DNA from: an uncultured delta proteobacterium
GTDB lineage: Bacteria > Desulfobacterota > Desulfobacteria > Desulfobacterales > UBA11574
Assembly (NCBI GenBank): GCA_963752565.1
Contig: CAVVZC010000019.1
Coordinates: 21,447-85,446, forward strand
Direction: 5' to 3'
Length of the DNA stretch: 64,000 nt
Each line of letters begins with the position of its first letter. Within the stretch, counting starts at the first letter, position 1. A model generated the notes under the pieces. It saw nothing but the letters and a program-made list of their open reading frames with translations, was not told where the DNA came from and did no database searches. Positions 1 through 64,000 of this stretch are shown piece after piece. The position numbers were made by a program, and so were the translations under genes.

Positions 1-385
1 CAACCTTTTCAGGGCGGCTGCAGAGGCTGAAACCGTCCACGCCCATGCACATTTGAGGGTTCTTAAGGGAATAAAATCAACCGCTGAAAATCTCAAAGAG
101 TCCATTGCCGGTGAAACCCATGAGTTCAAAAGTATGTATCCGGAAATGATCGACACGGCACAATCAGAAGGAGACAAAGCAGCCCTGAGAAGCTTTACCT
201 ATGCCAATGAAGTAGAACAAATACACGCCGATCTTTACCAGAAAGCTCTGGACAGTCTTGATAATCCTGAAGCCGTGGAATGCTATTATGTCTGCGCTGT
301 GTGTGGCTATACCTGTGAGAATGAACCTCCGGAAACATGTCCGGTTTGCAGCGCCAACATCAAGGCCTTTTCCAAAGTGGATTAA
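1..385 (+). CDS. rbr: Rubrerythrin, C-terminal part (5' end outside window)
   Basis: The reading frame is open from base 2 (NLFRAAAEAETVHAHAHLRVLKG...). Ferritin-like diiron helices are followed by a rubredoxin-like CAVCGY...CPVC pair. The track TTG start at 53 is internal. Confidence 0.9.
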   Translation, partial: NLFRAAAEAETVHAHAHLRVLKGIKSTAENLKESIAGETHEFKSMYPEMIDTAQSEGDKAALRSFTYANEVEQIHADLYQKALDSLDNPEAVECYYVCAVCGYTCENEPPETCPVCSANIKAFSKVD

Positions 386-424
386 AAAAATCACAAACAT
401 AAAAATTTAATAAGGAGATTGAAA

Positions 425-868
425 ATGGCGAAAGTGCTTATCGGATATTACAGCAGAACTGGAATTACGGAAAAAATGGCGGAATATGTCGCTGAAGGTG
501 TCCGTCTCACCGGAAACATTGCGGAGCTGAAAAAAATTGCTGAAATAAAAGATGAAAAAGATTTGGGAGGATACGACGGTTTTATATTCGGGTGTCCCAC
601 TTATCATCGGGATATCACCGCAGGCATGAAAACATTTCTTTTCTTGGCGGAAAAAGCCAATCTGGTAGGCAAGATGGGAGGCGCATTCGGATCTTATACC
701 CACAGTGGGGAATCTGCTGACATGATATATGACACCATGCTTTACGTATTCAAAATGGATATGGTTGATCTGGGTGCATTAAATCTGAAAGAACAGGTCA
801 TGGAAACTGATGAAGGGGCGCGTGCCTGCCAGGATTACGGGAAAGCCATTGGTCAGAAGTTTGCTTAA
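425..868 (+). CDS. Flavodoxin-like FMN protein
   Basis: MAKVLIGYYSRTGITEKMAEYV carries the flavodoxin FMN-phosphate loop, and FGCPTYH is present. AAGGAG lies about 7 nt upstream of ATG 425, which I prefer over the track TTG at 419. Confidence 0.8.
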   Translation: MAKVLIGYYSRTGITEKMAEYVAEGVRLTGNIAELKKIAEIKDEKDLGGYDGFIFGCPTYHRDITAGMKTFLFLAEKANLVGKMGGAFGSYTHSGESADMIYDTMLYVFKMDMVDLGALNLKEQVMETDEGARACQDYGKAIGQKFA

Positions 869-923
869 CCCCAAGTAAAATGTTTTGTAAGTACTATTTC
901 AAATTGGTATCCATCCCTATCTG

Positions 924-949
924 CCCTTCCCCTTTAAGGGGAAGGGTTT
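924..949 (+). terminator. Putative intrinsic terminator after flavodoxin gene
   Basis: Perfect 9-bp GC-rich stem cccttcccc / ggggaaggg with a tttaa loop, followed by ttt. The U-tract is short. Confidence 0.45.
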
Positions 950-1034
950 GGGAGGGAGTGAAGCCTCTCAAATAGTAACCGAATTTTGGATCCTGAATAC
1001 GAAGACTTTAAATTTATTTAATAAGGAGAATAAA

Positions 1035-1229
1035 ATGAAAGTAAAAGTCACTGAAAATTGCATGGGAGATCGGCGTTGTAACGATTTATGTCCTGAAGTT
1101 TTCGAATACGATGAGGATCAACTCAAATCTACCGTTAAGGTTGATGACGTCCCCGCACAATACGTAGAACTCGTTAGGCAAGCTGCAGATGAATGCGGCG
1201 CCGATGCCATTATCATAGAAGAGGATTGA
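1035..1229 (+). CDS. Small single-cluster ferredoxin
   Basis: The 64-aa product has C-x5-C-x3-CP (ENCMGDRRCNDLCPEVF) plus a distal Cys (ADECGADAI). AAGGAGA RBS sits upstream of ATG 1035. The longer track ORF from 948 has no RBS. Confidence 0.75.
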   Translation: MKVKVTENCMGDRRCNDLCPEVFEYDEDQLKSTVKVDDVPAQYVELVRQAADECGADAIIIEED

Positions 1230-1241
1230 TTACATTTAAAC

Positions 1242-1284
1242 GGGGTCAGGGTTACACGGTACAAATCTGGCCCCAAAGCTTTTT
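1242..1284 (+). terminator. Possible terminator after ferredoxin gene
   Basis: 8-bp stem ggggtcag / ctggcccc (one G-U pair), a 17-nt loop, then aaagc and ttttt. The geometry is not ideal. Confidence 0.3.
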
Positions 1285-1402
1285 ATCTTGTAAAAACATT
1301 AGATTTGACATGCCACAGTGTGGAATTATATTAAGATCAATAGCACGCTAAATCGTATCCTGCTATATCAACAATCACCTATATAACCCCAGGAGGCACA
1401 CC

Positions 1403-3055
1403 ATGAAAGAAATATCGATTCTTGTCGGCGGTAAAGCGGGTGATGGTATCCGGCAGGCCGGTCACGTCATTGCCCGACTTCTGAATCGAATGGGCTATCG
1501 AATTTTTTTCTATGATGATTATCCCTCTCTGATCCGTGGCGGGCACAATTTTTCTATCATCAGGGCCTCGGAAAAACGCATTATTGCGCACAAAGAAACC
1601 GTCGATGTCATCGTAGCCTTAAATCAGGATGCCGTTGACAATCATAAACATCGGCTCAATGCCGGCGGGATAATCCTCTATGATTCCAAAAAATCGGATA
1701 CCAAAGGCATAGGACTCGATTTTATGGACATTGTCAAAAAGTTTGACGGAAAGCCGATTATGAGGAATACCGCAGCCATCGGAGCACTGGCCGGCGTAAT
1801 AAATATTGAATGGTCTGTTATGGAAAAGGTTATCATGGATGCCGTAGAAAAAGACGTCGACTTGAATCTTAAAATCGCCCGGCATGCTTATGACCGGATT
1901 GAAAACCCTTCCAAGTCCGTACTAAAACTGGATCAAAAAGCCCTTCCGCTGGTCTCCGGCAATGAAGCCATTGCCCTTGGAGCGGTCAAAGCCGGTTTAA
2001 ACATGTACATTGCCTATCCCATGACCCCCGCATCGGCCATTCTCCATTATCTGGCCGCCCACGAAAACGAATTGGGGGTGGTTACCGTACACCCTGAAAG
2101 TGAGATTGGTGTTGCACTCATGGCACTGGGGGCCGCCTATGCCGGCGCAAGGGCCATGGTCGGCACTTCCGGCGGAGGATTCGCGTTGATGACCGAGGCA
2201 TTGAGCCTGGCCGGACAGGGTGAACTTCCCATGGTCATCGTGGAAGCTCAGAGGCCCGGTCCGAGTACCGGCGTTCCCACATACACCATGCAAGGCGACC
2301 TTTCCTTTGTTGTCCATGCCGGGCATGGGGAAATTTTAAGGGTGGTGCTGGCACCCGGCGATGCTGAGGAGGCATTTTACACGGCCGGACTGGCCATGAA
2401 CCTTGCATGGAAATTTCAAATTCCGGCCTTTGTGCTTTCAGACAAACATTTGAGCGAAAGCATATTCAGCTTCGAGGCCGATCTGGACAAGGTTAAACCG
2501 GAGAAGCCGCTTCTATGGAACAACCAGGGAGAATACAAAAGATATCAAGATACTCAAAACGGCATTTCACCGTTGGCCTTTCCGGGAAATCCCTCGGCAA
2601 TCGTTAAAGCCACTTCCTATGAACATGATGAGAGCGGCATTACCACTGAAGAACCAGAGGCAATTGTCAAGATGCAGAGGAAACGGCTGCGCAAAAGAAA
2701 AGCCTTGGAAGATGAGCTTGAAAAATATGAAACGGTGAACGTATACGGAAACCCTGATTCAAAAACCGTTCTTTTGTGTTGGGGCTCCACCAAAGGGGCG
2801 TGTATAGAAGTGGCCGAAGCCCTTGATCTTAAAGTGGTTCAACCTTTAATATTGGAGCCTTTACCGGTAGAGGCGTTAAAAAAAGCCCTTTCCGGCGCCG
2901 ATAAGATCATAGACGTTGAAGTCAATGCCACCGGACAACTGGCAAAACTCATTTCCGGTCACGGTATTTGCATCGACGATATGATTTTACGTTTTGACGC
3001 ACGTCCATTCACCGTGGATGTTTTGCTCGACAACGTAAAGGAGGTGCTCTCATGA
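1403..3055 (+). CDS. 2-oxoacid:ferredoxin oxidoreductase, fused gamma-alpha subunit
   Basis: N-terminal gamma-type segment (ILVGGKAGDGIRQAG) is followed by an alpha-type segment (GNEAIALGAVKAG...YPMTPAS). A 4-nt ATGA overlap links it to the beta subunit gene. Confidence 0.88.
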   Translation: MKEISILVGGKAGDGIRQAGHVIARLLNRMGYRIFFYDDYPSLIRGGHNFSIIRASEKRIIAHKETVDVIVALNQDAVDNHKHRLNAGGIILYDSKKSDTKGIGLDFMDIVKKFDGKPIMRNTAAIGALAGVINIEWSVMEKVIMDAVEKDVDLNLKIARHAYDRIENPSKSVLKLDQKALPLVSGNEAIALGAVKAGLNMYIAYPMTPASAILHYLAAHENELGVVTVHPESEIGVALMALGAAYAGARAMVGTSGGGFALMTEALSLAGQGELPMVIVEAQRPGPSTGVPTYTMQGDLSFVVHAGHGEILRVVLAPGDAEEAFYTAGLAMNLAWKFQIPAFVLSDKHLSESIFSFEADLDKVKPEKPLLWNNQGEYKRYQDTQNGISPLAFPGNPSAIVKATSYEHDESGITTEEPEAIVKMQRKRLRKRKALEDELEKYETVNVYGNPDSKTVLLCWGSTKGACIEVAEALDLKVVQPLILEPLPVEALKKALSGADKIIDVEVNATGQLAKLISGHGICIDDMILRFDARPFTVDVLLDNVKEVLS

Positions 3056-3912
3056 CAACCATCAAAGAATTGGGCACTTATGCCCAGAATACATGGTGCC
3101 CCGGCTGTGGCAATTTCGGCATCTTGACATCCATCAAAAAGGCATTAACAGATCTTGAAGATAATGGACTCGCTCTCAACAACGTAGCCATCGTCTCGGG
3201 AATCGGGTGTCATGCCAAGATTGTGGATTATATCAACGTCAACACCTTTTATTCGATTCACGGCCGGGTTCCCCCGCCGATGACCGGAATCAAACTGGCC
3301 AATCCGGATTTGACGGTAATCGGTTTTGCCGGTGACGGAGATGCATATGGTGAAGGTATTGAGCATCTTATTTTCAGTGCCAAGCGAAATTTAGACTTAA
3401 CATTCATTGTTCACAACAACAGGGTATACGGACTCACAACCGGTCAGTTTACCCCCACCAGCCCTCCCGGATTTAAAGGGCGGTCGACCCCGAAAGGCAG
3501 CCCCGAAGATCCCTTGAACCCTATTGAACTCATGCTTTCCGCCGGTGCCACTTTTGTCGCCAGAGGGTATACGAAAAATATGAAGCATCTTCAGTCGTTG
3601 ATTAAAGCCGCAATCGACCATAAGGGGTTTTCTTTTATTGACGTGCTTCAACCTTGTTTCACCTTTTTTAATACCTATGATTTTTACAATGAACGGGTGT
3701 ATGAGTTCTCCTCAAAGGATCATGATGCTTCCGATAGAAACGCAGCTTTTGTCAAGGCCGATGAATGGGCATATGGAGTTGGGGAGCAGATTCCCATCGG
3801 TATTTTTTACCAGGTCAAAAAATCGACTTTTGAAGAGAGACTTTTGGAAGGAAGGGTTCCTGTCCAATTAACACCAGGGGATATCCGGCCGGTCCTCGAA
3901 AAACATATATAA
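3052..3912 (+). CDS. 2-oxoacid:ferredoxin oxidoreductase beta (TPP-binding) subunit
   Basis: WCPGCGNFGIL and GFAGDGDAYGEG...NN TPP-binding motifs. Translationally coupled to the upstream gene. Confidence 0.9.
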   Translation: MTTIKELGTYAQNTWCPGCGNFGILTSIKKALTDLEDNGLALNNVAIVSGIGCHAKIVDYINVNTFYSIHGRVPPPMTGIKLANPDLTVIGFAGDGDAYGEGIEHLIFSAKRNLDLTFIVHNNRVYGLTTGQFTPTSPPGFKGRSTPKGSPEDPLNPIELMLSAGATFVARGYTKNMKHLQSLIKAAIDHKGFSFIDVLQPCFTFFNTYDFYNERVYEFSSKDHDASDRNAAFVKADEWAYGVGEQIPIGIFYQVKKSTFEERLLEGRVPVQLTPGDIRPVLEKHI

Positions 3913-3986
3913 TTGAATTTTCTGATAAAAAATCTCCTCGATCCTTGATGCAATTTGAATTTAACAGAATAAGGAGCATAAATCCA

Positions 3987-4205
3987 ATGAAAGAGAAAGT
4001 TGAAAAAGCGTTAAATGATGTCAGACCACATCTTCAGGCAGATGGTGGAGATGTGGAACTTGTTGATGTGGAAAATAATATTGTCAAGGTAAGATTAAAA
4101 GGTGCCTGTGCCGGTTGTCCCATGTCCCAGATGACACTCAAGCAGGGCATAGAACGATATATTAAGAAACTGATTCCGGAAATAATCAGCGTGGAGTCCG
4201 TGTAA
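3987..4205 (+). CDS. NifU C-terminal-domain (Nfu-type) Fe-S scaffold protein
   Basis: VRPHLQADGGDVELVDV...GACAGCPMSQMTLK is a typical Nfu domain. AAGGAG lies 10 nt upstream of ATG 3987. Confidence 0.8.
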   Translation: MKEKVEKALNDVRPHLQADGGDVELVDVENNIVKVRLKGACAGCPMSQMTLKQGIERYIKKLIPEIISVESV

Positions 4206-4360
4206 CTTCTTGATAAATTAAGCGAGCAGGACCTGACTTTGTAAAAGAGAATGGTCGGTATTTGGAAAGTGAAAGTAAGCTTACCGAATACACCTTTATC
4301 AAGAGCTTACCATCCAACCCCTTGACAATACTTGAACATTGAAGATATGGAGGAATGTTC

Positions 4361-4555
4361 ATGATTAAAGTAAAAACATTTACAAGTCCCTTGAAGATAT
4401 TTCATGCAAAAAATGAACTGGAAGCGCTTGATAGACGGGTAAATCGCTTTATCGAGGATAACAATGTGAACAAAATTAATTCAATAAGTGATGCCTGTAC
4501 AACGGATGACAATGGCGCCACCATCGGAATTATCCGGGTCATTGCATACGAGTAA
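4361..4555 (+). CDS. Small conserved hypothetical protein (Cse60-like architecture, tentative)
   Basis: 64 aa starting MIKVKTFTS..ELEALDRRVNRFIEDN...IGIIRVIAYE. GGAGGA RBS lies 6 nt upstream of ATG 4361. Confidence 0.5.
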   Translation: MIKVKTFTSPLKIFHAKNELEALDRRVNRFIEDNNVNKINSISDACTTDDNGATIGIIRVIAYE

Positions 4556-4655
4556 ACCGGCTTGAAACCGGTTCCGATACTGTAAAGGACTTAAAAAAGA
4601 TTAACTCTGTGAAAAACACTGACGCAGGGAACCGATGGGTTAAAAGGAGGATTTC

Positions 4656-5273
4656 ATGGCAGTAATTACCATTAGCAAGGAATTTGACACTGAAGGTGAA
4701 AAGGTCGCATCGCTGGTCGCGAAAAAACTTGGTTACGAATACATCGGTAAAAATTTAGTCGCTGATATTGCTAAAGAACTCCATATATCTAAAGGTGAAG
4801 CGGAAGCGTTTCACAAAGCTTCCCAGTCAAGAATTCTTCGTTTTGTCGATCGCTACACCTGCTCTATTGTCCAGAAGGTGGTTGACCGTGAACACGGCTG
4901 CTTGGACGACAAGAACTACTATGAGGTCACCAAAAAGTTGGTTGAAAATGTATATGACGCCGGTAACGTCATCATTCTTGGATGGGGAAGCCAGTGCCTC
5001 TTAAAAGAAAAACCGGATACGCTTCATGTCCGTTTGATAAAAGATAATGAACTAAAAATAAAAAAGCTCATGCAGGCTGAAAATCTGAGTCACAAAGCTG
5101 CAAAAAATTTTATTGACAGAGAAGAAGGTGATTTAAAGGCTTATATCAAACAATACTTTAACGAGGACTGGAATGCCGCTCACCTTTATGATCTTATTAT
5201 AGATATGGGAAAAATATCGGTGGAAAAGGCCGTTGATATGATATGTGACAACGTTAAGCATAAAACCGAATGA
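4656..5273 (+). CDS. Cytidylate-kinase-like family protein
   Basis: ITISKEFDTEGEKVASLVAKKLGYEYIGKNL resembles the cytidylate kinase-like 2 family. Strong AAAGGAGG RBS. Confidence 0.6.
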   Translation: MAVITISKEFDTEGEKVASLVAKKLGYEYIGKNLVADIAKELHISKGEAEAFHKASQSRILRFVDRYTCSIVQKVVDREHGCLDDKNYYEVTKKLVENVYDAGNVIILGWGSQCLLKEKPDTLHVRLIKDNELKIKKLMQAENLSHKAAKNFIDREEGDLKAYIKQYFNEDWNAAHLYDLIIDMGKISVEKAVDMICDNVKHKTE

Positions 5274-5415
5274 TCGAAATTTAAGTATTGCCTTCCACAG
5301 TAAAAGAAGAGGACACTAAACATTTCTTTAAGGCAACTAAAAAGATTAACCATTTTGGGTGCATTTCTCTCGACATGAATACATCGCAGATTCAGCCTAA
5401 AAAGAATAAGAAATA

Positions 5416-6780
5416 ATGTCTTTAAAACATCACAAATACATGACATCCTCCCGGCAACTGGTTGCCGACCAAATTATTAAACCCTTCCAGCGGTTTTTCA
5501 GAAAAGAAGCTACCAGCAGTATATTGCTCATTGCCGCGACGATCATTGCCCTGATTTGGATCAATTCCAGAATCGGGGAAACCTATCACAGCTTTTGGCA
5601 TACCAAAGTTTCCTTTGCCTTCGGACATTTTCATATCAGCAAAACACTCGTTCACTGGATCAATGACGGTTTCATGTCTTTGTTTTTTTTTACGGTGGGT
5701 CTCGAAATTAAACGCGAAATTCTTGTAGGAGAACTCGCGACCCCCAAAAAGGCTTTGCTGCCGGTGATTGCCGCGCTGGGAGGAATGATTGTACCCGGCC
5801 TAATCTATGTAGCATTTAATGCCGGATCACCCACCATAAGCGGATGGGGAGTTCCCGTTGCAACGGATATCGCCTTTGCTTTGGGGGCTGTGGCCGTCTT
5901 CGGCCGCAGACTACCTGTGGGCCTGAGGATCTTTCTGGCAGCCTTCGCCATTGCCGACGACCTGGGTGCGGTCGTCATTATCGCAATCTTCTATACCAAG
6001 GAAATCGTCTGGTCTTATCTTATCATCTCCCTATTTTTGATTCTCGGTCTCGCTGTCGCAAACTTCCTCTGGATACGATGGACACTGGTTTATGCAGTTC
6101 TGGGACTTGCCGTCTGGTTTTTTGTCCTGGGATCCGGCGTTCATCCCACCATCGCCGGTGTGATTGTTTCTCTTTTTGTACCGGCCCGGGGAAGGTATGA
6201 TACCGACAACTTTTTGCAAAACGTAAAGAAAATAACGGAACAGTTTGAATGTGAGGAACAAAGTTGTGGGTATTCAATCCTTTTGAATCAGGAACACATG
6301 CATGCCGTTCAAGCGCTGGAAATGGCCTGCCATGATGTGGAGACACCCCTGCAGCGATTGATGCACGCCCTGCATCCATGGGTTGCATTTTTTATTCTGC
6401 CTTTTTTTGCCTTGGGGAATACCGGTTTGACCTTTCAAGGTCTCGTTTTTTCTGAATTGGTCTCAAATCCGGTAATCATCGGGATTATCTTTGGTCTGGT
6501 TTTTGGAAAGCCCATAGGAGTCATGCTATTTTCATATCTCTCGGTCAAGACCGGGATTGCTTCCTTACCCCAAGAAGTCAGGTGGTCGCATATTTTTGGA
6601 GGGGCCATGCTTGGGGGAATCGGCTTCACCATGTCTTTGTTTCTTTCCGACCTTTCATTTTCCGATTCTCAAATACTCAATTATGCAAGAATTGCGATCC
6701 TGACAGGATCCGTTCTCTCGGCGGCAATGGGTATGTCATACCTCGGGTTTATCAGCACCTCCGATCCTGATAGAGAATGA
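5416..6780 (+). CDS. nhaA: Na+/H+ antiporter NhaA (long form)
   Basis: FFFTVGLEIKREIL, PVATDIAFALG and ADDLGAV motifs, about 12 hydrophobic segments, and the cytoplasmic insert common to long NhaA forms. Confidence 0.92.
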   Translation: MSLKHHKYMTSSRQLVADQIIKPFQRFFRKEATSSILLIAATIIALIWINSRIGETYHSFWHTKVSFAFGHFHISKTLVHWINDGFMSLFFFTVGLEIKREILVGELATPKKALLPVIAALGGMIVPGLIYVAFNAGSPTISGWGVPVATDIAFALGAVAVFGRRLPVGLRIFLAAFAIADDLGAVVIIAIFYTKEIVWSYLIISLFLILGLAVANFLWIRWTLVYAVLGLAVWFFVLGSGVHPTIAGVIVSLFVPARGRYDTDNFLQNVKKITEQFECEEQSCGYSILLNQEHMHAVQALEMACHDVETPLQRLMHALHPWVAFFILPFFALGNTGLTFQGLVFSELVSNPVIIGIIFGLVFGKPIGVMLFSYLSVKTGIASLPQEVRWSHIFGGAMLGGIGFTMSLFLSDLSFSDSQILNYARIAILTGSVLSAAMGMSYLGFISTSDPDRE

Positions 6781-6854
6781 CGGTATGGATGAGATCTAAA
6801 AGAAAAGCATCATTTCTTAAAAATTGAGATAGGCTCTAATTGGGAGGATGTCAT

Positions 6855-8018
6855 ATGGATTTTGCGTTATCTAAAGAACTTCAGATGCTGAAAAAGGCGG
6901 TTTCTGAATTTGCGGCCAAAAAAATTGCACCCTATGCTGATGAGTGGGATGCAAAACATTATTTCCCTTACAAAGAAGCCATCAAGCCCATGGGAGAACT
7001 CGGTTTTTTTGGAACGGTCATTCCTGAAAAATATGGTGGAGAAGACATGGGTTGGCTGGCAGCCATGATTGTGACCGAAGAAATCGCAAAAGCCTCCAGT
7101 TCTCTCCGGGTTCAGATCAACATGCAGTGTCTTGGAAGCGCGTTTACCATCTGTAAATACGGGGATGAAGTCTTAAAACAAAAATACATCTCCAAATTAG
7201 TCGACGCCGAATATCTGGGCGGATTTGCCATAACAGAGCCCGATGCCGGTTCCGATGTCATGGCCATGACATCAACCGCCGAAGACAAGGGCGACCACTG
7301 GTGCTTAAACGGTTCCAAAACCTGGATCTCCAATGCAGACGTTGCGGATGTGATCATCTATTATGCTTATACAGATCCGGATAAGGGCACCAAAGGCCTT
7401 TCAGCCTTTGTCGTAGAACCAAAAAACTATAACGGTGTTAAAACCTCGGCTTTAGAAAAAATGGGGTCCCACTCCTCTCCCACCGGTGAAATATTTTTAA
7501 CCAATACTAAGGTCCCCAAGGAGAATATCATTGGAAGGCCCGGAGACGGTGCAAGGATTCTCTTCGGGTCTCTTGACCAAACCCGGCTTTCTGCAGCCGC
7601 CGGTGCCGTTGGTGTTGCACGGGCATGTTTGGAAATATCGCTAAAATATTGCAATGAACGCAAACAGTACGGAAAACCCATCGGCGAGTTTCAAATGAAT
7701 CAGGACATGATCGCCCAGATGTCCACCGAAATTGAAGCAGCCCGTTTTTTGGTTTACAAAGCAGCCTGGGCAAAGGATCAGGGAAACCTGAACAACGGTC
7801 TCGATGTGGCACAGGCAAAATATTTTGCAGGCGAAGTCGCTACCAAATGTGCGGGCTATGCCATGCGGATTCTGGGAGCGTACGGTTATTCCACCGAATA
7901 TCCGGTGGCCCGTTTTTATCGGGATACGCCAACCTATACCATGGTGGAAGGATCGGCCAATATCTGTAAATGGATTATTGCCCTGGATCAGCTCGGCATC
8001 CGAAAGGCAAACCGGTAA
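6855..8018 (+). CDS. Acyl-CoA dehydrogenase, probably glutaryl-CoA dehydrogenase type
   Basis: ACAD signatures (GFAITEPDAGSD, GSKTWISN, YRDTPTYTMVEGSANI). From memory it closely resembles the non-decarboxylating glutaryl-CoA dehydrogenase of Desulfococcus. GGAGG RBS lies before ATG 6855. Confidence 0.85.
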   Translation: MDFALSKELQMLKKAVSEFAAKKIAPYADEWDAKHYFPYKEAIKPMGELGFFGTVIPEKYGGEDMGWLAAMIVTEEIAKASSSLRVQINMQCLGSAFTICKYGDEVLKQKYISKLVDAEYLGGFAITEPDAGSDVMAMTSTAEDKGDHWCLNGSKTWISNADVADVIIYYAYTDPDKGTKGLSAFVVEPKNYNGVKTSALEKMGSHSSPTGEIFLTNTKVPKENIIGRPGDGARILFGSLDQTRLSAAAGAVGVARACLEISLKYCNERKQYGKPIGEFQMNQDMIAQMSTEIEAARFLVYKAAWAKDQGNLNNGLDVAQAKYFAGEVATKCAGYAMRILGAYGYSTEYPVARFYRDTPTYTMVEGSANICKWIIALDQLGIRKANR

Positions 8019-8114
8019 ACCAAAATGCCCAATCTGGAATCGTCAAATAATCCTGCCTTACCATTCCGAAAAAAGCTGAAACGGTTAACATCGTCTTGAG
8101 TTCCAAAGGAAAAA

Positions 8115-9008
8115 TTGTTGAAAGAAACACAACCTACAAAGCCCATAACAATTAATTATCCAAAGAACAAAAATAAGACCGCATCCCGAACCTTCCGCAA
8201 AACCATCCAATTTTATTTGATTGATTGCAAGACGCCATTGGGAAAGGCAATTGATATTTTCATCATATTTCTCAATCTCATCATCTGCGCTATTTTTGTC
8301 ATCGAGACCTATCCCGTGCCCGAGTCAGTTAAAAATTTTCTGTGGAACACAGAACTTATCATTGTATTTTTTTTCATCGCTGAATATGTTGCACGACTTT
8401 ACGGTGCAAAAAATAGACTCAAACAATTAATTGATGTTTATAGCATCGTTGACTTAATCGCCATTATACCGACCCTTTCTCTGCTTGTGCTTCCCCTGTT
8501 CGGTATTGCGCTCAACATTGGATTCTTAAGGGTAATCCGGATGATCCGTGTATTGAGGATATTCAGGTTCCTTCGGTTCACGGCAGATCCTAACTTCTTC
8601 TTTGGCACCATCACCCTTCGGTTGTTGAATTTAATCAAGCTCTTTTTAACCATATTCATGATTTTTTTCATATCTTCCGGTCTTTTTTTCTATGTTGAAA
8701 ACACGCTAAACCCACACGTTCAAACTTTCGGAGATGCGTTTTATTTCACTGTCGTAACGCTTTCGACAGTGGGATTCGGAGACATCATTCCCATGTCCGA
8801 AGCAGGAAAATGGGTCACCGTGCTAATGATACTGTCAGGTATTATTCTCATCCCCTGGCAAGTGAGCCGTATCGTCAAGGAGTGGTTACACATTGCCACA
8901 AAAAAAGAAATCATTTGTCCGAAATGCGGCCTTCGCTACCATGACGAAAATGCTTCACATTGTAAATCCTGCGGACATATTATTTACCAGGAATATAACG
9001 GGGATTAA
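8115..9008 (+). CDS. Voltage-gated-type (6TM) K+ channel with C-terminal zinc-ribbon
   Basis: S4-like RVIRMIRVLRIFRFLRF, selectivity filter TLSTVGFGD, and a C-terminal CPKCG...CKSCG. The TTG start is uncertain. Confidence 0.8.
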   Translation: MLKETQPTKPITINYPKNKNKTASRTFRKTIQFYLIDCKTPLGKAIDIFIIFLNLIICAIFVIETYPVPESVKNFLWNTELIIVFFFIAEYVARLYGAKNRLKQLIDVYSIVDLIAIIPTLSLLVLPLFGIALNIGFLRVIRMIRVLRIFRFLRFTADPNFFFGTITLRLLNLIKLFLTIFMIFFISSGLFFYVENTLNPHVQTFGDAFYFTVVTLSTVGFGDIIPMSEAGKWVTVLMILSGIILIPWQVSRIVKEWLHIATKKEIICPKCGLRYHDENASHCKSCGHIIYQEYNGD

Positions 9009-9162
9009 CCCTATCCTAAACTGAACGTTTCAAATAGTGACAGGGTTATAAAAAAGCAACAATTATAAATAAATATACATTGCTAAAGTCGCCAATAGAT
9101 TTCATCTAATCGGTGGATTTATTTAAACAAAAAATTGCCACCATTTGAAACCCTTCGGGCTT

Positions 9163-9254
9163 GCCGAGTTTCCCGAATCTGCATCGTTATGAGACATTTG
9201 CAGTAGCAGACTACGGCTGCATGTCTCATGCCTTGCATCTCCGGCAAACTCGAC
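9163..9254. repeat. Long imperfect palindrome / structured intergenic element
   Basis: The core atgagacat..(gcag/ctgc)..atgtctcat forms 9+4 bp around a 13-nt loop. It is extended by outer pairings cgagttt/aaactcg, ccg/cgg and tgca/tgca. Confidence 0.5.
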
Positions 9255-9297
9255 AATCGCTCAATTTAGGCCTGTCTTTCAATGGAAATTCATAAAA

Positions 9298-9984
9298 ATG
9301 GGAATTCTACTGCTTGAGGGAGGATGCGAATTTCAAGGGAAAATGGAAGAGCCGGACAGGAAAGCACTGACACTGGCCGGGGGAAAAAATGCTAAAGTTG
9401 TCATTATACCGACTGCCGCAGCACCGGACAACAATAGCAAACGAGCCGGCAATACAGCATTGGAATGGTTTGGTACACTCGGTGCAAGAAATATTTCCGC
9501 TTTGCCGATTATAGATAAAGAATCAGCCAATGATCCGGATCTCTCGGCCGAATTGGATCGTGCAAACCTAATTTATATTCTTGGAGGGTTTCCCGGCTAT
9601 CTGGATCACACCTTTAAAGAAAGTCGATGTCTGGATGCCCTTTGGCGCGCTTATGAAAAAGGCGCTGTAATTGCAGGGAGCAGTGCGGGTGCAATGGTTT
9701 TATGTGAGTGGTATTTTGATCCTGAATATAAAAAGATAAAGAAAGGGTTTGGGATCCAAAAAGACGTCATTTTGATTCCACACCATGATACATTTGGTCG
9801 TTCATGGCGTTTGCTATATTTTGATAAAATTTCAGACATCCGATGCATCGGCATAGATGAACAAACAGGAATGATTCGTCAAGCCGACCGTCATCGATGG
9901 ACCGTGTACGGAAAAGGTGGGGTTACGTTATATTTAAAAACGTCCATTGCGTCATATAAGACCGGGCAAACATTTCAGTTATAA
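9298..9984 (+). CDS. Peptidase S51 / cyanophycinase-like (GATase1-like fold) protein
   Basis: VVIIPTAAA, IYILGGFPG and the nucleophile-type motif AGSSAGAMV. Confidence 0.75.
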   Translation: MGILLLEGGCEFQGKMEEPDRKALTLAGGKNAKVVIIPTAAAPDNNSKRAGNTALEWFGTLGARNISALPIIDKESANDPDLSAELDRANLIYILGGFPGYLDHTFKESRCLDALWRAYEKGAVIAGSSAGAMVLCEWYFDPEYKKIKKGFGIQKDVILIPHHDTFGRSWRLLYFDKISDIRCIGIDEQTGMIRQADRHRWTVYGKGGVTLYLKTSIASYKTGQTFQL

Positions 9985-10196
9985 AACACCTGTGACCGAT
10001 GTCGCAGTTCGAAGGTTATCTTTAAGCAATAATAAAAAAGTTCTTTTTCGTGTTTTTACAATTTCGTGCTTTCGTGATAAAGATTTAATTTTTGTTCCTC
10101 GCTTTAGTTTCAGTAAAAACGGAATTTTTTTAAGCAATGATCGGTTTGTCAGGGTTAGGGTTAAACCGTTACACGCGATTTATGAGGTTTTTTTTT

Positions 10197-11459
10197 ATGT
10201 CTTCAAGAAAGGGCATGATCGTTCTGATGGGTTCCGGTGAGCTTACCCCCACAATGGTGGAGGTGCACAAAAATATGCTTGCCCGATTTCCGGATTCTCC
10301 CACCGCTGTTTTCTTGGACACACCTGCCGGTTTTCAACTAAACGTCGATGAGATTTCAAGAAAAGCAGTTGAGTATTTTCGTGTTCACGTTCAACAACAG
10401 CTCAACGTCGCCTCTTACAAATCCTCGGAGAATACAAGCGCATTTGAAGCAGAAACAGCATTTCATATGCTTCGAAATGCAGATTTTGTGCTTGTGGGGC
10501 CGGGTAGTCCCACGTATGCTGTTCGTCAGCTTCAAAAAACGCCGATTCCTGAAATTCTTGTTAATAATATTCAATCCGGTGGATGTTTGGTGGCCGCAAG
10601 TGCCGCTGCTCTTACCATGGGCCGTTTTACTCTTCCTGTGTACGAAATATACAAGGTCGGACATAAAACCCATTGGGTCGATGGGCTCGATGTTCTAGAA
10701 CAATTCGGATTCAATCTGATCGTCGTTCCTCATTGGAACAATGCCGAGGGCGGAACCCACGATACTCGATTCTGTTTTATGGGAAAACCCCGTTTTCAGC
10801 AACTTGAGACGCTTTTACCGGATAACGCGACGATCATAGGCATTGATGAACATACCGCCTGTATCATTGATCTTAATGCCCAACGAATCGATATCCAGGG
10901 AATTGGCAATGTAACCATTCGACAAAAAGGACGTGAAATAAAATTTGGTAAAGGAGATCAAATTCCCCTTGACGTATTGGTTAAAGAAATCAATCGGGAG
11001 GATTGGGCGCCGAAAGACGTTGATGACGTCGAGCAAGCCAGTGATCCGAATCTTTCAAAAAAAAGCTTTTTAAGTAAAGTTAATGCAATAGAATCTTCTT
11101 TTCACAATGGGATGGCGAATCATGATCAAAAAGAGACAACCAATGCCCTTTTGGAATTGGACAGCGCCATTTGGATAGCGCAAAAGAATCTGGAAGATGA
11201 AGAGCGTATTTCTCAAGCGCGAGAGATCCTGAGAGATTCAATCGTGCTTTTAGGCGCCGAATTGGGGGCTTCACCCCGTCGTCTTCGAAAATATTTAGCG
11301 CCTCTTGTTGAACAAATGCTTAAATTAAGGACAAGGTTCAGAAAGGAGCAACAATGGTCTGAGGCTGACCGCATCCGGGAGATCCTTCAACAATCCAATA
11401 TTCAGGTTGAAGATACCAAGGACGGGGTCCGCTGGCATATCATTGATGAAGACATTTAG
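10197..11459 (+). CDS. S51/GATase1-like domain fused to a CysRS-type C-terminal helical module
   Basis: The N-terminal half (IVLMGSGELT, LVGPGSPTY, VAASAAALTMG, IIGIDEHTA) parallels S51 proteins. The C-terminal ~140 aa (FHNGMANHDQKETTNALLELDSAIW ... WSEADRIREILQQSNIQVEDTKDGVRWHI) resembles the C-terminal part of cysteinyl-tRNA synthetases. The start may be 10197 or 10215. Confidence 0.7.
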   Translation: MSSRKGMIVLMGSGELTPTMVEVHKNMLARFPDSPTAVFLDTPAGFQLNVDEISRKAVEYFRVHVQQQLNVASYKSSENTSAFEAETAFHMLRNADFVLVGPGSPTYAVRQLQKTPIPEILVNNIQSGGCLVAASAAALTMGRFTLPVYEIYKVGHKTHWVDGLDVLEQFGFNLIVVPHWNNAEGGTHDTRFCFMGKPRFQQLETLLPDNATIIGIDEHTACIIDLNAQRIDIQGIGNVTIRQKGREIKFGKGDQIPLDVLVKEINREDWAPKDVDDVEQASDPNLSKKSFLSKVNAIESSFHNGMANHDQKETTNALLELDSAIWIAQKNLEDEERISQAREILRDSIVLLGAELGASPRRLRKYLAPLVEQMLKLRTRFRKEQQWSEADRIREILQQSNIQVEDTKDGVRWHIIDEDI

Positions 11460-11598
11460 CCCGAATATTTCATGAAAATTTTCGAGAGGCCTTTTTATTA
11501 GTAATGAAAACAGTTTTTTATTTACAATTTTGCTTCAAAAGGAACTCCGAATTATAGAGAGAATCGAGAAATCACCGGCTCAAGGAGACGATATATTC

Positions 11599-11833
11599 AT
11601 GCAACCACACCATCAAATGAATGTTCTATGTTGCCTTTCAAAATCAAAATCCAACCTTTCTTCACTCTTAAGGTATTTAGACAAAAATACCCCATGTTCA
11701 GGCCATCATATCGGAAAAACTTCCAGCGGATTTAAGCAAATTTCAGGTCGTTATTACGGAGCCCGCATCAGCACACAATCCAGCCCCTAAAAATTTAGAA
11801 CAATTTGTTAGATCAGGGGGGGGATGGCTGGGA
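11599..11833 (+). pseudogene. Out-of-frame N-terminal segment of the ThuA-like::Gfo/Idh/MocA gene (frameshift at an A5 run)
   Basis: After AAGGAG and ATG 11599, frame 1 reads MQPHHQMNVLCCLSKSKSNLSSLLRYLDK. Frame 2 is open only from 11681 and continues IPHVQAIISEKLPADLSKFQVVITEP...FVRSGGGWLGV, which is ThuA-like. The frames meet at aaaaa 11683-11687. Confidence 0.6.
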
Positions 11834-13255
11834 GTGATCAGTCTGTTGGAATTGCCCATATCAGAACTTTTCGGTGTATCATCCGGTCCTATTGGCCTGG
11901 AATCGGAAACACGGGTCCTGTTTCAAGATATAAATCAGCCGATGGCGGACCGATTACCCGATGCCATTTATGTGAAAGGACGATATCATCCCCTTCAGGT
12001 CCTCAAAGAAGATGTAACGACACTATTGTATGCTGATTGGCGTTATCAGCACAGTCCGGTATTGGTGTGCCGTCAGGTCGACGCCGGCCGGGTGGCATGT
12101 ACAACCCTTCAAGACTTTGAAAATTCTGACTTAAAACGGATCATCTATCGGTTATTACGAAAACTTTCAGGACAACCCGTAACTTCTGAGAACCTAAATG
12201 TCGGGATATTGGGGTACGCCCCTTCGGTAGGAGCGCTTCATGGAAACGGCGTTAACACGACTAACGGATTTAAGCTCCACGCCGTTTGTGACTTAAATCC
12301 CCAGCGGTTGAAGATGGCAGAGCATCGATTCCCCGAGACAAAAGTATATTCAAATGCCAAAGAATTAGCCAATGACGATGACGTAGATTTGGTCATCATC
12401 GCCACACCACCCAACAGTCATGCTAAGTTATCCCTTCAGATGATGACGAATAAAAAGCATGTGGTCTGTGAAAAACCTTTGGCACTCAATCGCAGCGAAA
12501 CATACCGGATGTTGGAAATGGCTGAAAAAATGAAGGTCCATTTAAGCTGCCACCAGAACCGGCGCTTTGACCCTGACTTTACGGCGATCAAACGTGCATT
12601 GCATGAAGATCTCATTGGCGATCTTTTCTATATGGAAACGTTTGTCGGCGGGTTCTCGCACCCTTGCGGATACTGGCATTCTCACGAAGAAATCTCCGGA
12701 GGTATTTCCTATGACTGGGGCGCACATTATTTGGACTGGATTGTTGATCTTATCCCTGACCATCCGGAATTTGTCGCTGCCTTTCGTCACAAAAGGGTAT
12801 GGCATGATGTAACCAATGCCGACCACGAAAGGATATGGATTAAATTTAAAGGGGGTAAGGAGGCTGAATTTATTCATTCAGATATTGCTGCTGTTCGCAA
12901 GCCCAAGTGGTACCTTTTAGGCACCAAAGGGGCAATCGTCGGACACTGGAAAGATGTGGCCACGTATCATATCGATCCGGTCCTTTATTTTCACCAACAG
13001 AACATTCCGGCAACGGAGATGATTCCGGATATGACGCTTTTCCGGTGTCATGCTTCAGGACAAATCTTAGAGCAAAAGATGGCCATACCCGAACGAAAAG
13101 ATTACGCATTCCATAAAAATCTTGCAGATCATCTGTTGACCGGTGAACCCCTGCTTTCATCTTTAATGGATTCTGTAAAAGTCGTTTCCATTTTAGAAAC
13201 AGCAGCCCTGAGTGCATCAAAAGGCGGCAGCATGGAGCGATTCGATGAATTTTAG
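11834..13255 (+). CDS. ThuA-like (C-terminal part) fused to Gfo/Idh/MocA oxidoreductase
   Basis: ThuA-type segment (PVLVCRQVDAGRVACTTLQDFEN) is followed by a Rossmann segment (VGILGYAPSVG...DLVIIATPPNSHAKL...VVCEKPLALN). The track GTG start is probably not the native start; see the frameshift feature. Confidence 0.75.
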   Translation: MISLLELPISELFGVSSGPIGLESETRVLFQDINQPMADRLPDAIYVKGRYHPLQVLKEDVTTLLYADWRYQHSPVLVCRQVDAGRVACTTLQDFENSDLKRIIYRLLRKLSGQPVTSENLNVGILGYAPSVGALHGNGVNTTNGFKLHAVCDLNPQRLKMAEHRFPETKVYSNAKELANDDDVDLVIIATPPNSHAKLSLQMMTNKKHVVCEKPLALNRSETYRMLEMAEKMKVHLSCHQNRRFDPDFTAIKRALHEDLIGDLFYMETFVGGFSHPCGYWHSHEEISGGISYDWGAHYLDWIVDLIPDHPEFVAAFRHKRVWHDVTNADHERIWIKFKGGKEAEFIHSDIAAVRKPKWYLLGTKGAIVGHWKDVATYHIDPVLYFHQQNIPATEMIPDMTLFRCHASGQILEQKMAIPERKDYAFHKNLADHLLTGEPLLSSLMDSVKVVSILETAALSASKGGSMERFDEF

Positions 13256-14267
13256 CATAAAATGGGGAATTTTAGGTAACGCCACGATTGCCAGAAAATG
13301 CGTGATTCCAGCCATCTTCAGCTCCGCAAATGGCCGCGTTCATGCTCTGGCATCTCGAAATTTTAAAAAAGCAGAAGCATTAGCAGAAAAATACGACATC
13401 ACCCGATTATACTCGCAATATGAATCCGTTATTGAAGATAAACAGGTCGACATTGTTTACATTCCCCTTCCCAATCATCTTCATAAGGAATGGACGATCA
13501 AAGCCTTAGGGGCTGGAAAACATGTTTTATGTGAAAAACCCCTGGCCTGTAATACTGCCGAGGCCATTGAAATGGCAGAGATTGCGTCGAAAAAAGGCTT
13601 GCATCTCATGGAAGCACTCATGTACCGGTTTCATCCGCGCAGCAGGATCATCCACCAAATGGTTTCAAAGGGGAAAATCGGAACACCGCGACTTGTTCGA
13701 GTTTCGTTTTGTTTCCATATGGAAGAACATATTTTAAAGAAAAAAGAGAATGCCCGTCTGAAAAAAAGGGGGGGAGGCGCGCTTTTAGATGTGGGATGCT
13801 ATGGCGTCAGTGTCGCACGATGGATGATGGGAGAAGATCCTGAAAGCGTTCAAGCCACTGCACATTTTAACTCTGAGGGTGTCGATATACACACAGTCGG
13901 TGTTTTGCACTTTCGAAACGGTGGCCTGGCAACGGTTGAAGCCAGCTTTATTAGTTCTCTGCAGCAGACCTATACCATCGTCGGTGAAGACGGTTCCATT
14001 GAACTTCCACACAATGCCTTTATTCCATGGGAAAAAGATGCAACTTACGTTCATCGTGGCAGACATGAGGAAATCGGCAGACAAGAAGTTATTCCGGGTG
14101 CAGACGAGTATCGGTTGATGGTTGAACATTTTTCAGACGTCCTAATCCACGGGTCCTCACCTTTGGTCCAAATTCACGACAGTATACAAAACATGCGGGT
14201 ACTGGACGCATTGGCCGAGTCGGCAAGATCCGGACAAATGGTTCTAATCCCTAAAAAGCAAATTTAA
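13245..14267 (+). CDS. Gfo/Idh/MocA family oxidoreductase
   Basis: IKWGILGNATIARK, DIVYIPLPNHLHKEW and HVLCEKPLA motifs. ATG 13245 overlaps the upstream stop codon. Confidence 0.85.
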   Translation: MNFSIKWGILGNATIARKCVIPAIFSSANGRVHALASRNFKKAEALAEKYDITRLYSQYESVIEDKQVDIVYIPLPNHLHKEWTIKALGAGKHVLCEKPLACNTAEAIEMAEIASKKGLHLMEALMYRFHPRSRIIHQMVSKGKIGTPRLVRVSFCFHMEEHILKKKENARLKKRGGGALLDVGCYGVSVARWMMGEDPESVQATAHFNSEGVDIHTVGVLHFRNGGLATVEASFISSLQQTYTIVGEDGSIELPHNAFIPWEKDATYVHRGRHEEIGRQEVIPGADEYRLMVEHFSDVLIHGSSPLVQIHDSIQNMRVLDALAESARSGQMVLIPKKQI

Positions 14268-14284
14268 CCTGAATTCATTTAAAA

Positions 14285-15289
14285 ATGTCGATGAACCTGA
14301 ATAAACAAAGAATAGAGATCAAAACAGAACCCTTTGAGCGACTAGAGTCTTTTTATCTAAACAAAAAATTCAATCTTGATTGGAACTGTTTGTTTGTTCT
14401 TCCCCTGTGGCTGAAAACATGGTGGGACACTTTTGGCGAGAAAAATAGACCTGAAATTCTGGCGGGATATCGTCATGGAAAATTAATTGGCATTGCCCCT
14501 TTGCGTATTCAAGATAAAACAGCGCGGTTCATTGGTGGAGAAAATGTGTGCGATTACCAGGACATGATCGTGGCGTCAAATCATCACCATGAATTCTATA
14601 AGGCAATTTTAACCCACCTGAAACAAAAGGGGATACGGTCTCTCCAATTGGGAACATTAAGACACGATTCCATATCGCTAACCCAATTGCCGAATCTGGC
14701 CAAACAAATGGGATATGCTGTTGTTTGTAATCAAGTGGCGTTTAGCTATGAAATAATATTACCCCGCACCTGGGAATCATATCTTTATATGCTCAAGGGA
14801 AAACAGCGCCATGAAATTCGACGAAAATTGAGGCGGCTAAACGAAGCGGGACATGTCCAATTTCGTGTTCTTGAACGATTGGATGAAATATCCGAAGCCA
14901 TGGATACCTTTTTTTCTTTGTTTAAGGCCAGCCGCCCGGACAAGTCTGAATTCCTGACAGAACAAATGGTGTCCTTTTTTCGTTTGTTGGCCCAAAGAAT
15001 GGCTCAACAGGGATTTTTGAGAATGTTTTTTTTAGACATTGATCGAGTACCGGCTGCCGGCGTAATGTGCTTTGACTACAATGATATCCTATTTCTTTAT
15101 AATAATGGATATAATCCTCAATTTAGCAATCTGAGTCCCGGGTTTCTCAGCAAAGTGTATAGTATCAGAAACAGTATTGACCAGGGAAAGCTTCGGTACG
15201 ATCTATTAAAGGGTGATGAAGGGTATAAAAAACGTCTGGGGAGTTCGCCGGTGCCGCTGTATCATTTAAAAATAGATCTTGAAGGATAA
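14285..15289 (+). CDS. GNAT-fold acyltransferase of the CelD/BcsL (FemAB-related) type
   Basis: LPRTWESYLYMLKGKQRHEIRRKLRRL ... NLSPGFLSKVYSIRNSIDQGKLRYDLLKGDEGYKKRLG matches the CelD-type family pattern. Confidence 0.7.
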   Translation: MSMNLNKQRIEIKTEPFERLESFYLNKKFNLDWNCLFVLPLWLKTWWDTFGEKNRPEILAGYRHGKLIGIAPLRIQDKTARFIGGENVCDYQDMIVASNHHHEFYKAILTHLKQKGIRSLQLGTLRHDSISLTQLPNLAKQMGYAVVCNQVAFSYEIILPRTWESYLYMLKGKQRHEIRRKLRRLNEAGHVQFRVLERLDEISEAMDTFFSLFKASRPDKSEFLTEQMVSFFRLLAQRMAQQGFLRMFFLDIDRVPAAGVMCFDYNDILFLYNNGYNPQFSNLSPGFLSKVYSIRNSIDQGKLRYDLLKGDEGYKKRLGSSPVPLYHLKIDLEG

Positions 15290-15331
15290 AGAGATTCAGA
15301 CAAAAAACCGACAAGAGATGAGAAGAATCAA

Positions 15332-16603
15332 ATGAAGCGGCGTTCAACAGAATTGAAAATTGCCATGCTGAGTATCCATTCAAGTCCCATTGGTGATTTG
15401 GGGACCCAGGATACAGGCGGAATGAGCGTTTATGTTCGGGAAATGGCCAAAGAATTGGGCAGAAAGGGCCATCATATCGACATCTTCACACAGCACAATG
15501 TCTGCAAGCACGATCCGGTCCTACATTTATACGACAACGTTCGTCTCGTCCATTTATCAGGGGGAACACGCGAGAATATCGCCAAATTCTCTCTCTATGA
15601 GATTTTGCCGCAACTATTTGACGAATTAGAATCCTTTCGAATCAAGGAAAATATCACGTATGATATCATCCACAGCCATTATTGGCTCTCAGGGGTTTTA
15701 GGGCTCAAGCTCCAGTCATCCTGGAATGCATATCACCTGGTCACATACCATACCATCGGCGCTGTGAAAAACTTAACCTGTCCAACGGAAAATGCGTCCA
15801 AATTACGGCTGACAAACGAAAATGAACTGGCAAAGCTGTGTGATCAAATTGTCGTTCCCACCCAACAAGATAAGGAACATTTAATCCGGTATTACAACGC
15901 ACCTATTGATAAAATCCGGATTATTCCGTGTGGTGTTAATCTTGGACTTTTCAAACCATTGGACAAAGCATCTGCTCGCCGGTTTTTGGCGTTTTCTACA
16001 GATGATCGCATTGTCTTATATGTGGGACGGTATGCCCCCATTAAAGGACTTGATCGTTTGTTCAAAGCGCTTGGCAATCTTACACATTTTTCTCATCTTC
16101 GCCTGGTCATGGTGGGGGGTGACGGCGAACACTCCCCCATGTTTCGACAGTTAAAATCCAATGCAACGACGCTTCACATCGAAAATCTCATAACGTTTGC
16201 CGGGAGGGTGGACCAGGAAACCCTGCCCCAATATTACAGTGCTGCGGATGTTCTGGTTGTACCATCCTATTATGAGAGCTTCGGTCTTGTGGCACTCGAG
16301 GCATTGGCTTGCGGAACGCCTATTGTGACCGCTTCGGTCGGCGCGATGGAAGAAATTGTAAAAGAGGGCGTTACAGGATATGTCGCAAAGGACCCGAATC
16401 CACAACATTATGCCCGGCTGATCGAAACCATTTTGATAAAGCAGCAGCAGAACGGCTTATCGCCCTCAAAAATTCGGTCATCAGTGGCCCAATATACATG
16501 GACAAGGTCCGCTTCCATGTTACTTGACGCGTACCGGGCGGCATGGACGGATACATCGGAAAATATTTATAAAAATAAAGAGGAGATTCAATTTGTTAAA
16601 TAG
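15332..16603 (+). CDS. GT4 glycosyltransferase, MshA-like (inositol-phosphate glycosyltransferase family)
   Basis: IAMLSIHSSPIGDLGTQDTGGMSVYV, YDIIHSHYWLSG, YHTIGAVKN and ESFGLVALEALACGTP parallel the conserved blocks of MshA. Confidence 0.75.
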   Translation: MKRRSTELKIAMLSIHSSPIGDLGTQDTGGMSVYVREMAKELGRKGHHIDIFTQHNVCKHDPVLHLYDNVRLVHLSGGTRENIAKFSLYEILPQLFDELESFRIKENITYDIIHSHYWLSGVLGLKLQSSWNAYHLVTYHTIGAVKNLTCPTENASKLRLTNENELAKLCDQIVVPTQQDKEHLIRYYNAPIDKIRIIPCGVNLGLFKPLDKASARRFLAFSTDDRIVLYVGRYAPIKGLDRLFKALGNLTHFSHLRLVMVGGDGEHSPMFRQLKSNATTLHIENLITFAGRVDQETLPQYYSAADVLVVPSYYESFGLVALEALACGTPIVTASVGAMEEIVKEGVTGYVAKDPNPQHYARLIETILIKQQQNGLSPSKIRSSVAQYTWTRSASMLLDAYRAAWTDTSENIYKNKEEIQFVK

Positions 16604-17288
16604 ATCCGAAATAATGGTGATAGCAGCACATCCGGATGATGCGGAATTCGGTGCCGCGGGTTCCGTTGCCAGGTGGACCATAGAAGGAAGACGGGTAGTC
16701 TATGTGGTGTGCACCAGCGGGGACAAAGGCACCGACAATCCGGACATACCCCCCCAACAGCTTGCTAAAATTCGAGAAAAAGAGCAAAGAGACGCTGCTG
16801 CGGTATTGGGTGTCTTTGATGTCGTTTTCCTTGGATATCCTGACCAGGGACTCGAAGATACATCGGATTTTCGCAAAGCGATTGTAAGGCAAATCCGAAC
16901 ATATAAACCGGATATGATCGTGACATCTGATCCTTACAGGCGTTACATCTGGCACAGAGACCATCGCATCACCGGACAGGTAACACTGGATGCGGTCTAT
17001 CCTTATGCCCGTGATCTGCTGGCATATCCAGGTTTAATCGAAGAAGGACTCATGCCCCATAAGGTGAAAAAAATCCTGTTCTTCGGAACCGAGGATGTCA
17101 ATTTGCGGATAGACATTACCGGAACCTTTCACCTCAAACTTGAAGCATTGCGTTGTCACAAAAGCCAAATTATCCAGCTTGGCATCCCTGATCTGGAAAA
17201 ATGGCTTTGGCAGCGATGTCAAAAAATGGCCGAAGGCGAATATTTTGAGGTCGCCGAAGCGTTTCATCAGGTGGAGGTGGCCTTTTAA
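16593..17288 (+). CDS. PIG-L/LmbE family N-acetylglucosaminyl deacetylase
   Basis: VIAAHPDDAEFGAAG, CTSGDKG and HRDH metal and active-site motifs. TTG 16593 has GAGGAG 7 nt upstream; ATG 16614 is the alternative start. It overlaps the GT4 stop. Confidence 0.85.
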   Translation: MLNRSEIMVIAAHPDDAEFGAAGSVARWTIEGRRVVYVVCTSGDKGTDNPDIPPQQLAKIREKEQRDAAAVLGVFDVVFLGYPDQGLEDTSDFRKAIVRQIRTYKPDMIVTSDPYRRYIWHRDHRITGQVTLDAVYPYARDLLAYPGLIEEGLMPHKVKKILFFGTEDVNLRIDITGTFHLKLEALRCHKSQIIQLGIPDLEKWLWQRCQKMAEGEYFEVAEAFHQVEVAF

Positions 17289-17290
17289 AC

Positions 17291-17311
17291 CGCTTCGGAA
17301 ACACCGAGGCG
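17291..17311. terminator. Hairpin between convergent genes
   Basis: cgcttcgg-aaaca-ccgaggcg forms 8 bp (one G-U) starting 3 nt after the PIG-L stop. There is no clear U-tract. Confidence 0.3.
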
Positions 17312-17360
17312 ACATATCGACTTTGAAAGCGTATATTATTTCGAAAAAGGGTGGGCGGGA

Positions 17361-18020
17361 TTATTCCGACAAATGGATTCTCGGGTTAAAATAAGCGATT
17401 GACGGATGCTCATCTTTTTTATCCGTCGAATAAGAAAATGTGGTAATTGATGAAACGGCGGGATATTCTTTTAGGACTCCAAGGGTCGTAAATCTTTTCT
17501 TGTTAAGAGGTGTTGTAGAGAAATGACTCGCCCACAGCATCATGAATAAAATAACGTCACCGTGTGTCACCGCCACGACATGCTTTCCGGAACAGGTGCG
17601 GCGCGTCCTGGATAAAAACTTTTGAACCCTAAACAAGATGTCTTCCGGTTGTTCATATTTCGAATCGACGCCAGTGTAAACATCTCCGGCTCTTAAATCA
17701 ACCGCTTCCGAAGACTGACCTTGAAACGGTGTAAGAACCTCCGTGATTAAGCTCGATTGTCTTGGTTTGAGGTGACGATGATATTTAAGTATTTCAGCTG
17801 CTGTTTGGCGGCAGCGAAGCAGGGGGCTGCTAATAATATCTTCAATGATCAGATCCTTCAAAGACCGAGCCGCTCGAGCCGCTTCAAGGCGCCCTCTTTT
17901 GCTTAAATAAAACCCCGGTAAACGGCCATAAAAAATATTGGATGGATTATGCACACTGGCATGTCGAACCAAAGAAATGCGTGTGACTGCATTTTGGGGA
18001 ATCATTCCGGTTTTTACCAT
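17361..18020 (-). CDS. Histidine phosphatase (phosphoglycerate-mutase-like) family protein
   Basis: ISLVRHASVHN (RH catalytic motif) and VAVTHGDVI (second His). Confidence 0.8.
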   Translation of the reverse strand: MVKTGMIPQNAVTRISLVRHASVHNPSNIFYGRLPGFYLSKRGRLEAARAARSLKDLIIEDIISSPLLRCRQTAAEILKYHRHLKPRQSSLITEVLTPFQGQSSEAVDLRAGDVYTGVDSKYEQPEDILFRVQKFLSRTRRTCSGKHVVAVTHGDVILFMMLWASHFSTTPLNKKRFTTLGVLKEYPAVSSITTFSYSTDKKDEHPSIAYFNPRIHLSE

Positions 18021-18068
18021 TTGGATGCTTTGAGACCTTTGAAAGATGTGGGTTTTTGTTATGAACGC

Positions 18069-19175
18069 TCATTTGTTTGAAATAAAATCTTCTAACAATG
18101 AGAATGCAAAATCATCCGTATATTGTACGGGTGGATGTTTGCAATAGTAGGCTGAAGGCGCCTCTAATACGCCACCAATATTTCGTTCGATGGCCAATTT
18201 GCATAGGCGAATACAATCGATGGCAGCGCCAGCGGAATTGGGCGAATCCTCAACAGACAACCTAAGTTCAAGGTTCATAGGTATATCACCAAAAAGTCTG
18301 CCTTCCATTCGAATAAAACACACTTTGTTGTCGTTGAGCCACGGGACATAGTCACTGGGGCCAATATGTATGTTACGGTCTTCAAGCTTTTCTTCCATAA
18401 CGGCTTGAACAGCCACTGTTTTTGATTTCTTTTTTTTATCAAGCCGCTTCCTGTTCAACATATTTAAAAAATCGGTGTTGCCCCCCGTATTTATTTGATA
18501 TGTCTTTTCTAACTTGGCACCCCGTTTTCCAAACAGGTTCGTTAACGCCCGATGAACAATCGTTGCGCCGAGTTGGGATTTAATATCGTCGCCTATTATT
18601 GGAATTCCGCTGGATTTAAACTGTTCGGCCCAAAAAGGATCGCTCGCAATAAAAACAGGAATGTTGTTGATAAATGAAACACCGGCTTCCAGGGCACATT
18701 CGGCATAAAATCTTGATGCCTCTTCCGAACCCACCGGCAAATAATTTAAAAGTATTTCCGTGCCGGAATGCTTTAAAATTTTGATGACGTCGCTTTGGGT
18801 TGGTTCTTTTTCATCACAAAGCAAAAATGTATATTCAGGGTCATAGTTCTTCATATGTTCAGAAAAACCGTCCAATATTTTCCCCATGGACACTCCAACT
18901 CCTGCTTTGGGCATGTTCGTAACAAATTTTTTAGTGCAGTTCGGTCGCTCAAAAATGGCTTCATGAACGTCTTTACCGACTTTTCTCCGATCGATGTCAA
19001 ATGCCGAAACAACTTCAATATCAACAGGTGTATAACCATTGATCGACCAATATAAAATTCCGCTGGCATTATTGTGTTTTTTGCTCTGGTAATATATAGT
19101 TCCCTGAAGGAGCGAACTTGCACAATTACCAACACCGATGATACCGATTTTTATGGGTGTCATATCATCATCCAA
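18069..19175 (-). CDS. ino1: myo-inositol-1-phosphate synthase
   Basis: KIGIIGVGNCASSL, GDDIKSQLGATIVHR, NTGGNTDF and SVEDSPNSAG match the bacterial/archaeal short MIPS type. The start is TTG 19175 or ATG 19163. Confidence 0.9.
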   Translation of the reverse strand: MDDDMTPIKIGIIGVGNCASSLLQGTIYYQSKKHNNASGILYWSINGYTPVDIEVVSAFDIDRRKVGKDVHEAIFERPNCTKKFVTNMPKAGVGVSMGKILDGFSEHMKNYDPEYTFLLCDEKEPTQSDVIKILKHSGTEILLNYLPVGSEEASRFYAECALEAGVSFINNIPVFIASDPFWAEQFKSSGIPIIGDDIKSQLGATIVHRALTNLFGKRGAKLEKTYQINTGGNTDFLNMLNRKRLDKKKKSKTVAVQAVMEEKLEDRNIHIGPSDYVPWLNDNKVCFIRMEGRLFGDIPMNLELRLSVEDSPNSAGAAIDCIRLCKLAIERNIGGVLEAPSAYYCKHPPVQYTDDFAFSLLEDFISNK

Positions 19176-19373
19176 TCAAGAGGCGAGCCATTTTAATCCG
19201 TGAATTTTAGTTTTTACCGTAGTATCAGAAATTTCAAGTTTCAAGTGATGATCTTCAAGCTCAAACTACATAATTTGCATTATTATCGTAAACTTTTCAA
19301 CATAAAATTTAAAATTCTTTCTCCATCAATATGAATAAGGATATTCTATTTCTTTTTTTGAAGGCGAAAAGTC

Positions 19374-20189
19374 GTGAAAAAAATTATTCTTACCACACTG
19401 GCATATCTGTGTTTGACCACTGTACCGGCCTGGGGGCAGAATGCCATAGAATTTTACAACCGTGGTGTCAAAAGCACTCTGGCTTACAAAAAGATCGAGC
19501 ACTTTACCAAGGCTATCCAGTTGAATCCAAACCTGGTGGAGGCCTATGAAAAACGAGCCATTCACTACTACCTCCAGTGGCAACTTGACAACGCCATTCA
19601 GGATTATAATCGCGTTATAGCGCTGAAGCCTAATGATGCAAATGTTTATCTGATGCGGGGTCTTGCCTATTTTAAAAAGGAATATGGCGAAGGATATTCT
19701 TCAGAACTAAAGAACCTGAAGTATCATCTCAGCAAACAAGAAGTACCTGATTTCAGCGAATCGTTAGAGCGGGCAATAGACAATTTCAGTCGCGCCATCG
19801 ACATGGATCCCCAACTGGCAAGTGCATACAGCTATCGGGCAGTGGCATACCGTATCAAGGGAATGATAGAAGAAGCTTTCCACGATGCGACGATGGTTAT
19901 TCAATTGAAAAGCGATCCACAAAGCACTGCAAGGGCTTATAAAACCCTGTCCAAAATCTATCAAAAGTTGGGACAAGATGAGCTTTCCGAGGTCAATCTT
20001 CGTAAATCCGTAGTGTTGGACCCCTACTCTCCGGATTATCCGCCATTGCATGTGCCCCTCATATCCAACGACCCATCTGATACCGCCAGTCTGAAAGCCG
20101 TCGGCCGGATGGGACTTTTCGGCATCATCATTCTCGTGGTTGTGGTGATTCTCAAGATAGCCCTGCCGGCCCCCCAAAAAAAAGATTAG
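19374..20189 (+). CDS. TPR-repeat protein with signal peptide and C-terminal TM anchor
   Basis: N-terminal MKKIILTTLAYLCLTTVPAWG, repeated A..Y..AI.L.P TPR motifs, and C-terminal GLFGIIILVVVVILKIAL. Confidence 0.75.
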   Translation: MKKIILTTLAYLCLTTVPAWGQNAIEFYNRGVKSTLAYKKIEHFTKAIQLNPNLVEAYEKRAIHYYLQWQLDNAIQDYNRVIALKPNDANVYLMRGLAYFKKEYGEGYSSELKNLKYHLSKQEVPDFSESLERAIDNFSRAIDMDPQLASAYSYRAVAYRIKGMIEEAFHDATMVIQLKSDPQSTARAYKTLSKIYQKLGQDELSEVNLRKSVVLDPYSPDYPPLHVPLISNDPSDTASLKAVGRMGLFGIIILVVVVILKIALPAPQKKD

Positions 20190-20303
20190 TGATGATACTG
20201 TTTGACAGAATATCTCTGCTTTTTTATGATTTAAATACCCTGTCCTTTTGAAAATGGATCACTTAAAATTCAAATCCTTGATTAAAGAACTCGGAGGTCG
20301 ATT

Positions 20304-20537
20304 ATGACTCAGGAGATATTGGCGCCCCTTGACGGTAAGGTATTTCAACTCAAGATAAAAGCAGGAGACAATGTGGAAGAAGACGAAGAAATCCTGGTGA
20401 TCGAAGCCATGAAGATGGAAACACCGATATTTGTCCCCTGTGATGGGGTGGTCATAGAAGTCATAGTCAAAGAAGGGGATGAAGTGGTGGAAAACGACGT
20501 TTTGGCCATTATCGACGAAGAACACATCGAGGTTTAA
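20304..20537 (+). CDS. Biotinyl-carrier domain protein (decarboxylase gamma-like)
   Basis: 77 aa with the biotinylation motif IEAMKMETPI. Its stop lies 3 nt before the carboxyltransferase start. Confidence 0.85.
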   Translation: MTQEILAPLDGKVFQLKIKAGDNVEEDEEILVIEAMKMETPIFVPCDGVVIEVIVKEGDEVVENDVLAIIDEEHIEV

Positions 20538-20540
20538 GCC

Positions 20541-22274
20541 ATGAGACCATATTTTGACAAAATGGATGAATTTGGCCACACATTGAAAAAAGGCCGAATA
20601 AAAAGCACGGAAGAAAACCTCAACAGCATCCAGAAAATCGAAAAAGACGTTGCTGTTGAAGTGAATCGGGTTAAACTGGCCGGATTCTCTGAAGAAAAGA
20701 TTAATGCCAGGGGACAAATGACGGTGTGGCAGCGTCTTGAATACCTCGTCGATCCTGAGACCTGGTGTCCGTTGCATACCCTGTACAATCCAATGAACAA
20801 TGAAGAAGGGACGACAAACGTCATTGACGGCATCGGTAAGATTTCAGGCAAATGGGCCGTGATTATCGGATTTGACAATAAGGTGATGGCCGGAGCGTGG
20901 CTGCCGGGGCAGTCTGAAAATATTCTAAGGGTGACCGACCTGTCCAAACGCCTGAATATTCCTTTGATCTGGCTGATTAATTGCAGTGGCGCCAAATTGA
21001 CCGAACAGGAAAAATTCTATGCCAATCGTCGTGGGGCCGGGACCCCTTTTTTCAGGCATGCCGAGCTTGAACAGTTGGGGATACCGGTGCTTGCCGGCAT
21101 CTATGGTACCAATCCGGCCGGCGGCGGGTACCAGAGCATCAGCCCCACCATACTCTTTGCGCACAAAGACTGTAATATTGCCGTGGGTGGTGTCGGCATC
21201 GTTAGCGGCATGGCGCCCAAAGGAGAATTTAATTTAGAAGCCGCAGAAGAAATCATCGAAAAAGCAAAACAGTTTCAGGCCAAACCACCGGGGTCGGTAA
21301 ACATCCACTATGATGAAACCGGCTTTTTTAGATATGTGTTTGAAGATGAAACCGGTGTGTTGGACGGGCTAAAAGATTATATGAAAGATATGCCGGCATA
21401 CCCTCCCAAATTTTTTCGGGTTACTGAACCGAAAGAACCTCGATTTCCAATAGATGATCTTTACCGCTTGATTCCCTTAAACCCCAAAAGAGTATACGAT
21501 TTTGACGAGGTATTGGCCCGGCTGGTGGATTCAAGCGAGCATATGCCATTCCGTCCCGATTACGGCCCGGAAGTGTATGCGGGATTATGCAAAATCGACG
21601 GATTTCTGGTGGCCTGCATTGGAAATAGACAACAATATCTTGGCAGGCACTATCCGGAGTATGCCGGCTACCCCGGCATGGGTGGGAAGCTCTACCGCCA
21701 GGGGCTGATAAAAATGAACGAATTCGTGACCCTTTGCGGCAGAGACCGTATCCCGATCATTTGGCTTCAGGACAGTTCAGGACTGGATGTGGGGGATGCG
21801 GCTGAAAAAGCGGAACTTTTGGGTCTGGCCCAGGGGTTGGTCTACTCGATTCAGCAGACAGACGTTCCCATGATGCTTCTGCTCCTCAGAAAAGGAACGG
21901 CATCAGCCCACTATCTCATGGGCGGACCCACCGCCAACCGGCACAATGCCTTTACCCTGGGTACCGCAGCCAGTGAAATATATGTCATGCACGGGGAGAC
22001 CGCTGCGGTGGCAACCTATTCCCGAAGGCTGGTCAAAGAAAAAGATGCAGGTAGGCCTTTGGAACCGGTCATCGAAAAGATGAACAAACTGGCCAAGGAG
22101 TATCACGAAAAATCAAGGCCCTTGTTCTGTGCAAAAAACGGTCTGGTGGATGAAATTGTGCCATTGTGTGATTTGAGAAAATACATAGTGGGTTTTACCG
22201 GAGCGGCCTATCAAAATCCAAAATCCATCTGTCCCCAGCATCATATGATCTTGCCTAGAATTATCAAAGGATAA
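20541..22274 (+). CDS. Acyl-CoA carboxyltransferase, glutaconyl-CoA decarboxylase alpha (GcdA)-like
   Basis: 577 aa with two carboxyltransferase halves (WAVIIGFDNKVMAGAW..., IPIIWLQDSSGLDVG). Size and N-terminus fit GcdA-type enzymes. Confidence 0.8.
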   Translation: MRPYFDKMDEFGHTLKKGRIKSTEENLNSIQKIEKDVAVEVNRVKLAGFSEEKINARGQMTVWQRLEYLVDPETWCPLHTLYNPMNNEEGTTNVIDGIGKISGKWAVIIGFDNKVMAGAWLPGQSENILRVTDLSKRLNIPLIWLINCSGAKLTEQEKFYANRRGAGTPFFRHAELEQLGIPVLAGIYGTNPAGGGYQSISPTILFAHKDCNIAVGGVGIVSGMAPKGEFNLEAAEEIIEKAKQFQAKPPGSVNIHYDETGFFRYVFEDETGVLDGLKDYMKDMPAYPPKFFRVTEPKEPRFPIDDLYRLIPLNPKRVYDFDEVLARLVDSSEHMPFRPDYGPEVYAGLCKIDGFLVACIGNRQQYLGRHYPEYAGYPGMGGKLYRQGLIKMNEFVTLCGRDRIPIIWLQDSSGLDVGDAAEKAELLGLAQGLVYSIQQTDVPMMLLLLRKGTASAHYLMGGPTANRHNAFTLGTAASEIYVMHGETAAVATYSRRLVKEKDAGRPLEPVIEKMNKLAKEYHEKSRPLFCAKNGLVDEIVPLCDLRKYIVGFTGAAYQNPKSICPQHHMILPRIIKG

Positions 22275-22496
22275 GTGGATCCACTGAGTTTTGATTAATG
22301 CATGGATTGTGGCGTCCAGCGATTTTTAGGTGTTGGAGCATAACCTTGAAAAATAGGGTGGGTGGTTCTGTGGAGATAGATGAGAGGGATCGTTGGCTTG
22401 CAGTATTTTAAACTTATTAGATATCCATATTTTCGAGCACTTCATTAATCTGTTCGGTGTCTAACTATCCTTTTTTATTTTATTATCTATTCTGGA

Positions 22497-22628
22497 TCAA
22501 ATCCTAAGATGATGTTTAACCGTATACGTCATATCCTCATCAAGATCTATTGCGGATAACCATTCAAGATAATCGATTGGAATTTCATCAAACTTCATTC
22601 CCTTGTGTTTCCCATATTGTTCTTTCAA
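22497..22628 (-). CDS. Short DUF3820-like ORF (possible remnant)
   Basis: The 43-aa product from a TTG start is MKEQYGKHKGMKFDEIPIDYLEWLSAIDLDEDMTYTVKHHLRI. The GKHKG..EIP..YLEWL pattern is typical of DUF3820. It is below the ORF-track size cut-off. Confidence 0.35.
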   Translation of the reverse strand: MKEQYGKHKGMKFDEIPIDYLEWLSAIDLDEDMTYTVKHHLRI

Positions 22629-22732
22629 AGGCTTAATTCTATTTATTTCAAAAATAATAAAGTTATATGTGATTTAGGCCGATATTAATATCGATCTAAA
22701 TCATCGTTAATAATTATAATGTGGGCATTTAT

Positions 22733-24997
22733 ATGAAACAGAACGAAACAAAAAGTACAGAAAAATCAAAAGATAAAGAAAAAAATATTAATAGCCCAAA
22801 ATTAAATAAAAAACTACTTTTAGATGTAGTGTACCAGCTGAATATTACCAGAAAAAACTTTTTGATTTATCCACCGGGTCACGTCCAGACAAATCAAAGC
22901 ATAAAAAAATGCCATGCTTTACTTCACGATTTACTTGAATTGAGTCCGAAAATAACCATCGGGGTGGCGAAAGATAAGATATTTGTTGGTAACACACTAA
23001 TAGAAGATAAAAATCACATGATCAAAGACTTGGCGTTATCGGTTATAAATCACGAATTAGCTGGTATCACTTTTTACCGAAACATTTCTGCTGATGATCT
23101 TTCTTGTTTTTTTCAGCTGATGGCCAAAGACCCTGAAGAGATTAAAGGTCTTGGGGGATTTGACAAGGCCCTGGCAGACAACAGGATTAAGACCATAAAA
23201 CTTCAGTTCATCGACTACAGCGCATTTCATCATACGGAAGAAATAGAGATACATCGAACAAAAAACCGAAAATTTCAGGCAGAAGGCTCTGCCATCTGGA
23301 CCCAATTTATCAGCGGCCTGCTTTCTGGTTCCCTAACGGTTTCTGATCAAGGAGTTCCTATAGAACAAACCAGGGGAATTAACCCTTCTCAACTTGCATT
23401 ATTCCTAAATGAGAATAAAATTGACACCGAAATTGCCCTGGATACATATCGAACCACTATAAGTAAACGCATACAGGATACTGGCGAATCCATCACTTCT
23501 CCATCAACATATACTAATGATTTCATCGAATTGGATCTATTACTGCAAGAATTAAACCCAAAACTAAAAAAACAATTTTTATCAGCGACCTACAATCAGC
23601 TGAATTCTGCAGGTGAGAATGAGACGACAAAAAATTTATTGACCGATTTTTCTGAGCAAGTCGTTTTGGATATGCTAAGACAGGCAAATGAAGACGGTGA
23701 AGAAATTTCTCCCTCATTAATGAATCTCGTTTACAAAATAACATCTGCCTATGATGGAATAAGTCATCCTGAAGGTGAAATGAACTTCAATAAATCGACA
23801 AATCCTGTAAATCTGCCTTCTGAAACAGGACAGCTTCAAAACATTTTTACTCGCGAAAAATTTGAAGAATATGTAACAACCGATTATGAAAATACCTTAA
23901 ATAATCTGTCCGGTGGCACAGATGACGAAATCGTTGACGCCAATAAGGCTTTACCCATCGAAGATTTTCATAAAGAACTGGAGCCTTCTCATCTGGATTC
24001 GCAAATTGCCCATATTATATTAGCCTTTATGCACAACGATACCAAACCCGTGGAATATGAAAATTACGCCGCTAAACTATACGATATCGCATATGATTTG
24101 TTAAGAGCGGGAGAATTTTCCACGTTATTGAAGATCTTTAAAGCACTGTTTAAACACTATAAAGATAAAGCTGATCCAGAAATTCAATTCATTGCCAAAA
24201 ACACATTAAAAAAATTTCGTGAAGATCAGTTTATCTCCATCGCGGTCGTTTCTTTCGAGAAATGGGCGAAACCTAATGACATCGCCGCCTATGAGTTTCT
24301 ACTATCTCTTGGCTCGATAGTCGTTCCGGAAATGGTTGCGCTATATGGAAAAGGGGAGAGGCCGGAAATTCAAAGTTTAATAGTAAAGCTGTTGATTAGA
24401 TTCCCGGAAGTAACATGTCTCGAAGCCAAAAGGCGGTTTCGTGATCCTCAACCACCCTTTGTAATCAACATGCTAACCCTGGTTCGTAAGATAGGAACAG
24501 AAAAAGACGCTCCTATTGTGAAAAAGCTTTTGGAACATCATGATGTCGATGTTCGAATAACCGCAATGGAAACTCTAATTGAATTAGGAGATCCTGACGG
24601 GACAAATGTTATCAGGAATTTCCTCAAATCCATCTATACCAAAGAGAAATTAAAAGTTATTCAACTGATAGGTACTTATAAAATGGCCGAAATGGTACCG
24701 GATTTGATTTCTTGTATATCTCGGTGGACCTTATTTAAGTTCCAATATGAAAGAAATGAGCAGATTATCACCGCGCTGGGTAAAATTGGAAATCCAAGTG
24801 CAGTACCAGTGTTGGAAAAACTGGCAAAGTGCAGATGGACTATCTGGTCAAGAAGTTTAAAAAGTATGAAGCTTGCCTTATATCAATCGCTTCATGGGTA
24901 TGAATTGTCCCAAATCACCTCTTTATTGAAAATTGGCCAGAGGTCCAAAGATAATCGAATTCGTCAGATATGCCAAAACATTGGGAGTATAAATTAA
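22733..24997 (+). CDS. HEAT-repeat protein with HD-GYP-associated N-terminal module
   Basis: C-terminal HEAT/PBS-lyase-like repeats (DVDVRITAMETLIELGDPDG, ALGKIGNPSAVPVLEKLA). The N-terminal ~130 aa is paralogous to the N-terminus of the next gene. Confidence 0.7.
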   Translation: MKQNETKSTEKSKDKEKNINSPKLNKKLLLDVVYQLNITRKNFLIYPPGHVQTNQSIKKCHALLHDLLELSPKITIGVAKDKIFVGNTLIEDKNHMIKDLALSVINHELAGITFYRNISADDLSCFFQLMAKDPEEIKGLGGFDKALADNRIKTIKLQFIDYSAFHHTEEIEIHRTKNRKFQAEGSAIWTQFISGLLSGSLTVSDQGVPIEQTRGINPSQLALFLNENKIDTEIALDTYRTTISKRIQDTGESITSPSTYTNDFIELDLLLQELNPKLKKQFLSATYNQLNSAGENETTKNLLTDFSEQVVLDMLRQANEDGEEISPSLMNLVYKITSAYDGISHPEGEMNFNKSTNPVNLPSETGQLQNIFTREKFEEYVTTDYENTLNNLSGGTDDEIVDANKALPIEDFHKELEPSHLDSQIAHIILAFMHNDTKPVEYENYAAKLYDIAYDLLRAGEFSTLLKIFKALFKHYKDKADPEIQFIAKNTLKKFREDQFISIAVVSFEKWAKPNDIAAYEFLLSLGSIVVPEMVALYGKGERPEIQSLIVKLLIRFPEVTCLEAKRRFRDPQPPFVINMLTLVRKIGTEKDAPIVKKLLEHHDVDVRITAMETLIELGDPDGTNVIRNFLKSIYTKEKLKVIQLIGTYKMAEMVPDLISCISRWTLFKFQYERNEQIITALGKIGNPSAVPVLEKLAKCRWTIWSRSLKSMKLALYQSLHGYELSQITSLLKIGQRSKDNRIRQICQNIGSIN

Positions 24998-25018
24998 CGT
25001 GTTCAATAGGAATGGGTC

Positions 25019-26170
25019 ATGATGTTAGATTTAAAGAACCATGAAAATATCGAGAAGGTCATCTCAAATATTATTGCTGCCGTAACAAACATACGCCTTT
25101 ATTCGACCAAACATCCTCAGGCCAATCGCTGCCTTGAAGATGCATATGGCGAGCTTTCTAGATTCTTTCTCGAAAAACCGCTCACGACCATTATGTTGAT
25201 TGATGATCAGATGATTGTCGATAACTTGCCTTTTAAGACCAATGGTTCCTGTGTGGACCAATTCGCTCGCATATTAAGAGAAAATGCTATTGAGCATATC
25301 ACTTTCAAATCTGGAATATCCAAACAGGATTTCTATTTGTTCGTCAAACAACTCGCCAATCCTGAAGGTGAAGCGATAAAAAGCAATGAATATCTCAAAC
25401 TCGGCAAGGTTGAATTACGCGTCGATGAAAAGGCCGCGGAACAAATAGACATCAACTTATCAGACAATGAACAGGAACATCTATTAGCACTGAGTTCGGT
25501 TCGGGATGATAAACTCGGTGAAATTCGAATGATGTACAGCCAGATTTCGAAACGTGAAGCAATAGATATTCAAGCTGTAGATGAATTGATTAAGGCCTTT
25601 ATTCGCGGTTTTTCCTATGGAATAAATCCAATTCATATGCTAGCCAAACTTAAGTCTGTTGATGAATATACTTTTACGCATGTTGTCAATGTGTGTATAC
25701 TCACTATGAGTCAAGCGGAATCTTTAGGATTCAAAGGTGAGCAGCTCTATCAAATTGGAATTTCCTCAGTTCTTCATGATTCGGGAAAGTTGTTTATTCC
25801 CGATGAAATCTTAAATAAACCAGGCCGGTTAACGGACAATGAACGATCGATTATTGAGACACACACCGTAAAAGGGGCTCAGTATTTACTTGGATTGGAA
25901 AATATTCCAAAATTGGCAATCTTGGGATCACTTGAGCATCACATTAAGTACGATGGTAAGGGTTATCCAAATATGTCAAAAAAATGGAGGCCCAATATCG
26001 TTAGTCAAATGATTTCCATCGCAGACGTATTTGATGCAATGCGCAGTCGACGAGTTTATAAGGAACCCAAACCGGTATCGTTAATTGTAAAAATTTTGAC
26101 CGAAGAAAAAGGGACATCATTTAATCCTCTGCTGGTTGACAATTTTTTAAAGTTAATCAACAAAAAATAA
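25019..26170 (+). CDS. HD-GYP domain protein (putative c-di-GMP phosphodiesterase)
   Basis: HVVNV, LHDSGKLFIP and HHIKYDGKGYP motifs. Confidence 0.88.
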   Translation: MMLDLKNHENIEKVISNIIAAVTNIRLYSTKHPQANRCLEDAYGELSRFFLEKPLTTIMLIDDQMIVDNLPFKTNGSCVDQFARILRENAIEHITFKSGISKQDFYLFVKQLANPEGEAIKSNEYLKLGKVELRVDEKAAEQIDINLSDNEQEHLLALSSVRDDKLGEIRMMYSQISKREAIDIQAVDELIKAFIRGFSYGINPIHMLAKLKSVDEYTFTHVVNVCILTMSQAESLGFKGEQLYQIGISSVLHDSGKLFIPDEILNKPGRLTDNERSIIETHTVKGAQYLLGLENIPKLAILGSLEHHIKYDGKGYPNMSKKWRPNIVSQMISIADVFDAMRSRRVYKEPKPVSLIVKILTEEKGTSFNPLLVDNFLKLINKK

Positions 26171-26644
26171 ACCGATACTCGGGACTTGTGTTTTCTGTGT
26201 ATTTTGAATCCGAAAGCGGCTTTAGAAGTTGTGATATCATACCCACCAAATTCTTCCTTGAATATTTGAGATTATATTTATTTTGGACAATTTTTTCTGT
26301 TCTTTAATTCTCAAGTTTACGATAACCTTTTTGGCAGGCTTGTAACTGTGATAGCTGCACTATATGTAGGCCCTTTGAAATCCATTGCCACCCAAGATAC
26401 GAAACGATTACCTAAGCCGTAAAATAATCCCAATTTTTATGCTTATAAACGCAAATCTAAACTTTTTCGGCCTTTCCATATTCCAGGATACGATACGTAA
26501 GTGAGCTTTTGAAATCCGAATTAATTTATGGCTATTTTTTTTATTAAAGATTATCATGTTATCCATAACGCTATAAAATGTTATAAGCCGCCTTAATCCT
26601 GGGCGTTCCCAAATTTTGGTCGGATCCTATTTTAAGGAGAATAA

Positions 26645-28585
26645 ATGGCAGTTGATATTTTTGGATGGTGTGGAAAGATTCTCAACGTCGATCTGTCAAA
26701 TTCACGCGTCACTGAACGTGATACCATGGACTATGCAGAGCGTTTTCTTGGTGGGCGAGGAATTGCCACACGGATCTACTGGGAAGAAGTCGAACCTGAT
26801 GCGGGTGCTTTTGATCCGGGAAATCACCTGATACTGATGAGTGGTCCTCTGGGAGCTACCGGTGCCCAGGGCGCCTCCCGGTTTGAGGTCGTGGGGAAGT
26901 CGCCCCATGTTGATGCCGGAAGGGTTCTGTTACGGGAATCTTGGAGGATTTTTCGGTCCCTATCTTAAAACGAGCCGGCTACGACGGTGTTGTCATCTCA
27001 GGACGGTCTGAAAAGCCGGTTTATCTCTGGATCCACGACGGGAAAGTCCAAATTTTAGATGCGTTCTTTGCTTTGGGGAAAGGGTGTTTATGCCGTTCGG
27101 GACATCTTAAAAGAAATCGCATGGTAAAAATGTGCGAATCGTAACCACCGGTGTGGCCGGTGAAAACATGTGTCGCAGTGCCAATCTGATGACAGATAAC
27201 GAAGGGAGCGCTACCGGTGGGTTCGGTGCGGTGATGGGATCGAAAAATCTTAAGGCCATAGCGGTATTGGGTACGGGAAGTCCTTTGGTGGCAAAACCGG
27301 AGAAATTAAAAGAACTCAATCAATTGACCATCCATTTGAATAAGCGTGACCCGCTCCAGGTCCCTTTTCCCGAAGAACAAGTCCGTCGAACCGGTAAGTC
27401 GTCTTGTTATCAATGCGGGCTCGATTGTAAATATAGAAATTCTTTTCGGACAGCATCCGGCAAGGATGTTGTCCGAAAATGTCAATCCATGTTTGTATAT
27501 CTCCCATGGGTTTTCAGAAGACCGGGAGAATCAACGGAGACCGCTGTGGATGCCACGGGAATCTGCAATGATCTGTCGATCTGCACAATGGAAATGTCCA
27601 ATATCATCCAGTGGTTGGATAGCTGTTATCAAGTCAGGATACCTTACTGACAAAGAGACCGGTCTGGATATTTCAAAACTGGGCACCCATGAGTTTTTTG
27701 AAAACCTCGCCAATATGATCGCGCATCAGACAAGGATTTGGTGATATTTTGGCCGAAGGACTACTTCGGGCCGGCGAGAAGCTCGGCCATGAAGCCAAAG
27801 CCCATTTTGCAAATGAAGTATCCGGCGTCGGAGATGGTGCCACTTATTCTGCGCGCGAATATCTTATGAACGGTTTGTTGTACGCCCTGGAACCCAGACA
27901 GCCGATTGCCATGCTTCACGAAATAAGTTGGTTCACCGGTTTATGGGTCATGAATCAGGCCGACCCGAATCTTCGCCGGTTACATCCGAGGTCTTTCGGG
28001 CTGCGGCCGACTAACATTCTGGGGAAGCGAGAAGGCGTGGGATCTGAATGACCCATGAAGGAAAGGCCAGTGGCGGCAGCTAAAATCATCGATCGAACCT
28101 ACGTGAAGGATAGCCTGCTGCTGTGTGATTCCGTTGGCCCATGATGGTTTCCTGGAATACGCCGGATCACGTTGGAGATCCAAGTTTGGAAAGTCGAATA
28201 TTTTCCGCAGTGACTGGCATCGAAACAGATGAAACCGGGCTAAATCAATATGGCGAACGAATATTTAATCTACAACGAGGCGTTCTTTTACGGGAAGGAC
28301 GGCGCCCCAAAGCGGATGATGTTCCGGAAGAATTCAATTTTGCTGATCCGGTTGAAACCGTGTTCATGAACCCTGATGTCATCGTCCCCGGGACAGGGCG
28401 AGGAAATCATCAGTCGAAAAGGTCAAACTTTGGATCGGGATGTATTTGAAGCCATGCGAAAGGAATTTTATGAATTTCAGAGGCTGGGACGGTGAGTCAG
28501 GTTTACAAAAGGCTGAGACCCTTGAACACCTCGGGTTGTCCGACCTGGTGCAGGATCTAAAACAGATCGACATGATCAAAAAATG
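26645..28585 (+). pseudogene. Aldehyde:ferredoxin oxidoreductase (AOR) family gene, YdhV-like clade, disrupted by multiple frameshifts
   Basis: AOR-like sequence can be followed through all three forward frames: GKILNVDLS..GGRGIA, KSP|MLMPEGFCYGNLGGFFGPYLK|RAGYDGVVISG, LLWGKGVYAVRDILKEIA|GKNVRIVTTGVAGEN, GFGDILAEG, CDSV|WPMMVSWNTP, YEF|RGWDGESGLQKAETLEHLGL. About 13 frame junctions are visible. Confidence 0.85.
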
Positions 28586-28679
28586 AGAATTAGCCGGACC
28601 GGTTCCAACGAGCCTACCAACGTCCGCAAAAAAATTTAAGGATAAAGTCGGTATCTGAGTGCTGATTTATAAATGACTT

Positions 28680-29213
28680 CTAATCTTCCTCAGGCAAGCG
28701 CACCACCAAAACCGGCTTTTTGGATCGCCGGATCACCCGCCGGGCGGTGCTGCCGATGAGGGCGTCTTCAAGAATTCCATGCCCCTGGGTCCCCATCACA
28801 ATGATATCACAGGTCCTTTCTTCAGCCTGCGCCAGTATTTCGTCAACCGGATTTCCTCGTGTCACCAGAATCTCATCCGCAACAAAATCCTGGTCCGAAT
28901 GGCTCGATTTGACATCCTCACAGAATTGATCCAGCACCTCTCTGATGGGCACATATTCTCTCTTTTTCCGGGTCAGGGTTTCTTTGGCTTCCTGAACCTG
29001 TTGTCTTTTGATTTCCTCCCAGCGTTCCGCACTGATATACCCGATGACACCCTTGTCGACCAACTCCGGGATCTCCTCAAGCACATGCAGCAAGGTTATG
29101 GTGGCCCCGTAAAGATTGGCAAGGCTCACGGCATATGCAAACGCCTGTCGTGCATTCTCAGAAAGGTCGGTTGCATACAGTATTCTTTTTATGTCGACTT
29201 TTGGAAGTATCAT
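28680..29213 (-). CDS. Universal stress protein (UspA family)
   Basis: ILYATDLSE...LLHV...IVMGTQGHG...GSTARRVIRRSKKPVLVV. Confidence 0.88.
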   Translation of the reverse strand: MILPKVDIKRILYATDLSENARQAFAYAVSLANLYGATITLLHVLEEIPELVDKGVIGYISAERWEEIKRQQVQEAKETLTRKKREYVPIREVLDQFCEDVKSSHSDQDFVADEILVTRGNPVDEILAQAEERTCDIIVMGTQGHGILEDALIGSTARRVIRRSKKPVLVVRLPEED

Positions 29214-29280
29214 TTTCCTGCCTCATGAAGAAATGGTAGCGGCATCGCCGCGTTTATATGAAATCACTTTACGATTTTAG

Positions 29281-31014
29281 TTAGACTGCCGGCGCTTTTT
29301 TAAACATTCCTTTTATATACTTTATCCAAATACCGCTCATAATCCAGGAATAACAATATGTACCGACAAGGATGAGACCAAACGCCTTCGCGATATCCAT
29401 GTGGCTGCCGTCCAGAGAAAAGGCCGGTACATAACCAAAAAGGAACGGTCCAAGATACAGAAATTTGGCAAACTTGAAAGAAGCAAATGCGGTTCTCCAC
29501 ATATTGGCCTTGGCAATGGTGGCCCCTGCAAATGCGGCGATGCATACCGGCGGCGTAATGTTGGAATCCTGTGACAGCCAGTACACGATCATGTGGGATG
29601 CAATCTCATTGACCCCGAGATGGATCAACGCCGGTACGGCCACAACCGCAGTAATCAGGTAGGCTGCAGTGACCGGAACACCCATTCCCAGTACCAATGA
29701 TGCCAAAGCAATCAGAAAAATGGTTAAAACCAAAGACCCGCCGGCAAGTTCGATCACGATATCGGCAAAGGTGAGCACCAATCCGCTAAACGTGAGCACA
29801 CCGATGATAATGCCGATGACACCGACGGTGGCGCCGATCTTGAGGCTGTTTTCCGTGCCTGCCCGGGAGGCTTCCACAAATCCTTTCAGATCAATCCGGG
29901 TATCCTTTCTGAACCAGCTGATGACAATACAGGAGACAATACCCAAAATTGCGGAATAGGCCGGCGAATACCCCAACAGCATGAAAATCGTGATCACAAT
30001 CAGCGGCATCGTGTAGTACCACTCTTTTTTCAGGATCTCCATGGCAGGATGTTCACTTTTCTCTCCCTTGATATTGTACATCTTGGCCTCCCAGTGCACC
30101 ATTTGATAAACACTGAAGACGTACATCATGGCGGGGAAGATGGCGATGAGCATGATTCTGGAATAGGGAACGCCCGTGAGCTCGGCCATGATAAAGCCCC
30201 CGGCGCCCATGATGGGCGGCATGAACATTCCCGAGATGGAGGCCGCCGGCTCGATGCCGCCGGCAATATGGGGCCTGAACCCCGCTTTTTTCATCATGGG
30301 AATGGTAAAGGCGCCGGTGGATACCACGTTGGCGATGGCGCTTCCTGAAATGGAGCCGAAAAGCCCGCTGGCAATCACGGCGACTTTACCGGGCCCACCG
30401 GTTCTGTGCCCGACGGCGGCCAGGGGAAAATCGACGAAAAATTTCTGGGCGCCGCATTTTTCTAAAAACGCCCCGAAAAGAACAAACAAAATGACATAGG
30501 TGGCCAGAACATTGGCCATGATGCCGAACACGCCGTCGCTCTTGTAGAAAATGCTGGTACACACGCCCTGAAATGTATCGCCGGCATGTGAAAAAAGTTC
30601 AGGTGCATATTCACCATAAACCCCATAAATCAGCAACACTGTCCCCATGATCACAAAAACGGTGCCGACCACCCGCCGCGCCAGCTCGATGCCGATAAGA
30701 ACACCGATAATGGCCACAAACATATCAAAAGGTGTCTCCGCGCCGGTCCGGTAGTTAATGACTTCAAAATTGAGGATCCAGTATCCGACAGTGAAGATAG
30801 AAAGGAAGATCAGCAAATAGTCGACGATTCGCAAAAGTTTATGCTTTGATTTGTAAACGAGAAAAATGAGAATATAGGTGATGATGACATATATGCCACG
30901 GTGATACTGGGTAGACGCCGGTCTCCAAACTGCCGAGTAGGAGTAGAAAAGGACCAAACTCACGGATAAAACATCAAATATTATTTTTTCTATTTTGTTT
31001 AATTTTTCATACAC
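29281..31014 (-). CDS. TRAP transporter fused permease (TAXI-type 4TM/12TM)
   Basis: 577-aa polytopic membrane protein located immediately downstream of a TAXI receptor gene. Confidence 0.85.
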   Translation of the reverse strand: MYEKLNKIEKIIFDVLSVSLVLFYSYSAVWRPASTQYHRGIYVIITYILIFLVYKSKHKLLRIVDYLLIFLSIFTVGYWILNFEVINYRTGAETPFDMFVAIIGVLIGIELARRVVGTVFVIMGTVLLIYGVYGEYAPELFSHAGDTFQGVCTSIFYKSDGVFGIMANVLATYVILFVLFGAFLEKCGAQKFFVDFPLAAVGHRTGGPGKVAVIASGLFGSISGSAIANVVSTGAFTIPMMKKAGFRPHIAGGIEPAASISGMFMPPIMGAGGFIMAELTGVPYSRIMLIAIFPAMMYVFSVYQMVHWEAKMYNIKGEKSEHPAMEILKKEWYYTMPLIVITIFMLLGYSPAYSAILGIVSCIVISWFRKDTRIDLKGFVEASRAGTENSLKIGATVGVIGIIIGVLTFSGLVLTFADIVIELAGGSLVLTIFLIALASLVLGMGVPVTAAYLITAVVAVPALIHLGVNEIASHMIVYWLSQDSNITPPVCIAAFAGATIAKANMWRTAFASFKFAKFLYLGPFLFGYVPAFSLDGSHMDIAKAFGLILVGTYCYSWIMSGIWIKYIKGMFKKAPAV

Positions 31015-31140
31015 CTTTTAACCTCCCTACATCACGCGTGATTGGTAATCGTTACCGGATATAAGATGAAGGGATTAAGGCAATGGATTAAGTTTATTAT
31101 CCTTAACCCATTACCTATAACCCATAACCAGAAGTCTTTT

Positions 31141-32115
31141 TTATTTCATCATCCCTTTCTCTTTCCAAAACTTTTCAGCGCCGGGATGGAACGGGGTCAC
31201 GATGTTGGTGGCGCCGGTTTTCAAACTCATGTGTTTAAACGTCTTTTTCTGCTCAACCATGTGTTTCAGACCCTCATCCGTGTAGATAATGGAAAGGAGC
31301 TTGTAAACCACGTCGGCAGGCGTCTTTGTATTGGCCACCCATAGCGTGCTGTCCTGAAATGAGGGTGAGTCATAATCTACGCCTTTATAGGTCCCGGCCG
31401 GAACAGAAAGTTTCCCAAAATATGGATATTTTTTATAGAATCCTGAAGCTTCGGCATCTGCATCCAGATTGACCATGCCGATGTCGTTGGTCTGGGCCGC
31501 CATGATCACCGCGCCGCTGGGAAATGCTGTAAACAGCCAGAACGCATCCAACTGGTTGTTACCAAAAGCCTGGGCTGCGTCATTGTAACCCATGGCATTC
31601 CGCTCAATTTTGTCCCAGACGCCCATATGGGAAAAAAACAGCTCACAATTGGCAAAAGCACCGGAACCGGCGTTGCCGACGCCGACTTTTTTACCGACCA
31701 AATCCTTTACGCTCTTGATTCCCGAATCGGCCCGGATCACCAATTGTGCCGGAGCGCCGTATAACCAGGCAACTGCTAAAACATCTTCATATTTTTTGGG
31801 ATCGTTTTTCATCTGGCCGTTTCTTCCCAGCCAGACATGACCGGAATAAACCACGCCCATTTGCTGTCTTCCGGCGTTCACTTTCCTCAAATTTTCTACA
31901 GAACCCGCTGATGTTTGGGCTTTTACTGAAAACTTTTCCATCGCTTTAACCGGTTTATATACCTGTATAGCGTTTGCAACCACCTGAAAGGTTCCACCGG
32001 CCGGTCCACCGCCGAAAATAACTCGTTTTTTCGCAAACGAATCTGCGGAAAAACCAAAGGTTATCATTGAGATGGCACAGACGACAATGATAATTGTCAA
32101 CATTTTACTTCTCAT
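31141..32115 (-). CDS. TAXI-family TRAP transporter solute receptor
   Basis: Signal peptide, then FGGGPAGGTFQVVANAI and a C-terminal PFHPGAEKFWKE, both typical of the TAXI family. Confidence 0.85.
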   Translation of the reverse strand: MRSKMLTIIIVVCAISMITFGFSADSFAKKRVIFGGGPAGGTFQVVANAIQVYKPVKAMEKFSVKAQTSAGSVENLRKVNAGRQQMGVVYSGHVWLGRNGQMKNDPKKYEDVLAVAWLYGAPAQLVIRADSGIKSVKDLVGKKVGVGNAGSGAFANCELFFSHMGVWDKIERNAMGYNDAAQAFGNNQLDAFWLFTAFPSGAVIMAAQTNDIGMVNLDADAEASGFYKKYPYFGKLSVPAGTYKGVDYDSPSFQDSTLWVANTKTPADVVYKLLSIIYTDEGLKHMVEQKKTFKHMSLKTGATNIVTPFHPGAEKFWKEKGMMK

Positions 32116-32401
32116 TAGAGCATCCTCCTTTTAAATGATTCAATAGTGTATGTTATTCATTCGTAGCCTCTCAAGATAGCCAGACAGGATGAATGAAATT
32201 AAGCGAAATGACTGTAATCAAACAAGATGGATTCATTGCGCCCGTTGCTCATCCATCAAAGAACTGCTGAAACGTATTGAGAAGCTGCATCAATTTTTCG
32301 TTATTGCTATCAAGAATAACGTCTAATGATACCCGCTCTAAAACATTTTCTTTTCGTTGTATCACCTCCTTACCTCGACATGATCGATATAATTTTTCCC
32401 G

Positions 32402-33607
32402 TTAATCAGAACGCCGCCAATCCTTGGGCGGAATAAACGTTTTCGTCGCAAGGTCTTCAGGCCAGACGCATTCGAATTTGCCGCCGGTGATTTGAAGGAC
32501 CTGTGTGGGGAGGCTGTTCTGTCGATGGAATTTCCCATAGGATTTAAACTTCACGGGGCCGAACGGTGTTGTCATGTCGGTGTCGTCCAATGCCGCCCGG
32601 ATGCTCTCAGGGCGAAAAGAATCGGCCCGCTTTAACGCATCTGCTGCCACGAGCAGTGCAGAATAGGCTTCGGCCCCATGATAGTCCGGTGGTACGGAAT
32701 ACTTTTTGATGTACGCGTTGTAATATGCTTCTGTACCGGGATAGCTCAATTGGTGGGTCCACAGGGTTGCTGTCAGCAGATGGTTGGAAAAGTCTCCGGC
32801 TTTGTCGATGAATTTCTGATGGGTAAAACCGCCGGCGCCGCCGCACAACAACGAATTGACCGTTGACTCTTTGATCGTTTTCGTCAGTAACGCCGCATCA
32901 TTGAGATAAGAAACCATATAGATCACATCCGGCGACGCTTCTTTCAACCGGGCAACAATACGTTTGAAATAGTCCGGTTTCAGTCTTTCCTTGTGGTAAG
33001 GTTCGATCCCTATAATATCGATGTCATTCTCACGGCAAAACCACATCATCCTCGTTGCGCCACCGGTTCCATACGGGCTGTTTTCATATACAATTGTCAT
33101 GGATTTAGGTTCGATTTTTTTCAACAAAAAATCCTCCAGTCCTTTTGTATATTCGTCGGCCGGAGAATTTAGTCGATAGACATTGCGCATTTTTCTTTGA
33201 GTGATCCTGTCATCGGCTGCGGTACATACCAAAAAAGGTGTGTCCAACTTATCCGCTATCCTGGCCATATCCAGGGTGTTGCTACTGTGATACGCACCGA
33301 CCAGCATAATTGCCCCGGATTTTTTAACCAGTTCTTTAACGATCTTTTCCCCGGTTTTTGGTTTTCCCTGGTCATTGCCATACACAAGTTTTAAAGGTCG
33401 GCCTTTGATCCCACCCTCTTCGTTGATCACCTCCAGCGCCATCTCAAACGAATTTTTCATCATGGTGGCATAAGAAAACTTCTCCGAATGTGGAACCCCG
33501 ACAACAACCGGTTCCAATGCATCACCGATTGGAGGCGAAATGAAAATCCCTATGGCAAAGAAAAAAATGGTAAAGAGGCAACCTGTGAGTTTTGATCGGT
33601 ATTTCAT
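32402..33607 (-). CDS. LivK-like (branched-chain amino acid type) periplasmic binding protein
   Basis: Signal/TM segment, then VGVPHS...INEEGGIKGRPLKLVYGNDQGKP and YHGAEAYSALLVAADALKRA, the type I PBP pattern. Confidence 0.8.
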   Translation of the reverse strand: MKYRSKLTGCLFTIFFFAIGIFISPPIGDALEPVVVGVPHSEKFSYATMMKNSFEMALEVINEEGGIKGRPLKLVYGNDQGKPKTGEKIVKELVKKSGAIMLVGAYHSSNTLDMARIADKLDTPFLVCTAADDRITQRKMRNVYRLNSPADEYTKGLEDFLLKKIEPKSMTIVYENSPYGTGGATRMMWFCRENDIDIIGIEPYHKERLKPDYFKRIVARLKEASPDVIYMVSYLNDAALLTKTIKESTVNSLLCGGAGGFTHQKFIDKAGDFSNHLLTATLWTHQLSYPGTEAYYNAYIKKYSVPPDYHGAEAYSALLVAADALKRADSFRPESIRAALDDTDMTTPFGPVKFKSYGKFHRQNSLPTQVLQITGGKFECVWPEDLATKTFIPPKDWRRSD

Positions 33608-34083
33608 AAGACACTCCTTTGTTCATTGAGACCAAATAAAAGCAAAAAACCGTTTTGGCACAAAGAATGGAGCCGAAATCAAGAGAGGAGCAACATTAAC
33701 GGCATACTAATAGGTACTAAAGTGTTAGAGAAGCGTCAATTGGAGTATTTCTGATTCTGTTGTCAGAAATTTTCTTACATACCAAAAAATGAGATTAAGT
33801 AAGCGTTTACCGCTTTGCGTTTTGGGTTAACCTCTTAACCGCTGAGGCTGAACATGTGATTGGTCAAAATATTTATTATCAGAATTTTATAGAAAATCGC
33901 AAGACTAAAATTAGAATCCGGCAAAAAACAAATTGGCTTTAGCCCATTTTGCTTTAAAACTTTACTTGAACACTTTCTGCTGTTATTTATATATCTTTAT
34001 TTCATCTGTTTACCTTATTTTTATAGGGTATGAGTTTCTCATGAAATCCATAAATTCGATCATTGTAAACCATTAAATAACTT

Positions 34084-34249
34084 CAAGCCATCTCAAAAAT
34101 GCAGATTACGTTCAAGGACAAGGCGCGAGCCGATGAAAAAGCGGAGCATACATGGGAGTATGTGAGCATTTTGAAGAGGCTCGTTGTAAATCCCGCCATA
34201 CGGGGCAACACTGTAATTGGGCGTTAGATGTATTTTTTGAGATGGCTTG
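34084..34249. repeat. 166-bp element bounded by perfect 16-bp terminal inverted repeats (MITE-like or structured RNA)
   Basis: caagccatctcaaaaa (34084-34099) pairs with tttttgagatggcttg (34234-34249). The stem continues imperfectly, and internal hairpins exist (cgagcc/ggctcg, catac/gtatg, cccg/cggg). Confidence 0.55.
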
Positions 34250-34280
34250 TAAATCGAATTGAAAGTAGAGAAAATCAATA

Positions 34281-36749
34281 ATGAAACTTCGCTCAATCCT
34301 TCTGGTGTTGTCTTTGCTGGCCTTCTTGTCTGCTTCAACAGGGGGATACCTCTATTATTCGTCGTTAAAAGAATCCGCCCAAAAAGAATCGGAAAGACAG
34401 ACCTCGACACGTGCAGAGATGATTCGGAAAAATTTGTCCTCATTTCTTTCAGAAAACATCAAACCTGTGAAAACCATATCCGGAATGAAGGAGCTCCAGG
34501 CTTGTCTGATCAACCGCGATAAGGGTTCATTTGACCAGGCAAATGCCATGCTTGACCATTTTAAAACCTCCCTGAATGTGGACGTCTGTTACCTGATGGA
34601 CTCCGTAGGGAATACCATCGCGTCAAGCAACCGGAATGATCCTGACAGCTTCGTGGGAAACAATTTTGCGTTTAGGCCATACTTCAAAGAGGCTTTAAAA
34701 GGTATCCCTTCCACTTATTTGGCGCTGGGCACAACATCCGGGAAACGAGGGGCATATTATAGCCATCCGGTTTACGTGGGAGGACAGGAGTCTCCGGCAG
34801 GAATTGTTGTTATAAAGGTGTCAGTCGAACTTATCGAAAGCGAATTAACCACGACTTCAGGCGAAATTGTTTTGGTTACCGATCCCCAGGGGATTGTATT
34901 TATTTCTAATCAAAAGGGATGGCTTTTACATTCATTAGGGAAACTTTCACCCACTGACATCTCCCAAATTTCGAGGTCTCTCCAATTCGGAAATGGACCG
35001 TGGAAATGGATCGGCCTGGAAATCAAAAGAAAAAAACACGCCGAGGATACTCGGGGAAACGATTATCTCATTCACCGGTTGGGTCTTTATAATTATCCTG
35101 GATGGGATGTCATCCATTTGTACAATCTCAAAGAAATATCCAAAATCTTTTTCAGCCCGCTGCTCAAAATTATAGAACCTATTATTATTGTGTTGTGTGT
35201 TCTGGTAGGACTGGCGGTTTTTTTGCTTTACAAAAAAGCGAGTGATGAGCTGATAAAGCGGCAGACTTTTGAGAGGGCATTACAAAAAAGCGAAGAAAGA
35301 TATCGTTCTATTTATCATAATACCCCGGCCATGCTGCATTCCATAGATCCAAACGGTTGCCTGATCAGTGTGAGTGACAATTGGCTTGAAATAATGGGTT
35401 ATGAACGTGAAGACGTCATTGGCCAAAAGCTGACGCGCTTTTTCACCCCGGACTCGAAGTCCTATGCTGAAACAGTCGTTTTCCCCGAATTTTTTAAGAC
35501 CGGATTTTGCAAAGACATTCCCTACCGGTTTGTAAAGAAAAATGGGGATGTTATTGATGTCCTTCTTTCCGCCATCGGTGACCGGGATGACAAAGGAAAT
35601 ATCACCCGATCTCTGGCCGTCACCATTGACGTCACCGAACGAATCCGGGCGGAAAAAGACTTAAAACTTACCAAGGAGGAGCTCCGTCGATACTCTAAAG
35701 ATTTAGAACGTCAGGTACGAAAACGGACAAGAGAGATTAACAGTATTCTTCAATATACCCCGTCCGTTGTCTATATCAAAGACAGACAAGGGCAGTATAT
35801 TCTGGTTAATTCACGATTTGAAGAATTGTTTGGTGTTCAAAATGATGACGTTCGCGGGAAAACCGACCATGACATTTTCCCAAAAGAAGAAGCTGAACAA
35901 TTTCGCAACAATGACCTGAAAGTCCTTTCACAAAAACGTTCCTATCAGGTTGAGGAACGCATTCATCAAAAGGATGGTATTCACACCTATCTTTCTGTAA
36001 AATTTCCTCTTTATGACGAATCAGCTGACATCATCAGTGTTTGCGGGATTTCAACCGATATTACCGATGTCAAAAAGGCCCAAGATCAACTCAGGCGTCT
36101 TTCGGGAAGCATTATGGCCAATCAGGAAAAAGAACGTTCTGCCATTGCCAGGGAATTACACGATGAACTGGGGCAAGTCCTGACGGCACTCAACATGGAC
36201 TCGGTCTGGCTGCATGAACATCTTAAGGAAACAGATGCAAAAGCCGCCCGACGAGCATTGACAATGTGCGAACTGATCAATAAAACCATTGAAGAGGTTC
36301 GAAGCCTGGCCATTCGGCTACGTCCTGGAGTTCTCGATGATCTGGGGCTTGTAGATGCTTTGGAATGGTATACTGCTGATTTTGAAAGACGTACCGGCAT
36401 CACATGCGTTTTTGAACATGCCAATATTCCCAACATCAGTGACAATGTTGCTACCGCAGCGTATCGTATCGCACAGGAAACTCTGACGAATGTGGCACGC
36501 CATGCTTCTGCAAGCCGTATAGAAGTCGATCTTCAGGAAAATGAAGGGATGTTGTCGTTATCAACCATCGACGATGGTATGGGATTTAACGACTCGGAGC
36601 TATCTGAAGCAGAGGCTCTGGGGATTGCCGGAATGCGTGAACGCGCCGTTCTTGTGAACGGCGTTCTGAACGTCCAATCCCAGCCGGGAAATGGGACCCG
36701 TGTTCTTTTCAAGGTCTCCATTGACGGTCAGAAAGGGGGAATGTCTTGA
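34281..36749 (+). CDS. Sensor histidine kinase (periplasmic double-PDC/Cache-like domain, 2 PAS, HisKA_3, HATPase)
   Basis: N-terminal TM, a ~280-aa periplasmic domain (FRPYFKEAL...YYSHPV), a second TM, two PAS regions, H-box HDELGQVLTAL, then NVARHA, DDGMGF and GIAGMRERA. Confidence 0.9.
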   Translation: MKLRSILLVLSLLAFLSASTGGYLYYSSLKESAQKESERQTSTRAEMIRKNLSSFLSENIKPVKTISGMKELQACLINRDKGSFDQANAMLDHFKTSLNVDVCYLMDSVGNTIASSNRNDPDSFVGNNFAFRPYFKEALKGIPSTYLALGTTSGKRGAYYSHPVYVGGQESPAGIVVIKVSVELIESELTTTSGEIVLVTDPQGIVFISNQKGWLLHSLGKLSPTDISQISRSLQFGNGPWKWIGLEIKRKKHAEDTRGNDYLIHRLGLYNYPGWDVIHLYNLKEISKIFFSPLLKIIEPIIIVLCVLVGLAVFLLYKKASDELIKRQTFERALQKSEERYRSIYHNTPAMLHSIDPNGCLISVSDNWLEIMGYEREDVIGQKLTRFFTPDSKSYAETVVFPEFFKTGFCKDIPYRFVKKNGDVIDVLLSAIGDRDDKGNITRSLAVTIDVTERIRAEKDLKLTKEELRRYSKDLERQVRKRTREINSILQYTPSVVYIKDRQGQYILVNSRFEELFGVQNDDVRGKTDHDIFPKEEAEQFRNNDLKVLSQKRSYQVEERIHQKDGIHTYLSVKFPLYDESADIISVCGISTDITDVKKAQDQLRRLSGSIMANQEKERSAIARELHDELGQVLTALNMDSVWLHEHLKETDAKAARRALTMCELINKTIEEVRSLAIRLRPGVLDDLGLVDALEWYTADFERRTGITCVFEHANIPNISDNVATAAYRIAQETLTNVARHASASRIEVDLQENEGMLSLSTIDDGMGFNDSELSEAEALGIAGMRERAVLVNGVLNVQSQPGNGTRVLFKVSIDGQKGGMS

Positions 36750-37384
36750 TCAAAGTATTGTTGGCAGACGATCACAGTATCGTTCGCGCCGGACTGCGCC
36801 GTCTTGTGGAAGAAAGCGACGACATGGAGGTGGTTGCCGAAGCGGCCGACGGTAAAGATGCGATTCAGAAAGTCCACAAGTATACTCCCGACGTGGCGGT
36901 CATCGATATCTCCATGCCGGGAGTGGATGGTTTGGAGGTTATCAGTCAGCTTCGTTCTTTTTACCCCAAACTGCCGACTATTATTCTGACCATGTACGAA
37001 GAAGAACAATATGTGGTTCGGGCCATCGAAGCCGGAGCTATGGGGTATATTACTAAGAGATCGGCACCGGAACAACTTTTAAAGGCCATCCGTAAAGTAC
37101 ATGCCGGTTTTCGATATCTGACCGCCGAAGCCGCTGAATTGCTGGCATTGAGAGTGGCCAGGGGGACAGACAGCCGTTCTCCCCTTGACAATCTGTCCAT
37201 GAGAGAACTTCAGGTGTTGAGGCGCCTGGCTATGGGACATACCAATCGGGAAATTGCCGAATCCTACCATATCAGCATTAAAACCGTAGACACCTACCGT
37301 TTACGGTTGTTAAAGAAACTCAACCTGCGAAACAATGCCGAGCTTTCGCGTTTTGCGATTCAAAACCGGCTTATTGAGTCATAA
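36746..37384 (+). CDS. NarL/LuxR-family response regulator
   Basis: MIKVLLADDH, VAVIDISMPG, and a C-terminal LuxR HTH (LSMRELQVLRRLAMGHTNREIAESYHISIKTVDTYR). It overlaps the kinase stop. Confidence 0.92.
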   Translation: MIKVLLADDHSIVRAGLRRLVEESDDMEVVAEAADGKDAIQKVHKYTPDVAVIDISMPGVDGLEVISQLRSFYPKLPTIILTMYEEEQYVVRAIEAGAMGYITKRSAPEQLLKAIRKVHAGFRYLTAEAAELLALRVARGTDSRSPLDNLSMRELQVLRRLAMGHTNREIAESYHISIKTVDTYRLRLLKKLNLRNNAELSRFAIQNRLIES

Positions 37385-37537
37385 TTTCGATCTCGTTCAG
37401 CCACTTATACATCAACAGTCATTCCTATCATAACACTATGTTTTTACACTAATTATTAAAGTTAGGGCTTTTCTGCAGTTTTGCAAAGTATGGTATTATT
37501 CGTGGTAGATAGTTTTGTCACAATATAAGGAAACCTG

Positions 37538-38776
37538 ATGAACTTAAGCATAGATCCGAAAACTTCAGGCCCAAAAGGCTTTGTTATTGTTGCCACCATG
37601 TGCATTGCCGAAGTGTTTGGTATGCTCGGGGTTTTCGCTTTTCCAGCACTCCTGCCTTATTTTCTGAAGTTGTGGGATTTATCAAACGGACAGGCCGGGT
37701 GGATAAACGGCATTTATTTCGCAGGCTACACGGTAGCCGTACCACTTCTCACCAGTCTTACCGACCGGATTGATGCCCGTCGGATATACCTGACCTTCTG
37801 CATTCTGGGCATACTGTCCAACTTGGGATTCGCTTTTTTCGCGCGCGGATTCTGGTCGGCGCTTATTTTCAGAGGTTTAAGTGGTCTTGGACTTGCTGGA
37901 ACATTTATCCCGGGGCTTAAAGCTATCATTGATCGATTGGAAACTCACGCCCATCCCCGGGCTGTTTCTCTTTATACAGCCTGTTTCGGCCTGGGAGTGA
38001 GTCTCTCTTTTTATTTCGCAGGGGAAATGTTCAGATGGTTTGGATGGAAGGAAACATTTGGAATTGCTGCGATGGGCTCCGTTTTCTCCCTTATCCTGTC
38101 TTATCTGGTATTAAAACCCAAACCAATACCAGTGGTATCTTACGATATGACAATGGACCATATTCTTAATTATAAACCGATTTGGAAGAACCAACAAACA
38201 CGCACTTACATCCTTGCCTATATGTGCCACATGTGGGAAATGTTTGCTGCCCGCTCCTGGCTGGTGGCCTTTCTGAGCTTTAGTATAACCCTTCAAAAGA
38301 TGCCGGCAGACTTCATGGCGCCGACAACTGTCATGGCTTTAGCCGGAATCGGGGGTATGTTGGCCAGCATTTTGGGTGGAGAACTGGCCACTCGGCTGGA
38401 ACGACGCCGGGTAGTGTCGGCAATCATGGGGATTTCCTCTCTATTGGCGCTGACCATTGGTTTTTCAGCTCCGATGTCCTACAACGTCGTGGTGACGCTG
38501 TGTATGGTCTACACCTTGTTTTTTCAAGGAGACTCCGCTGCGATTCATACCGGGGTCATCACTTCAATAGAGCCCGAACGCCGAGGCGCCGCCATGGCCC
38601 TTCAGTCCCTGGGTGGGTTCGCCGCAGCATCCATAGGGTCGGTGGCCGTTGGATTAATGCTTGACATCACCGGCGGGGGTTCGACCGTGTTGTCTTGGGT
38701 TCTAACCTTTGGATCCATGGGAATCGCCGCCGCACTGGGCTCAGTATTGCTGCACCGAATTCCCTGCCATACTTGA
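37538..38776 (+). CDS. MFS transporter
   Basis: 412 aa with about 12 TM segments and the loop motif LTDRIDARR. Confidence 0.8.
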   Translation: MNLSIDPKTSGPKGFVIVATMCIAEVFGMLGVFAFPALLPYFLKLWDLSNGQAGWINGIYFAGYTVAVPLLTSLTDRIDARRIYLTFCILGILSNLGFAFFARGFWSALIFRGLSGLGLAGTFIPGLKAIIDRLETHAHPRAVSLYTACFGLGVSLSFYFAGEMFRWFGWKETFGIAAMGSVFSLILSYLVLKPKPIPVVSYDMTMDHILNYKPIWKNQQTRTYILAYMCHMWEMFAARSWLVAFLSFSITLQKMPADFMAPTTVMALAGIGGMLASILGGELATRLERRRVVSAIMGISSLLALTIGFSAPMSYNVVVTLCMVYTLFFQGDSAAIHTGVITSIEPERRGAAMALQSLGGFAAASIGSVAVGLMLDITGGGSTVLSWVLTFGSMGIAAALGSVLLHRIPCHT

Positions 38777-38839
38777 CGTTGAGGATAACATCGTAATTAA
38801 AAATTTTCCATCTTGTTTACGATCATTTAGGGTTACATT

Positions 38840-39544
38840 TTATATCCCCAAATAAACCTCTCTCACATGATCGTTGGCCATCAATTCCTGTCCGGTGCCG
38901 TCAAGAACGTTTCTACCGTTCTCCAGAACATAGGCCCGATGGCACATGGCCAACGTTTGAGTAACGTTCTGTTCCACCAAAAGGATGGTTGTGCCTTCCT
39001 GGTTGATTTTTTTGATTAAATCGAAGATGTCTTGTACCAGAATAGGCGCCAAGCCCAGGGACGGTTCATCGAACATCATCAGTTTGGGTCGCGACATCAG
39101 CCCTCGTCCCACGGCCAGCATCTGCTGTTCACCGCCGGATAGGGTCCCGGCTATTTGTTTTCTTCTTTCTTTAAGTCTTGGAAACAGGGAATACACATAC
39201 GCCATGGTGTTGTTTCGTTTTCGCTTGGCATCACCGTAAAGAGATCCCATGATCAGATTTTCTTCGACGCTCATCTCCGGGAAAAGACGCCGGCCTTCAG
39301 GAACGTGAACTATCCCATGCTCAATAATTTTATTTGGCGGCAACTTGTCCAGGCGAACGCCATTAAACTCGATGGTGCCGGACGCCGGCTTCAGAAGTGA
39401 AGAGATGGTCTTGAGGATTGTGGTTTTCCCTGCCCCATTGGCCCCCACCAAAACCAAGATTTCTTTTTCTTTGACTTCAAAGTAGAGATCCCAGAGAACC
39501 TGAAGATCTCCGTAAAAAACATTAATCCCGTTAACCTTGAGCAC
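38840..39544 (-). CDS. livF: Branched-chain amino acid ABC transporter ATP-binding protein LivF-type
   Basis: GANGAGKTT, LSGGEQQMLAVGR and MFDEPS motifs. GTG 39544 (MLKVNGINVFYG, GGGAGA RBS) is preferred over the track TTG at 39568. Confidence 0.88.
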   Translation of the reverse strand: MLKVNGINVFYGDLQVLWDLYFEVKEKEILVLVGANGAGKTTILKTISSLLKPASGTIEFNGVRLDKLPPNKIIEHGIVHVPEGRRLFPEMSVEENLIMGSLYGDAKRKRNNTMAYVYSLFPRLKERRKQIAGTLSGGEQQMLAVGRGLMSRPKLMMFDEPSLGLAPILVQDIFDLIKKINQEGTTILLVEQNVTQTLAMCHRAYVLENGRNVLDGTGQELMANDHVREVYLGI

Positions 39545-40256
39545 GTTGTTCTCCCAAATAAGCCTCAATCACCGCCGGGTAGTTGGCAACTTCCTGAGGG
39601 ACTCCTTCTGCAATGGTTTGGCCAAAGTTGATGGCGTGAATTCGATCCGATATGGTCATGATGACCTTCATGATATGCTCAACAATCAGAATACTAATCC
39701 CATTGTCTCTGATTTTTTTAATTAGATCGATGGCCTCACCAAGTTCACCAGGATTTAAGCCTGCCGCGGTTTCGTCCAGTAGTAAAAGCTCCGGTTTTGT
39801 CGCCATCGCACGGGCAATTTCAAGGCGTTTTCTACCGGCGATGGGCAGACTCTCGGCCAGTTTATTATTCTGGTCCGCAAGATTACAAAATTCCAGAACG
39901 CTTAACGCTTCATCTTTTGCTTCCTTAATGGTATTGACGCGGCAAAACGTGGATGCCGTAACATTCTCCAAAACCGTCATTCTGGCCAGGGGTTTGGCAA
40001 CTTGAAACGTCCGTCCGATACCCAGATGACAAACTTGATGGGTTTTTAACCCGACAATGCTTTTTCCTTTAAACAGAATGTCTCCGGATGTAACAGGGAA
40101 AAATTGATTGATACAGTTGAATATCGTGGTCTTCCCACTACCGTTGGGACCGATGAGGCCGACAATCTCCCCTTTTTCCACATTAAAGGAGACATCATTG
40201 ACTGCCAGAAGCCCGCCAAACGATTTGGTGAGGTTTTTGACTTCAAGAAGTGCCAT
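39531..40256 (-). CDS. livG: Branched-chain amino acid ABC transporter ATP-binding protein LivG-type
   Basis: MALLEVKNLTKSFGGLLAVNDVSF, GPNGSGKTT, LLLDETAAGLNP. Confidence 0.9.
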   Translation of the reverse strand: MALLEVKNLTKSFGGLLAVNDVSFNVEKGEIVGLIGPNGSGKTTIFNCINQFFPVTSGDILFKGKSIVGLKTHQVCHLGIGRTFQVAKPLARMTVLENVTASTFCRVNTIKEAKDEALSVLEFCNLADQNNKLAESLPIAGRKRLEIARAMATKPELLLLDETAAGLNPGELGEAIDLIKKIRDNGISILIVEHIMKVIMTISDRIHAINFGQTIAEGVPQEVANYPAVIEAYLGEQRAQG

Positions 40257-40302
40257 ATTCCTTATTATCCTATGAACCCGACGGCTTCATTCTAAAAATC
40301 TG

Positions 40303-41502
40303 CTACCAATATCCCCAGGTTTTCATCCAGTCCACGGGATATCTAAACCTTTTGGTCGCATGGTCTGTCGGCCAGACCAGTTCCAGTTTTCCATTGATCC
40401 ACTGGACTACATAGGTGCCGGCTTTGTTCTGGTTCTTCATTTTACCCCACGTGGTAAACTTCACCGGTCCGAAAACGGTCATCATATCGGTTTCGGAAAG
40501 GGCCTGTTTAATATCCGTGTTCTTAAAGGAATTGGCCCGCTTTAGCACATCTGCAATTACATAACAGGCGGAATAAGCCTCAGCCCCGTAATACACGGTG
40601 GGCTTGTTGTATTTTTTCACGAATTTTTTGTAATAATTCATGGCCCCGGGAAAGGGAAAAGCCTGGTGCCAGAGTGTGGTGGAAATGACCTTTTCAGATG
40701 CGACTCCCGCATTTTGTGCGAATTCCGACAAAGTAAAGCCTGCGGAACCACCGATAAACATTTTTGGGGTCAGTTTCAATTCCTTGACCTGTTTCATGAT
40801 CAAAGACGCATCCATGATATACGATACCATATAGACGATATCCGGGTTGAGCTGTTTGATTCGGATCAACATCTGTTTAAAATCGTTGCCGCCATGCTCA
40901 TATCCTTCTTTTAAAACAACTTTATAGCCGGCCTTGCCACAGATCTTCGCAAAGGATTTTGCGCCCTTGGTGCCGAAAAGTGAATTTTCGTGAAGAATGG
41001 CAATGGTCTTCGGCTTTATTTTTTCAGCCAGCAAGGTTGTAACGGCATCGGCATAATGACTCACCGGTGGATTCAACCGGTAAATGTAATCCCATCCGGA
41101 CGTGGTAATTTTATCCGCAGAGCCGGTATTGACCAGAAACGGCATCTTGTTCTGCTGGCAGACACCGGCCACAGCATAGGTCACGGAACTACTGAATCCG
41201 CCGCCGACCATGATCACCTTGTCTTTTGTGATGAGCTTTTCAACCACGGAACGACCCACATCCGGACGACCGGTATCGTCCTTAATAATCAGTTCGAGTT
41301 TTTTCCCGTTAATCCCTCCTGCAGCATTGATCTCCTCTAAAGCCAAATCAAATGATTTTTTCTCTATTTCGCCGAATTTTGCCTGGGGTCCTGTCAGCGG
41401 TAAAACGATTCCCACCTTTACCGCATCTGCTGCCGATGATCCGGCAACCATCAGACCCACAACGCAAAAGATACTGATCAAAATCACTGGCAGTCTCTTC
41501 AT
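40303..41502 (-). CDS. LivK-like periplasmic binding protein
   Basis: Signal peptide, then VKVGIVLPLTGPQAKFG..INAAGGINGKKLELIIKDD and YYGAEAYSACYVIADVLKRA. Confidence 0.85.
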   Translation of the reverse strand: MKRLPVILISIFCVVGLMVAGSSAADAVKVGIVLPLTGPQAKFGEIEKKSFDLALEEINAAGGINGKKLELIIKDDTGRPDVGRSVVEKLITKDKVIMVGGGFSSSVTYAVAGVCQQNKMPFLVNTGSADKITTSGWDYIYRLNPPVSHYADAVTTLLAEKIKPKTIAILHENSLFGTKGAKSFAKICGKAGYKVVLKEGYEHGGNDFKQMLIRIKQLNPDIVYMVSYIMDASLIMKQVKELKLTPKMFIGGSAGFTLSEFAQNAGVASEKVISTTLWHQAFPFPGAMNYYKKFVKKYNKPTVYYGAEAYSACYVIADVLKRANSFKNTDIKQALSETDMMTVFGPVKFTTWGKMKNQNKAGTYVVQWINGKLELVWPTDHATKRFRYPVDWMKTWGYW

Positions 41503-41651
41503 TTATTATTCTCCATCTATTATTAAAAAAAATTTAATAACAAAGTGATGGTAAACACCTTTTCAGTAGTTAGCAGCCATAAAACTGGATGTTAACATAC
41601 AAATTTCTATATTATCCCCTATGGCCAAGAAATATGAATCATTTTTCTGGC

Positions 41652-42650
41652 CTATGTATCTGTTTCTTTCCTGAAGTCTATTTTTTCATTAACCAAATTG
41701 GGCGGCCGGTTTCCTTTCAGACCTTGGACCATATTTCTGGCCGCCATTTTCGCCATCCGCAGTCTCGTCTCAATAGAAGCGCTTCCAATGTGGGGTGCCA
41801 ACACCACGTTCTCCTCCATTTTGATAAGTTCCGGATGAACACTGGGCTCTTCTTCGAACACATCCAACGCCGCCCCTCTGATTTGTCCATCCTTGATGGC
41901 TTCAACCAGGCCTGTTTCATCCACCACCGGCCCCCTGGAAGTATTGATAAGAATGGCGGTATTTTTCATTTTCCTGAATTCTTGGATCGAAAACATGTGT
42001 TTTGTCTTCTCTGTCAGGGGAACATGAATACTGATAAAATCGCTCATGGCAAGGAGTTCGTCAAATTCCACAAATTCTGCTTCAACTTCTTTCTCGACAC
42101 TATCTTTTATAGACGAACTATAGTAAATGACCCGCATGTCAAACCCTTTTCTCGCTCTTTTGGCCACCGCCTGTCCAATGGCACCCATGCCGACGATACC
42201 CAGCGTTTTTTTGTAGATGTCCACCCCCATTTGAGGCTGCATGAGTTGCCAGTTTTTGAATTTCCCAGCCCTTATAAATTGATCGGCTTCAGGTATCCTG
42301 CGGGCGGTGCCAAGAAGCAGGGCAAAGGCCAAATCGGCCGTTGTCTCAGTCAGCACACCCGGGGTATTGGTCACCATAATACCCCGATGGGTAGCGGCAG
42401 CGATATCGATATTGTCATACCCCACGGCAATGTTGGAGATCACCTTAAGGGACGGAAGTTTGTCCATAACCACTGAATCGATTCTATCGTTGAGTAAACA
42501 GATAAGACCCGCCTTTCCATGAGCCCTTTTAACCAATTCCCGGACAGATAGAATTCTGTCCGAGTCGTTGATATCAATGGTATGCCGTTCTTTTTTTAAT
42601 ATGTCTATGGCGTCCCTGAAAACTCTTCTGGTAATAAAAATTTCAGCCAT
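41652..42650 (-). CDS. D-isomer-specific 2-hydroxyacid dehydrogenase (glyoxylate/hydroxypyruvate reductase-like)
   Basis: NAD-binding motif GIVGMGAIGQAVAKRA, and catalytic region NTSRGPVVDE...APHIGSAS. ATG 42650 with GGAGGA RBS is preferred over the longer track ORF. Confidence 0.88.
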   Translation of the reverse strand: MAEIFITRRVFRDAIDILKKERHTIDINDSDRILSVRELVKRAHGKAGLICLLNDRIDSVVMDKLPSLKVISNIAVGYDNIDIAAATHRGIMVTNTPGVLTETTADLAFALLLGTARRIPEADQFIRAGKFKNWQLMQPQMGVDIYKKTLGIVGMGAIGQAVAKRARKGFDMRVIYYSSSIKDSVEKEVEAEFVEFDELLAMSDFISIHVPLTEKTKHMFSIQEFRKMKNTAILINTSRGPVVDETGLVEAIKDGQIRGAALDVFEEEPSVHPELIKMEENVVLAPHIGSASIETRLRMAKMAARNMVQGLKGNRPPNLVNEKIDFRKETDT

Positions 42651-42709
42651 TTTGTGGTCATCTCCTCCGTTTTTATCTGTCAAATTTAGCATCTTAAATT
42701 GAAACAACA

Positions 42710-43204
42710 CTATTTGATCGCCAATTCGAATCGCTGCTCTTTGACAACTTTTCCCCACTGTCGTCCCTTGTGCTGCTCTACGAGTTGAAAACCATACTTC
42801 TCATAAAGGTATTTGGCAGCATGAAGACCTTCGAAGGTCCAAAGAAAGATACATCGGTAGTCTTTGTTTCGGCAAAAGTCGATGGCCGTTTGAATAAGCA
42901 GGTTGCCGGCACCTTTTCCACGCAAACTGTCGGACACAATAAACCACCGCAAATGTGCACCCTCGTCTTTGGCATGAATCCCGTCAATGGTGATGGATCC
43001 TTCAATGTGACCCTCCAGCGAAGCCGTCCAGAAGCCATCCTGATTTTTGTCATATCTCCCGATGAATCCTGCCATCTCTTCGGCCACCTTTGATTCAAAG
43101 AAGGGACCGAATCCCCAATGGGTATTGTAGTAAGTCCCATGAAGTTCAACAACCCGGCCGATGGAACCTGGAATATAACCGCTTGTTATCTTTATCTCTG
43201 ACAT
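42710..43204 (-). CDS. GNAT family N-acetyltransferase
   Basis: 164 aa containing LRWFIVSDSLRGKGAGNLLIQTAIDF, the acetyl-CoA binding R/Q-x-x-G-x-G/A motif. Confidence 0.8.
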   Translation of the reverse strand: MSEIKITSGYIPGSIGRVVELHGTYYNTHWGFGPFFESKVAEEMAGFIGRYDKNQDGFWTASLEGHIEGSITIDGIHAKDEGAHLRWFIVSDSLRGKGAGNLLIQTAIDFCRNKDYRCIFLWTFEGLHAAKYLYEKYGFQLVEQHKGRQWGKVVKEQRFELAIK

Positions 43205-43410
43205 ATGACTCTGATTTCGCCTTCCTGAATTTCAGTTGATTGTGACTTATGCTTCTATGATGTGTTTCTTATATTGCCTATATATAAGCAAATGTTAAGA
43301 CAGCAAACAATAGTGACGTGATCAAGGTAAGTATGGCAATTATATCTGGCGAATTGCTTGCCAAAAAGAAACATGAATAACGTGCCGTAAATAAATTGAA
43401 AAAGCATCCC

Positions 43411-43572
43411 CTATCCCAAACGATAGATTTCTTGTGCGAGATCCAGAAACCAAGACGGCTTTTGGACGATAACGTAAATTAACATCAGGCCGATAATGGG
43501 TATGGGAATCACAACATCAACCATTCCAAGAAGGATTAAAACTAATATGGATTTTGTTCGAATGTTCATCAT
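43411..43572 (-). CDS. Small membrane protein (hypothetical)
   Basis: About 53 aa from the MMNIRTK start, with one strongly hydrophobic segment (ILVLILLGMVDVVIPIPIIGLMLIYVIV). Confidence 0.4.
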   Translation of the reverse strand: MMNIRTKSILVLILLGMVDVVIPIPIIGLMLIYVIVQKPSWFLDLAQEIYRLG

Positions 43573-43591
43573 CTGATAATTTGTTTTATAA

Positions 43592-44713
43592 TTAACCTTT
43601 TGCAGCCTTTTCCCGCTCTTTTTTCTCAATTACACAATAGATGCCGCCCTCTTCGAGGCCGGGCTTAAAACAGCTGTTGCATGAAATACATTTGGCCGGG
43701 CTGCGTTCCCCCTTTAGCCAGCGGTTGGGCAAGTCTGGTTCCCGGATCAGGGGCCTGGACATGGCGATATAATCCATGCCATAATTTTTGATCGCTCCTT
43801 CTCCGACTTCGAAGGACCGAAAACCACCCACCACCATCACCGGACAGGAGACCACCGCCTTGATTCGACGGGCCAGTTCCAGATGATATGCCTCTTTCTC
43901 AGGTTTATTTATCCTCAGACGCGCCGGGTTTTTTATGCCGGAGGCCGGGGTGCCGGCGGAGACTTCTATGGCATCGATGCCTTCTTTAGACAGTTTCTCG
44001 GCAGCGTAAACCGAATCACCGACTTCCAGGCCTCCATCCAGATTATCCGCAGCATTCAGTTTGATGAGTACGGGATAATCCACTCCCACCGTCTCTCTCA
44101 CCTTTGTATACACTTCCAGAAGAAACCGGCTGCGGTTTTCAATACTGCCGCCGTAATCATCTGTACGTCGGTTGGTTAGCGGAGAAAGAAACTGGTTAAT
44201 CAGATAGCCATGGGCCCCATGCAGTTGCACAGCATCGAAACCCCATCTCTTGGCCCGACGAGCCCCCGCTCCAAATGCCGCAATAATGTCAAGGATGTCA
44301 TCCTTCGAAAGTTCAGACGGTATCTCCGAAAATTGATCGACCTGAACAGCCGAAGGTGCCAGGGGTTGCCGGCCGGCAGCTTCAGTACTGGTTTGGCCGC
44401 CGGCATGAACCAACTGGACACAGATTTTCCCGCCTTCGTCATGAACGACACTGGATAGCGCCACCATCTCCGGTTCAAAATCATCGGTGTGAATGCCCAT
44501 TTTGCCTGGCATCTGCTTCCCTTCCTGCCTTACAAACGTATATCCCGAAACGATCAGGCCGATACCGCCTTGTGCTAAAACACGGTAAAAGTCTATCAAT
44601 TTTTCCGTGGGACGACCGTCTACGTCGCACATCCCTTCCCAGGTAGCGGATCTTATCATTCTGTTTGGCATCGTCATACCGTTAATTGCAGTTTCTTCGA
44701 ATAAAGTGGACAT
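43592..44713 (-). CDS. NADH:flavin oxidoreductase (Old Yellow Enzyme family)
   Basis: PNRMIRSATWEG, QLVHAGGQ, DAVQLHGAHGYLINQFLSP and RRTDDYGGS, followed by a C-terminal Cys-rich tail (CISCNSC...C). Confidence 0.88.
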   Translation of the reverse strand: MSTLFEETAINGMTMPNRMIRSATWEGMCDVDGRPTEKLIDFYRVLAQGGIGLIVSGYTFVRQEGKQMPGKMGIHTDDFEPEMVALSSVVHDEGGKICVQLVHAGGQTSTEAAGRQPLAPSAVQVDQFSEIPSELSKDDILDIIAAFGAGARRAKRWGFDAVQLHGAHGYLINQFLSPLTNRRTDDYGGSIENRSRFLLEVYTKVRETVGVDYPVLIKLNAADNLDGGLEVGDSVYAAEKLSKEGIDAIEVSAGTPASGIKNPARLRINKPEKEAYHLELARRIKAVVSCPVMVVGGFRSFEVGEGAIKNYGMDYIAMSRPLIREPDLPNRWLKGERSPAKCISCNSCFKPGLEEGGIYCVIEKKEREKAAKG

Positions 44714-44760
44714 GTTTTGCCTCCTCTCACTCGATTTTGGCGTATTTAATCCGCCGGATA

Positions 44761-45222
44761 TTATCTTGTTTTTTGAAAGCGGAAATCACAATATCTGGCG
44801 CCTTCCATGATGGTCTGTGTTCTTCTTAATTCGATCTGTGGGTTGAATCCCTTTAGGAACGAGAAATCTCTGATACACGAGAGGGTGGATCCTATATCTT
44901 TTATCCCCATTTTTTCGTACATTTTGGCATATCCACAATACGTAACATCAAAAAACAACTCGCTGTCAGTTTCTTTGATCATCTTTATTTCTATTGCACC
45001 ATCATTGGCCCATACTTCTTTTACGATTTTAGACAGTTCAGTCAGAGTGTTTCCTTCATATTGCCGTGCCATTTTTTTCCCTGAGGCTATTGCATCTTCA
45101 CTAATGATGTTCCTGGCAATTTTCATTGCTTTTTCATAGCCGATTTCTCCTGCAAAACCATAAATTAGGGAAGAAACCATGGGGGCTTGAATTTCTCTTA
45201 ACTTCTGATGTGTTATTTTCAC
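44761..45222 (-). CDS. L-2-amino-thiazoline-4-carboxylic acid hydrolase-like family protein (tentative)
   Basis: 153 aa ending with the ...GARYCDFRF motif typical of that family. The call is from memory only. Confidence 0.45.
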   Translation of the reverse strand: MKITHQKLREIQAPMVSSLIYGFAGEIGYEKAMKIARNIISEDAIASGKKMARQYEGNTLTELSKIVKEVWANDGAIEIKMIKETDSELFFDVTYCGYAKMYEKMGIKDIGSTLSCIRDFSFLKGFNPQIELRRTQTIMEGARYCDFRFQKTR

Positions 45223-45564
45223 TTTAGTCTGTCTCCTCTTCTCAGATAGTATTCCTTTTTTTCATATGGTGTTTATTTTTAACGTCTTAGCCCTGAAAGT
45301 TCTCGAAATTAGACATGTGAAGAAACGTTACACAAAATTCTTTTTAAGAATTTATCCTGGAGATTATATAGCATCATATCAGATATTTATAAAAAATGAA
45401 ATCGTCAAAAAGATCACCAGGAATTTATCAAGATTGACAGTTGGTTTATTAAATAATAGAACAAGATGAATGCTCAATAAATCCACATTAAAAATAGATG
45501 GTTGCAACAAAAGTCTTTAACCAGCAACTTTTATTTTTTATAGAAGACATTCAAATCAAAGCCC

Positions 45565-46647
45565 ATGACAGAAATTTCTCATAGAGCATCGGCATCCCAA
45601 ATTTTGTTGACCGTTGCCGCCTTTGTGGTGGTTATCGCGGGTATGCGTGCCGCCGTGACCATCGTGGTGCCTTTCCTGCTGGCAGCATTTATCGCCATCA
45701 TCAGCGCCCCGCCGTTATTCTGGTTGCACAAAAAAGGCCTTCCCATATGGCTGGCCCTGATTATCGTAATTTTAGGCGTTTTATTGATCGGCTTTTTAAT
45801 TTCAGGTCTGGTCGGTTCATCAATCAAGGATTTTTCAGGGGATCTTCCGGTATATGAAGCCAAGCTTCGTACACTTATCACCGGAGTGGTGACCTGGCTA
45901 GAATCACACAAAATAGACACGGCAGGCCTGGCAGTGACGAAACTGTTTGACACAGGTGCGGCCATGAAACTTGTTGCCAAGGGATTGAACAGTCTGGGGA
46001 AGGTCCTCACCAATGGGCTTTTAATCTTGATGATTGTGATTTTTATGTTAATCGAAGCCTCAAGTTTTCCGGTCAAGTTGCATACCATATTTGGAAATGA
46101 AAAAAATCCCTTGGAAAATTTTGACAAGTTCATCAACACCGTTAAACAATATATGGCCATTAAGACCTGGATGAGCCTTTCTACCGGCATTGCGGTTTTT
46201 ATCTGGCTTGCCATAGTCGGGGTTGATTATGCCGTTCTTTGGGGCCTTCTGGCGTTCTTTTTGAACTATGTACCCAATATCGGTTCGATTATCGCAGCCA
46301 TACCGGCCGTATTGCTCGCCCTTATCCAACTCGGATTTGTCAAATCCATTATCGTGGCAGCCGGTTTCGTTGTTATAAATCTGCTGGTGGGCAATATCAT
46401 TGAACCGAGATTTATGGGCCGTGGTCTCGGCCTTTCCACACTGGTGGTTTTTTTATCGCTTATCTTCTGGGGATGGGTCCTGGGACCGGTGGGGATGCTG
46501 CTGTCCGTTCCGTTGACCATGACTGCCAAGATCGCTTTAGACAGTAGAGAAGAAACGCGATGGCTGGCCATACTTCTTGGGCCGGAGATTGCGGCCAAGA
46601 ATGGGGTGCCAACGACTGAAGAAGACAAGACAATAGAACATTCTTAA
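45565..46647 (+). CDS. AI-2E (PerM/YhhT) family transporter
   Basis: 360 aa, multi-TM, with LNYVPNIGSIIA and GNIIEPRFMG motifs. Confidence 0.85.
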   Translation: MTEISHRASASQILLTVAAFVVVIAGMRAAVTIVVPFLLAAFIAIISAPPLFWLHKKGLPIWLALIIVILGVLLIGFLISGLVGSSIKDFSGDLPVYEAKLRTLITGVVTWLESHKIDTAGLAVTKLFDTGAAMKLVAKGLNSLGKVLTNGLLILMIVIFMLIEASSFPVKLHTIFGNEKNPLENFDKFINTVKQYMAIKTWMSLSTGIAVFIWLAIVGVDYAVLWGLLAFFLNYVPNIGSIIAAIPAVLLALIQLGFVKSIIVAAGFVVINLLVGNIIEPRFMGRGLGLSTLVVFLSLIFWGWVLGPVGMLLSVPLTMTAKIALDSREETRWLAILLGPEIAAKNGVPTTEEDKTIEHS

Positions 46648-46660
46648 ATTTTTATTATCT

Positions 46661-47029
46661 TCATCCAAATTCCTTTAGCCAATTCAATGCACCTTCTTTG
46701 TCCTGATAATCAAAATGACGCACTTCAGCACTGACAAAATGGTTGGCAACTCGTGGCAAAATGGATAAAAAACCGCTGTCGGTTACCGCTGCCACCCTCC
46801 CAATATTTTGATGGTGGTTTTTGACGAATTTCAGATGAGATACCAACGCAGCAAAGTCATTCCAGCCAGGGAATGATTCTACATAAATCATCAACCCGTT
46901 AATTTTGTTTTTTTCTTCTATGAGCGGATCAACGTCCATGGCCAGCCTCTCAAAATCCGACGATGTCAAAGGCCCATCAGGTGTAACAATCAGTATGCCG
47001 TCATCTTGTAAAAATTCGTAGTGAAGCAT
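46661..47029 (-). CDS. STAS/SpoIIAA-like protein (DUF3478-type)
   Basis: 122 aa: DGILIVTPDGPLTSSDFERL...HHQNIGRVAAVTDS...HF. Confidence 0.6.
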   Translation of the reverse strand: MLHYEFLQDDGILIVTPDGPLTSSDFERLAMDVDPLIEEKNKINGLMIYVESFPGWNDFAALVSHLKFVKNHHQNIGRVAAVTDSGFLSILPRVANHFVSAEVRHFDYQDKEGALNWLKEFG

Positions 47030-47278
47030 TTCAACATCTCCTTTTTATAATGAATATCCTTTTATCTTTTTCCTTTTGGAGGTTAACATTGTCAATATAA
47101 AAACAGCATATCAAATATTTCTACAAAATAAACCCGATAAAAGGACAACGACAAATTTGTCAAGGATAATAGATTGATAAAAGTCGAGCTTCGTGATATT
47201 ATTGTTGTGTTGAAAAATTGGATAGCAACAAGCTGAACCGGGCAATCTGCCCGGTTATAATTTTCTTGGAGTTCTATT

Positions 47279-49111
47279 ATGTCCCTTAATGAAAGTCCCG
47301 ATTGTCAAATCGAAAATATCATTCATGCTGACGAAATCGAGGTCATTGCCCAAGTCGCTACAACCCTTAAAGATGAACAAATACAGTATTTTTCGCGCAA
47401 TCATGACTGCCTGACAACGGACCTGCATAGCACAAAGGCCAGGCTTGGAATTAACCAGGAAAAACGGAGTGCCTTTGAACTCAAAGGGAACAAGATCTCT
47501 TATGAAGCGAGATTCTGGTTCTATATTCCCGAATACGCTGCAAACCTCACCATTAACGAGTTGATGATACCCGGCCTTGAGGTCGGCAAGATATACTTGA
47601 GAAATTCTAAACTCAAATACACTGCACAGGAACTCATCAACCTGATTTCAAATCGCATCATCATTGTTCCAAAGGGAACCAAAGTGCTTGAGGAAGGCAT
47701 TCTGGCTCTACCGGTGATGCCTTTTGTGCATCTTCCCAACCCCAAGGTCCTGACGCCTGAATATTTGAAGGCTGCCGTTCAAAAACATATCCCTCGTGAA
47801 GATCTATATTTTGTCCAGCCGGAGCAAAAGGTAGACCAGGTCATCGTGCCTGCCGGAAGCGGAGTCATATCCCATACGACCCTTTTTACTCAGCAAAACG
47901 AAATGTATATTATAGATCCGGAGCACTCAGATGCCCGGGTGGGGAGCAGACACACCAACGGAATCATCTATCTTGAGCTTGTTGGAGGAGAAAAAGATTT
48001 TGTCAAAGAGATGGCGCATTTCGAAATCTACAAACCCGCCTCCTCCCTGCAAAATGTTACGCGAAAGTTCTATATTGACCTAAACTCCGCCCTATTAGAA
48101 AAACTTTACGCGGAGCAGGCCGTTAACGAAAAAACCATCGCAGCCGTGAGTGAATCCGAAGGGCAAAGATTCATCAAGCTAAATGAAAGGTACGATCGTC
48201 TGCTACATGAACTGAAACCTGATACAGCATTGATCCTGCAGGACTTCCCTAATCGTCGCCTTGCATCTTATCTCATTGTCGCCGCTGACCTTGGCCTTCT
48301 CAGCGATCTGACATTCAGAAAGGCCCCTGAAGAAGAATACTTTTTCCGGTCAGAGCACCTTGTCTTTATGAATACGCTTCAGGATATGGGGGTAAAGATT
48401 TATTGGAAGAGCTCTCTGCAAGGTGATTTGGTCTTATACAAACGGTTCTTTATGAGGTCTTCGATAATACCTTCATTTCATGAGGCCTTCAGTTCAAGGA
48501 AACTGGCCGCAATTTACGGTACTGCGGGAGCCGTAGATGCCGACACCCGAAAAGAAATCATAGACAGCATCAAGTCATTCAAAGATTTCCACGGCGGCAT
48601 TTGCGGTATCCTTACCGGTGGCAGTGCCGGAAGTATTATGTCGTTTGTGTCCAAAACGGCATCTTCTCTTGGATTGCTCTGTGGCGCCGTATATTGGAAG
48701 ATTCCAGGGGTAGACATTTTTACCCAAGTGGATTTTGCAGCGCATTTAGGGCGAAATGATTTACTGGAAAGGCAGGAAATTTTATCTGAAACCACCGAGG
48801 CAGACATTTATTTCAAGGGCGGGGTCGGCACCAACCTTGAAAATGCCATCACCTTTGTAAAGAAGAAACTTGGTATTGGTTACTACAAACCCCAAATTTT
48901 TGTGGGAGAATTTTACAACCCGCTTCAAGACTTGCTCACTCATCTGACATCCGAGGGTATGGTTGATCCCAGCGTCTTTAAGAATTGCTATTTCATCAAA
49001 CATGGCGCTGAGATTTTCGAAACGCTTTGCAAACACTTCGGCTCGGAAGACAAAATGGTTCTTGAAGTCTCGGTGAACGAAAATCAGTTGTCCGATCCAA
49101 CCCAAAGATAA
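47279..49111 (+). CDS. Fusion protein: unknown ~400-aa N-terminal region plus C-terminal LOG/SLOG-like Rossmann domain
   Basis: The C-terminal ~200 aa has ILTGGSAGSIM and YFKGGVGTNLEN, matching the LOG-family GGxxGxM and PGGxGTxxE blocks. I recognise no family in the N-terminal region. Confidence 0.65.
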   Translation: MSLNESPDCQIENIIHADEIEVIAQVATTLKDEQIQYFSRNHDCLTTDLHSTKARLGINQEKRSAFELKGNKISYEARFWFYIPEYAANLTINELMIPGLEVGKIYLRNSKLKYTAQELINLISNRIIIVPKGTKVLEEGILALPVMPFVHLPNPKVLTPEYLKAAVQKHIPREDLYFVQPEQKVDQVIVPAGSGVISHTTLFTQQNEMYIIDPEHSDARVGSRHTNGIIYLELVGGEKDFVKEMAHFEIYKPASSLQNVTRKFYIDLNSALLEKLYAEQAVNEKTIAAVSESEGQRFIKLNERYDRLLHELKPDTALILQDFPNRRLASYLIVAADLGLLSDLTFRKAPEEEYFFRSEHLVFMNTLQDMGVKIYWKSSLQGDLVLYKRFFMRSSIIPSFHEAFSSRKLAAIYGTAGAVDADTRKEIIDSIKSFKDFHGGICGILTGGSAGSIMSFVSKTASSLGLLCGAVYWKIPGVDIFTQVDFAAHLGRNDLLERQEILSETTEADIYFKGGVGTNLENAITFVKKKLGIGYYKPQIFVGEFYNPLQDLLTHLTSEGMVDPSVFKNCYFIKHGAEIFETLCKHFGSEDKMVLEVSVNENQLSDPTQR

Positions 49112-49194
49112 CCGGAGATTTCATTTCACCCCTAAAATATAACCCCCAATTGAGCAAGAATCAGCAAAAAACCGTCTAAGGTTCCCCAACAGCC

Positions 49195-49653
49195 TTAAAT
49201 TTCAGATTGTTTTCCAGTCATGCTATGGATGTCGACTTTTATTATACTAGTAGATTTCAAAGATGCTTGTTCATATATAAATGATCCACCGGCGTATTGG
49301 TTCATAATGATATCAAAAGCCTGTCGTTTCAGATCATCATCAGCAACAAAGCTGGCTTTGCCAAACCCGATAACACTTCTATATTTCATTCCCCACTTAC
49401 ATGCCTTGGCTGATTTGATAACTTGTGTAAATATTTCAAATTCAAAACAAACATTAGGATTTTTTTTAAGAATTTCAATCTTTTTCCCTTTCGGGGCGCT
49501 ATGAAAATAAAGGGTATTATTTTTGAAACCAAAACACAGAGGAACGATGTAAGGCATGTTCTTTTCACACATTGCAAGTTTGCACACTTTTGATCTCAAA
49601 ATGATGCCTTCAATAGCTTTTTTATCGGTAATTTCTTTATCACTTCTTCTCAT
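49195..49653 (-). CDS. Pyridoxamine 5'-phosphate oxidase-like FMN-binding protein
   Basis: MRRSDKEITDKKAIEGIL..CKLAM...PYIVPLCFGF..NTLYFHSAPKGKKIEIL matches the PNPOx/NimA-like pattern. Confidence 0.8.
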   Translation of the reverse strand: MRRSDKEITDKKAIEGIILRSKVCKLAMCEKNMPYIVPLCFGFKNNTLYFHSAPKGKKIEILKKNPNVCFEFEIFTQVIKSAKACKWGMKYRSVIGFGKASFVADDDLKRQAFDIIMNQYAGGSFIYEQASLKSTSIIKVDIHSMTGKQSEI

Positions 49654-50023
49654 ATCATTTCACATTTTTTTATTTACTTCGTGTTCAATTTTCGCACCCG
49701 AATATTGCTAAAAAGCCTGTGAAGGTGGAATCCAAATGAAATTTTTTGAGGCAAAAAATTTCATTGGTTCATGATTGTATGGGGCCAAGACAAAAAATGA
49801 TTCCTGTATCAAAATATTATGCACAATGTATTTTCCCAAATCAATTAAATAAAGATAAAATCCGTGTTTAAACAGAATTTCCGACGCCATTATCAACGAA
49901 CGGTCAACAGTATGTTGTATATTTTATTCTTTATTACACAATATATCGTATTTTTTCTTGAAAAATCTTTTTATTTAATATAACAGACGATACTTGCTCT
50001 TAAATAAATAAAGGAGGAAATTT

Positions 50024-51052
50024 ATGAAAGTTATTGCGAGTGCGAACCAAAAAGGAGGATGTGGTAAGACAACAACAGCCATTAACCTTTCATCTTCATT
50101 ATCTTTAAAAGGACAAAAGGTATTGCTCATCGATTTTGATCCTCAGGCCCACGCAACCATGGGTCTAAACGTAAAGCCTTCCGATCTCGAGAAAACTATT
50201 TATGATGTGATAACACCAAAGAAAAATTGGCTTTGGGGGATTGAGGATATCTTGCTGCCTGTTAAAGATAACTTTGATCTTGCTCCTTCAAGCCTAATCC
50301 TCAGTGCATTCGAACAAGAGCTTTCAGGACTGGAGAGGAGGGAAGACAGACTCTTTCGGGCCATTCAGCCTCTCAAAGAACAATATGACTTTATTGTAAT
50401 TGATTGTCCCCCTAGCATTGGGCATCTTAGCTTTAATGCACTTCGTGCCTGCGATGAAGTAATTATCCCCATCGATATGAGCCTTTTTTCTCTTCGTGGT
50501 GTTTCCAAACTAATAGAAATCATTATCCTGCTAAAAGACAAAATTGGCCATGATGTTATATCTCGTGCTCTTATCACGATGTATGATCGCAGGACACGGT
50601 ACTCCAGGGTTGTTCTAGAAAAAGTTCAGGCAGAATTTGGGGACAATGTCTTTGACACGGTAATTCGTTACAATATCCGTCTCAGGGAATCAGCAGATTT
50701 TGGCCTGCCTGTTGGAGATTATGATAAAAATGCCATCGGTCATAAGGATTACGAAAACCTGGCTGAGGAGGTTCTCTGTTCAGAGGAAGCCAGGCCCCAC
50801 CACAATCTCAACACCTCCAATGTGGCACAAGATATGTTGCAGAAGACAGAAGAATATATTAACACTGCCGCGGAATTGCCCGAGGATGAACTGGCTGGCG
50901 CTGAGAGGGAGGAATTTTCCGAGGATGAATCGCCGGCTTCTGAAATAGAGGAATTTCCTGCGTATTCTTCTCAATCCAATTATTCACAGATGGTTGATGC
51001 CATTGTCACTGAATCCACTGATTCTTTTCCAAAAGATGAGGATGGGATTTAA
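50024..51052 (+). CDS. ParA/MinD-family ATPase with acidic C-terminal extension
   Basis: Deviant Walker A NQKGGCGKTTT, then DFDPQAH and IVIDCPP. About 80 aa of acidic tail is unusual for ParA. Strong AAAGGAGG RBS. Confidence 0.88.
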   Translation: MKVIASANQKGGCGKTTTAINLSSSLSLKGQKVLLIDFDPQAHATMGLNVKPSDLEKTIYDVITPKKNWLWGIEDILLPVKDNFDLAPSSLILSAFEQELSGLERREDRLFRAIQPLKEQYDFIVIDCPPSIGHLSFNALRACDEVIIPIDMSLFSLRGVSKLIEIIILLKDKIGHDVISRALITMYDRRTRYSRVVLEKVQAEFGDNVFDTVIRYNIRLRESADFGLPVGDYDKNAIGHKDYENLAEEVLCSEEARPHHNLNTSNVAQDMLQKTEEYINTAAELPEDELAGAEREEFSEDESPASEIEEFPAYSSQSNYSQMVDAIVTESTDSFPKDEDGI

Positions 51053-51106
51053 AGTTTATCCATCGGTGCTAAAACGAAAAGGAGGAGGCAAAGGGGCGCA
51101 TTCTAA

Positions 51107-51424
51107 ATGGAAAAAAAGAGCTTGGGAAGAGGAATACAGGAGATCTCAAACATATTTTTGTCGACCAAAGAGAACTCAAATGAGAATTCGCATCAGGCCA
51201 AAGATCAATGCGAAATCCAGGAAACAGTGACTGTTCGCAAAAAACTCGCATTTTACAATGATGAAAATGTTCAAAAAAATATGGCAAGATCCCTGTCCAA
51301 GCATATAGATAAAGGATATAATATAAGGCGTATTTATCTACAAAAAAATGACGATATTTCAACACCGGGAAGCAGAATACACAGAAAGGAAGATGTAATT
51401 ATTTCTATAAAATCCTCTAGCTGA
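51107..51424 (+). CDS. Small hypothetical protein with ParB-like N-terminal LGRG peptide (candidate ParA partner)
   Basis: The 105-aa product begins MEKKSLGRGIQEISNIFL, resembling the ParB N-terminal LGRGLxxLL ATPase-stimulating peptide. It lies 54 nt downstream of parA on the same strand. Confidence 0.55.
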   Translation: MEKKSLGRGIQEISNIFLSTKENSNENSHQAKDQCEIQETVTVRKKLAFYNDENVQKNMARSLSKHIDKGYNIRRIYLQKNDDISTPGSRIHRKEDVIISIKSSS

Positions 51425-51981
51425 TCTTTTGTTTTAACTTTCTTCAAATATTATTCTTTTGCTGGTTATTGAGGATTTTCAGTTATCGAGGTCTCAGAAA
51501 TTGTAGATTTACTTAGTAAGCCAATACGAGAAAGTGATATGCTAAAGGGTCAGAATATTATTCTCTTATCAGTGGTTTGGTTGCGGCTGTGATCTGTAGA
51601 TGATATTTCAGGAATTGTAGTGATGATTCGAACCCAATGCTCACGATTTTTAGGAGCACTCTCATTCATCAACGAGGCAGACTCAAAAAAAACCGGCAAA
51701 CCGGTGAAAATTCAGACCACAATATATTGATCTTCCCTGCCTTCATTCAGCCAGGAAAATGAGGATTCATTCAAGTGTGATACTCATAAGGTATCAAATT
51801 CATTAAGGGATTTTATTGCTCAGCGATAAATTGCAGATATCTACAATCGAGGTATATTTCCAATCATTGGAGATGAACCGGTTTCACACCAAATATCATC
51901 ACCACAATATCTAAAAAAATCGATCAGATTGCAGCCGATAGTCCTCATTTAGGAAAAAATAAAGCGGACAACTTCTATTTG

Positions 51982-52995
51982 TCAATGCACGCTAAATCCA
52001 AACACAAACTCATCCAATTCATCCAGGTACTTTTGTTTCTCTATTGGATTGAGAAATGAAGCTTGGAAGGCATTGCGAGCAAGCTTATAAATATCTTGAA
52101 AATCTAAACCCTGCGCTTTGTGCAGCGCTCGAAAATTCTCTTCGATATAGCCACCAAAATAAGCCGGATCATCAGAGTTTACCGTTACGCACAGGCCTAA
52201 GTTTAGCATTTTTTTGATGTTATGCTGATTCATGTTTTCAAAAATCCGGAGCTTGACGTTTGACAACGGACAGACCGTTAAAGGAACTTGCTCTTTCACC
52301 AGATATTCCACCAGATTGGCATCTTCAACACAGCGAATCCCGTGATCTATCCGCCCAACTTTCAGGGACTTTAAGGCTTGCCAGATGTACTCCGGAGGGC
52401 CTTCTTCGCCGGCATGGGCAACGGCTTTAAATCCCTTTTGGCGTGCCAGGTCGAAAACCGGCGTAAACTTTTCCGGCGGAAACCCCCATTCAGAAGAATC
52501 CAGTCCCACGGCAGTAATCCAATCTTTAAACGGCAGAGCCTTCTCAAGGATCTCCATCGCCTCTGCTACACTCAGATGCCTTAAAAAACACATGATTAAT
52601 TTTGATGACAGGTCTAGATGAAGCCTGGCATCCATCAAGGCCCGGTGAATCCCCTGCAGAACCGTTTCAAATTTGATCCCTCGCGCAGTGTGAGTTTGGG
52701 GATCAAAAAATATTTCCGTATGGCGAACATTCTGTTCAGCGGCTTTTTGAAGGTAGGCCCAGGTCATCTGATAAAAATCATCTTCATTGAGCAGCACTTG
52801 TGTCCCTTGATAATAGATATCCAGAAAGGATTGGAGATTCTTAAAAACATAAGCCCGACGGATATCGTCAACCGATTCAAAGGGAAGATAAAGGGCGTTC
52901 TTCGTCGCAATTTCAAACATTAGTTCCGGTTCGAGCGAACCTTCGATGTGAATATGCAATTCCGCTTTGGGAATGCCATGAATAAATGCTTCCAT
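51982..52995 (-). CDS. add: Adenosine/adenine deaminase
   Basis: [19 protein letters not shown] and [10 protein letters not shown] metal and active-site motifs. Confidence 0.9.
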
Positions 52996-53334
52996 TTTCT
53001 TAAAAACTACCCAAAAAGGTGTAAATTCATAGATCTCATGTTGCTCTAAAGCCCCGGTCGATGCCTCAAATCACAGGTACTTACAATCTGAGGGGTGTCA
53101 TATCTTCATCTCAAGAAAGATCAAGATTCTTGGCCCATTGACTTTGACCACTGAAGGTTTGTGGAAGAAGCGACTCTTCCTAAGCGTTGCCATTGTTCCA
53201 ATTTAGATAATGGTAGTAAATATACAATTTATCCACCCTGGCTTTACGGGGAGAAAAAAACGCCCAGGCAGCATGCAAATTGTACCCCGGCATATATATT
53301 TTCTTTCCTGTTCAGCTAATGCATATTTCAGCTA

Positions 53335-55041
53335 TTATGCAGGAACCATCTCCTCACCATAATGAACCTTTAGCACTATTATACTTTCGATAATCATCCA
53401 GATCTCCAGGATAAATACAGCTAGTCCAATGACCAAAAGTAGCCAGTTGGAGGTATTAAAAAATTTCTGAATGTTAAGGATCATGGCCCATCCAGTCATG
53501 AAAATCATAAAAACCATGGGAATGCCGGTGTACGCCATACTCACCTTTTTACGTGTCAGATAGATGCTGACCACGAGCAGTGCCAACCCGGCCAGAAGCT
53601 GATTCGTTGCGCCAAACAAAGGCCAGAGGGTGAGGGCGCCTTTGCCACTGCCATTGTAAAAAGCAAGGAACAAGGCTGTTCCCACAGCAATAATGGTTGC
53701 CGGATGCTTCTTGGCAACAGTCGGCGCACCCCAGGCTGTTGCCAGTTCAGCAACGATATATCGCTGCAACCGGGTGGCGGTATCAAGCGTGGTGGCGGCA
53801 AAGGAGGCAACGAAAACACCCATGATGGTAAGGGTTATTTTGTGCGGAATACCAATTGACTCGATCATGTTGGCAGCGCCGACTACGAAGGAGTTGATCT
53901 TAGAACCCAGACCGGCAGCGGCGCCCCAGCTGGCATAATTTTGGTTAAAAGCTGCTATCCCGGTGAAGGTTTCGCCGCCCTTAGTAAGTCCAAGGGCCAA
54001 ACCGGCGCCACAGGCGACGATAACAAAGGTGGCAAGCATTCCCTCCAGGAGCATACCGCCATAGCCTATGGCAAGCGCGTCGGTTTCATAATGACACTGC
54101 TTGGATGTGGTGCCCGAGGAGACCAGAGAGTGAAATCCGGATATGGCCCCACAGGCAATCACCACGAAGATCATTGGCCAAACAGGCGGAGCTCCTTTGG
54201 GTTCAAAATTCACCGCCGGCGCTACCATGTTAGGATGGGCCACAAGAATACCCAGAGCGAGCAAGACCAGGGCTACCATAAGCTGGTGGGAATTGATATA
54301 ATCCCTTGGCTGTAGCAGGGTTTGGACCGGCAAGGTGGAGGCGATGTAGGCATAGACCAGCAAAAGAATAACCCACACGCCTATCGGACTAATTCCGAAT
54401 ATGGCCGGCATCTTGATGGGCACATAAGAGCCGATGATCACGGTGAAATACATTATCACAACGGCGATAATACTCAGCTGGAAGTGATTCCCACCTTTCT
54501 TGTAGATCATGTGTCCAAGCCAAACGGCAATGGGGATTTCCAACCAAACTGGAAGAACTGCCTGAGGGAACATTTTGAAGACAACCGCTATAACCACGCC
54601 AAAGATGGCCACCACTATCAAGAGCTCAAAGAAAATAATGAGGAGAAACAGTGTGCGCACCCGTTCATTAACGATGTCAGAGGCAACATCGCCGATGGAT
54701 CGGCCCTGGTTGCGCAGCGAGACCACTAAGGATCCGAAGTCATGCACAGCGCCCATTAAAATGGAACCGAAAAGGATCCATATCAGAGCCGGAACCCAGC
54801 CCCAGATAATGCCAATGGCTGGTCCAACAATAGGACCGGTACCGGCAATAGACGTAAAATGATGACCGAAGATGATAGGTTTTTTTGTAGGAACAAAATC
54901 CACGTCATCCTTAAACTCTGTACTGGGGCAGACGGCGTCAGGGTTTAATTTAAAAATCTTACGACCCAGGAATTTTCCATAGGTGTGATAAGCAACCAGA
55001 TACAAAATGGCCGCTCCAGCAGCTAATATTAGTGAATTCAT
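53335..55041 (-). CDS. cstA: Carbon starvation protein CstA (peptide/pyruvate transporter family)
   Basis: FGHHFTSIAGTGPIVGPA and GAISGFHSLVSSGTTSKQ motifs, 568 aa, polytopic. Confidence 0.92.
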   Translation of the reverse strand: MNSLILAAGAAILYLVAYHTYGKFLGRKIFKLNPDAVCPSTEFKDDVDFVPTKKPIIFGHHFTSIAGTGPIVGPAIGIIWGWVPALIWILFGSILMGAVHDFGSLVVSLRNQGRSIGDVASDIVNERVRTLFLLIIFFELLIVVAIFGVVIAVVFKMFPQAVLPVWLEIPIAVWLGHMIYKKGGNHFQLSIIAVVIMYFTVIIGSYVPIKMPAIFGISPIGVWVILLLVYAYIASTLPVQTLLQPRDYINSHQLMVALVLLALGILVAHPNMVAPAVNFEPKGAPPVWPMIFVVIACGAISGFHSLVSSGTTSKQCHYETDALAIGYGGMLLEGMLATFVIVACGAGLALGLTKGGETFTGIAAFNQNYASWGAAAGLGSKINSFVVGAANMIESIGIPHKITLTIMGVFVASFAATTLDTATRLQRYIVAELATAWGAPTVAKKHPATIIAVGTALFLAFYNGSGKGALTLWPLFGATNQLLAGLALLVVSIYLTRKKVSMAYTGIPMVFMIFMTGWAMILNIQKFFNTSNWLLLVIGLAVFILEIWMIIESIIVLKVHYGEEMVPA

Positions 55042-55464
55042 ATGCCCTCCTTTCGATAAGATAAAAATTCCCTTTCCCTAAATAACAGCTACTTCTGTTA
55101 AGAGTAATACTGACTATTTTAAGGGAGTTGTCATGTGAAACCTCACTAAAAGAGGTTAAATGATTTGAGTGATAAATCATTGGATAATGAGTTGCCAAGT
55201 ATGATTGAGGTCAGCAAGCCAAGAGATGATTTAGTATGATAGCTAATGCAATGCAGAAATCGGATGCCGAAAAAATATTTTTAACTTGAAAACGATGTTG
55301 AAGATTGTCAACCTTTACTATCTGGAAGCTGCAAAGAAGTAACTCTGGCTCACCATTTCGCTGGGCGGTTTAAACGTTGGATGTAAGTAAAAAAACGGAA
55401 CCGATGACTCCGCCCTGTTCTTTGAAAAAATGAAAGGGCAGCTATTAGAGTAACTCCTGCTAAT

Positions 55465-55764
55465 CTACTTATCTTCAACTACATCCCAATTTGACTCAAA
55501 AGTATTATCATGGAGCGTATATGCATATCCGAACATCTTTCCGATTCCTGGTAGTACACCTTTTTGGACTTTCCAGTAGGCAAGATAAATGGCCGGAAGC
55601 AGGCCACCTTCCCCAGACTGCGGATCATGCGCGGTATGTTGCCAAATCTCCCTTTTCTCCATTACTCTCCAAATAGTGCCATACTTTTTACTCCTGACTA
55701 TTTGTCCTACATGAGGTAGTTTCTTTTGTCTAAAAACTTCATCGTGTGCTACCTGCATGGTCAT
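55465..55764 (-). CDS. Hypothetical protein
   Basis: 100 aa starting MTMQVAHDE, with AGGAGG RBS directly upstream. I recognise no family. Confidence 0.5.
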   Translation of the reverse strand: MTMQVAHDEVFRQKKLPHVGQIVRSKKYGTIWRVMEKREIWQHTAHDPQSGEGGLLPAIYLAYWKVQKGVLPGIGKMFGYAYTLHDNTFESNWDVVEDK

Positions 55765-56152
55765 ACCTCCTTTGGATATATGAGCCGTTACCCATATAGA
55801 GCGTGGAGTCGCAAGTTTAAAGAAAAATATTGTTTGAAAAGCGATTTTTCTCAAGCATAAAATTATTCAAAAATGAAGGCTTCCCTAAATGCCGTTATTA
55901 ACGTCGGTACATGTTAAAATTATGTATAAATAAATACAGTCGACCGAAGTATAAGATGCACGCACACCAGAGAAACCATAAATTAAGTGCCACCTCAAAC
56001 TCCCTTTTTAAGTTTAACCTCTGGAGGCTCTTAACCATCACGTGGTTTTTAATATAGATGTTGAAGTTGGGTGGCATTTTATTGCGTTATTACATAGACT
56101 GCATTGTCGTTATTTGCCTGTGCGGCATACGTGTATTTTGGTAAATGAAATG

Positions 56153-56365
56153 TTATTCCAAAGCCAGCATTCCGCTATCGATCTGATTTTTTAATTCTTT
56201 AAGGAGCATCGATAATTCTTTTTCTCGTTGCGCTTTAAACGTTGTCCATAATTCCTGGCTGGATTTACTATTTGCCGCGTCGAGTTTATAAGTATCATAC
56301 CGGTAAAGGCTTTTTGATACTATTGTGATAGTTTCCAATAGATTATAACTAACATTTTTTAACAT
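56153..56365 (-). CDS. Hypothetical small helical protein
   Basis: 70 aa with a G-rich RBS (AAGGGGGG) about 5 nt upstream of the ATG. I recognise no family. Confidence 0.5.
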   Translation of the reverse strand: MLKNVSYNLLETITIVSKSLYRYDTYKLDAANSKSSQELWTTFKAQREKELSMLLKELKNQIDSGMLALE

Positions 56366-56679
56366 GGTTTCCCCCCTTATTTTCTTTTAATTATGTCATT
56401 TGATATTATTCGGCCCTTGTCTAAGTGCTGCGTATGCCGCACCCAATAAAACCCGCTTTTAAAGATAGGAAATGAATTAAGATAGAACGGCCAGTGAGAA
56501 TGTAACCTGTGTTAGGTGGTTTTCTGCTCAAGGTCAGGTGGAGTTCTTAGATATTAGAGGAATAGCTTAGGTATCGCTGCAATGGGAAGTTTGCACTTCT
56601 TTGGGGGTTATAGCAATTATTAGACCCCATCTGTTCAGTAGGATTATTTAAATTTAAGGACATGCCTACTCATAAATCA

Positions 56680-56916
56680 TCAATCAACGGGTATATCTTC
56701 TGCTTTTGATGTACGCGGCCACTCTATCTCTAACACACCGCCTTCTTGAAGCCTGACTCTGATGTCTTTCTTTTCTATATCTTTTCTTAGCTTCAGCTTG
56801 ACAATGTGGCTGCCAGAAGTTCTGGAATACCCAACTTTAAATGGGCGAGAAAATCCGCTCATTTGAAAAGGGCCAAATCTGAAATCAAAGAAATCATCAA
56901 ATTCACCAAATGTCAT
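56680..56916 (-). CDS. Short Hsp20/alpha-crystallin-like protein
   Basis: IVKLKLRKDIEKKDIRVRLQEGGVLEIEWPR resembles the central strands of an alpha-crystallin domain. AAGGAG lies 5 nt upstream of the ATG. It lies 20 nt downstream of the receiver gene. Confidence 0.5.
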   Translation of the reverse strand: MTFGEFDDFFDFRFGPFQMSGFSRPFKVGYSRTSGSHIVKLKLRKDIEKKDIRVRLQEGGVLEIEWPRTSKAEDIPVD

Positions 56917-56936
56917 ACATGCTCCTTTTTTTTGTT

Positions 56937-57317
56937 TTACGTCTCCTTGGCGACGGGCCTCCTAAGTATTAAGGTGGCTATCTTTTGTTTTAAATCATCA
57001 CATAGAAAATGGCTCTTAATCACATATCCATCTGCTTGAGAAAGTCGGGAATCAAACAGGTATTTGTCGTACGCTGTAAAGATCAGCACTGGAAGATCTG
57101 GGCCTTGTATTTTAATCTCTCTTAAAATATCCCAAACGACAAAGCCATGCTTCAAATAAAGGTTCAGGAGAACCAAGTCGGGTTTAAAGGAAAATATGTT
57201 TTTCCTGACGGACTCGATATCATCCGTCGTTGAAACCTTATGCCCTTCACCGGACAGCCCTTCTTTGCATAGATCCTTTACCCACGCTTGGTCATCTATG
57301 ATAAGTATGTTGGCCAT
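56937..57317 (-). CDS. Single-domain receiver (CheY-like) lacking the phospho-acceptor Asp
   Basis: ILIIDDQ, PVLIFTAYD and YVIKS are conserved, but the beta3 acceptor position reads PDLVLLNLYL (AAC codon, forward 57162-57164) instead of D. Confidence 0.8.
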   Translation of the reverse strand: MANILIIDDQAWVKDLCKEGLSGEGHKVSTTDDIESVRKNIFSFKPDLVLLNLYLKHGFVVWDILREIKIQGPDLPVLIFTAYDKYLFDSRLSQADGYVIKSHFLCDDLKQKIATLILRRPVAKET

Positions 57318-57444
57318 CGTGTCTTTTTTCGATTGCAGGTTTCGGATAATGGAATTCGGATTTAAAAGTTGAATTCATAACTCTCAATATGCATCCTATT
57401 ATCTGTACCCAATCTTTATCGATTTTCCAGATATATCATTTTGT

Positions 57445-59163
57445 TTATTGGTTTACTTGGAGCAATTTTGATTGCTGTTCCTCGGCGCTCCACTCTCTTT
57501 CCGATAAACTTATAATGTTTTGCTTATCTATATTATCTGAAAAAGGTTGGTCGGCCGTTTCGGTGCTGTTGGCTATCAGATCCACAATATCTTGAACGTA
57601 TGTTTCTTTTTTATCGTAATTTTTATTCACCCAACGGGATTCTATGGTTTCCGGGTTAATAAGCGGACGCTGTAACATCTTTTCATAAAGATCTATGTAA
57701 TGTTGAGCAGTGACCCTATGATTGAATCTGCAAGCACTTTGCAGCATTATCCGATTGATTTGCTGTTCCTTTTCTTTAATCGGCAACATATAAAAGTTCA
57801 TTGCCTGATCAATAGCCCAGGACAGCCCTTCCTGGTCGAACGTCTTGAACAGGAAGCCGTTGCCGGCGTTTCTATCTACATCCAAGTGGACTACTGTATC
57901 GTGAATCCCGCCGATATCGTGGGCTACTGGAAGGGCCCCATAGATAGATCCTATCATCTGCGGAAGACCGCAAGGCTCAAAACTTGAAGGCATTATCACA
58001 AAATCCGAAGCCCCATAGGCCAGGCGGGACAAACGTTCGTTGAAACCATATATTGCTATCCGGTCAGACAATTTGTGGAATCGAACAATCTCTTTAAAAT
58101 GCCTTTGAAACTCCCCGTCTGCTATAAAGACGACCTGAAGATTTTGTTTCCAATAGCGGGAGACTATTTTATAAAGTATCTTAGCCAGCACCTGACACCC
58201 TTTCTGGATCGGGTCCAGGCGCGAGGGCCAGAAGAAAATGGGGGCCTGGATATTCTGGATCAAACCTAAAGTTTCCTGAAGAATATGTTTGTTGGTCTTT
58301 TTCCCAAAAACATGGTCTGTTGCGGAATATTTACAGGGCAGGGCCTCATCAGTAGATGGGTTATAGGAAGGATCAGGGGCGTTTAAAATCCCGACAGCAC
58401 ATCCAGCGTTGCATTTGTTGGACAGCTCTCTTTGCATGGAATATTTCACAAAACCGTGCCGTCCCTCAACCATTTCTTTCAAGAATTGCTGGCTAACAGT
58501 ATTTACAAAATGGGCTGCAAAAACCCCACTTGTGAGAAAATCTATTGGAATTGAGTCTCTGGTGTTTTCGTAGTTGGAAGGGAAATGTTCAAAAAAAAGA
58601 CTGTGCCAGAACGAAGCGCTGTCAATACCCCTGTCTTCAATTTCAGAAAGGAGGCATTTAACTGTATGGATATTGTGAATAGTAAAAAGGCAGGGAATAT
58701 CCAATTGCCTTGCCATGCCCGGAATCAAACCTGTCGTCCAATCATTGCAATGGATAAGATCCGGCTGAACTCTGGGAACGATATTGTTGATAACCTCTCG
58801 CTGAAATGCCAGTGAAACTTTAATGTTTTCAAACTCACAACCGGAATAGATATCATTACGATAGAAAAAAGCCCTGTCCTGGGCCAAATGAATTCTTTCG
58901 TCAGGTACGCTTTTTCTTATTGCACTCAGTTCCCTTCTAACAATTGGAGACAAATGACTGTTGAATATTGAGCGATAGTCCGGAAGTGCCACATGGACAT
59001 CGGCACCCTGATTGTAAAGTGCACTTATTAAAGCTGCCGAGACATCTGCAAGACCTCCTGCCTTGGCATTCAGGCCATTTGAATTTTGCCCCATGCCATC
59101 AGGAAGATAGGTGACTTCAGGAGTCACTATAAGAACTCGGGGGTTGGTTGAAGGCCCGGTCAT
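57445..59163 (-). CDS. GT5 glycogen/starch synthase-like glycosyltransferase with C-terminal extension
   Basis: VLIVTPEV...KAGGLADV near the N-terminus, then PSSFEPCGLPQM. About 90 extra C-terminal residues are present. Confidence 0.85.
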   Translation of the reverse strand: MTGPSTNPRVLIVTPEVTYLPDGMGQNSNGLNAKAGGLADVSAALISALYNQGADVHVALPDYRSIFNSHLSPIVRRELSAIRKSVPDERIHLAQDRAFFYRNDIYSGCEFENIKVSLAFQREVINNIVPRVQPDLIHCNDWTTGLIPGMARQLDIPCLFTIHNIHTVKCLLSEIEDRGIDSASFWHSLFFEHFPSNYENTRDSIPIDFLTSGVFAAHFVNTVSQQFLKEMVEGRHGFVKYSMQRELSNKCNAGCAVGILNAPDPSYNPSTDEALPCKYSATDHVFGKKTNKHILQETLGLIQNIQAPIFFWPSRLDPIQKGCQVLAKILYKIVSRYWKQNLQVVFIADGEFQRHFKEIVRFHKLSDRIAIYGFNERLSRLAYGASDFVIMPSSFEPCGLPQMIGSIYGALPVAHDIGGIHDTVVHLDVDRNAGNGFLFKTFDQEGLSWAIDQAMNFYMLPIKEKEQQINRIMLQSACRFNHRVTAQHYIDLYEKMLQRPLINPETIESRWVNKNYDKKETYVQDIVDLIANSTETADQPFSDNIDKQNIISLSEREWSAEEQQSKLLQVNQ

Positions 59164-59202
59164 GATATGCTGTTCCTTATGATCTCTAACCAGCTACGAT
59201 AA

Positions 59203-59490
59203 TCAGCACACTTGCTTCCAATTTTGTGCTAACTGCCGTTCATTTTCTCCGATAAAAATAAGGTTGCCGAGTCGCTTTAAGGCGCCAAAGTTTTTTTGAA
59301 ATACTTCCCTACCAAATGCATGGACGGTTTTAAGGTCATCAGTGTCAATAAAAATTTGATAAAATTCGGCTCCATGGTCTCTTAAAGCATTGATCAATTC
59401 ATATGCAGAATTTCCATCAAAATCACCATCCAATTTCAGATGAAGACTGTTTTTGGTTTTATAAGATAAAATTTGAAAATTTGATGCCAT
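59203..59490 (-). CDS. Small STAS-like hypothetical protein
   Basis: 95 aa; LHLKLDGDFDGNSAYELINAL has an anti-sigma-antagonist-like pattern. TAGGAG RBS. It lies 39 nt upstream of the GlgA-like gene. Confidence 0.5.
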   Translation of the reverse strand: MASNFQILSYKTKNSLHLKLDGDFDGNSAYELINALRDHGAEFYQIFIDTDDLKTVHAFGREVFQKNFGALKRLGNLIFIGENERQLAQNWKQVC

Positions 59491-59637
59491 GGTCTACTCC
59501 TAAAATTCTGTTTTTTAGGCATATAGTAATGCCATTCATGTTTCCGCCACTGCGAATCTTCGGTTTTAAACAGTCCGGTGGCAGCGGATTTCGGTTTCAT
59601 TTCCAGTTGAGATTAGCTTGTCAGGATTATGGTTCGA

Positions 59638-59922
59638 TCAGGTTAAGAACACTGTTGTAGTCCCGAAACAATTCAGGCAGGTCTGGTCATTTTGGGGATC
59701 TTCTTTCGATTGCCTGTCAACCAGAAACTTATATTCGTATCTTCCCGGAGAAATCACCACACTCTGATTACACATCCCAATTTCATCACTTTTCATGGGG
59801 TGCTTTTTTGCATTCCAATTATTAAAATCCGCTATCAGGATGACCTCTTTGGCATCGCTTGATTCAAATGAAAATGTCACCCTCCGACGTTTAATTTTCT
59901 GTTTTGATTTTACTTTTGTCAT
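59638..59922 (-). CDS. Standalone CBM48 / AMPK-beta-like glycogen-binding domain protein
   Basis: VTFSFESSDAKEVILIADFNNWNAKKHPM....PGRYEYKFLVD is a typical CBM48 sequence. GGAGAGG RBS lies before ATG 59922. Confidence 0.75.
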   Translation of the reverse strand: MTKVKSKQKIKRRRVTFSFESSDAKEVILIADFNNWNAKKHPMKSDEIGMCNQSVVISPGRYEYKFLVDRQSKEDPQNDQTCLNCFGTTTVFLT

Positions 59923-59999
59923 CTGAAACCTCTCCGTTATCCTCAGTTGCAAGTCCCTTTAGCTGTCTGGACATCTTCAGAAACTCCATTTCTTTTGGT

Positions 60000-61187
60000 T
60001 TAATCCTGATACACATGTGCCCGAGTAACCGGCAAAGTATTGTCCAATCCTTTGGAGACAAGAATCTGAAACAGGCGAGAATTGCCGTACTTAAATCCTG
60101 CTGCCGTACTGTTTAAAAACAGACGCCATTGCCTCACAAACCCTTCATCAAACAATTGCCTTACCTTGTCTATATTTCCTTCGAAATTTTCTGCCCACTT
60201 TTCAAGAGTTTTGGCATAGTGCAGCCGCAAATTTTCTACATCCAGGATGGAAAAACCGGTTTTTCCCATTTCTTTCACAATTTCGTGAAGTGTCGGGATA
60301 TAGGCCCCGGGAAAAATATAACTAAACGTCCAAGGATCTCCGGCAGACGGGGCATCTTTTCCAATGGTATGCAGCAGAGCCAACCCGCCGGTTTTTAACA
60401 AATCCGAAACTTCTTGAATAAAAGTAGGGATGAATCTTTTCCCTACGTGTTCCATCATACCTATGGAAACTATTTTATCGAATTTCCCGCTTAAATGTCG
60501 GTAATCCTGATATAAAACCTTAAGCTGATTTTGAAGCCCCAATTCTTTGATTTTACGATTGGCGTATTGGAACTGATTTTTCGATAGCGTAATTCCAACT
60601 CCGGTTATGCCATATTTCCGGGCTGCATAGATAAGCATTCCGCCCCAGCCGCAACCAATGTCGAGAAGGGATTCATTCGGCTTGAGTAAAAGTTTGCGGG
60701 CAATATGTTCGTATTTGTTCAATTGTGCCTGTTCCAGAGAATCGTCCGGCTTTACAAAATACGCACAAGAGTAAGTCATGCTCTTATCAAGATAGAGTGC
60801 ATAAAATTCATCGCCCTTGTCGTAATGGTAAGAAATGTTTTTGGGGGCTTGTCGAAGGCTATCGCTGTCTATCAGCGAAAGGATAAGAAGTCGAAATTTT
60901 TGCCAGAAAGATAACCGGTAATCGTCAAAATCAATGGCGAATCCCATACGAAAAAGTATTAGAAGATCGTTCTCTATTTCCAGATCTCCCTTCACATAGG
61001 ATTCTCCAAACCCTAAAAACCCTTTTCTGATGATTTTTTTGGCGCAACTTTTGGTTTTCAGGCGTAATGTTACCTGTGGAAAGTTTCCAAAGCGTATGGC
61101 ATCACCATCCCAGAATTCTATGGCAAAGCATGCCCTTGGGTCAGATTGATGCATCATTTGGGCGATATTTTTGATAACCTTTTTCAT
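60000..61187 (-). CDS. cfa: Cyclopropane-fatty-acyl-phospholipid synthase family SAM methyltransferase
   Basis: HYDKGDEFYALYLD..MTYSCAYF and LDIGCGWGG (SAM motif I). Confidence 0.88.
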   Translation of the reverse strand: MKKVIKNIAQMMHQSDPRACFAIEFWDGDAIRFGNFPQVTLRLKTKSCAKKIIRKGFLGFGESYVKGDLEIENDLLILFRMGFAIDFDDYRLSFWQKFRLLILSLIDSDSLRQAPKNISYHYDKGDEFYALYLDKSMTYSCAYFVKPDDSLEQAQLNKYEHIARKLLLKPNESLLDIGCGWGGMLIYAARKYGITGVGITLSKNQFQYANRKIKELGLQNQLKVLYQDYRHLSGKFDKIVSIGMMEHVGKRFIPTFIQEVSDLLKTGGLALLHTIGKDAPSAGDPWTFSYIFPGAYIPTLHEIVKEMGKTGFSILDVENLRLHYAKTLEKWAENFEGNIDKVRQLFDEGFVRQWRLFLNSTAAGFKYGNSRLFQILVSKGLDNTLPVTRAHVYQD

Positions 61188-61386
61188 ATGGCATAAAAAG
61201 GTTGTGATTAAAAGAATTGTGATTTCATCAGGTTGTGGATTTTCCGAAACATTTAATTAATACCAGAATATAATTCAATTTGTCCATAGAGGGGTGGCTT
61301 CATTTTGATGGTGTGAATTCCTAAGGGCGGGAATTTATCCCAAACAATCGGGAGAAAAACTGATAATATAGGTTTTTAAAGTAGGC

Positions 61387-62064
61387 TTATTCTTTCCACA
61401 GATCAACGTCGATAATTCCTAACTTTGCGGCATATCGAATCAGCTCTATGGTACTATGGAGGTTCAGCTTGCGCAAAATATTTGATCGATGGTTCTCAAC
61501 AGTTTTGGGGCTGATGAAAAGCTTTTCTGCGATCTCTTTGGAGGAAAGCCCTTCGGCCAGTAACACCATGATCTCTTGCTCTCGGGAGGTCAAAGTGTCA
61601 TAGCTCGCATTCGTTATTTTCGCCTCTTTTTTCGGGAATTGCATAAGCTTTTCAACCACCTTGTGGGAGACAGAACTGTCCATGAAATATTCTCCCTCCA
61701 AGACAGTATCCATCCCTTGTATGAGTCTTTCAGGGGCCGATTCCTTGACCACATATCCTGTGGCACCGGCCTGAAATGCCTTAACAATATAATCCACTTT
61801 GGAGTGCATAGTGATAATCATGATACGTGTTTTCAACGATGCATTCTTAAGTTCGCGAGTTAGTTGAATGCCGCTTTGATCCGGCAAGGACATATCCACC
61901 AGTGCAAGATCAGGCTTGAGTTTTTTCGCCAGCCGGAGTCCTTCACGCCCGTTTCCCGCCTCGCCAACCACCTCAAATCTATTGTCACGTCCTATAATAG
62001 TTTTGAGGCCTTCCCTGAAAAGGGGATGATCGTCTATAATCAATATGGTTTTTTTATGAGCCAC
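61387..62064 (-). CDS. NarL/LuxR-family response regulator
   Basis: KTILIIDDHPLFREGL, LALVDMSLPD, and a LuxR HTH (LTSREQEIMVLLAEGLSSKEIAEKLFISPKTVENHR). The GTG 62064 start overlaps the kinase stop. Confidence 0.9.
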   Translation of the reverse strand: MAHKKTILIIDDHPLFREGLKTIIGRDNRFEVVGEAGNGREGLRLAKKLKPDLALVDMSLPDQSGIQLTRELKNASLKTRIMIITMHSKVDYIVKAFQAGATGYVVKESAPERLIQGMDTVLEGEYFMDSSVSHKVVEKLMQFPKKEAKITNASYDTLTSREQEIMVLLAEGLSSKEIAEKLFISPKTVENHRSNILRKLNLHSTIELIRYAAKLGIIDVDLWKE

Positions 62065-63976
62065 TCTTTTTGTCCTTATAAGGAAGCTTAATAGAGATCT
62101 TTGTGCCCTGCATCGGCCTTGATAGGATTTCCATTTCACCTTGAAGCAATTTAACCCTTTGCTCCATGCTCCGAATTCCCATTCGCTTCTCTTTTGTTAT
62201 GGTTGCCAATCGTTTCTGCACATCAAAACCTCTGCCATTATCTTCTATACGAAGGATAATGTTAGGGAAAGCTGCGACCAGCTTGAAGGTTACATTGCTG
62301 GCATCGGCGTGCTTTTTGATGTTAACAAGACCTTCTTGAATCAGGCGATACAGGTTGATTTCGGTGTTAAAATCCAATTTTAAATCTTTCATGCCGGCAG
62401 AATGGAAGTCAACGTTTATTCCATTGTCCTCATAAAAATCATCACAATACTGAACAAGGGCCTGAACAAGCCCCAATTCATCGAGAACCGGGGGCCTCAA
62501 ATCATATGAGAGATTTCGGACCTCTTTAATGCATTCACGAAGCGCTTTTGACATTTCGGAAACTTTTTGCCTGATCTCAGGGCGTATAGAAGGCTGATTG
62601 TCAAGAAGTGTTTCACAGTCGATTATCAAGGCGGAAAGGTTTTGCGCCATGTTGTCATGTAGGTAACTAGAAATCATCTGCCGCTCACTTTCCTGAGCCT
62701 TTATTAGTTCCTGGGTGAGGACGTGAACCTGTTCTTCGGCCCGTTTTCGCTCGCTGATATTGTGCATTGACCCGATGATTTTTATAGGATTACCATGTTT
62801 ATCGCGTACCAGTTTTGCAGTTATCGAACAATAGCCTTTAGCGGCATCTTTATCTTTTAGAAGAATTTCATAATCCACGACTTTTCCATTTTTAAGAAGC
62901 TCTTTTACAAATTCCTCTCTTTTTTTCGGATCAACATATATGTCGTATAATGAATGCCCTATGATTTCTTCTCGTTTGTAGATAGAAATCTCCTCGATCG
63001 AGGGACTGATTTCTAATATTATTCCATCAAGGGTTACTTCATAATAAACATCTTGGATATTTTCAAAAATGTTACGATACTTCTCTTCGCTCTCTCGCAG
63101 TTCCTCCTCCGCTTGCTTCCGTTCGACAATTCTTCCCGCCAGCCCTGCAATAGCAATGATCAACTTCCTTTCTTCTCTAAGGAAAGGACCCTCATCAATT
63201 TCCGGTTTTTCTTCCAGGTAATAAACCTCCAAATTGCCGCTCAGTTCACCATGAACTTTAATGTCGCTGGCCTGCTTCCAAATTGTCTCCGGGAAATTTT
63301 TTGTTTTCCATTCTCGGCCTTGTATAATGAGTCGTGCACAGGTGATTTCAGGGTACTGCCACGAGGGGGGAATAAGATCAACTATCCCCTGAAGTATCTC
63401 CTCCAACGAAATATCCTGCTGCTCAACAAGCTTGGAAATACCATAGAGGCAGTTCAGCTCCTTGACCCGTTCGCTAAGATCATGGGTCTTCTTCTGCAAC
63501 TCCTTCTCGGCGCGCTTGTGCTCTGTGATGTCTATCACTATCGAGCGACTTTCAATAATATTCCCATCATGATACCTTACCGGTTCAACTAAAAGGCTTA
63601 TCCAAATGGGATACCCGTCCTTATGTTTCATCTGCATCTCAACGCCTCGTATTGATTCCCCTTTCTTGAAACGTTTGAAAACCTCTTGGGCCTTGGATAT
63701 TCCATGAGGATTATCAGCATAAAGGTCGAAAACCTTCATTCTCATTAAAGTATCTCTGTCATATCCGAGCAACTTCAAAGCCGCAGTGTTGCACCTTAAA
63801 ATGGATCCATCCTCAGCGCTGACAGAGAAATATGCATTTGGTGCATTCTCGTATAGATCATGATATTGTTCTTTACTCTTCCCAAGCACCTCCTCCAACT
63901 CCTTGTGTCTAAGTGCTTCTTTCTCTAATTCTTTAACCTTTTGTTCCAATTCTTCATAGGTTGGTTTTTTAACCAT
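62054..63976 (-). CDS. Cytoplasmic PAS-containing sensor histidine kinase (HisKA_3 / HATPase)
   Basis: Two PAS regions flank an ELNCLYGIS-containing sensor module, followed by H-box YLHDNMAQNLSAL, then NIKKHA, DNGRGF and GIRSMEQR. GGAGGA RBS lies 7 nt before ATG 63976. Confidence 0.9.
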   Translation of the reverse strand: MVKKPTYEELEQKVKELEKEALRHKELEEVLGKSKEQYHDLYENAPNAYFSVSAEDGSILRCNTAALKLLGYDRDTLMRMKVFDLYADNPHGISKAQEVFKRFKKGESIRGVEMQMKHKDGYPIWISLLVEPVRYHDGNIIESRSIVIDITEHKRAEKELQKKTHDLSERVKELNCLYGISKLVEQQDISLEEILQGIVDLIPPSWQYPEITCARLIIQGREWKTKNFPETIWKQASDIKVHGELSGNLEVYYLEEKPEIDEGPFLREERKLIIAIAGLAGRIVERKQAEEELRESEEKYRNIFENIQDVYYEVTLDGIILEISPSIEEISIYKREEIIGHSLYDIYVDPKKREEFVKELLKNGKVVDYEILLKDKDAAKGYCSITAKLVRDKHGNPIKIIGSMHNISERKRAEEQVHVLTQELIKAQESERQMISSYLHDNMAQNLSALIIDCETLLDNQPSIRPEIRQKVSEMSKALRECIKEVRNLSYDLRPPVLDELGLVQALVQYCDDFYEDNGINVDFHSAGMKDLKLDFNTEINLYRLIQEGLVNIKKHADASNVTFKLVAAFPNIILRIEDNGRGFDVQKRLATITKEKRMGIRSMEQRVKLLQGEMEILSRPMQGTKISIKLPYKDKKSGS

Positions 63977-64000
63977 CTGAAGATCCTCCAATTGAGAAAA

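Follow-up and report, generated by a model that had tools for sequence, protein, structure and literature searches.

A conserved gene cluster with a Fem-like GNAT and an S51-CysRS-C fusion as a candidate pathway for a mycothiol-like conjugate in an uncultured Desulfobacterales bacterium

MshC is the ATP-dependent ligase of the mycothiol route. In GPI synthesis, the first two steps are those of PIG-A and PIG-L, that is a GT4 followed by a PIG-L deacetylase. In enzymes of the S51 family such as PepE and cyanophycinase, the acyl-enzyme intermediate carries an amino acid whose alpha-amine is free, and the Acetyltransf_6 proteins with an established donor are few. There is a described precedent for a Fem-like enzyme that uses Gly-tRNA to aminoacylate the amine of an amino sugar (PMC12945691).

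The system presented here, of which no description was found in the literature searched, lies in a window of 64,000 nucleotides (the whole stretch of DNA analysed) from an uncultured delta proteobacterium and comprises nine genes (Table 1). Their families and positions agree with those given by an earlier sequence-only reading of this DNA, its ThuA call excepted. The tight packing of the plus-strand run, for which that reading gave overlaps or gaps of 45 nt or less between 13245 and 17288, was confirmed from 13212 to 17288, where they do not exceed 44 nt (overlaps of 44 nt for GfoA/GfoB and 11 nt for the GT4 stop and PIG-L start, gaps of 17 nt and 42 nt for GfoB-GNAT and GNAT-GT4 respectively); larger gaps, of 212 nt past 9984 and 130 nt past 11459, are present further upstream. 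The true start of the S51-CysRS-C fusion is taken as 10197 and not as the ORF start 10137, because its homologues are 420 aa long, and that of the myo-inositol-1-phosphate synthase (MIPS) is probably a few codons inside its ORF, because its orthologues are 364 aa long. Homologues of MshC, BshC, GshA and GshB were not found among the large ORFs of the window, in agreement, for the first two, with what had been read earlier. The flanks of the window carry Na+/H+ antiporter and ion channel genes.

Table 1. The nine genes of the cluster, with family calls from Pfam and NCBIfam profile searches of the ORFs
Gene product	Position	Strand	Family evidence
S51a: stand-alone Peptidase_S51, 228 aa	9298..9984	+	PF03575 E = 2e-15
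S51-CysRS-C fusion, 420 aa	10197..11459	+	Pfam Peptidase_S51 + CysS_C
GfoA: ThuA-like::Gfo/Idh/MocA oxidoreductase	11590..13255	+	GFO_IDH_MocA E = 4e-23
GfoB: second Gfo/Idh/MocA oxidoreductase	13212..14267	+	Pfam GFO_IDH_MocA
Fem-like double-GNAT	14285..15289	+	Acetyltransf_6 PF13480 E = 2e-31; FemAB_like 28.9 bits
Retaining GT4, MshA/sucrose-phosphate-synthase type	15332..16603	+	NCBIfam best model MshA
PIG-L/LmbE-family deacetylase, 231 aa	16593..17288 (ORF from 16524)	+	PF02585 E = 7e-33
Histidine-phosphatase superfamily protein	17361..18020	-	His_Phos_1 PF00300 E = 4e-21
Myo-inositol-1-phosphate synthase, short bacterial/archaeal type	18069..19175	-	PF01658 E = 2e-35

The cluster was compared with about 160 related loci, some of them anchored on the GNAT. 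The order fusion, GNAT, GT4, PIG-L was found in Desulfobacterota, Nitrospirota, Deferrisomatales and Syntrophobacteraceae. In GNAT-anchored loci, GT4 follows the GNAT in 52/52 and PIG-L is present in 32/40, with the fusion or the Gfo pair upstream in 28/44; among the 38 informative genome loci, GNAT was found in 30, GT4 in 31, PIG-L in 25 and the three together in 24. The fusion gene is adjacent to GNAT and often translationally coupled; in most loci of the Desulfobacterota and Nitrospirota it stands immediately upstream. Its presence next to the GNAT-GT4 pair is frequent, not universal. Since synteny is kept in more than 90 loci, this arrangement is not due to chance. S51a, whose nearest PDB entries are 6nqc and cyanophycinases and which was likened to cyanophycinase/PepE, is an optional member of the cluster, found directly upstream of the fusion gene in 12/38 informative genome loci.

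The MIPS scores 412 bits with the mycothiol_INO1 model TIGR03450, under its cutoff of 638. This short form adjoins the cluster in the window and in loci L001, L003-L006, L048, L050, L085 and L088-L093, within the same-strand run in L048 and L050, and a non-orthologous long MIPS (NAD_binding_5 + Inos-1-P_synth) takes its place in L009, L021, L115 and L120. Only about 15-25% of loci, from several lineages, have a MIPS next to the cluster, and the two forms of the enzyme so recruited are not orthologous. The phosphatase belongs to the His_Phos_1 or to the HAD type, both occurring together in 0/25 phosphatase-bearing loci, and the His_Phos_1 protein of the window is a candidate GlcNAc-inositol-phosphate phosphatase for the step equivalent to MshA2. 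With the NCBIfam MshA model, the GT4 scores 311 bits (runner-up model 117), compared to 286 for the sucrose-phosphate synthase (SPS) Tll1590 and 718 for a real MshA; being under the 462.5 cutoff, it is not an MshA equivalog. Its PDB matches are Tll1590 (227 bits), CgMshA (223) and BshA (67-70). Positions Y110, H133, T134, R154 and K/R78 (CgMshA numbering), which we take to be phosphate-binding, are conserved in 33 GT4 orthologues. The GT4 is a candidate UDP-GlcNAc:inositol-phosphate GlcNAc-transferase, for which the inositol phosphate acceptor and the GlcNAc donor are proposed from context only, because sucrose-phosphate synthase is equally close. The PIG-L protein, at 92 bits with the BshB1 model and 43 bits with the MshB model, each below its own cutoff, is a candidate GlcNAc-inositol de-N-acetylase. 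The travelling together of GT4 and PIG-L across phyla, the recruitment of both MIPS forms and the presence of one or the other phosphatase support the GlcN-inositol core that had been suggested from the window, and a compound of this kind is very probably what the cluster builds.

The fusion consists of an N-terminal S51 serine-hydrolase domain (residues 1 to about 265), a linker, and a helical bundle followed by an alpha/beta domain (residues about 290-420) homologous to the anticodon-binding region of CysRS. A family-wide profile of its C-terminal 125 residues matched only CysRS anticodon-binding regions (E = 4e-19 to 3e-14), spanning E. coli residues about 337-460, in accordance with the earlier description of a protein carrying the C-terminal module of CysRS only. 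The AF2 model is of moderate quality (pLDDT 65); Foldseek grouped the N-terminal domain with S51 enzymes, PDB 7uqw being in the match list. Conservation of the triad S135/H179/E218 extends over 45 diverse homologues, and the domain is predicted to be a catalytically intact serine hydrolase. Homologues form 454 clusters at E <= 1e-30 in a 50%-identity library. One subclade keeping GNAT-GT4-PIG-L lacks the fusion in its captured DNA, and the fusion is also found solitary in Actinomycetota, Chloroflexota and Dormibacterota, phyla without the cluster, and therefore its link to the pathway is facultative.

For the GNAT, the AF2 model (pLDDT 91.7) gave its best TM-scores with FemX, Sbb17/Sba18 and MprF (0.50-0.64), compared to 0.37-0.50 for acetyl-CoA tandem GNATs, and its modelled fold thus appears nearer to the aminoacyl-tRNA-dependent enzymes than to the latter. 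A basic helix running from K173 to R184 is invariant, and a C-terminal YKK motif is conserved too. The GNAT is a candidate aminoacyl-tRNA-dependent transferase acylating the GlcN amine, its likeness of fold being no proof of tRNA use. These TM-scores and the CysRS module profile lend support to the differently wired, possibly tRNA-dependent acylation that had been put forward in the sequence-only reading.

Taken together, gene families, genomic context and comparative genomics suggest, with a probability of about 0.5, that the products of the cluster act in a cytosolic pathway leading to a mycothiol-like conjugate. The inositol-phosphate synthase would convert glucose-6-phosphate to inositol phosphate, onto which the GT4 would put GlcNAc; the histidine phosphatase would then take off the phosphate and PIG-L would strip the acetyl group, exposing the glucosamine amine. 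This amine would be acylated by the Fem-like double-GNAT with an amino acid from aminoacyl-tRNA, a tRNA-dependent step where the mycothiol route has MshC. Cysteine is the most probable candidate for the transferred residue, given that the neighbouring gene encodes the CysRS module for binding the tRNA-Cys anticodon, joined to the S51 serine hydrolase; the assignment rests on the facultative link of the fusion. The latter could select or present Cys-tRNA(Cys), form a cysteinyl-enzyme intermediate, or deacylate or recycle. The expected product in this organism would be Cys-GlcN-inositol or a tailored form.

The roles of the two proteins could also be exchanged, a possible but unlikely reading that keeps the GlcN-inositol core and makes the fusion the cysteine ligase. 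Its serine would attack Cys-tRNA(Cys), bound through the anticodon-binding module, and hand the cysteinyl group on to the GlcN amine, after which the GNAT, as an analogue of MshD, would add an acyl or aminoacyl cap to the amine of the cysteine. The acyl-enzyme chemistry of S51 enzymes with free alpha-amine amino acids, the invariant Ser-His-Glu triad and the location of the tRNA-Cys module on the fusion and not on the GNAT are consistent with it, as is the anticorrelation within clusters between the fusion and an MshD-like GNAT of relatives (2x2 counts 18, 5, 4, 0; p = 0.0016 uncorrected for phylogeny). However, the invariant core is the GNAT-GT4 pair, the modelled fold of the GNAT is nearer to tRNA-dependent transferases than to acyl-CoA GNATs, and the fusion is solitary in phyla without the cluster; moreover, the subclade keeping GNAT-GT4-PIG-L and missing the fusion would then be without a ligase.

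The thiol nature of the product of the proposed pathway is supported by the clusters of some relatives, which include two genes absent from the window: an MshD-like tandem GNAT (best model MshD, 96-101 bits), which would N-acetylate Cys-GlcN-inositol, and a glyoxalase-II-like MBL hydrolase (best model hydroxyacylglutathione hydrolase, 84-92 bits), both below the curated cutoffs. These sub-threshold scores leave room for a product without a thiol. It could be a compatible solute, of the glucosaminyl-inositol or N-aminoacyl-glucosaminyl-inositol kind, or some other small and soluble conjugate, and the CysRS-like module would then have a new use unrelated to tRNA-Cys binding. Derivatives of inositol often serve as osmolytes, most of the relatives are, judging by sample names, from marine or saline sediments, and the antiporter and channel genes flank the cluster. 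Such a product nevertheless seems improbable: the flanking transport genes accompany the cluster in the closest relatives only, the recurrent MshD-like and glyoxalase-II-like neighbours are hard to fit with an osmolyte, and in homologues of 35-58% identity the C-terminal module retains those residues that vary least in the anticodon-binding domains of CysRS.

That the GT4 and PIG-L would instead act on phosphatidylinositol or another lipid-linked inositol, giving an aminoacylated GlcN-inositol head group, would match how GPI synthesis begins and the likeness of the GNAT to the C-terminal domains of MprF, which aminoacylate lipids. This is very unlikely, as no membrane segment was found in any of the nine proteins, for which a cytosolic pathway is proposed, and neither a CDP-alcohol phosphatidyltransferase nor any other lipid enzyme is among the recurrent genes of the about 160 loci; in addition, a dedicated phosphatase accompanies the cluster and the GT4 retains the soluble sugar-phosphate-acceptor residues common to MshA and SPS.

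The ThuA-like::Gfo and Gfo genes are an optional tailoring module, inserted between the fusion and GNAT in about a third of loci, with GfoB always present alongside GfoA. Of the ThuA::Gfo/Idh/MocA fusion that had been read in the window, the Gfo part stands and the fusion is intact in orthologues (516-551 aa in L001 and L002), but the ThuA-like part, searched with an intact orthologue, is sub-threshold (PF06283 E = 8e-4, 20 bits against a cutoff of 33) and in the window one extra nucleotide in a run of A (about 11686-11690) shifts the frame and separates this N-terminal part (ATG 11590) from the Gfo part, which reads alone from 11834. The nearest PDB entries are 3e18 and DgpA C-glycoside 3-oxidases for GfoA, and the sugar 3-ketoreductase 3rbv and glucose-fructose oxidoreductase for GfoB; the pair resembles an oxidase and a ketoreductase, which may together serve to epimerise a hydroxyl of a sugar or cyclitol. 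The likeness of this pair to sugar-tailoring enzymes of antibiotic pathways, e.g. KijD10, the streptothricin-type enzymes Sbb17 and Sba18 among the nearest structures of the GNAT, and the modular, variable content of the cluster could point to a specialised aminocyclitol or aminosugar antibiotic-like compound and not a housekeeping cofactor, which is hardly to be expected for a fusion gene found in at least 592 species-level genomes and a GNAT with a relative encoded on 577 metagenome stretches, in a cluster with chromosomal flanks stable among close relatives, the base composition of its surroundings, and no transporter, resistance or regulator genes conserved with it among the compared loci.

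If the proposed pathway is true, the cluster would give sulfate-reducer-type anaerobes a novel way of making a protective thiol of the mycothiol-like kind.

All nine genes called in the sequence-only reading were recovered as open reading frames at the same positions and their family assignments were upheld by Pfam and NCBIfam models, except for a ThuA label that is treated with the Gfo/Idh/MocA pair below. The tight packing between 13212 and 17288 was also borne out, neighbouring genes there overlapping by 44 or 11 nt or lying 17 or 42 nt apart.

Genes of the candidate GlcN-inositol cluster, with positions in the window and the models or homologues that support each call
Feature	Position	Strand	Basis or remark
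Peptidase_S51	9298-9984	+	Pfam
Peptidase_S51 plus CysS_C	10197-11459	+	homologues of 420 aa
Gfo/Idh/MocA	11834-13255	+	Pfam
Gfo/Idh/MocA, second	13212-14267	+	Pfam
Acetyltransf_6 / FemAB_like (GNAT)	14285-15289	+	Pfam
GT4	15332-16603	+	best NCBIfam model MshA
PIG-L	16593-17288	+	Pfam
His_Phos_1	17361-18020	-	Pfam
Myo-inositol-1-phosphate synthase (MIPS)	18069-19175	-	Pfam, NCBIfam

The flanking genes are unrelated to the cluster (a Na+/H+ antiporter, an acyl-CoA dehydrogenase and an ion channel upstream, a TPR protein and a carboxyltransferase downstream) and the base composition of the cluster is not distinct from that of its surroundings. The window has the acyl-CoA dehydrogenase as one ORF of 392 aa (6840-8018), which in two close relatives, L002 (7250-7832) and L003 (6897-8061), is called as two fragments. 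An Rfam search of the entire window at gathering thresholds gave no match, nor did one of 8950-10250 at E ≤ 1, so that neither a riboswitch nor a T-box was found; there are no tRNA genes in the window, and a promoter and terminator scan returned hits no more numerous than in shuffled sequence. A noncoding segment of about 230 nt (9040-9270) lies 5' of the stand-alone S51 gene, is shared with loci L004 and L005 and is missing in L002 and L003, which are otherwise collinear with the window. This segment is single-copy in the window, has no Rfam match and contains nested inverted repeats with a long hairpin at 9156-9270 (-43.8 kcal/mol, z = -3.9). Either the insertion of a small repeat element or a structured 5' UTR may account for it. 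Elsewhere in the window, two pairs of PAS/HisKA_3 sensor kinase and LuxR-type response regulator (34281-37384 and 61387-63991) were seen without any link to the cluster, and a 572-aa starch-synthase-like glycosyltransferase (Glyco_transf_5 plus Glycos_transf_1; 57445-59163, minus strand) is adjoined by a cyclopropane-fatty-acid-synthase-like methyltransferase (60000-61187).

The outward search was begun from the oddest gene of the cluster, the S51 hydrolase fused to a CysRS C-terminal module (S51-CysRS-C), and all ORFs of 80 loci were scored against the window proteins. The usual gene order among these loci is S51-CysRS-C, GNAT, GT4 and PIG-L. In the 38 loci of the closer clade with sufficient downstream DNA, GNAT was found in 30, GT4 in 31, PIG-L in 25 and all three in 24, and in the distant clade (Actinomycetota, Chloroflexota and Dormibacterota) GNAT, GT4 and PIG-L were found in none of 13 loci; the contig of locus L084 was too short for context. 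A second scan was carried out on metagenomes and anchored on GNAT. The gene following GNAT was GT4 in all 52 loci, PIG-L was present in 32 of 40, and upstream lay S51-CysRS-C, or else the Gfo pair downstream of it, in 28 of 44. The synteny of GNAT, GT4 and PIG-L recurs across genome and metagenome loci. Among close relatives, L003 is devoid of the Gfo pair, L002 of MIPS, and L001 of GNAT, GT4, PIG-L and an intact phosphatase gene, of which a short His_Phos_1-like remnant is left, indicating that these modules are separable.

The GT4 protein scored 311 bits against the MshA model TIGR03449, below its equivalog cutoff of 462.5, and its orthologues scored between 283 and 314 bits. As controls, CgMshA scored 718 bits and the solved sucrose-phosphate synthase (SPS) Tll1590 scored 286 bits, and the MshA-model score was consequently rejected as evidence for an inositol acceptor. 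Tll1590 and CgMshA were likewise tied when GT4 was compared with the PDB by phmmer (227 and 223 bits respectively), which places it in the MshA/SPS group of enzymes using phosphorylated acceptors. Across 33 GT4 orthologues, Y110, H133, T134 and R154 (CgMshA numbering) are invariant, position 78 is K or R in 29 and N25 is always replaced by S. K78, Y110, T134 and R154 are contacts of CgMshA to the acceptor phosphate. Since the same positions are conserved in SPS, they argue for a phosphorylated acceptor and not for inositol specifically. It is the adjoining MIPS and PIG-L genes that suggest inositol phosphate as acceptor and UDP-GlcNAc as donor.

The PIG-L domain is well above its cutoff (114 bits vs 28), and at the level of NCBIfam the best models of the protein are BshB1 (92 bits vs 182) and BshB2, with MshB at 43 bits vs 224. 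MIPS scored 122 bits against PF01658 (cutoff 27) and 412 bits against TIGR03450 (Ino1), under the equivalog cutoff of 638. It is adjacent to the cluster in the window and in several lineages, and in L048 and L050 (47-48% identity) it directly follows PIG-L on the same strand. A second MIPS type (NAD_binding_5 plus Inos-1-P_synth, about 440 aa) is found instead in L009, L021, L115 and L120, and the recruitment of two non-orthologous forms argues that inositol phosphate is a needed substrate. The long form lies at 16786-18105 in L009 and at 17171-18535 in L021.

A comparable exchange was observed for the phosphatase. His_Phos_1 is present in 10 genome loci and a HAD phosphatase lies near S51-CysRS-C in eight others, and in the 25 loci with GNAT, GT4 and any phosphatase the two types never occur together, which fits one required dephosphorylation step with either enzyme filling it. 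HAD genes were seen in L006, L008, L009, L021, L022, L025, L048 and L050, and in L090-L093 and others; the S51-CysRS-C gene close to HAD in L022 is a lone one.

Two other readings of these genes were considered. A glycolipid head group, as in the GPI-type PIG-A/PIG-L pair, would also call for a glycosyltransferase of this kind followed by a PIG-L deacetylase, but none of the nine proteins has a hydrophobic segment above 1.6 in a 19-residue Kyte-Doolittle scan and no membrane segments were found; the proteins being soluble and no lipid-synthesis gene recurring in the neighbourhoods, this reading was set aside. A catabolic role was set aside because MIPS and GT4 are anabolic. We consider it probable, at roughly 0.8, that the core of the cluster makes a GlcN-inositol-type compound.

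The enzyme that would act on the amine of such a compound is best sought in GNAT, a Fem-like double-GNAT protein. Its comparison with the PDB gave no meaningful match by single sequence or by profile, so that for solved structures fold comparison alone was informative. The AlphaFold model (pLDDT 91.7) has TM-scores of 0.59-0.64 to FemX and to Sbb17/Sba18 and of 0.50-0.55 to MprF-type domains, compared to 0.37-0.50 with an rmsd of about 9 Å for the acetyl-CoA tandem GNATs VipF and MAB_4324 and for a GlcN N-acetyltransferase. Sbb17 and Sba18 are aminoacyl-tRNA-dependent peptide synthases, solved with the amino-sugar substrate streptothrisamine. The modelled fold of GNAT thus resembles the Fem, MprF and Orf11 enzymes more closely than it does acyl-CoA GNATs. 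Together with a Pfam FemAB_like score above cutoff (28.9 bits vs 27), these closest folds agree with the earlier description of the protein as FemAB-related, although by sequence it belongs to Acetyltransf_6 (CelD-like) and not to FemAB proper. The known Fem enzymes, furthermore, need no separate anticodon-binding partner, whereas GNAT is partnered with one. An invariant basic helix at the start of domain 2 (K173, R175, H176, R179, R180, K181, R183 and R184) and a YKK motif conserved at the C-terminus are reminiscent of the tRNA-binding helix and the catalytic lysine described for FemX (PMC12945691). The same review describes Orf11, a Fem-like enzyme that aminoacylates the amine of an amino sugar from Gly-tRNA (PMC12945691), and this activity provides a precedent for the chemistry proposed for GNAT.

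PF03575 matches both S51 proteins of the cluster. The N-terminal domain of the fusion has an S51 fold (Foldseek E = 4e-10 to 6nqc and PepE) and its Ser-His-Glu triad aligns to that of 6nqc, S135, H179 and E218 being invariant or conserved to 90% or more among 45 homologues that share 31-56% identity. The Pfam CysS_C match of the C-terminal part is by itself borderline (23.1 bits, cutoff 23). When 21 diverse fusion C-termini were combined into a profile, on the other hand, it matched five CysRS structures in the PDB over E. coli residues ~337-460 (8qhp, 4e-19; 6ujd, 1e-14; 3tqo, 2e-14; 1li5, 3e-14; the fifth CysRS, 5e-6), the best non-CysRS match having an E-value of 0.047. On this profile evidence, the C-terminal domain is a homologue of the CysRS anticodon-binding region, with its helical bundle and alpha/beta domain. 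This is the region of CysRS that reads the GCA anticodon. Compared to CysRS, the catalytic Rossmann domain is swapped for a hydrolase in the fusion.

Over 8000 relatives share sequence words with S51-CysRS-C. At E ≤ 1e-30 it matches 454 clusters of a 50%-identity library, most of them of about 400-430 aa and aligning end to end, and when one genome per species was scanned, carriers numbered at least 592, among them Desulfobacterota, Nitrospirota, Syntrophomonadaceae, Chloroflexota, Actinomycetota, Dormibacterota and others. The fusion is covered by no NCBIfam model, and neither the cluster nor the S51-CysRS-C family was found described in the literature that was searched. Stand-alone genes of 38-45% identity occur in L041, L047, L052-L081 and L083, whose hosts are Syntrophomonadaceae, Chloroflexota, Acidimicrobiia and other Actinomycetota, and Dormibacterota. 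Their neighbourhoods in Actinomycetota, Chloroflexota and Dormibacterota show no conserved partner, suggesting that the general function of the family is not tied to GlcN-inositol genes.

As regards the division of labour between the two proteins, the ligase role is given to GNAT because GNAT and GT4 form the invariant pair, and S51-CysRS-C could then present Cys-tRNA(Cys) to it. In a rival assignment, a cysteinyl-serine intermediate would arise on the fusion itself; deacylation or recycling are further possible roles for it.

The Gfo pair consists of a ThuA-like::Gfo gene and a second Gfo gene. The sequence-only reading had described the first as a ThuA::Gfo fusion; its Gfo part stands, while the ThuA label is weak, PF06283 scoring 20.2 bits vs 33.4 (E = 8e-4) in the intact orthologue. 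In the window, the ThuA-like N-terminal domain opens at the ATG at 11590 in a frame that differs from that of the Gfo part, and the frames join only with one A deleted from the run at ~11686-11690, where L001 and L002 are intact. The extra A may stem from an error of sequencing or assembly, or the N-terminal domain may truly have been lost; translation of the Gfo part could still start at the GTG at 11834. The nearest solved relatives of the pair are a C-glycoside 3-oxidase and a sugar 3-ketoreductase, which makes an epimerisation by oxidation then reduction plausible from homology. The pair is optional, being dispensable in two thirds of the loci. The ThuA/ThuB and DgpA-type 3-oxidation systems likewise use Gfo/Idh/MocA enzymes; here one of them has a weakly ThuA-like domain as fusion partner and is accompanied by a second Gfo, and, unlike those systems, the window pair has no sugar transporter or lyase and sits in a biosynthetic operon.

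Further genes of interest were found in relatives of the cluster. In 14 related loci, GT4 and PIG-L are separated by a tandem Acetyltransf_1 GNAT (312-330 aa), whose best NCBIfam model is MshD (96-101 bits over most of the model, cutoff 163). No such gene is present in the window, where GNAT is of the Acetyltransf_6 type. Examples are L121 (9224-10159), L153 (2826-3791) and L157 (9266-10255, minus strand), with 11 more. An MBL-fold hydrolase was also found in 28 related loci; a first query had given weak matches only, and the L157 protein as query revealed the recurrent family. It scores best, with 84-92 bits for a cutoff of 200, on the model of hydroxyacylglutathione hydrolase (glyoxalase II). 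This hydrolase (L157 11001-11771, L156 9963-10601 on the minus strand, and 26 more) adjoins PIG-L in relatives with and without S51-CysRS-C and is not in the window. Both sub-threshold by these models, MshD-like and glyoxalase-II-like neighbours are what would be expected around a mycothiol-type thiol.

In 27 GNAT-anchored loci with adequate flanks, S51-CysRS-C alone was found in 18, the MshD-like GNAT alone in five, neither in four and both in none (Fisher's p = 0.0016, with the relatedness of loci ignored). This anticorrelation may reflect lineage history or another way to finish the molecule, and genome locus L009, which carries both genes, is an exception to it. In the subclade with the MshD-like GNAT, S51-CysRS-C is absent from the captured DNA.

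The order of chemistry is the same as in the mycothiol pathway of Actinobacteria, namely MIPS, an MshA-like GT4, a phosphatase, a PIG-L/LmbE deacetylase and then acylation of the GlcN amine, and an MshD-like tandem GNAT completes the likeness in some relatives. On the other hand, no NCBIfam equivalog cutoff is attained by any cluster protein, anaerobic Desulfobacterota and Nitrospirota take the place of Actinobacteria as hosts, and the phosphatase gene is explicit here, the actinobacterial MshA2 gene being unassigned. As to the defining ligase, MshC is a paralogue of the class I catalytic domain of CysRS and ligates cysteine with ATP; in place of it the cluster has a Fem-like GNAT and an S51 protein with the anticodon-binding part. 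That part, carried by the fusion, is presumably the one that MshC has lost. MshC also appears to work without tRNA (PMC2922099). No class I synthetase catalytic domain was found in the cluster or in the large ORFs of the window, in line with the earlier remark that no catalytic homologue of MshC or BshC is visible, and CysRS is represented only by residues ~337-460. With bacillithiol synthesis, the cluster shares GT4 and PIG-L followed by the cysteine addition proposed here, and since the window has no N-acetyltransferase, the amine of the cysteine could be left unmodified, as it is in bacillithiol. The acceptor, in contrast, is malate in bacillithiol and would be inositol phosphate here, there is no BshC in the window, and GT4 scored 111 bits against the BshA model (cutoff 274), compared to 311 with the MshA model. 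The pathway would work like mycothiol synthesis but lies outside it by curated models, the MshC step apparently being filled by unrelated tRNA-linked proteins.

In the proposed route, MIPS would supply inositol phosphate, to which GT4 would add GlcNAc; the phosphatase would then remove the phosphate from GlcNAc-inositol phosphate and PIG-L would deacetylate the product to GlcN-inositol, whose amine would receive an aminoacyl group from a charged tRNA through the Fem-like GNAT. Cysteine is put forward as the residue because a tRNA-Cys-type module adjoins. The sequence-only interpretation is in this respect supported by independent comparative and structural evidence, its chemistry being predicted. 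In its full form, with a thiol as the product and GNAT carrying out a tRNA-dependent cysteinylation, we regard the proposal as evenly balanced. More tentatively, and with the odds somewhat against it, anaerobic Desulfobacterota and Nitrospirota might make a new thiol of the Cys-GlcN-inositol family, a Fem-like transferase drawing cysteine from Cys-tRNA(Cys) with or alongside the fusion, which would be a new tRNA-dependent aminoacyl-transferase or a tRNA-gated hydrolase.

To our knowledge, sulfate reducers and many other strict anaerobes lack glutathione, and we know of no main protective thiol identified in sulfate reducers and many strict anaerobes. The cluster offers a concrete candidate thiol pathway with a predicted mass, in which the ligase of mycothiol or bacillithiol is not seen, and His_Phos_1 and HAD provide two candidates for the unassigned phosphatase step of mycothiol. 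The combination of S51 with the CysRS anticodon-binding region moreover defines, also where it stands alone, a large uncharacterised protein family spread over hundreds of species in at least six phyla. If the proposal is true, the pathway would be without precedent among thiol-cofactor pathways in drawing cysteine from a charged tRNA, and the redox buffer of these organisms would be tied to their translation pool.

Follow-up and report, generated by a model that had tools for sequence, protein, structure and literature searches.

A conserved Desulfobacterota gene cluster that may encode a mycothiol-like glucosamine-inositol pathway with a FemX-type transferase

Mycothiol in Actinomycetota and bacillithiol in Firmicutes are, with those of some other bacteria, the low-molecular-weight thiols whose biosynthetic enzymes have been mapped. 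The locus described here, found in a window of 64,000 nucleotides (the whole stretch of DNA that was analysed) from an uncultured delta proteobacterium, raises the question of whether Desulfobacterota may make a mycothiol-like molecule by an undescribed route. The reading proposed here, which is tentative and falls somewhat short of an even chance, is that an operon and a convergent Ino1–phosphatase pair build a mycothiol-like glucosamine-inositol (GlcN-Ins) conjugate, using a non-canonical step to form the amide. It draws on established findings: the genes present and their domains, the matches in fold, the conservation of the cluster, and its co-occurrence with Ino1.

The plus-strand genes of the cluster (9298–17288) converge on a minus-strand histidine phosphatase and Ino1, both identified by Pfam. 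They are tightly packed, with GfoB overlapping GfoA and intergenic distances of 17, 42, and 10 nt from GfoB through the GNAT and the GT4 to the PIG-L gene. Both features had been pointed out in the preliminary description, together with a gene list that Pfam and NCBIfam largely bear out: an S51 protein, an S51 protein fused to the C-terminal module of a cysteinyl-tRNA synthetase (CysRS), two Gfo/Idh/MocA oxidoreductases, a FemAB-related GNAT, an MshA-like GT4, and a PIG-L deacetylase. The part of that interpretation that finds no support is a ThuA domain fused to the first oxidoreductase. GfoA (11834–13255, plus strand, starting at GTG 11834 or ATG 11942) holds the Pfam GFO_IDH_MocA domain and its C-terminal domain, and its conserved N-terminal extension of ~80–120 aa shows neither ThuA nor any other Pfam domain, even at E ≤ 10. 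IolG- and glycoside-3-dehydrogenase-like NCBIfam models match GfoA, all of them under cutoff, and GfoB (13245–14267, plus strand) is a second GFO_IDH_MocA protein, IolG/Gfo6-like, with NCBIfam models also under cutoff.

Pfam E-values for the cluster genes range from 1e-15 to 1e-92, and the order S51a–P0001–(GfoA–GfoB)–GNAT–GT4–PIGL is kept in 80 independent loci from Desulfobacterales and related orders. Chance open reading frames are thereby excluded, and the cluster consists of real, conserved genes. The co-conservation across Desulfobacterales that had been proposed as a check is thus observed, with a core module (the S51–CysRS-C fusion, GNAT, GT4, and PIG-L) that is syntenic in the 80 Desulfobacterota loci. 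Gene by gene, S51a lies upstream of the fusion in 52 loci, while GfoA is present in 55, GfoB in 53, the GNAT in 61, and the GT4 in 59; PIG-L is found in 44, with many of the 80 loci truncated. One variant of the cluster is devoid of both GfoA and GfoB. Metatranscriptome contigs span several cluster genes, and one of them joins the GNAT and the GT4, a weak observation.

The GNAT (14285–15289, plus strand; 334 aa) would be the enzyme that forms the amide bond. The FemAB-related acyltransferase recognized earlier is confirmed by the Pfam domains Acetyltransf_6 and FemAB_like and by an AF2 model (pLDDT 94) with the bi-domain fold of the aminoacyl-tRNA-dependent transferases (FemX/FemA/Sbb17/MprF). 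In fact, the best Foldseek matches of this model are tRNA-dependent transferases, and VIA comparison gives Z 21.9 with FemX (6snr), 21.6 with FemA (1lrz), and 20.2–20.5 with FemXVv, versus 14.8 with MshD (2c27). It has been reported that the FemABX-like GNATs of natural-product pathways depend on aminoacyl-tRNA, and that Orf11 of the BD-12 pathway transfers glycine from Gly-tRNA to an aminosugar (PMC12945691). The modelled fold makes the GNAT a candidate N-aminoacyl transferase acting on GlcN-Ins; it falls short of proving a tRNA donor, as 2hqy, a close relative, is functionally uncharacterized and acetyl-CoA tandem GNATs likewise reach Z 13–15.

Among solved structures, the streptothricin aminoacyl-tRNA-dependent peptide synthases Sbb17/Sba18 (Z 20–22), which act on an aminosugar, come closest to the GNAT. 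This similarity, the patchy presence of the cluster (54 of the 301 genomes of the order), and the additional tailoring enzymes (GfoA/GfoB and two S51 hydrolases) agree with a pathway not for a redox-buffer thiol but for a specialised antibiotic-like product, such as an aminoacylated GlcN-cyclitol or an aminoglycoside-like compound made through a FemX-like tRNA step with Gfo/Idh and S51 tailoring. Nevertheless, many Desulfobacterota genomes conserve the cluster, and this wide distribution fits a housekeeping role better than a rare secondary metabolite; in addition, no transporter, resistance, or regulatory gene is seen in the core module. A product of this kind is considered rather unlikely.

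The nature of the sugar acceptor depends in turn on the GT4 (15332–16603, plus strand). Its best NCBIfam model is TIGR03449 MshA, with 311 bits (cutoff 462), ahead of BshA (111 bits) and sucrose-phosphate synthase (SPS, 91 bits), and it has in common with MshA the N-terminal motif HxSP...GGM(N/S)VY. Phmmer searches of the PDB place MshA (3c48/3c4q) approximately level with the SPS Tll1590, and BshA (5d00) far lower. BshA identity was rejected on both measures. The phylogeny that had been suggested as a check favours MshA in part: the GT4 is sister to actinobacterial MshA with UFBoot 90 but SH-aLRT 48, in a tree whose small reference set contains neither BshA nor SPS nor PimA sequences, so that the link is weak. 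According to these data, the MshA-like assignment made earlier is supported at the profile level, and the GT4 is a candidate UDP-GlcNAc:Ins-P GlcNAc-transferase.

The neighbouring enzymes are consistent with this assignment. Ino1 (18069–19163, minus strand) holds the Pfam domain Inos-1-P_synth and scores 412 bits with TIGR03450, the mycothiol-type model, which identifies it as a predicted inositol-3-phosphate synthase of the mycothiol type. Next to it, the CobC-like His_Phos_1 protein (17361–18020, minus strand) is a candidate GlcNAc-Ins-P phosphatase for the MshA2 step. The PIG-L deacetylase (16614–17288, in an ORF starting at 16524, plus strand; Pfam E 6.5e-33) conserves the zinc motif HPDDxE as HPDDAE, in agreement with its first description as a PIG-L protein, and is a candidate GlcNAc-Ins deacetylase; its best NCBIfam models are BshB1/BshB2, followed by Mca and MshB under their cutoffs.

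Inositol as the acceptor, proposed earlier for the cluster, is backed by adjacent Ino1 and phosphatase genes in the subclade of the window, and elsewhere only by co-occurrence with Ino1 at the genome level. Ino1 adjoins the cluster in 12 of the 80 loci, exclusively in this subclade, and His_Phos_1 in 14, which comprise the subclade and distant Gfo-less loci. The inositol acceptor is firm only in that subclade, since the adjacency is limited to it. Most loci, belonging to a larger GT4 clade, have neither gene nearby, and their acceptor may consequently not be Ins-P. In most lineages the GT4 might then use a hydroxy-acid or another polyol to yield a different GlcN-X product, Ino1 having been recruited in one subclade; the weak support for MshA in the tree and the equal phmmer score of SPS are in line with this. 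Against it, the MshA profile leads the BshA and SPS models by ~200 bits, and Ino1 co-occurs strongly with the cluster, being present in 49 of the 54 genomes with the cluster versus 104 of the 247 without it (Fisher p 1e-11, uncorrected for kinship, related genomes not being independent). Such a non-inositol acceptor is considered unlikely. Modification of a membrane lipid or of the envelope, for instance to give a glycosyl-inositol lipid with an aminoacylated head group in the manner of MprF/A-PGS, is very unlikely: the GNAT model also fits the catalytic domains of MprF/A-PGS/L-PGS (Z 17–19), but this 334-aa protein is soluble, with no transmembrane segments in its DSSP profile and no MprF flippase, and the GT4 is nearer to MshA than to PimA-type phosphatidylinositol mannosyltransferases by PDB phmmer.

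The amino acid expected in the GlcN-Ins conjugate is suggested by one of the two S51 proteins. S51a (9298–9984, plus strand; 228 aa) is a cyanophycinase/peptidase-E-like serine hydrolase (Pfam PF03575, E 2e-15; NCBIfam cyanophycinase-like), whose triad of Ser (SAGAM), His (PHHD), and Glu (GIDE) is intact in a PDB alignment to 6nqc and 7uqv. The second protein, P0001 (10197–11459, in an ORF starting at 10137, plus strand), is a fusion of Peptidase_S51 and CysS_C, with a length of 420 aa because its homologs begin at M21. Its S51 domain (residues 1–265) holds an S135/H179/E218 triad that is invariant in the alignment (A2), as are several Arg residues of its C-terminal helical domain (residues ~292–420). 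The CysRS C-terminal module noticed previously in this fusion is recovered by Pfam CysS_C (E 7.8e-5), by NCBIfam cysS over 313–434, and by PDB phmmer matches to CysRS C-termini. The AF2 model matches E. coli CysRS–tRNACys (1u0b_B) over 117 residues (Foldseek prob 0.99) with a VIA Z of 7.9, which is modest for a helical domain. Thus, in both sequence and predicted structure, this domain resembles the anticodon-binding domain of CysRS, and it may recognise Cys-tRNA(Cys).

In the proposed pathway, whose every substrate and product we infer, Ino1 would supply inositol-phosphate, to which the GT4 would add GlcNAc from UDP-GlcNAc to form GlcNAc-Ins-P. The histidine phosphatase would then dephosphorylate this intermediate and PIG-L would deacetylate it to GlcN-Ins. 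Finally, the FemX-type GNAT, standing in for the ATP-dependent ligase MshC, would acylate the amine of the glucosamine with an amino acid that probably comes from a charged tRNA; FemX and the streptothricin and BD-12 enzymes carry out analogous reactions on aminosugar or peptide amines. Cysteine is favoured because the S51 fusion carries the CysRS anticodon-binding-like domain, and it would yield a thiol resembling desacetyl-mycothiol. It is doubtful, however, that Cys-GlcN-Ins or a derivative is made in precisely this tRNA-dependent manner, with the S51 protein selecting Cys-tRNA(Cys) for the FemX-like GNAT and no MshC-type ligase. The S51 hydrolases and both Gfo/Idh enzymes might tailor the conjugate (amidase or editing activity, and oxidation of the cyclitol or sugar, respectively), roles that are guesses. 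The two S51 hydrolases, with their intact triads, could also mean that the pathway degrades amides (by amidase activity or in detoxification) instead of building them.

If the proposal is correct, the cluster would represent a fourth wiring of the GlcN-Ins pathway, extending tRNA-dependent amide bonds from cell walls, lipids, and antibiotics to central redox metabolism, and its His_Phos_1 enzyme would be a testable candidate for the MshA2 phosphatase step. Should the cysteine route indeed be tRNA-dependent, no earlier low-molecular-weight thiol would be known to borrow aminoacyl-tRNA for its synthesis. With conserved genes and steps that lend themselves to reconstitution, the question is directly answerable.

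Among known systems, the FemABX-type enzymes (FemX, PacB, VlmA, Orf11, Sbb17/Sba18, MprF/A-PGS) are the closest to the predicted structure of the GNAT, with best Z-scores of 20–22. For several of them, aminosugars or amines are the acceptors and aminoacyl-tRNA the donor: Sbb17/Sba18 use the aminosugar scaffold streptothrisamine, and MprF/A-PGS aminoacylate phosphatidylglycerol. To our knowledge, none of them acts on GlcN-inositol or in a thiol-like pathway. Both S51 proteins of the cluster share with peptidase E and cyanophycinase the fold (Z 16–26) and the intact Ser-His-Glu triad, but P0001 additionally carries a CysRS anticodon-binding-like domain, a combination that we do not know from any described S51 enzyme.

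Bacillithiol is made in Firmicutes by BshA, which uses malate, BshB, and BshC. The cluster resembles this set in its GT4 and PIG-L pair yielding a GlcN-X conjugate, and differs from it in a GT4 much nearer to MshA than to BshA (311 versus 111 bits), in the presence of an inositol-phosphate synthase, and in the lack of BshC, no TIGR03998 match being found in the source genome.

Mycothiol (AcCys-GlcN-Ins) is made in Actinomycetota by Ino1, MshA, MshA2, MshB, MshC, and MshD, where MshC is an ATP-dependent ligase paralogous to CysRS and MshD an acetyl-CoA tandem GNAT. The preliminary description had seen no catalytic homologue of MshC or BshC, and profile searches of the source genome concur: the MshC model matches only the housekeeping CysRS (481 aa, C17), with no MshC paralog, and MshD gives weak GNAT fragments with no match over cutoff. 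Instead of MshC and MshD, the cluster, which belongs to anaerobic, sulfate-reducing Desulfobacterota and not to Actinomycetota, holds a FemX-type GNAT, the S51–CysRS-like fusion, a second S51 protein, and two Gfo/Idh enzymes. Despite these differences, its mycothiol-type Ino1, its GT4 with MshA as best model, its MshB/BshB-like PIG-L, and a phosphatase that may serve the MshA2 step point to the sequence GlcNAc-Ins-P, GlcNAc-Ins, and GlcN-Ins.

The cluster comprises seven plus-strand genes, which were identified with Pfam and NCBIfam profiles and occupy 9298-17288 of the window. The tight packing attributed to this run holds, with measured gaps of 10-42 nt. The first gene (S51a, 9298-9984, +) encodes a cyanophycinase-like Peptidase_S51 protein of 228 aa, and the second (10197-11459, +) a fusion protein of 420 aa, whose start (M21, at 10197) was set from homologs. 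In the fusion protein, an S51 domain at the N-terminus is followed by a CysS_C domain at the C-terminus (E 7.8e-5 in Pfam; NCBIfam cysS, residues 313-434). Both S51 proteins of the preliminary description are recovered by Pfam. In a related population (run X17), the intergenic region between these two genes (joint 9980->10196) is divergent or replaced.

Two Gfo/Idh/MocA oxidoreductases are encoded next, GfoA (11834-13255, +) and the IolG/Gfo6-like GfoB (13245-14267, +). GfoA has a conserved N-terminal extension of ~80-120 aa, previously interpreted as a fused ThuA domain; this identity has been dropped, because a Pfam search of the extension gave no hit, even with the threshold relaxed to E<=10. 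The part devoid of a Pfam domain corresponds to window positions 11834-11941 plus the N-terminus up to about residue 120. The acyltransferase GNAT (14285-15289, +; 334 aa) matches the Acetyltransf_6 and FemAB_like profiles, in agreement with its proposed relationship to FemAB. After the glycosyltransferase GT4 (15332-16603, +; 423 aa), the run ends with a PIG-L deacetylase (true start 16614, to 17288, +), which exhibits an HPDDAE zinc motif and has BshB1/2 as top models, followed by Mca and MshB. A CobC-like His_Phos_1 phosphatase (17361-18020, -) and a mycothiol-type Ino1 (18069-19163, -; TIGR03450, 412 bits) converge on the plus-strand genes.

Directly upstream, a voltage-gated-type ion channel (Ion_trans/Ion_trans_2, 8115-9008, +) is unrelated to the cluster. 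The flanks (1403-8018 and 19374-31014) encode PFOR alpha and beta subunits, a cytidylate kinase-like protein, an NhaA Na+/H+ antiporter, an acyl-CoA dehydrogenase, TPR, HEAT-repeat and HD-domain proteins, a DctM TRAP permease and a methylmalonyl-CoA decarboxylase/propionyl-CoA carboxylase-like carboxyltransferase, all compatible with an anaerobic Desulfobacterota genome. No tRNA gene, including a dedicated tRNA-Cys, was found within the window. Scanning for promoter and terminator consensus sequences yielded no excess of sites over shuffled controls, and therefore operon boundaries are not assignable. The fusion, GfoA and the region of Ino1 are represented among public metatranscriptome contigs (run X16), and so is a stretch of 635 bp that crosses the GNAT-GT4 junction; these contigs, which prove neither transcription level nor a single transcript, hint that the cluster genes are transcribed in situ, possibly jointly.

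The GT4 had been described as MshA-like, and its top NCBIfam model is indeed MshA (311 bits, cutoff 462), strongly preferred over BshA (111), SPS (91) and other GT4 models. In phmmer searches against the PDB, Corynebacterium glutamicum MshA (3c48/3c4q) scored 223 bits, Thermosynechococcus SPS Tll1590 227 and BshA 67. The N-terminal motif S-x-H-x-S-P...G-G-M-(N/S)-V-Y is common to the window GT4 and actinobacterial MshA (the annotated mshA of Tsukamurella; Nocardia). GT4s from Burkholderia and Pseudanabaena show GGQN(V/I)Y. Maximum-likelihood analysis of 55 sequences (LG+C20; a Nonomuraea plasmid reference, read out of frame, was left out) groups the GT4s of all 50 Desulfobacterota clusters in a single clade (99/95), with the window GT4 inside the Ino1-adjacent subclade. 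The sister position of this clade to the actinobacterial MshA pair is weakly supported (UFBoot 90, SH-aLRT 48), with the Paraburkholderia, Pseudanabaena and Natrinema GT4s placed outside. By sequence, the GT4 is thus MshA-like, MshA orthology lying beyond the reach of this reference set.

In the model of the fusion protein (pLDDT 80), the S51 domain matches 6nqc (Z 25.6) as well as cyanophycinase and PepE (Z 16-23), and its Ser-His-Glu triad is invariant in 40 homologs. The C-terminal helical domain, in which several arginines are invariant, matches the anticodon-binding domain of Escherichia coli CysRS in complex with tRNA-Cys (1u0b_B; VIA Z 7.9, 117 aligned residues, 22% identity, Foldseek prob 0.99). 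Since sequence profile and predicted structure agree, the suggested CysRS C-terminal module can be considered a CysRS-anticodon-like module, which may bind tRNA-Cys. A literature search found no description of cyanophycinase-anticodon-domain fusions.

The AlphaFold2 model of GNAT (pLDDT 94, alignment of 41 homologs) has FemX (6snr, Z 21.9) and FemA (1lrz, 21.6) as top structural neighbours, whereas acetyl-CoA-dependent tandem GNATs score lower, among them mycothiol synthase MshD (2c27, Z 14.8, and 1ozp, 13.7) and a glucosamine N-acetyltransferase (about 15). FemABX-like GNATs of natural-product pathways (VlmA, DhpH/K, PacB, Orf11) use aminoacyl-tRNAs, and Orf11 carries out the Gly-tRNA-dependent aminoacylation of an aminosugar intermediate (PMC12945691). 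On the basis of these fold neighbours and this biochemistry, GNAT is predicted to move an amino acid from aminoacyl-tRNA to the glucosamine amine of GlcN-Ins. Sba18/Sbb17 (9wqy/9wqw/9wqx), peptide synthases of streptothricin that depend on aminoacyl-tRNA, also match the model (Z about 21), including in complexes with the aminosugar acceptor streptothrisamine, and the cluster might accordingly be read as making an aminoacylated aminosugar-cyclitol natural product and not a redox buffer, which we consider unlikely.

Using the fusion protein, whose nearest homologs belong to Desulfobacterales/Desulfobacteraceae MAGs, as bait, 80 loci were recovered from GTDB genomes, nearly all Desulfobacterota. 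A check of co-conservation had been suggested, and the core order S51a (at about -0.8 kb), fusion, GfoA, GfoB, GNAT, GT4 and PIG-L is kept in them, with a variant without the Gfo pair in which GNAT lies directly at +1.3 kb. The phosphatase adjoins the cluster in 14 loci (the window subclade and distant Gfo-less loci), but adjacency to Ino1 is confined to 12 loci of the window's close subclade (~75-90% identity). An acceptor other than inositol in most lineages would suit this restricted adjacency; nevertheless, among the 301 genomes of the order, Ino1 occurs in 49 of the 54 with a full-length fusion homolog versus 104 of the 247 that lack the cluster (Fisher test, p about 1e-11, a significance overstated because relatives are non-independent), and we regard such an acceptor as rather improbable. 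MprF, A-PGS and L-PGS match GNAT with Z 17-19, after Weissella FemX (about 20.3); an MprF-like lipid or envelope modification is a very improbable reading. A second Ino1 (L093:6525-7703, 392 aa, on contig C4) lies away from the cluster in the window's own genome (4.05 Mb, 28 contigs), next to a transposase (rve), a xylose-isomerase-like TIM barrel, a CopA-type heavy-metal ATPase and cbb3 oxidase genes, without pathway context.

Other neighbours were considered. All-against-all clustering for further conserved ones gave mostly spurious GC-rich antisense ORFs, and CdaA, after PIG-L in one distant locus, was rejected as unrelated. A metallo-beta-lactamase-fold hydrolase (HxHxDH) occurs close to the cluster, at variable positions, in ~12 of 36 distant loci; it may be a thioester hydrolase of the glyoxalase II type, which would be compatible with a thiol pathway.

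The proposed pathway is framed by what has been shown: the genes present and the domains they encode, the integrity of the catalytic motifs, the matching folds, the kept synteny and the genome co-occurrence with Ino1. Ino1 would form Ins-3-P, the GT4 GlcNAc-Ins-P, the phosphatase (an MshA2 candidate) GlcNAc-Ins, and PIG-L GlcN-Ins, which GNAT would convert with aminoacyl-tRNA into N-aminoacyl-GlcN-Ins. Cysteine is favoured as the amino acid because the fusion protein carries a CysRS-anticodon-like domain; this domain might recognise Cys-tRNA-Cys, and then participate in transfer or else edit/hydrolyse. S51a and the Gfo/Idh pair may act on the product, tailoring or recycling it. We consider the core GlcN-Ins module probable, and likelier than the pathway as a whole, which we hold only tentatively; a Cys-containing thiol as the product, less certain than the core module, is doubtful.

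The literature search found nothing on this cluster, nor on mycothiol, MshA or MshB in Desulfobacterota. The cluster is not a bacillithiol pathway, because BshC is absent from the window's own genome and the GT4 is not BshA-like. Over the first three or four steps it would resemble mycothiol biosynthesis; however, it is not an MshC/MshD pathway, as neither defining enzyme was found in that genome, where MshD is absent and the MshC model matches only the single housekeeping CysRS, extending to the whole genome the lack of MshC and BshC homologues first noted in the window. GNAT would stand in for the missing ATP-dependent MshC. Structurally it conforms to the aminoacyl-tRNA-dependent FemABX transferases, its fold suggesting a tRNA donor. 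The cluster is best read as a putative GlcN-Ins pathway, conserved across Desulfobacterota, that combines a predicted FemX-type tRNA-dependent amide step with a novel S51-CysRS-anticodon fusion; tRNA-dependent cysteinylation, if true, would be a categorically new way of making a low-molecular-weight thiol.

Follow-up and report, generated by a model that had tools for sequence, protein, structure and literature searches.

FUS, a protein joining an S51-peptidase-like domain to the anticodon-side module of cysteinyl-tRNA synthetase, is encoded in a mycothiol-like gene cluster

FUS (fusion protein) is encoded on a 64,000-nucleotide stretch of DNA (the window) from an uncultured delta proteobacterium. 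It is composed of an S51-peptidase-like domain, a disordered linker and the helical-bundle/anticodon-binding module of cysteinyl-tRNA synthetase (CysRS; residues 290-415 of FUS), and it has conserved both the anticodon-contacting residues of CysRS and the triad residues of S51. Judged from its sequence, FUS very probably binds tRNA(Cys). We tentatively propose, with slightly less than even confidence, that it docks on Cys-tRNA(Cys), transfers the cysteine to glucosaminyl-inositol and replaces MshC. The FUS family is uncharacterised. Its members are currently labelled only 'hypothetical' or 'cyanophycinase-like exopeptidase', and full-text literature searches revealed neither a description of an S51-CysRS architecture nor one of a mycothiol-type pathway that depends on tRNA. 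The features of the locus are compiled in Table 1.

Table 1. Positions in the window of the fusion gene, its parts and the surrounding genes
Feature	Position	Strand	Details
Small stand-alone S51/cyanophycinase-like protein, 228 aa	9298-9984	+	5' of FUS; Pfam S51 57 bits
FUS coding sequence	10197-11459	+	420 aa
S51-peptidase-like domain (class I glutamine-amidotransferase-like fold)	10197-10991	+	residues 1-265; Pfam, PDB profile search, Foldseek
Predicted triad span	10599-10850	+	Ser135 10599-10601, His179 10731-10733, Glu218 10848-10850
Family-specific insert (NAEGGTHDTRFC..G..R)	within 10599-10850	+	residues 182-199
Variable linker, predicted disordered	10992-11063	+	residues 266-289
Helical-bundle region	11064-11294	+	homologous to E. 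coli CysRS ~331-405; hmmsearch and hhalign
CysS_C anticodon-binding domain	11295-11441	+	residues 367-415; Pfam; aligns with E. coli CysRS 416-459
Codons for the anticodon-contact equivalents R378, R382, W387, D391, R394	11328-11378	+	
Two GFO/IDH/MocA oxidoreductases	11834-13255 and 13212-14267	+	Pfam, NCBIfam
Two-domain GNAT, Acetyltransf_6/FemAB-like	14285-15289	+	PF13480 E 1.7e-31; FemAB_like 28.9 bits
GT4 glycosyltransferase, MshA best match	15332-16603	+	TIGR03449
PIG-L/LmbE-type de-N-acetylase	16524-17288	+	Pfam PIG-L 114 bits
Histidine-phosphatase-superfamily protein	17361-18020	-	Pfam His_Phos_1; candidate sugar-inositol-phosphate phosphatase
myo-Inositol-1-phosphate synthase	18069-19175	-	Pfam Inos-1-P_synth

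The S51-like domain and the linker

The open reading frame of FUS listed for the + strand extends from 10137 to 11459. Translation probably begins with the ATG at 10197, since this codon is preceded at a distance of 9 nt by a Shine-Dalgarno-like GAGG and the same initiator Met is found in 77 full-length orthologues. Pfam assigns residues 8-224 to Peptidase_S51 with 27.9 bits, above the cutoff of 23.9. BLASTP aligns FUS with the small S51 neighbour over 245 columns (23% identity, E 2e-8) and brings together the sequence blocks that the earlier note had matched by eye, including IGIDEHT with IGIDEQT. Using the AlphaFold2 model of FUS (pLDDT 84.6, pTM 0.63) in Foldseek, the acI-B1 actinobacterial peptidase 6nqc was found as top S51 match (E 2.7e-14), PepE and cyanophycinase followed with 7.5e-12 and 1.3e-9, and PDB entries 6a4r and 7uqw are among the matches. 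Similarly, the FUS family profile detects 6nqc in the PDB at E 3e-14. The N-terminal domain had been described as GATase1/S51-like. The S51 part of this description agrees with Pfam, profile and Foldseek searches, and the GATase1 part is ruled out, as the nucleophile is Ser instead of Cys and the best fold matches are all S51 peptidases.

When FUS is aligned with 6nqc or with its small S51 neighbour, Ser135, His179 and Glu218 fall on the triad positions of S51. Among 82 representatives with 31-57% identity to FUS, these residues are found in 81, 82 and 80 proteins, respectively, and D189 and T190 of the family-specific insert in all 82. This means, the Ser-His-Glu triad of S51 is kept in FUS, and it is predicted to be catalytic. 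FUS shares its fold with PepE, cyanophycinase CphB and 6nqc (Foldseek E 2.7e-14 to 1e-9) and an N-terminal GSGE-type motif with 6nqc. However, the nucleophile elbow of S51 peptidases, G-x-S-x-G, is replaced by A-S-A-A-A, and an 8-residue insert as well as the invariant motifs PVYEIYKVG and NAEGGTHDTRFC are present neither in 6nqc nor in the neighbouring S51 protein. The C-terminal CysRS-derived module is an addition of FUS. Furthermore, FUS lies outside the characterised S51 subfamilies: it reaches 21.1 bits with the cyanophycinase model TIGR02069 (cutoff 126.6) and 13.8 bits with the PepE model NF003642 (cutoff 156). The small S51 neighbour, whose gene is located upstream of FUS in about one third to two thirds of the Desulfobacterota loci, scores 76.7 bits with TIGR02069 and is under the same cutoff.

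In the AlphaFold2 model, linker residues 270-286 have a pLDDT below 50, and no conserved columns were found for the linker in the family alignment. The helical-bundle region is modelled as four long helices. Due to the pTM of 0.63 and the disordered linker, the inter-domain geometry is undefined, which counts against the cysteinyl-transfer reading.

The CysRS module and its predicted anticodon contacts

The C-terminal region of FUS is homologous to CysRS residues 331-460. An anticodon-side module of CysRS had been recognised here before by eye, and it is confirmed by profile, profile-profile and structure searches. A profile of the 82 family members detects the CysRS structures 8qhp at E 1.9e-15 and, from E. 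coli, 1li5/1u0b (residues 331-460) at E 1.4e-12; hhalign relates FUS to E. coli CysRS with 97.1% probability and E 7.6e-11. NCBIfam TIGR00435 (cysS) aligns residues 293-414 with model positions 341-464 of 466, the whole-protein score of 27.5 bits being under the cutoff of 340. The Pfam match to CysS_C (PF23493) at residues 367-413 surpasses the threshold of 23 with 23.3 bits, which is borderline for a single sequence, and most family members have CysS_C as a precomputed or detected domain. When the C-terminal model was used alone, 1u0b_B was the sole meaningful Foldseek match (E 1.3e-3, probability 1.00, 132 columns). Both the profiles and this match speak against an unrelated helical bundle, the outcome named beforehand as fatal to the assignment. 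Rigid-body fitting of the C-terminal model on 1u0b is poor (TM 0.36), and this is a further point against the cysteinyl-transfer reading.

Although the helical bundle and anticodon-binding domain of CysRS (PDB 1u0b, E. coli ~331-461) have their homologue in FUS, the Rossmann catalytic core, HIGH/KMSKS, the CP domain and the SC-fold are all missing. In FUS, the module is instead tethered to a hydrolase-fold domain through the disordered linker. A motif scan revealed no HIGH-like or KMSKS-like motif in FUS, and tblastn with E. coli CysRS found no CysRS catalytic core within the window. The supposition that FUS has no synthetase core is borne out by the missing HIGH/KMSKS and the S51-like nature of the N-terminal 265 residues. 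Two motif blocks had been taken as marks of CysRS: AD.IRD.L...GI.LED...G..W is indeed strongly conserved, whereas only F302 and D310 are kept from F..AM.DDFNT. Length variants of FUS comprise 363-565 aa; nine out of ten end in CysS_C and one is without any Pfam match. None of the ten length variants tested carries the anticodon-binding domain of another synthetase on a paralogue of the N-terminal domain.

In E. coli CysRS, R423, R427, W432, D436 and R439 contact the anticodon of tRNA-Cys (PMC12684709, PMC13449415). Three independent alignments assign these residues in the same register to R378, R382, W387, D391 and R394 of FUS. Across the 82 representatives, R378, D391 and R394 are invariant, R382 occurs in 80 and an aromatic residue at position 387 in 81. 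Conservation of 95% or more is reached by only seven of the 134 positions in the C-terminal region, four of which correspond to the contacts R423, R427, D436 and R439 (enrichment P 1.3e-5). In addition, the equivalents of CysRS D451 and W458 are retained.

These data bear on the reading that FUS is a normal peptidase or amidase of the S51 type, acting for instance on a small peptide or thiol conjugate, with a CysRS-derived tail that does not bind tRNA and was exapted for oligomerisation or protein-protein contacts. The weak conservation of the helical C-terminal part (mean top-residue frequency 0.42), the borderline single-sequence CysS_C match and the loose superposition on CysRS are in its favour. 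We consider it very unlikely, as the few invariant C-terminal residues are those contacting the anticodon and CysS_C is kept at the C-terminus of almost all length variants.

A mycothiol-like cluster without MshC

The cluster is mycothiol-like and no canonical mycothiol cluster, since its MshA, MshB and Ino1 matches all stay under the NCBIfam equivalog cutoffs. The GT4 reaches 311 bits with the MshA model (cutoff 462.5) and 111 bits with BshA, and the inositol-phosphate synthase 412 bits with TIGR03450 mycothiol_INO1 (cutoff 638). The PIG-L protein, whose true start is likely the ATG near 16611, matches BshB1 (92 bits) better than Mca (69 bits) or MshB (43 bits, cutoff 224), all under cutoffs. 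Because the GT4, PIG-L and Ino1 matches fall short in this way, the acceptor may be other than GlcN-inositol. The phosphatase gene, which is syntenic in L087, yields a weak match to the MSMEG_4193 family. The two oxidoreductases resemble inositol 2-dehydrogenases and glycoside 3-dehydrogenases, again under cutoffs, and form an optional module present at 12 of 20 and 46 of 68 loci. No tRNA genes were found in the window, no Rfam family reached its gathering score, and promoter and terminator scans of the window gave counts at or under shuffle expectation.

The GNAT contains an invariant, strongly basic helix (GKQRHEIRRKLRRL, G172-L185) that opens domain 2, and, close to the C-terminus, the invariant aromatic-Lys pair Y314-K315. 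Such pairs are F304-K305 in FemX and F328-K329 in DhpH-C (2026 review). In the PDB, no usable match was obtained with the GNAT sequence alone or with a GNAT profile of 16 members. By Pfam and motif resemblance only, the protein is probably Fem-like.

The FUS family, found in Desulfobacterota, Actinomycetota and Chloroflexota, comprises 454 or more clusters at 50% identity. A survey of neighbours across genomes, as recommended by the earlier note, reveals a link to GT4 and PIG-L genes in Desulfobacterota and mostly an alpha/beta-hydrolase (ABH) in the other two phyla. In Desulfobacterota, FUS is almost always followed by the Fem-like GNAT, the MshA-like GT4 and the PIG-L deacetylase. Counted over loci with enough downstream sequence for the gene concerned, orthologues with at least 65% identity to FUS are accompanied by the GNAT in 17 of 17, by the GT4 in 14 of 15 and by the PIG-L gene in 13 of 14 cases, and by the inositol-phosphate synthase, which is adjacent in the closest clade of FUS, at 9 of 11 loci. 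Orthologues with 50-65% identity have the GNAT at 50 of 57 and the GT4 at 45 of 50 loci. The order FUS-(GFO-GFO)-GNAT-GT4-PIG-L is kept in over 100 loci, with identities as low as about 50%, and where the GFO pair is missing, FUS directly adjoins the GNAT. The link recurs at two distant loci with 40% identity: at L146, the order is GFO-GFO-MshA-like GT4-ABH-FUS, and at L141, FUS is located beside an MshA-like GT4 (451 bits) and a member of the same GNAT family. MshA-like GT4s are paired with this GNAT family in Actinomycetota, too.

Most copies from Actinomycetota and Chloroflexota follow an alpha/beta-hydrolase gene and have no adjoining GT4 or PIG-L gene; their neighbourhood on Acidimicrobiia-type contigs is the housekeeping one of CtaA-ClpS-DUF2017. 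Therefore, the core function of the family need not be thiol synthesis. The earlier note would have been undermined by a widespread architecture with no link to GT4/PIG-L. Widespread it is, but the link exists in Desulfobacterota and at L141 and L146. No MshC/CysRS catalytic core was detected by tblastn with E. coli CysRS in the window and about 1.95 Mb of fetched FUS flanks. Together with the GNAT/GT4/PIG-L synteny, this substantiates the initial impression of an MshA/MshB-like cluster without MshC, which is real and conserved.

Possible roles: transfer of cysteine, deacylation or partnership with the GNAT

In the proposed mechanism, FUS would be a serine acyl-enzyme catalyst aimed at tRNA(Cys). 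The CysRS-derived helical bundle and the anticodon-binding domain would dock on Cys-tRNA(Cys) at its GCA anticodon, and the flexible linker of about 25 residues could allow the S51-like domain to reach the tRNA 3' end. Ser135, aided by His179 and Glu218, would then attack the aminoacyl ester to yield a cysteinyl-enzyme. For comparison, PepE makes an aspartyl-enzyme, and the acyl-enzymes of S51 exopeptidases carry one N-terminal aminoacyl or dipeptidyl group. Subsequently, the cysteinyl group would be handed to the free amine of glucosaminyl-inositol, an acceptor which the adjacent inositol-phosphate synthase, MshA-like GT4, phosphatase and PIG-L deacetylase might provide. This step would stand in for the ATP-dependent ligase MshC. 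Finally, the adjacent Fem-like GNAT could either append another residue or, like MshD, cap the amine of the cysteine.

From the synteny, we infer that the cluster probably belongs to the GlcN-inositol pathway. FUS may take the place of MshC, and we hypothesize that FUS itself performs the cysteinyl transfer. This reading is supported by the CysRS homology with its anticodon contacts, the kept triad, the synteny and the lack of a nearby MshC core as well as by the link recurring at 40% identity, the context of locus L083 (see below) and S51 acyl-enzyme chemistry. What counts against it, besides the model geometry and the poor fit on 1u0b, is that we know of no S51-fold enzyme recorded to use an aminoacyl-tRNA. 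The wider proposal of an unrecognised mycothiol-like thiol route, in which an S51-fold catalyst with a CysRS anticodon reader draws cysteine from Cys-tRNA(Cys) and no ligase of the MshC or BshC type has to activate it, is possible but on the doubtful side.

MshC would supply the step missing from the MshA/MshB/Ino1-like cluster, and both MshC and FUS are partly derived from CysRS. MshC, a CysRS paralogue, keeps the ATP-dependent catalytic core and is without an anticodon-binding domain. In contrast, the ATP- and Zn-dependent CysRS-like catalytic domain is absent from FUS, which makes FUS the reverse of MshC. The chemistry proposed for FUS, in which an amine receives the aminoacyl group of an aminoacyl-tRNA without translation, is like that of FemX, VlmA, DhpH-C, PacB, CDPS, PEARLs and AcmF, and the PEARL TglB uses Cys-tRNA(Cys) (2026 review). 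The aminoacyl-tRNA-dependent folds in this review comprise only GNAT/Fem, CDPS, LanB/PEARL and aaRS-like ones, whereas FUS has the S51 fold. FemABX-type transferases have a double GNAT fold, and Fem enzymes read the acceptor stem (2026 review). Pfam finds a GNAT domain in the neighbour and none in FUS, which is predicted to read the anticodon and would differ further from these transferases by its proposed covalent Ser-acyl intermediate.

For aminoacyl-tRNA-dependent transfer, the Fem-like GNAT of the operon is a more conventional candidate than FUS. It might be the Cys-tRNA(Cys)-dependent transferase that acts on the amino sugar, and FUS its partner that either confers anticodon-level selectivity for tRNA(Cys) as an adaptor or scaffold or disposes of substrates or products that are not wanted; the role of partner would fall to the alpha/beta-hydrolase in Actinomycetota. 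Fem hallmarks of the GNAT (two GNAT domains, basic helix, Y314-K315), its gene adjoining that of FUS wherever the GFO pair is missing and its pairing with an MshA-like GT4 in Actinomycetota agree with such a division of labour. Nevertheless, we regard it as improbable: a Ser-His-Glu triad that hardly varies and additional invariant motifs argue for catalysis by FUS, FUS is widespread without the GNAT, and no sequence-level PDB relative was found to confirm a Fem fold of the GNAT. Furthermore, Fem-type enzymes work without an anticodon reader (2026 review).

Another unlikely reading makes FUS an aminoacyl-tRNA hydrolase with specificity for tRNA(Cys), which would act in trans in quality control or deacylation. 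Here, the C-terminal module would select tRNA(Cys), and the S51 domain would remove an aminoacyl group that is wrong or damaged, e.g. a non-cognate residue or a Cys that has been oxidised or S-modified, or release Cys. The position in a thiol operon would reflect a common role in cysteine/redox homeostasis rather than biosynthesis. The characterised S51 proteins in the Foldseek match list are all hydrolases, the broad family has many lineages without biosynthetic clustering, among them the Acidimicrobiia-type contigs with their housekeeping genes, and conserved anticodon contacts suit a deacylase as well as a transferase. However, for a quality-control factor, one would not expect synteny with GT4, PIG-L and GNAT that is tight and long-range in Desulfobacterota and recurs in distant loci. 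CysRS is specific enough to need no editing, and we know of no mischarging problem of tRNA(Cys) in CysRS-bearing bacteria. The model for such a deacylase would be YbaK/ProXp, AlaX and DTD, stand-alone hydrolases of aminoacyl-tRNA. Their folds are unrelated to FUS and they lack a CysRS-type anticodon-binding domain; Pfam, NCBIfam and other searches detected no homology of FUS to trans-editing factors.

If FUS binds tRNA(Cys), it would clearly exemplify how the anticodon reader of a synthetase can be put to use in directing another kind of enzyme to one tRNA. Should it transfer cysteine as well, it would bring a new fold to the few structural classes of enzymes that draw aminoacyl-tRNA away from translation and explain how an MshA/MshB/Ino1-type cluster works without MshC. 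It would also predict that sulfate-reducing Desulfobacterota, whose major low-molecular-weight thiols are, to our knowledge, poorly defined, make a sugar-inositol thiol that contains cysteine and has not been described so far; the same might apply to deep-branching Actinomycetota and Chloroflexota. Since the family is large and its labels are uninformative, one biochemical result could allow the re-annotation of thousands of genes.

At the Chloroflexota locus L083, genes of TIGR03847 and TIGR03843 ('SCO1664 family') precede the ABH-FUS pair. In Streptomyces coelicolor, SCO1664, the namesake of this family, presumably adjoins mshC (SCO1663), as we assume from the locus-tag numbering. The TIGR03847/TIGR03843 neighbours, seen at this one Chloroflexota locus only (L083/L084), are suggestive of a displacement of mshC in situ by ABH-FUS.

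Architecture and origin of the fusion protein

FUS, the 420 aa fusion protein, is composed of an S51-like domain (residues 1-265), a linker and a C-terminal module derived from cysteinyl-tRNA synthetase (CysRS). Its most likely start is the ATG at 10197, which is preceded by GAGG 9 nt upstream and whose methionine is shared by 77 orthologues from other genomes. Proteins with 86-90% identity to FUS are encoded in Desulfobacterales and Desulfobacteraceae metagenome-assembled genomes (MAGs), and on these grounds the window probably derives from Desulfobacterota; its G+C content is ~43%.

The N-terminal domain matches Peptidase_S51 (Pfam) over residues 8-224 with 27.9 bits (cutoff 23.9). Its alignment with the adjoining 228 aa S51 protein (23% identity, E 2e-8) spans the blocks from which the earlier note had deduced their likeness. 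In the AlphaFold2 model (131 sequences; mean pLDDT 84.6, pTM 0.63), residues 270-286 have a pLDDT <50 and the relative placing of the domains is of low confidence. Using residues 1-260, Foldseek retrieved the S51 peptidases 6nqc from an acI-B1 actinobacterium (E 2.7e-14), PepE (7.5e-12) and cyanophycinase (1.3e-9); PDB entries 6a4r and 7uqw are also among the matches of the FUS model. FUS shares the S51 fold family but falls in none of the characterised subfamilies. The S51 Ser-His-Glu positions align with S135, H179 and E218, which are kept in 81, 82 and 80 of 82 diverse family representatives, respectively. Furthermore, the family has invariant features of its own: GSGE (12-15), GPGSP (101-105), PVYEIYKVG (147-155) and the insert NAEGGTHDTRFC..G..R (182-199), the latter two being missing or altered in 6nqc and in the small adjoining S51 protein. 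The near-invariant triad and these features together indicate that the domain may be an active catalyst with a substrate unlike that of PepE or cyanophycinase.

For the C-terminal region, CysS_C (Pfam) matches residues 367-413 with 23.3 bits (cutoff 23), and residues 293-414 align to the final 125 positions of the NCBIfam cysS model. A profile of the 82 representatives detects the CysRS structures 8qhp (E 1.9e-15), 3tqo (1.1e-12) and E. coli 1li5/1u0b (1.4e-12, residues 331-460 of the E. coli enzyme), and hhalign against E. coli CysRS yields a probability of 97.1% (E 7.6e-11). Modelled separately, residues 287-420 (pLDDT 88.8) form five helices and then a beta-hairpin, and the sole meaningful PDB match of this model is 1u0b_B (E 1.3e-3, probability 1.00, 132 columns). 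Superposed as a rigid body, the model fits this chain poorly (TM 0.36, rmsd 11.9 Å), so that structure backs the sequence evidence but is not sufficient alone. A motif search of the protein revealed neither a HIGH-like nor a KMSKS-like motif. Thus, the S51-like domain, the CysRS module and the missing synthetase core were all found as the earlier note had proposed, and the described architecture is virtually certain.

Because it has no catalytic core, FUS is neither a CysRS nor an MshC. MshC has retained the CysRS core and dropped the anticodon reader; FUS is its mirror, with the reader retained and the core dropped. It lies outside the GNAT, CDPS, LanB and aaRS-like classes, the only classes of aminoacyl-tRNA enzymes listed in a 2026 review (PMC12945691), and can best be regarded as a novel assembly of known parts. 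An exhaustive search of 1.84 billion representatives yielded 1639 clusters at E ≤ 1e-3, of which 454 reach E ≤ 1e-30; among the matches listed, the best ones are mostly full-length (~400-430 aa) down to 34% identity. They are labelled 'hypothetical', 'cyanophycinase-like exopeptidase' or 'peptidase E', and named members belong to Desulfobacterota, Actinomycetota (many Acidimicrobiia) and Chloroflexota (Limnocylindrales). No NCBIfam model reached its cutoff on FUS, and a literature search found no description of this architecture.

Conservation of the anticodon contacts

In complex 1u0b, four residues of E. coli CysRS take part in the contacts to G34 of tRNA(Cys): Arg427 and Asp436 through hydrogen bonds, Trp432 through stacking and Arg423 through a water network (PMC12684709). 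Arg427, Trp432, Asp436 and Arg439 of the anticodon domain were mutated to re-target CysRS (PMC13449415). According to three independent alignments, these five positions are occupied in FUS by R378 (E. coli R423; R in 82/82 representatives), R382 (R427; R in 80/82, K in 2), W387 (W432; aromatic in 81/82), D391 (D436; D in 82/82) and R394 (R439; R in 82/82). The representatives are only 31-57% identical to FUS, and only 7 of 134 C-terminal positions are ≥95% conserved. Four of the seven are literature contacts (hypergeometric P 1.3e-5); the others are L397, D406 and W413, the last two pairing with E. coli D451 and W458. CysS_C is still located at the C-terminal end in nine of ten length variants tested (363-565 aa), one of which has lost most of the helical bundle, while the tenth has no Pfam match. 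From the selective conservation of the contacts and the retention of CysS_C, we strongly infer that the module has kept its recognition of the tRNA(Cys) anticodon GCA, and FUS probably binds this tRNA. The same selective conservation argues against FUS being a peptidase with a tail that has lost tRNA binding.

Gene context in the window and in other genomes

Genes on the FUS strand form a row, on which two minus-strand genes converge (see table).

Features of the window
Feature	Position	Strand	Remark
Small S51 protein	9298-9984	+	first in row, 5' of FUS
FUS ORF	10137..11459	+	from ORF list
Two GFO/IDH/MocA oxidoreductases	11834-14267	+	after FUS in gene order
N-terminal extension of first oxidoreductase	11834-12200	+	~120 aa, no Pfam match
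Two-domain Acetyltransf_6/FemAB-like GNAT	14285-15289	+	after oxidoreductase pair
Basic helix of GNAT	14798-14839	+	residues 172-185
Tyr314-Lys315 of GNAT	15224-15229	+	near C-terminus
GT4		+	after GNAT; MshA best match, 311 bits (cutoff 462.5); BshA only 111 bits
PIG-L/LmbE deacetylase		+	after GT4; last in row
5' part of PIG-L ORF as listed	16524-16611	+	overlaps GT4 gene by 80 nt; Pfam match from residue 31
Histidine-phosphatase-family protein	17361-18020	-	converging
myo-Inositol-1-phosphate synthase	18069-19175	-	converging; mycothiol_INO1 412 bits (cutoff 638)
HEAT-repeat protein, then HD-domain protein	22721-26170	+	HEAT-repeat protein 758 aa, poorly annotated
Aldehyde:ferredoxin oxidoreductase	26645-28450	+	at least four frame-shifted ORF pieces
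LOG/'lysine decarboxylase'-like protein	47279-49111	+	610 aa, poorly annotated

The PIG-L gene more likely starts at an ATG (MVIAAHPDD) near 16611, just past the GT4 stop. The L146 counterpart (1711-2300) of the first oxidoreductase has a ThuA-like N-terminal domain (29.5 bits, under the cutoff), which hints at a ThuA/ThuB-type 3-keto-sugar module in the cluster.

Neither the 64-kb window nor the ~1.95 Mb of flanking sequence fetched contains a CysRS/MshC core, in agreement with the earlier note's MshA/MshB-like cluster without MshC. The gene set thus offers a candidate for every mycothiol-type step except the cysteine ligase. Because all pathway matches fall under equivalog cutoffs, the cluster resembles one for mycothiol without being canonical.

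Synteny was counted at loci with enough downstream sequence, a gene being scored anywhere in the fetched locus. At ≥65% FUS identity, the GNAT is present in 17/17, GT4 in 14/15, PIG-L in 13/14 and the inositol-phosphate synthase in 9/11 loci; at 50-65%, the counts are 50/57, 45/50, 30/46 and 1/34. Neither the oxidoreductase pair nor the small S51 protein is a constant member of the locus. The link to GT4 and PIG-L genes that the earlier note had considered is common at ≥50% identity; under ~44%, the usual neighbour is an alpha/beta-hydrolase (ABH) gene immediately upstream, often with a 4-bp overlap. The link to the sugar pathway nevertheless reappears among these distant members: L146 carries the row ThuA-like-GFO, GFO, MshA-like GT4 (363 bits), ABH, FUS, and in L141 (2016-4168) FUS is inserted between Pro_dh and a pair of MshA-like GT4 (451 bits) and GNAT of the same family as in the window. 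Other Actinomycetota (L172, 10001-12270; L173, 10001-12260) have an operon of MshA-like GT4 and Acetyltransf_6 GNAT (428-441 bits). These actinomycetotal GT4s (428-451 bits) lie just below the MshA equivalog cutoff of 462.5, and proline dehydrogenase adjoins them. ABH might take the place of PIG-L as the deacetylase in pathways of the same kind, which is reasonable though unproven.

In a Limnocylindrales MAG (L083, 2731-6646), TIGR03847 (DUF3090) and TIGR03843 ('SCO1664 family') are directly followed by ABH-FUS. In S. coelicolor, mshC is SCO1663 (PMC10552308), which the SCO1664 gene adjoins as judged from locus-tag numbering. L083 looks like an in-situ replacement of mshC by ABH-FUS, a single instance, as the arrangement is confined to L083 and its short duplicate L084. 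Five Acidimicrobiia-type contigs (L081, L168-L171; FUS placed at 8001 or 10001) share the order CtaA (COX15)-ClpS-DUF2017-(DegV, PlsY)-ABH-FUS; in L170, ClpS, DUF2017, ABH and FUS follow one another without interruption on a single strand. Such housekeeping context in Actinomycetota, like the hydrolase ancestry of FUS, agrees with a tRNA(Cys)-specific deacylase, a reading that fits the biosynthetic synteny poorly. In Desulfobacterota, participation of FUS in an amino-sugar-inositol pathway is somewhat favoured.

A possible cysteinyl transfer

Catalysis by S51 exopeptidases passes through a covalent acyl-enzyme that bears a single N-terminal residue in PepE and a single dipeptide in cyanophycinase. 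The acyl group of an aminoacyl-tRNA ester is of this kind too, its alpha-amine being free, and on these grounds we propose a mechanism for Cys-tRNA(Cys). The C-terminal module would hold the tRNA via its anticodon, the flexible linker would allow the S51-like domain to reach A76, and Ser135 would take the cysteinyl group. The amine of GlcN-inositol, a putative acceptor suggested by the sub-threshold family matches, would resolve the ester to yield Cys-GlcN-Ins without an MshC-type ligase, and the Fem-like GNAT would then modify the cysteine amine like MshD. That FUS itself is the cysteinyl transferase is a tentative assignment, with somewhat less than an even chance.

Alternatively, the GNAT might be the real Cys-tRNA-dependent transferase and FUS an accessory. 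Two invariant features of the GNAT, the highly basic helix GKQRHEIRRKLRRL and the pair Tyr314-Lys315, are similar to elements of FemX and DhpH-C, namely a helix that binds tRNA and a catalytic aromatic-Lys pair (PMC12945691); a PDB sequence relative confirming a Fem-type GNAT was not found. An accessory role is at odds with the conserved triad of FUS and with its wide occurrence without a GNAT of this family.

Elsewhere in the window, the LOG/'lysine decarboxylase'-like domain is the only one assigned in its protein, C-terminal to ~490 residues without assignment. In the split aldehyde:ferredoxin oxidoreductase gene, AFOR_N positions 1-81, 95-146 and 152-198 and AFOR_C positions 282-342 lie in different frames; either the gene is a pseudogene or this stretch contains assembly errors.
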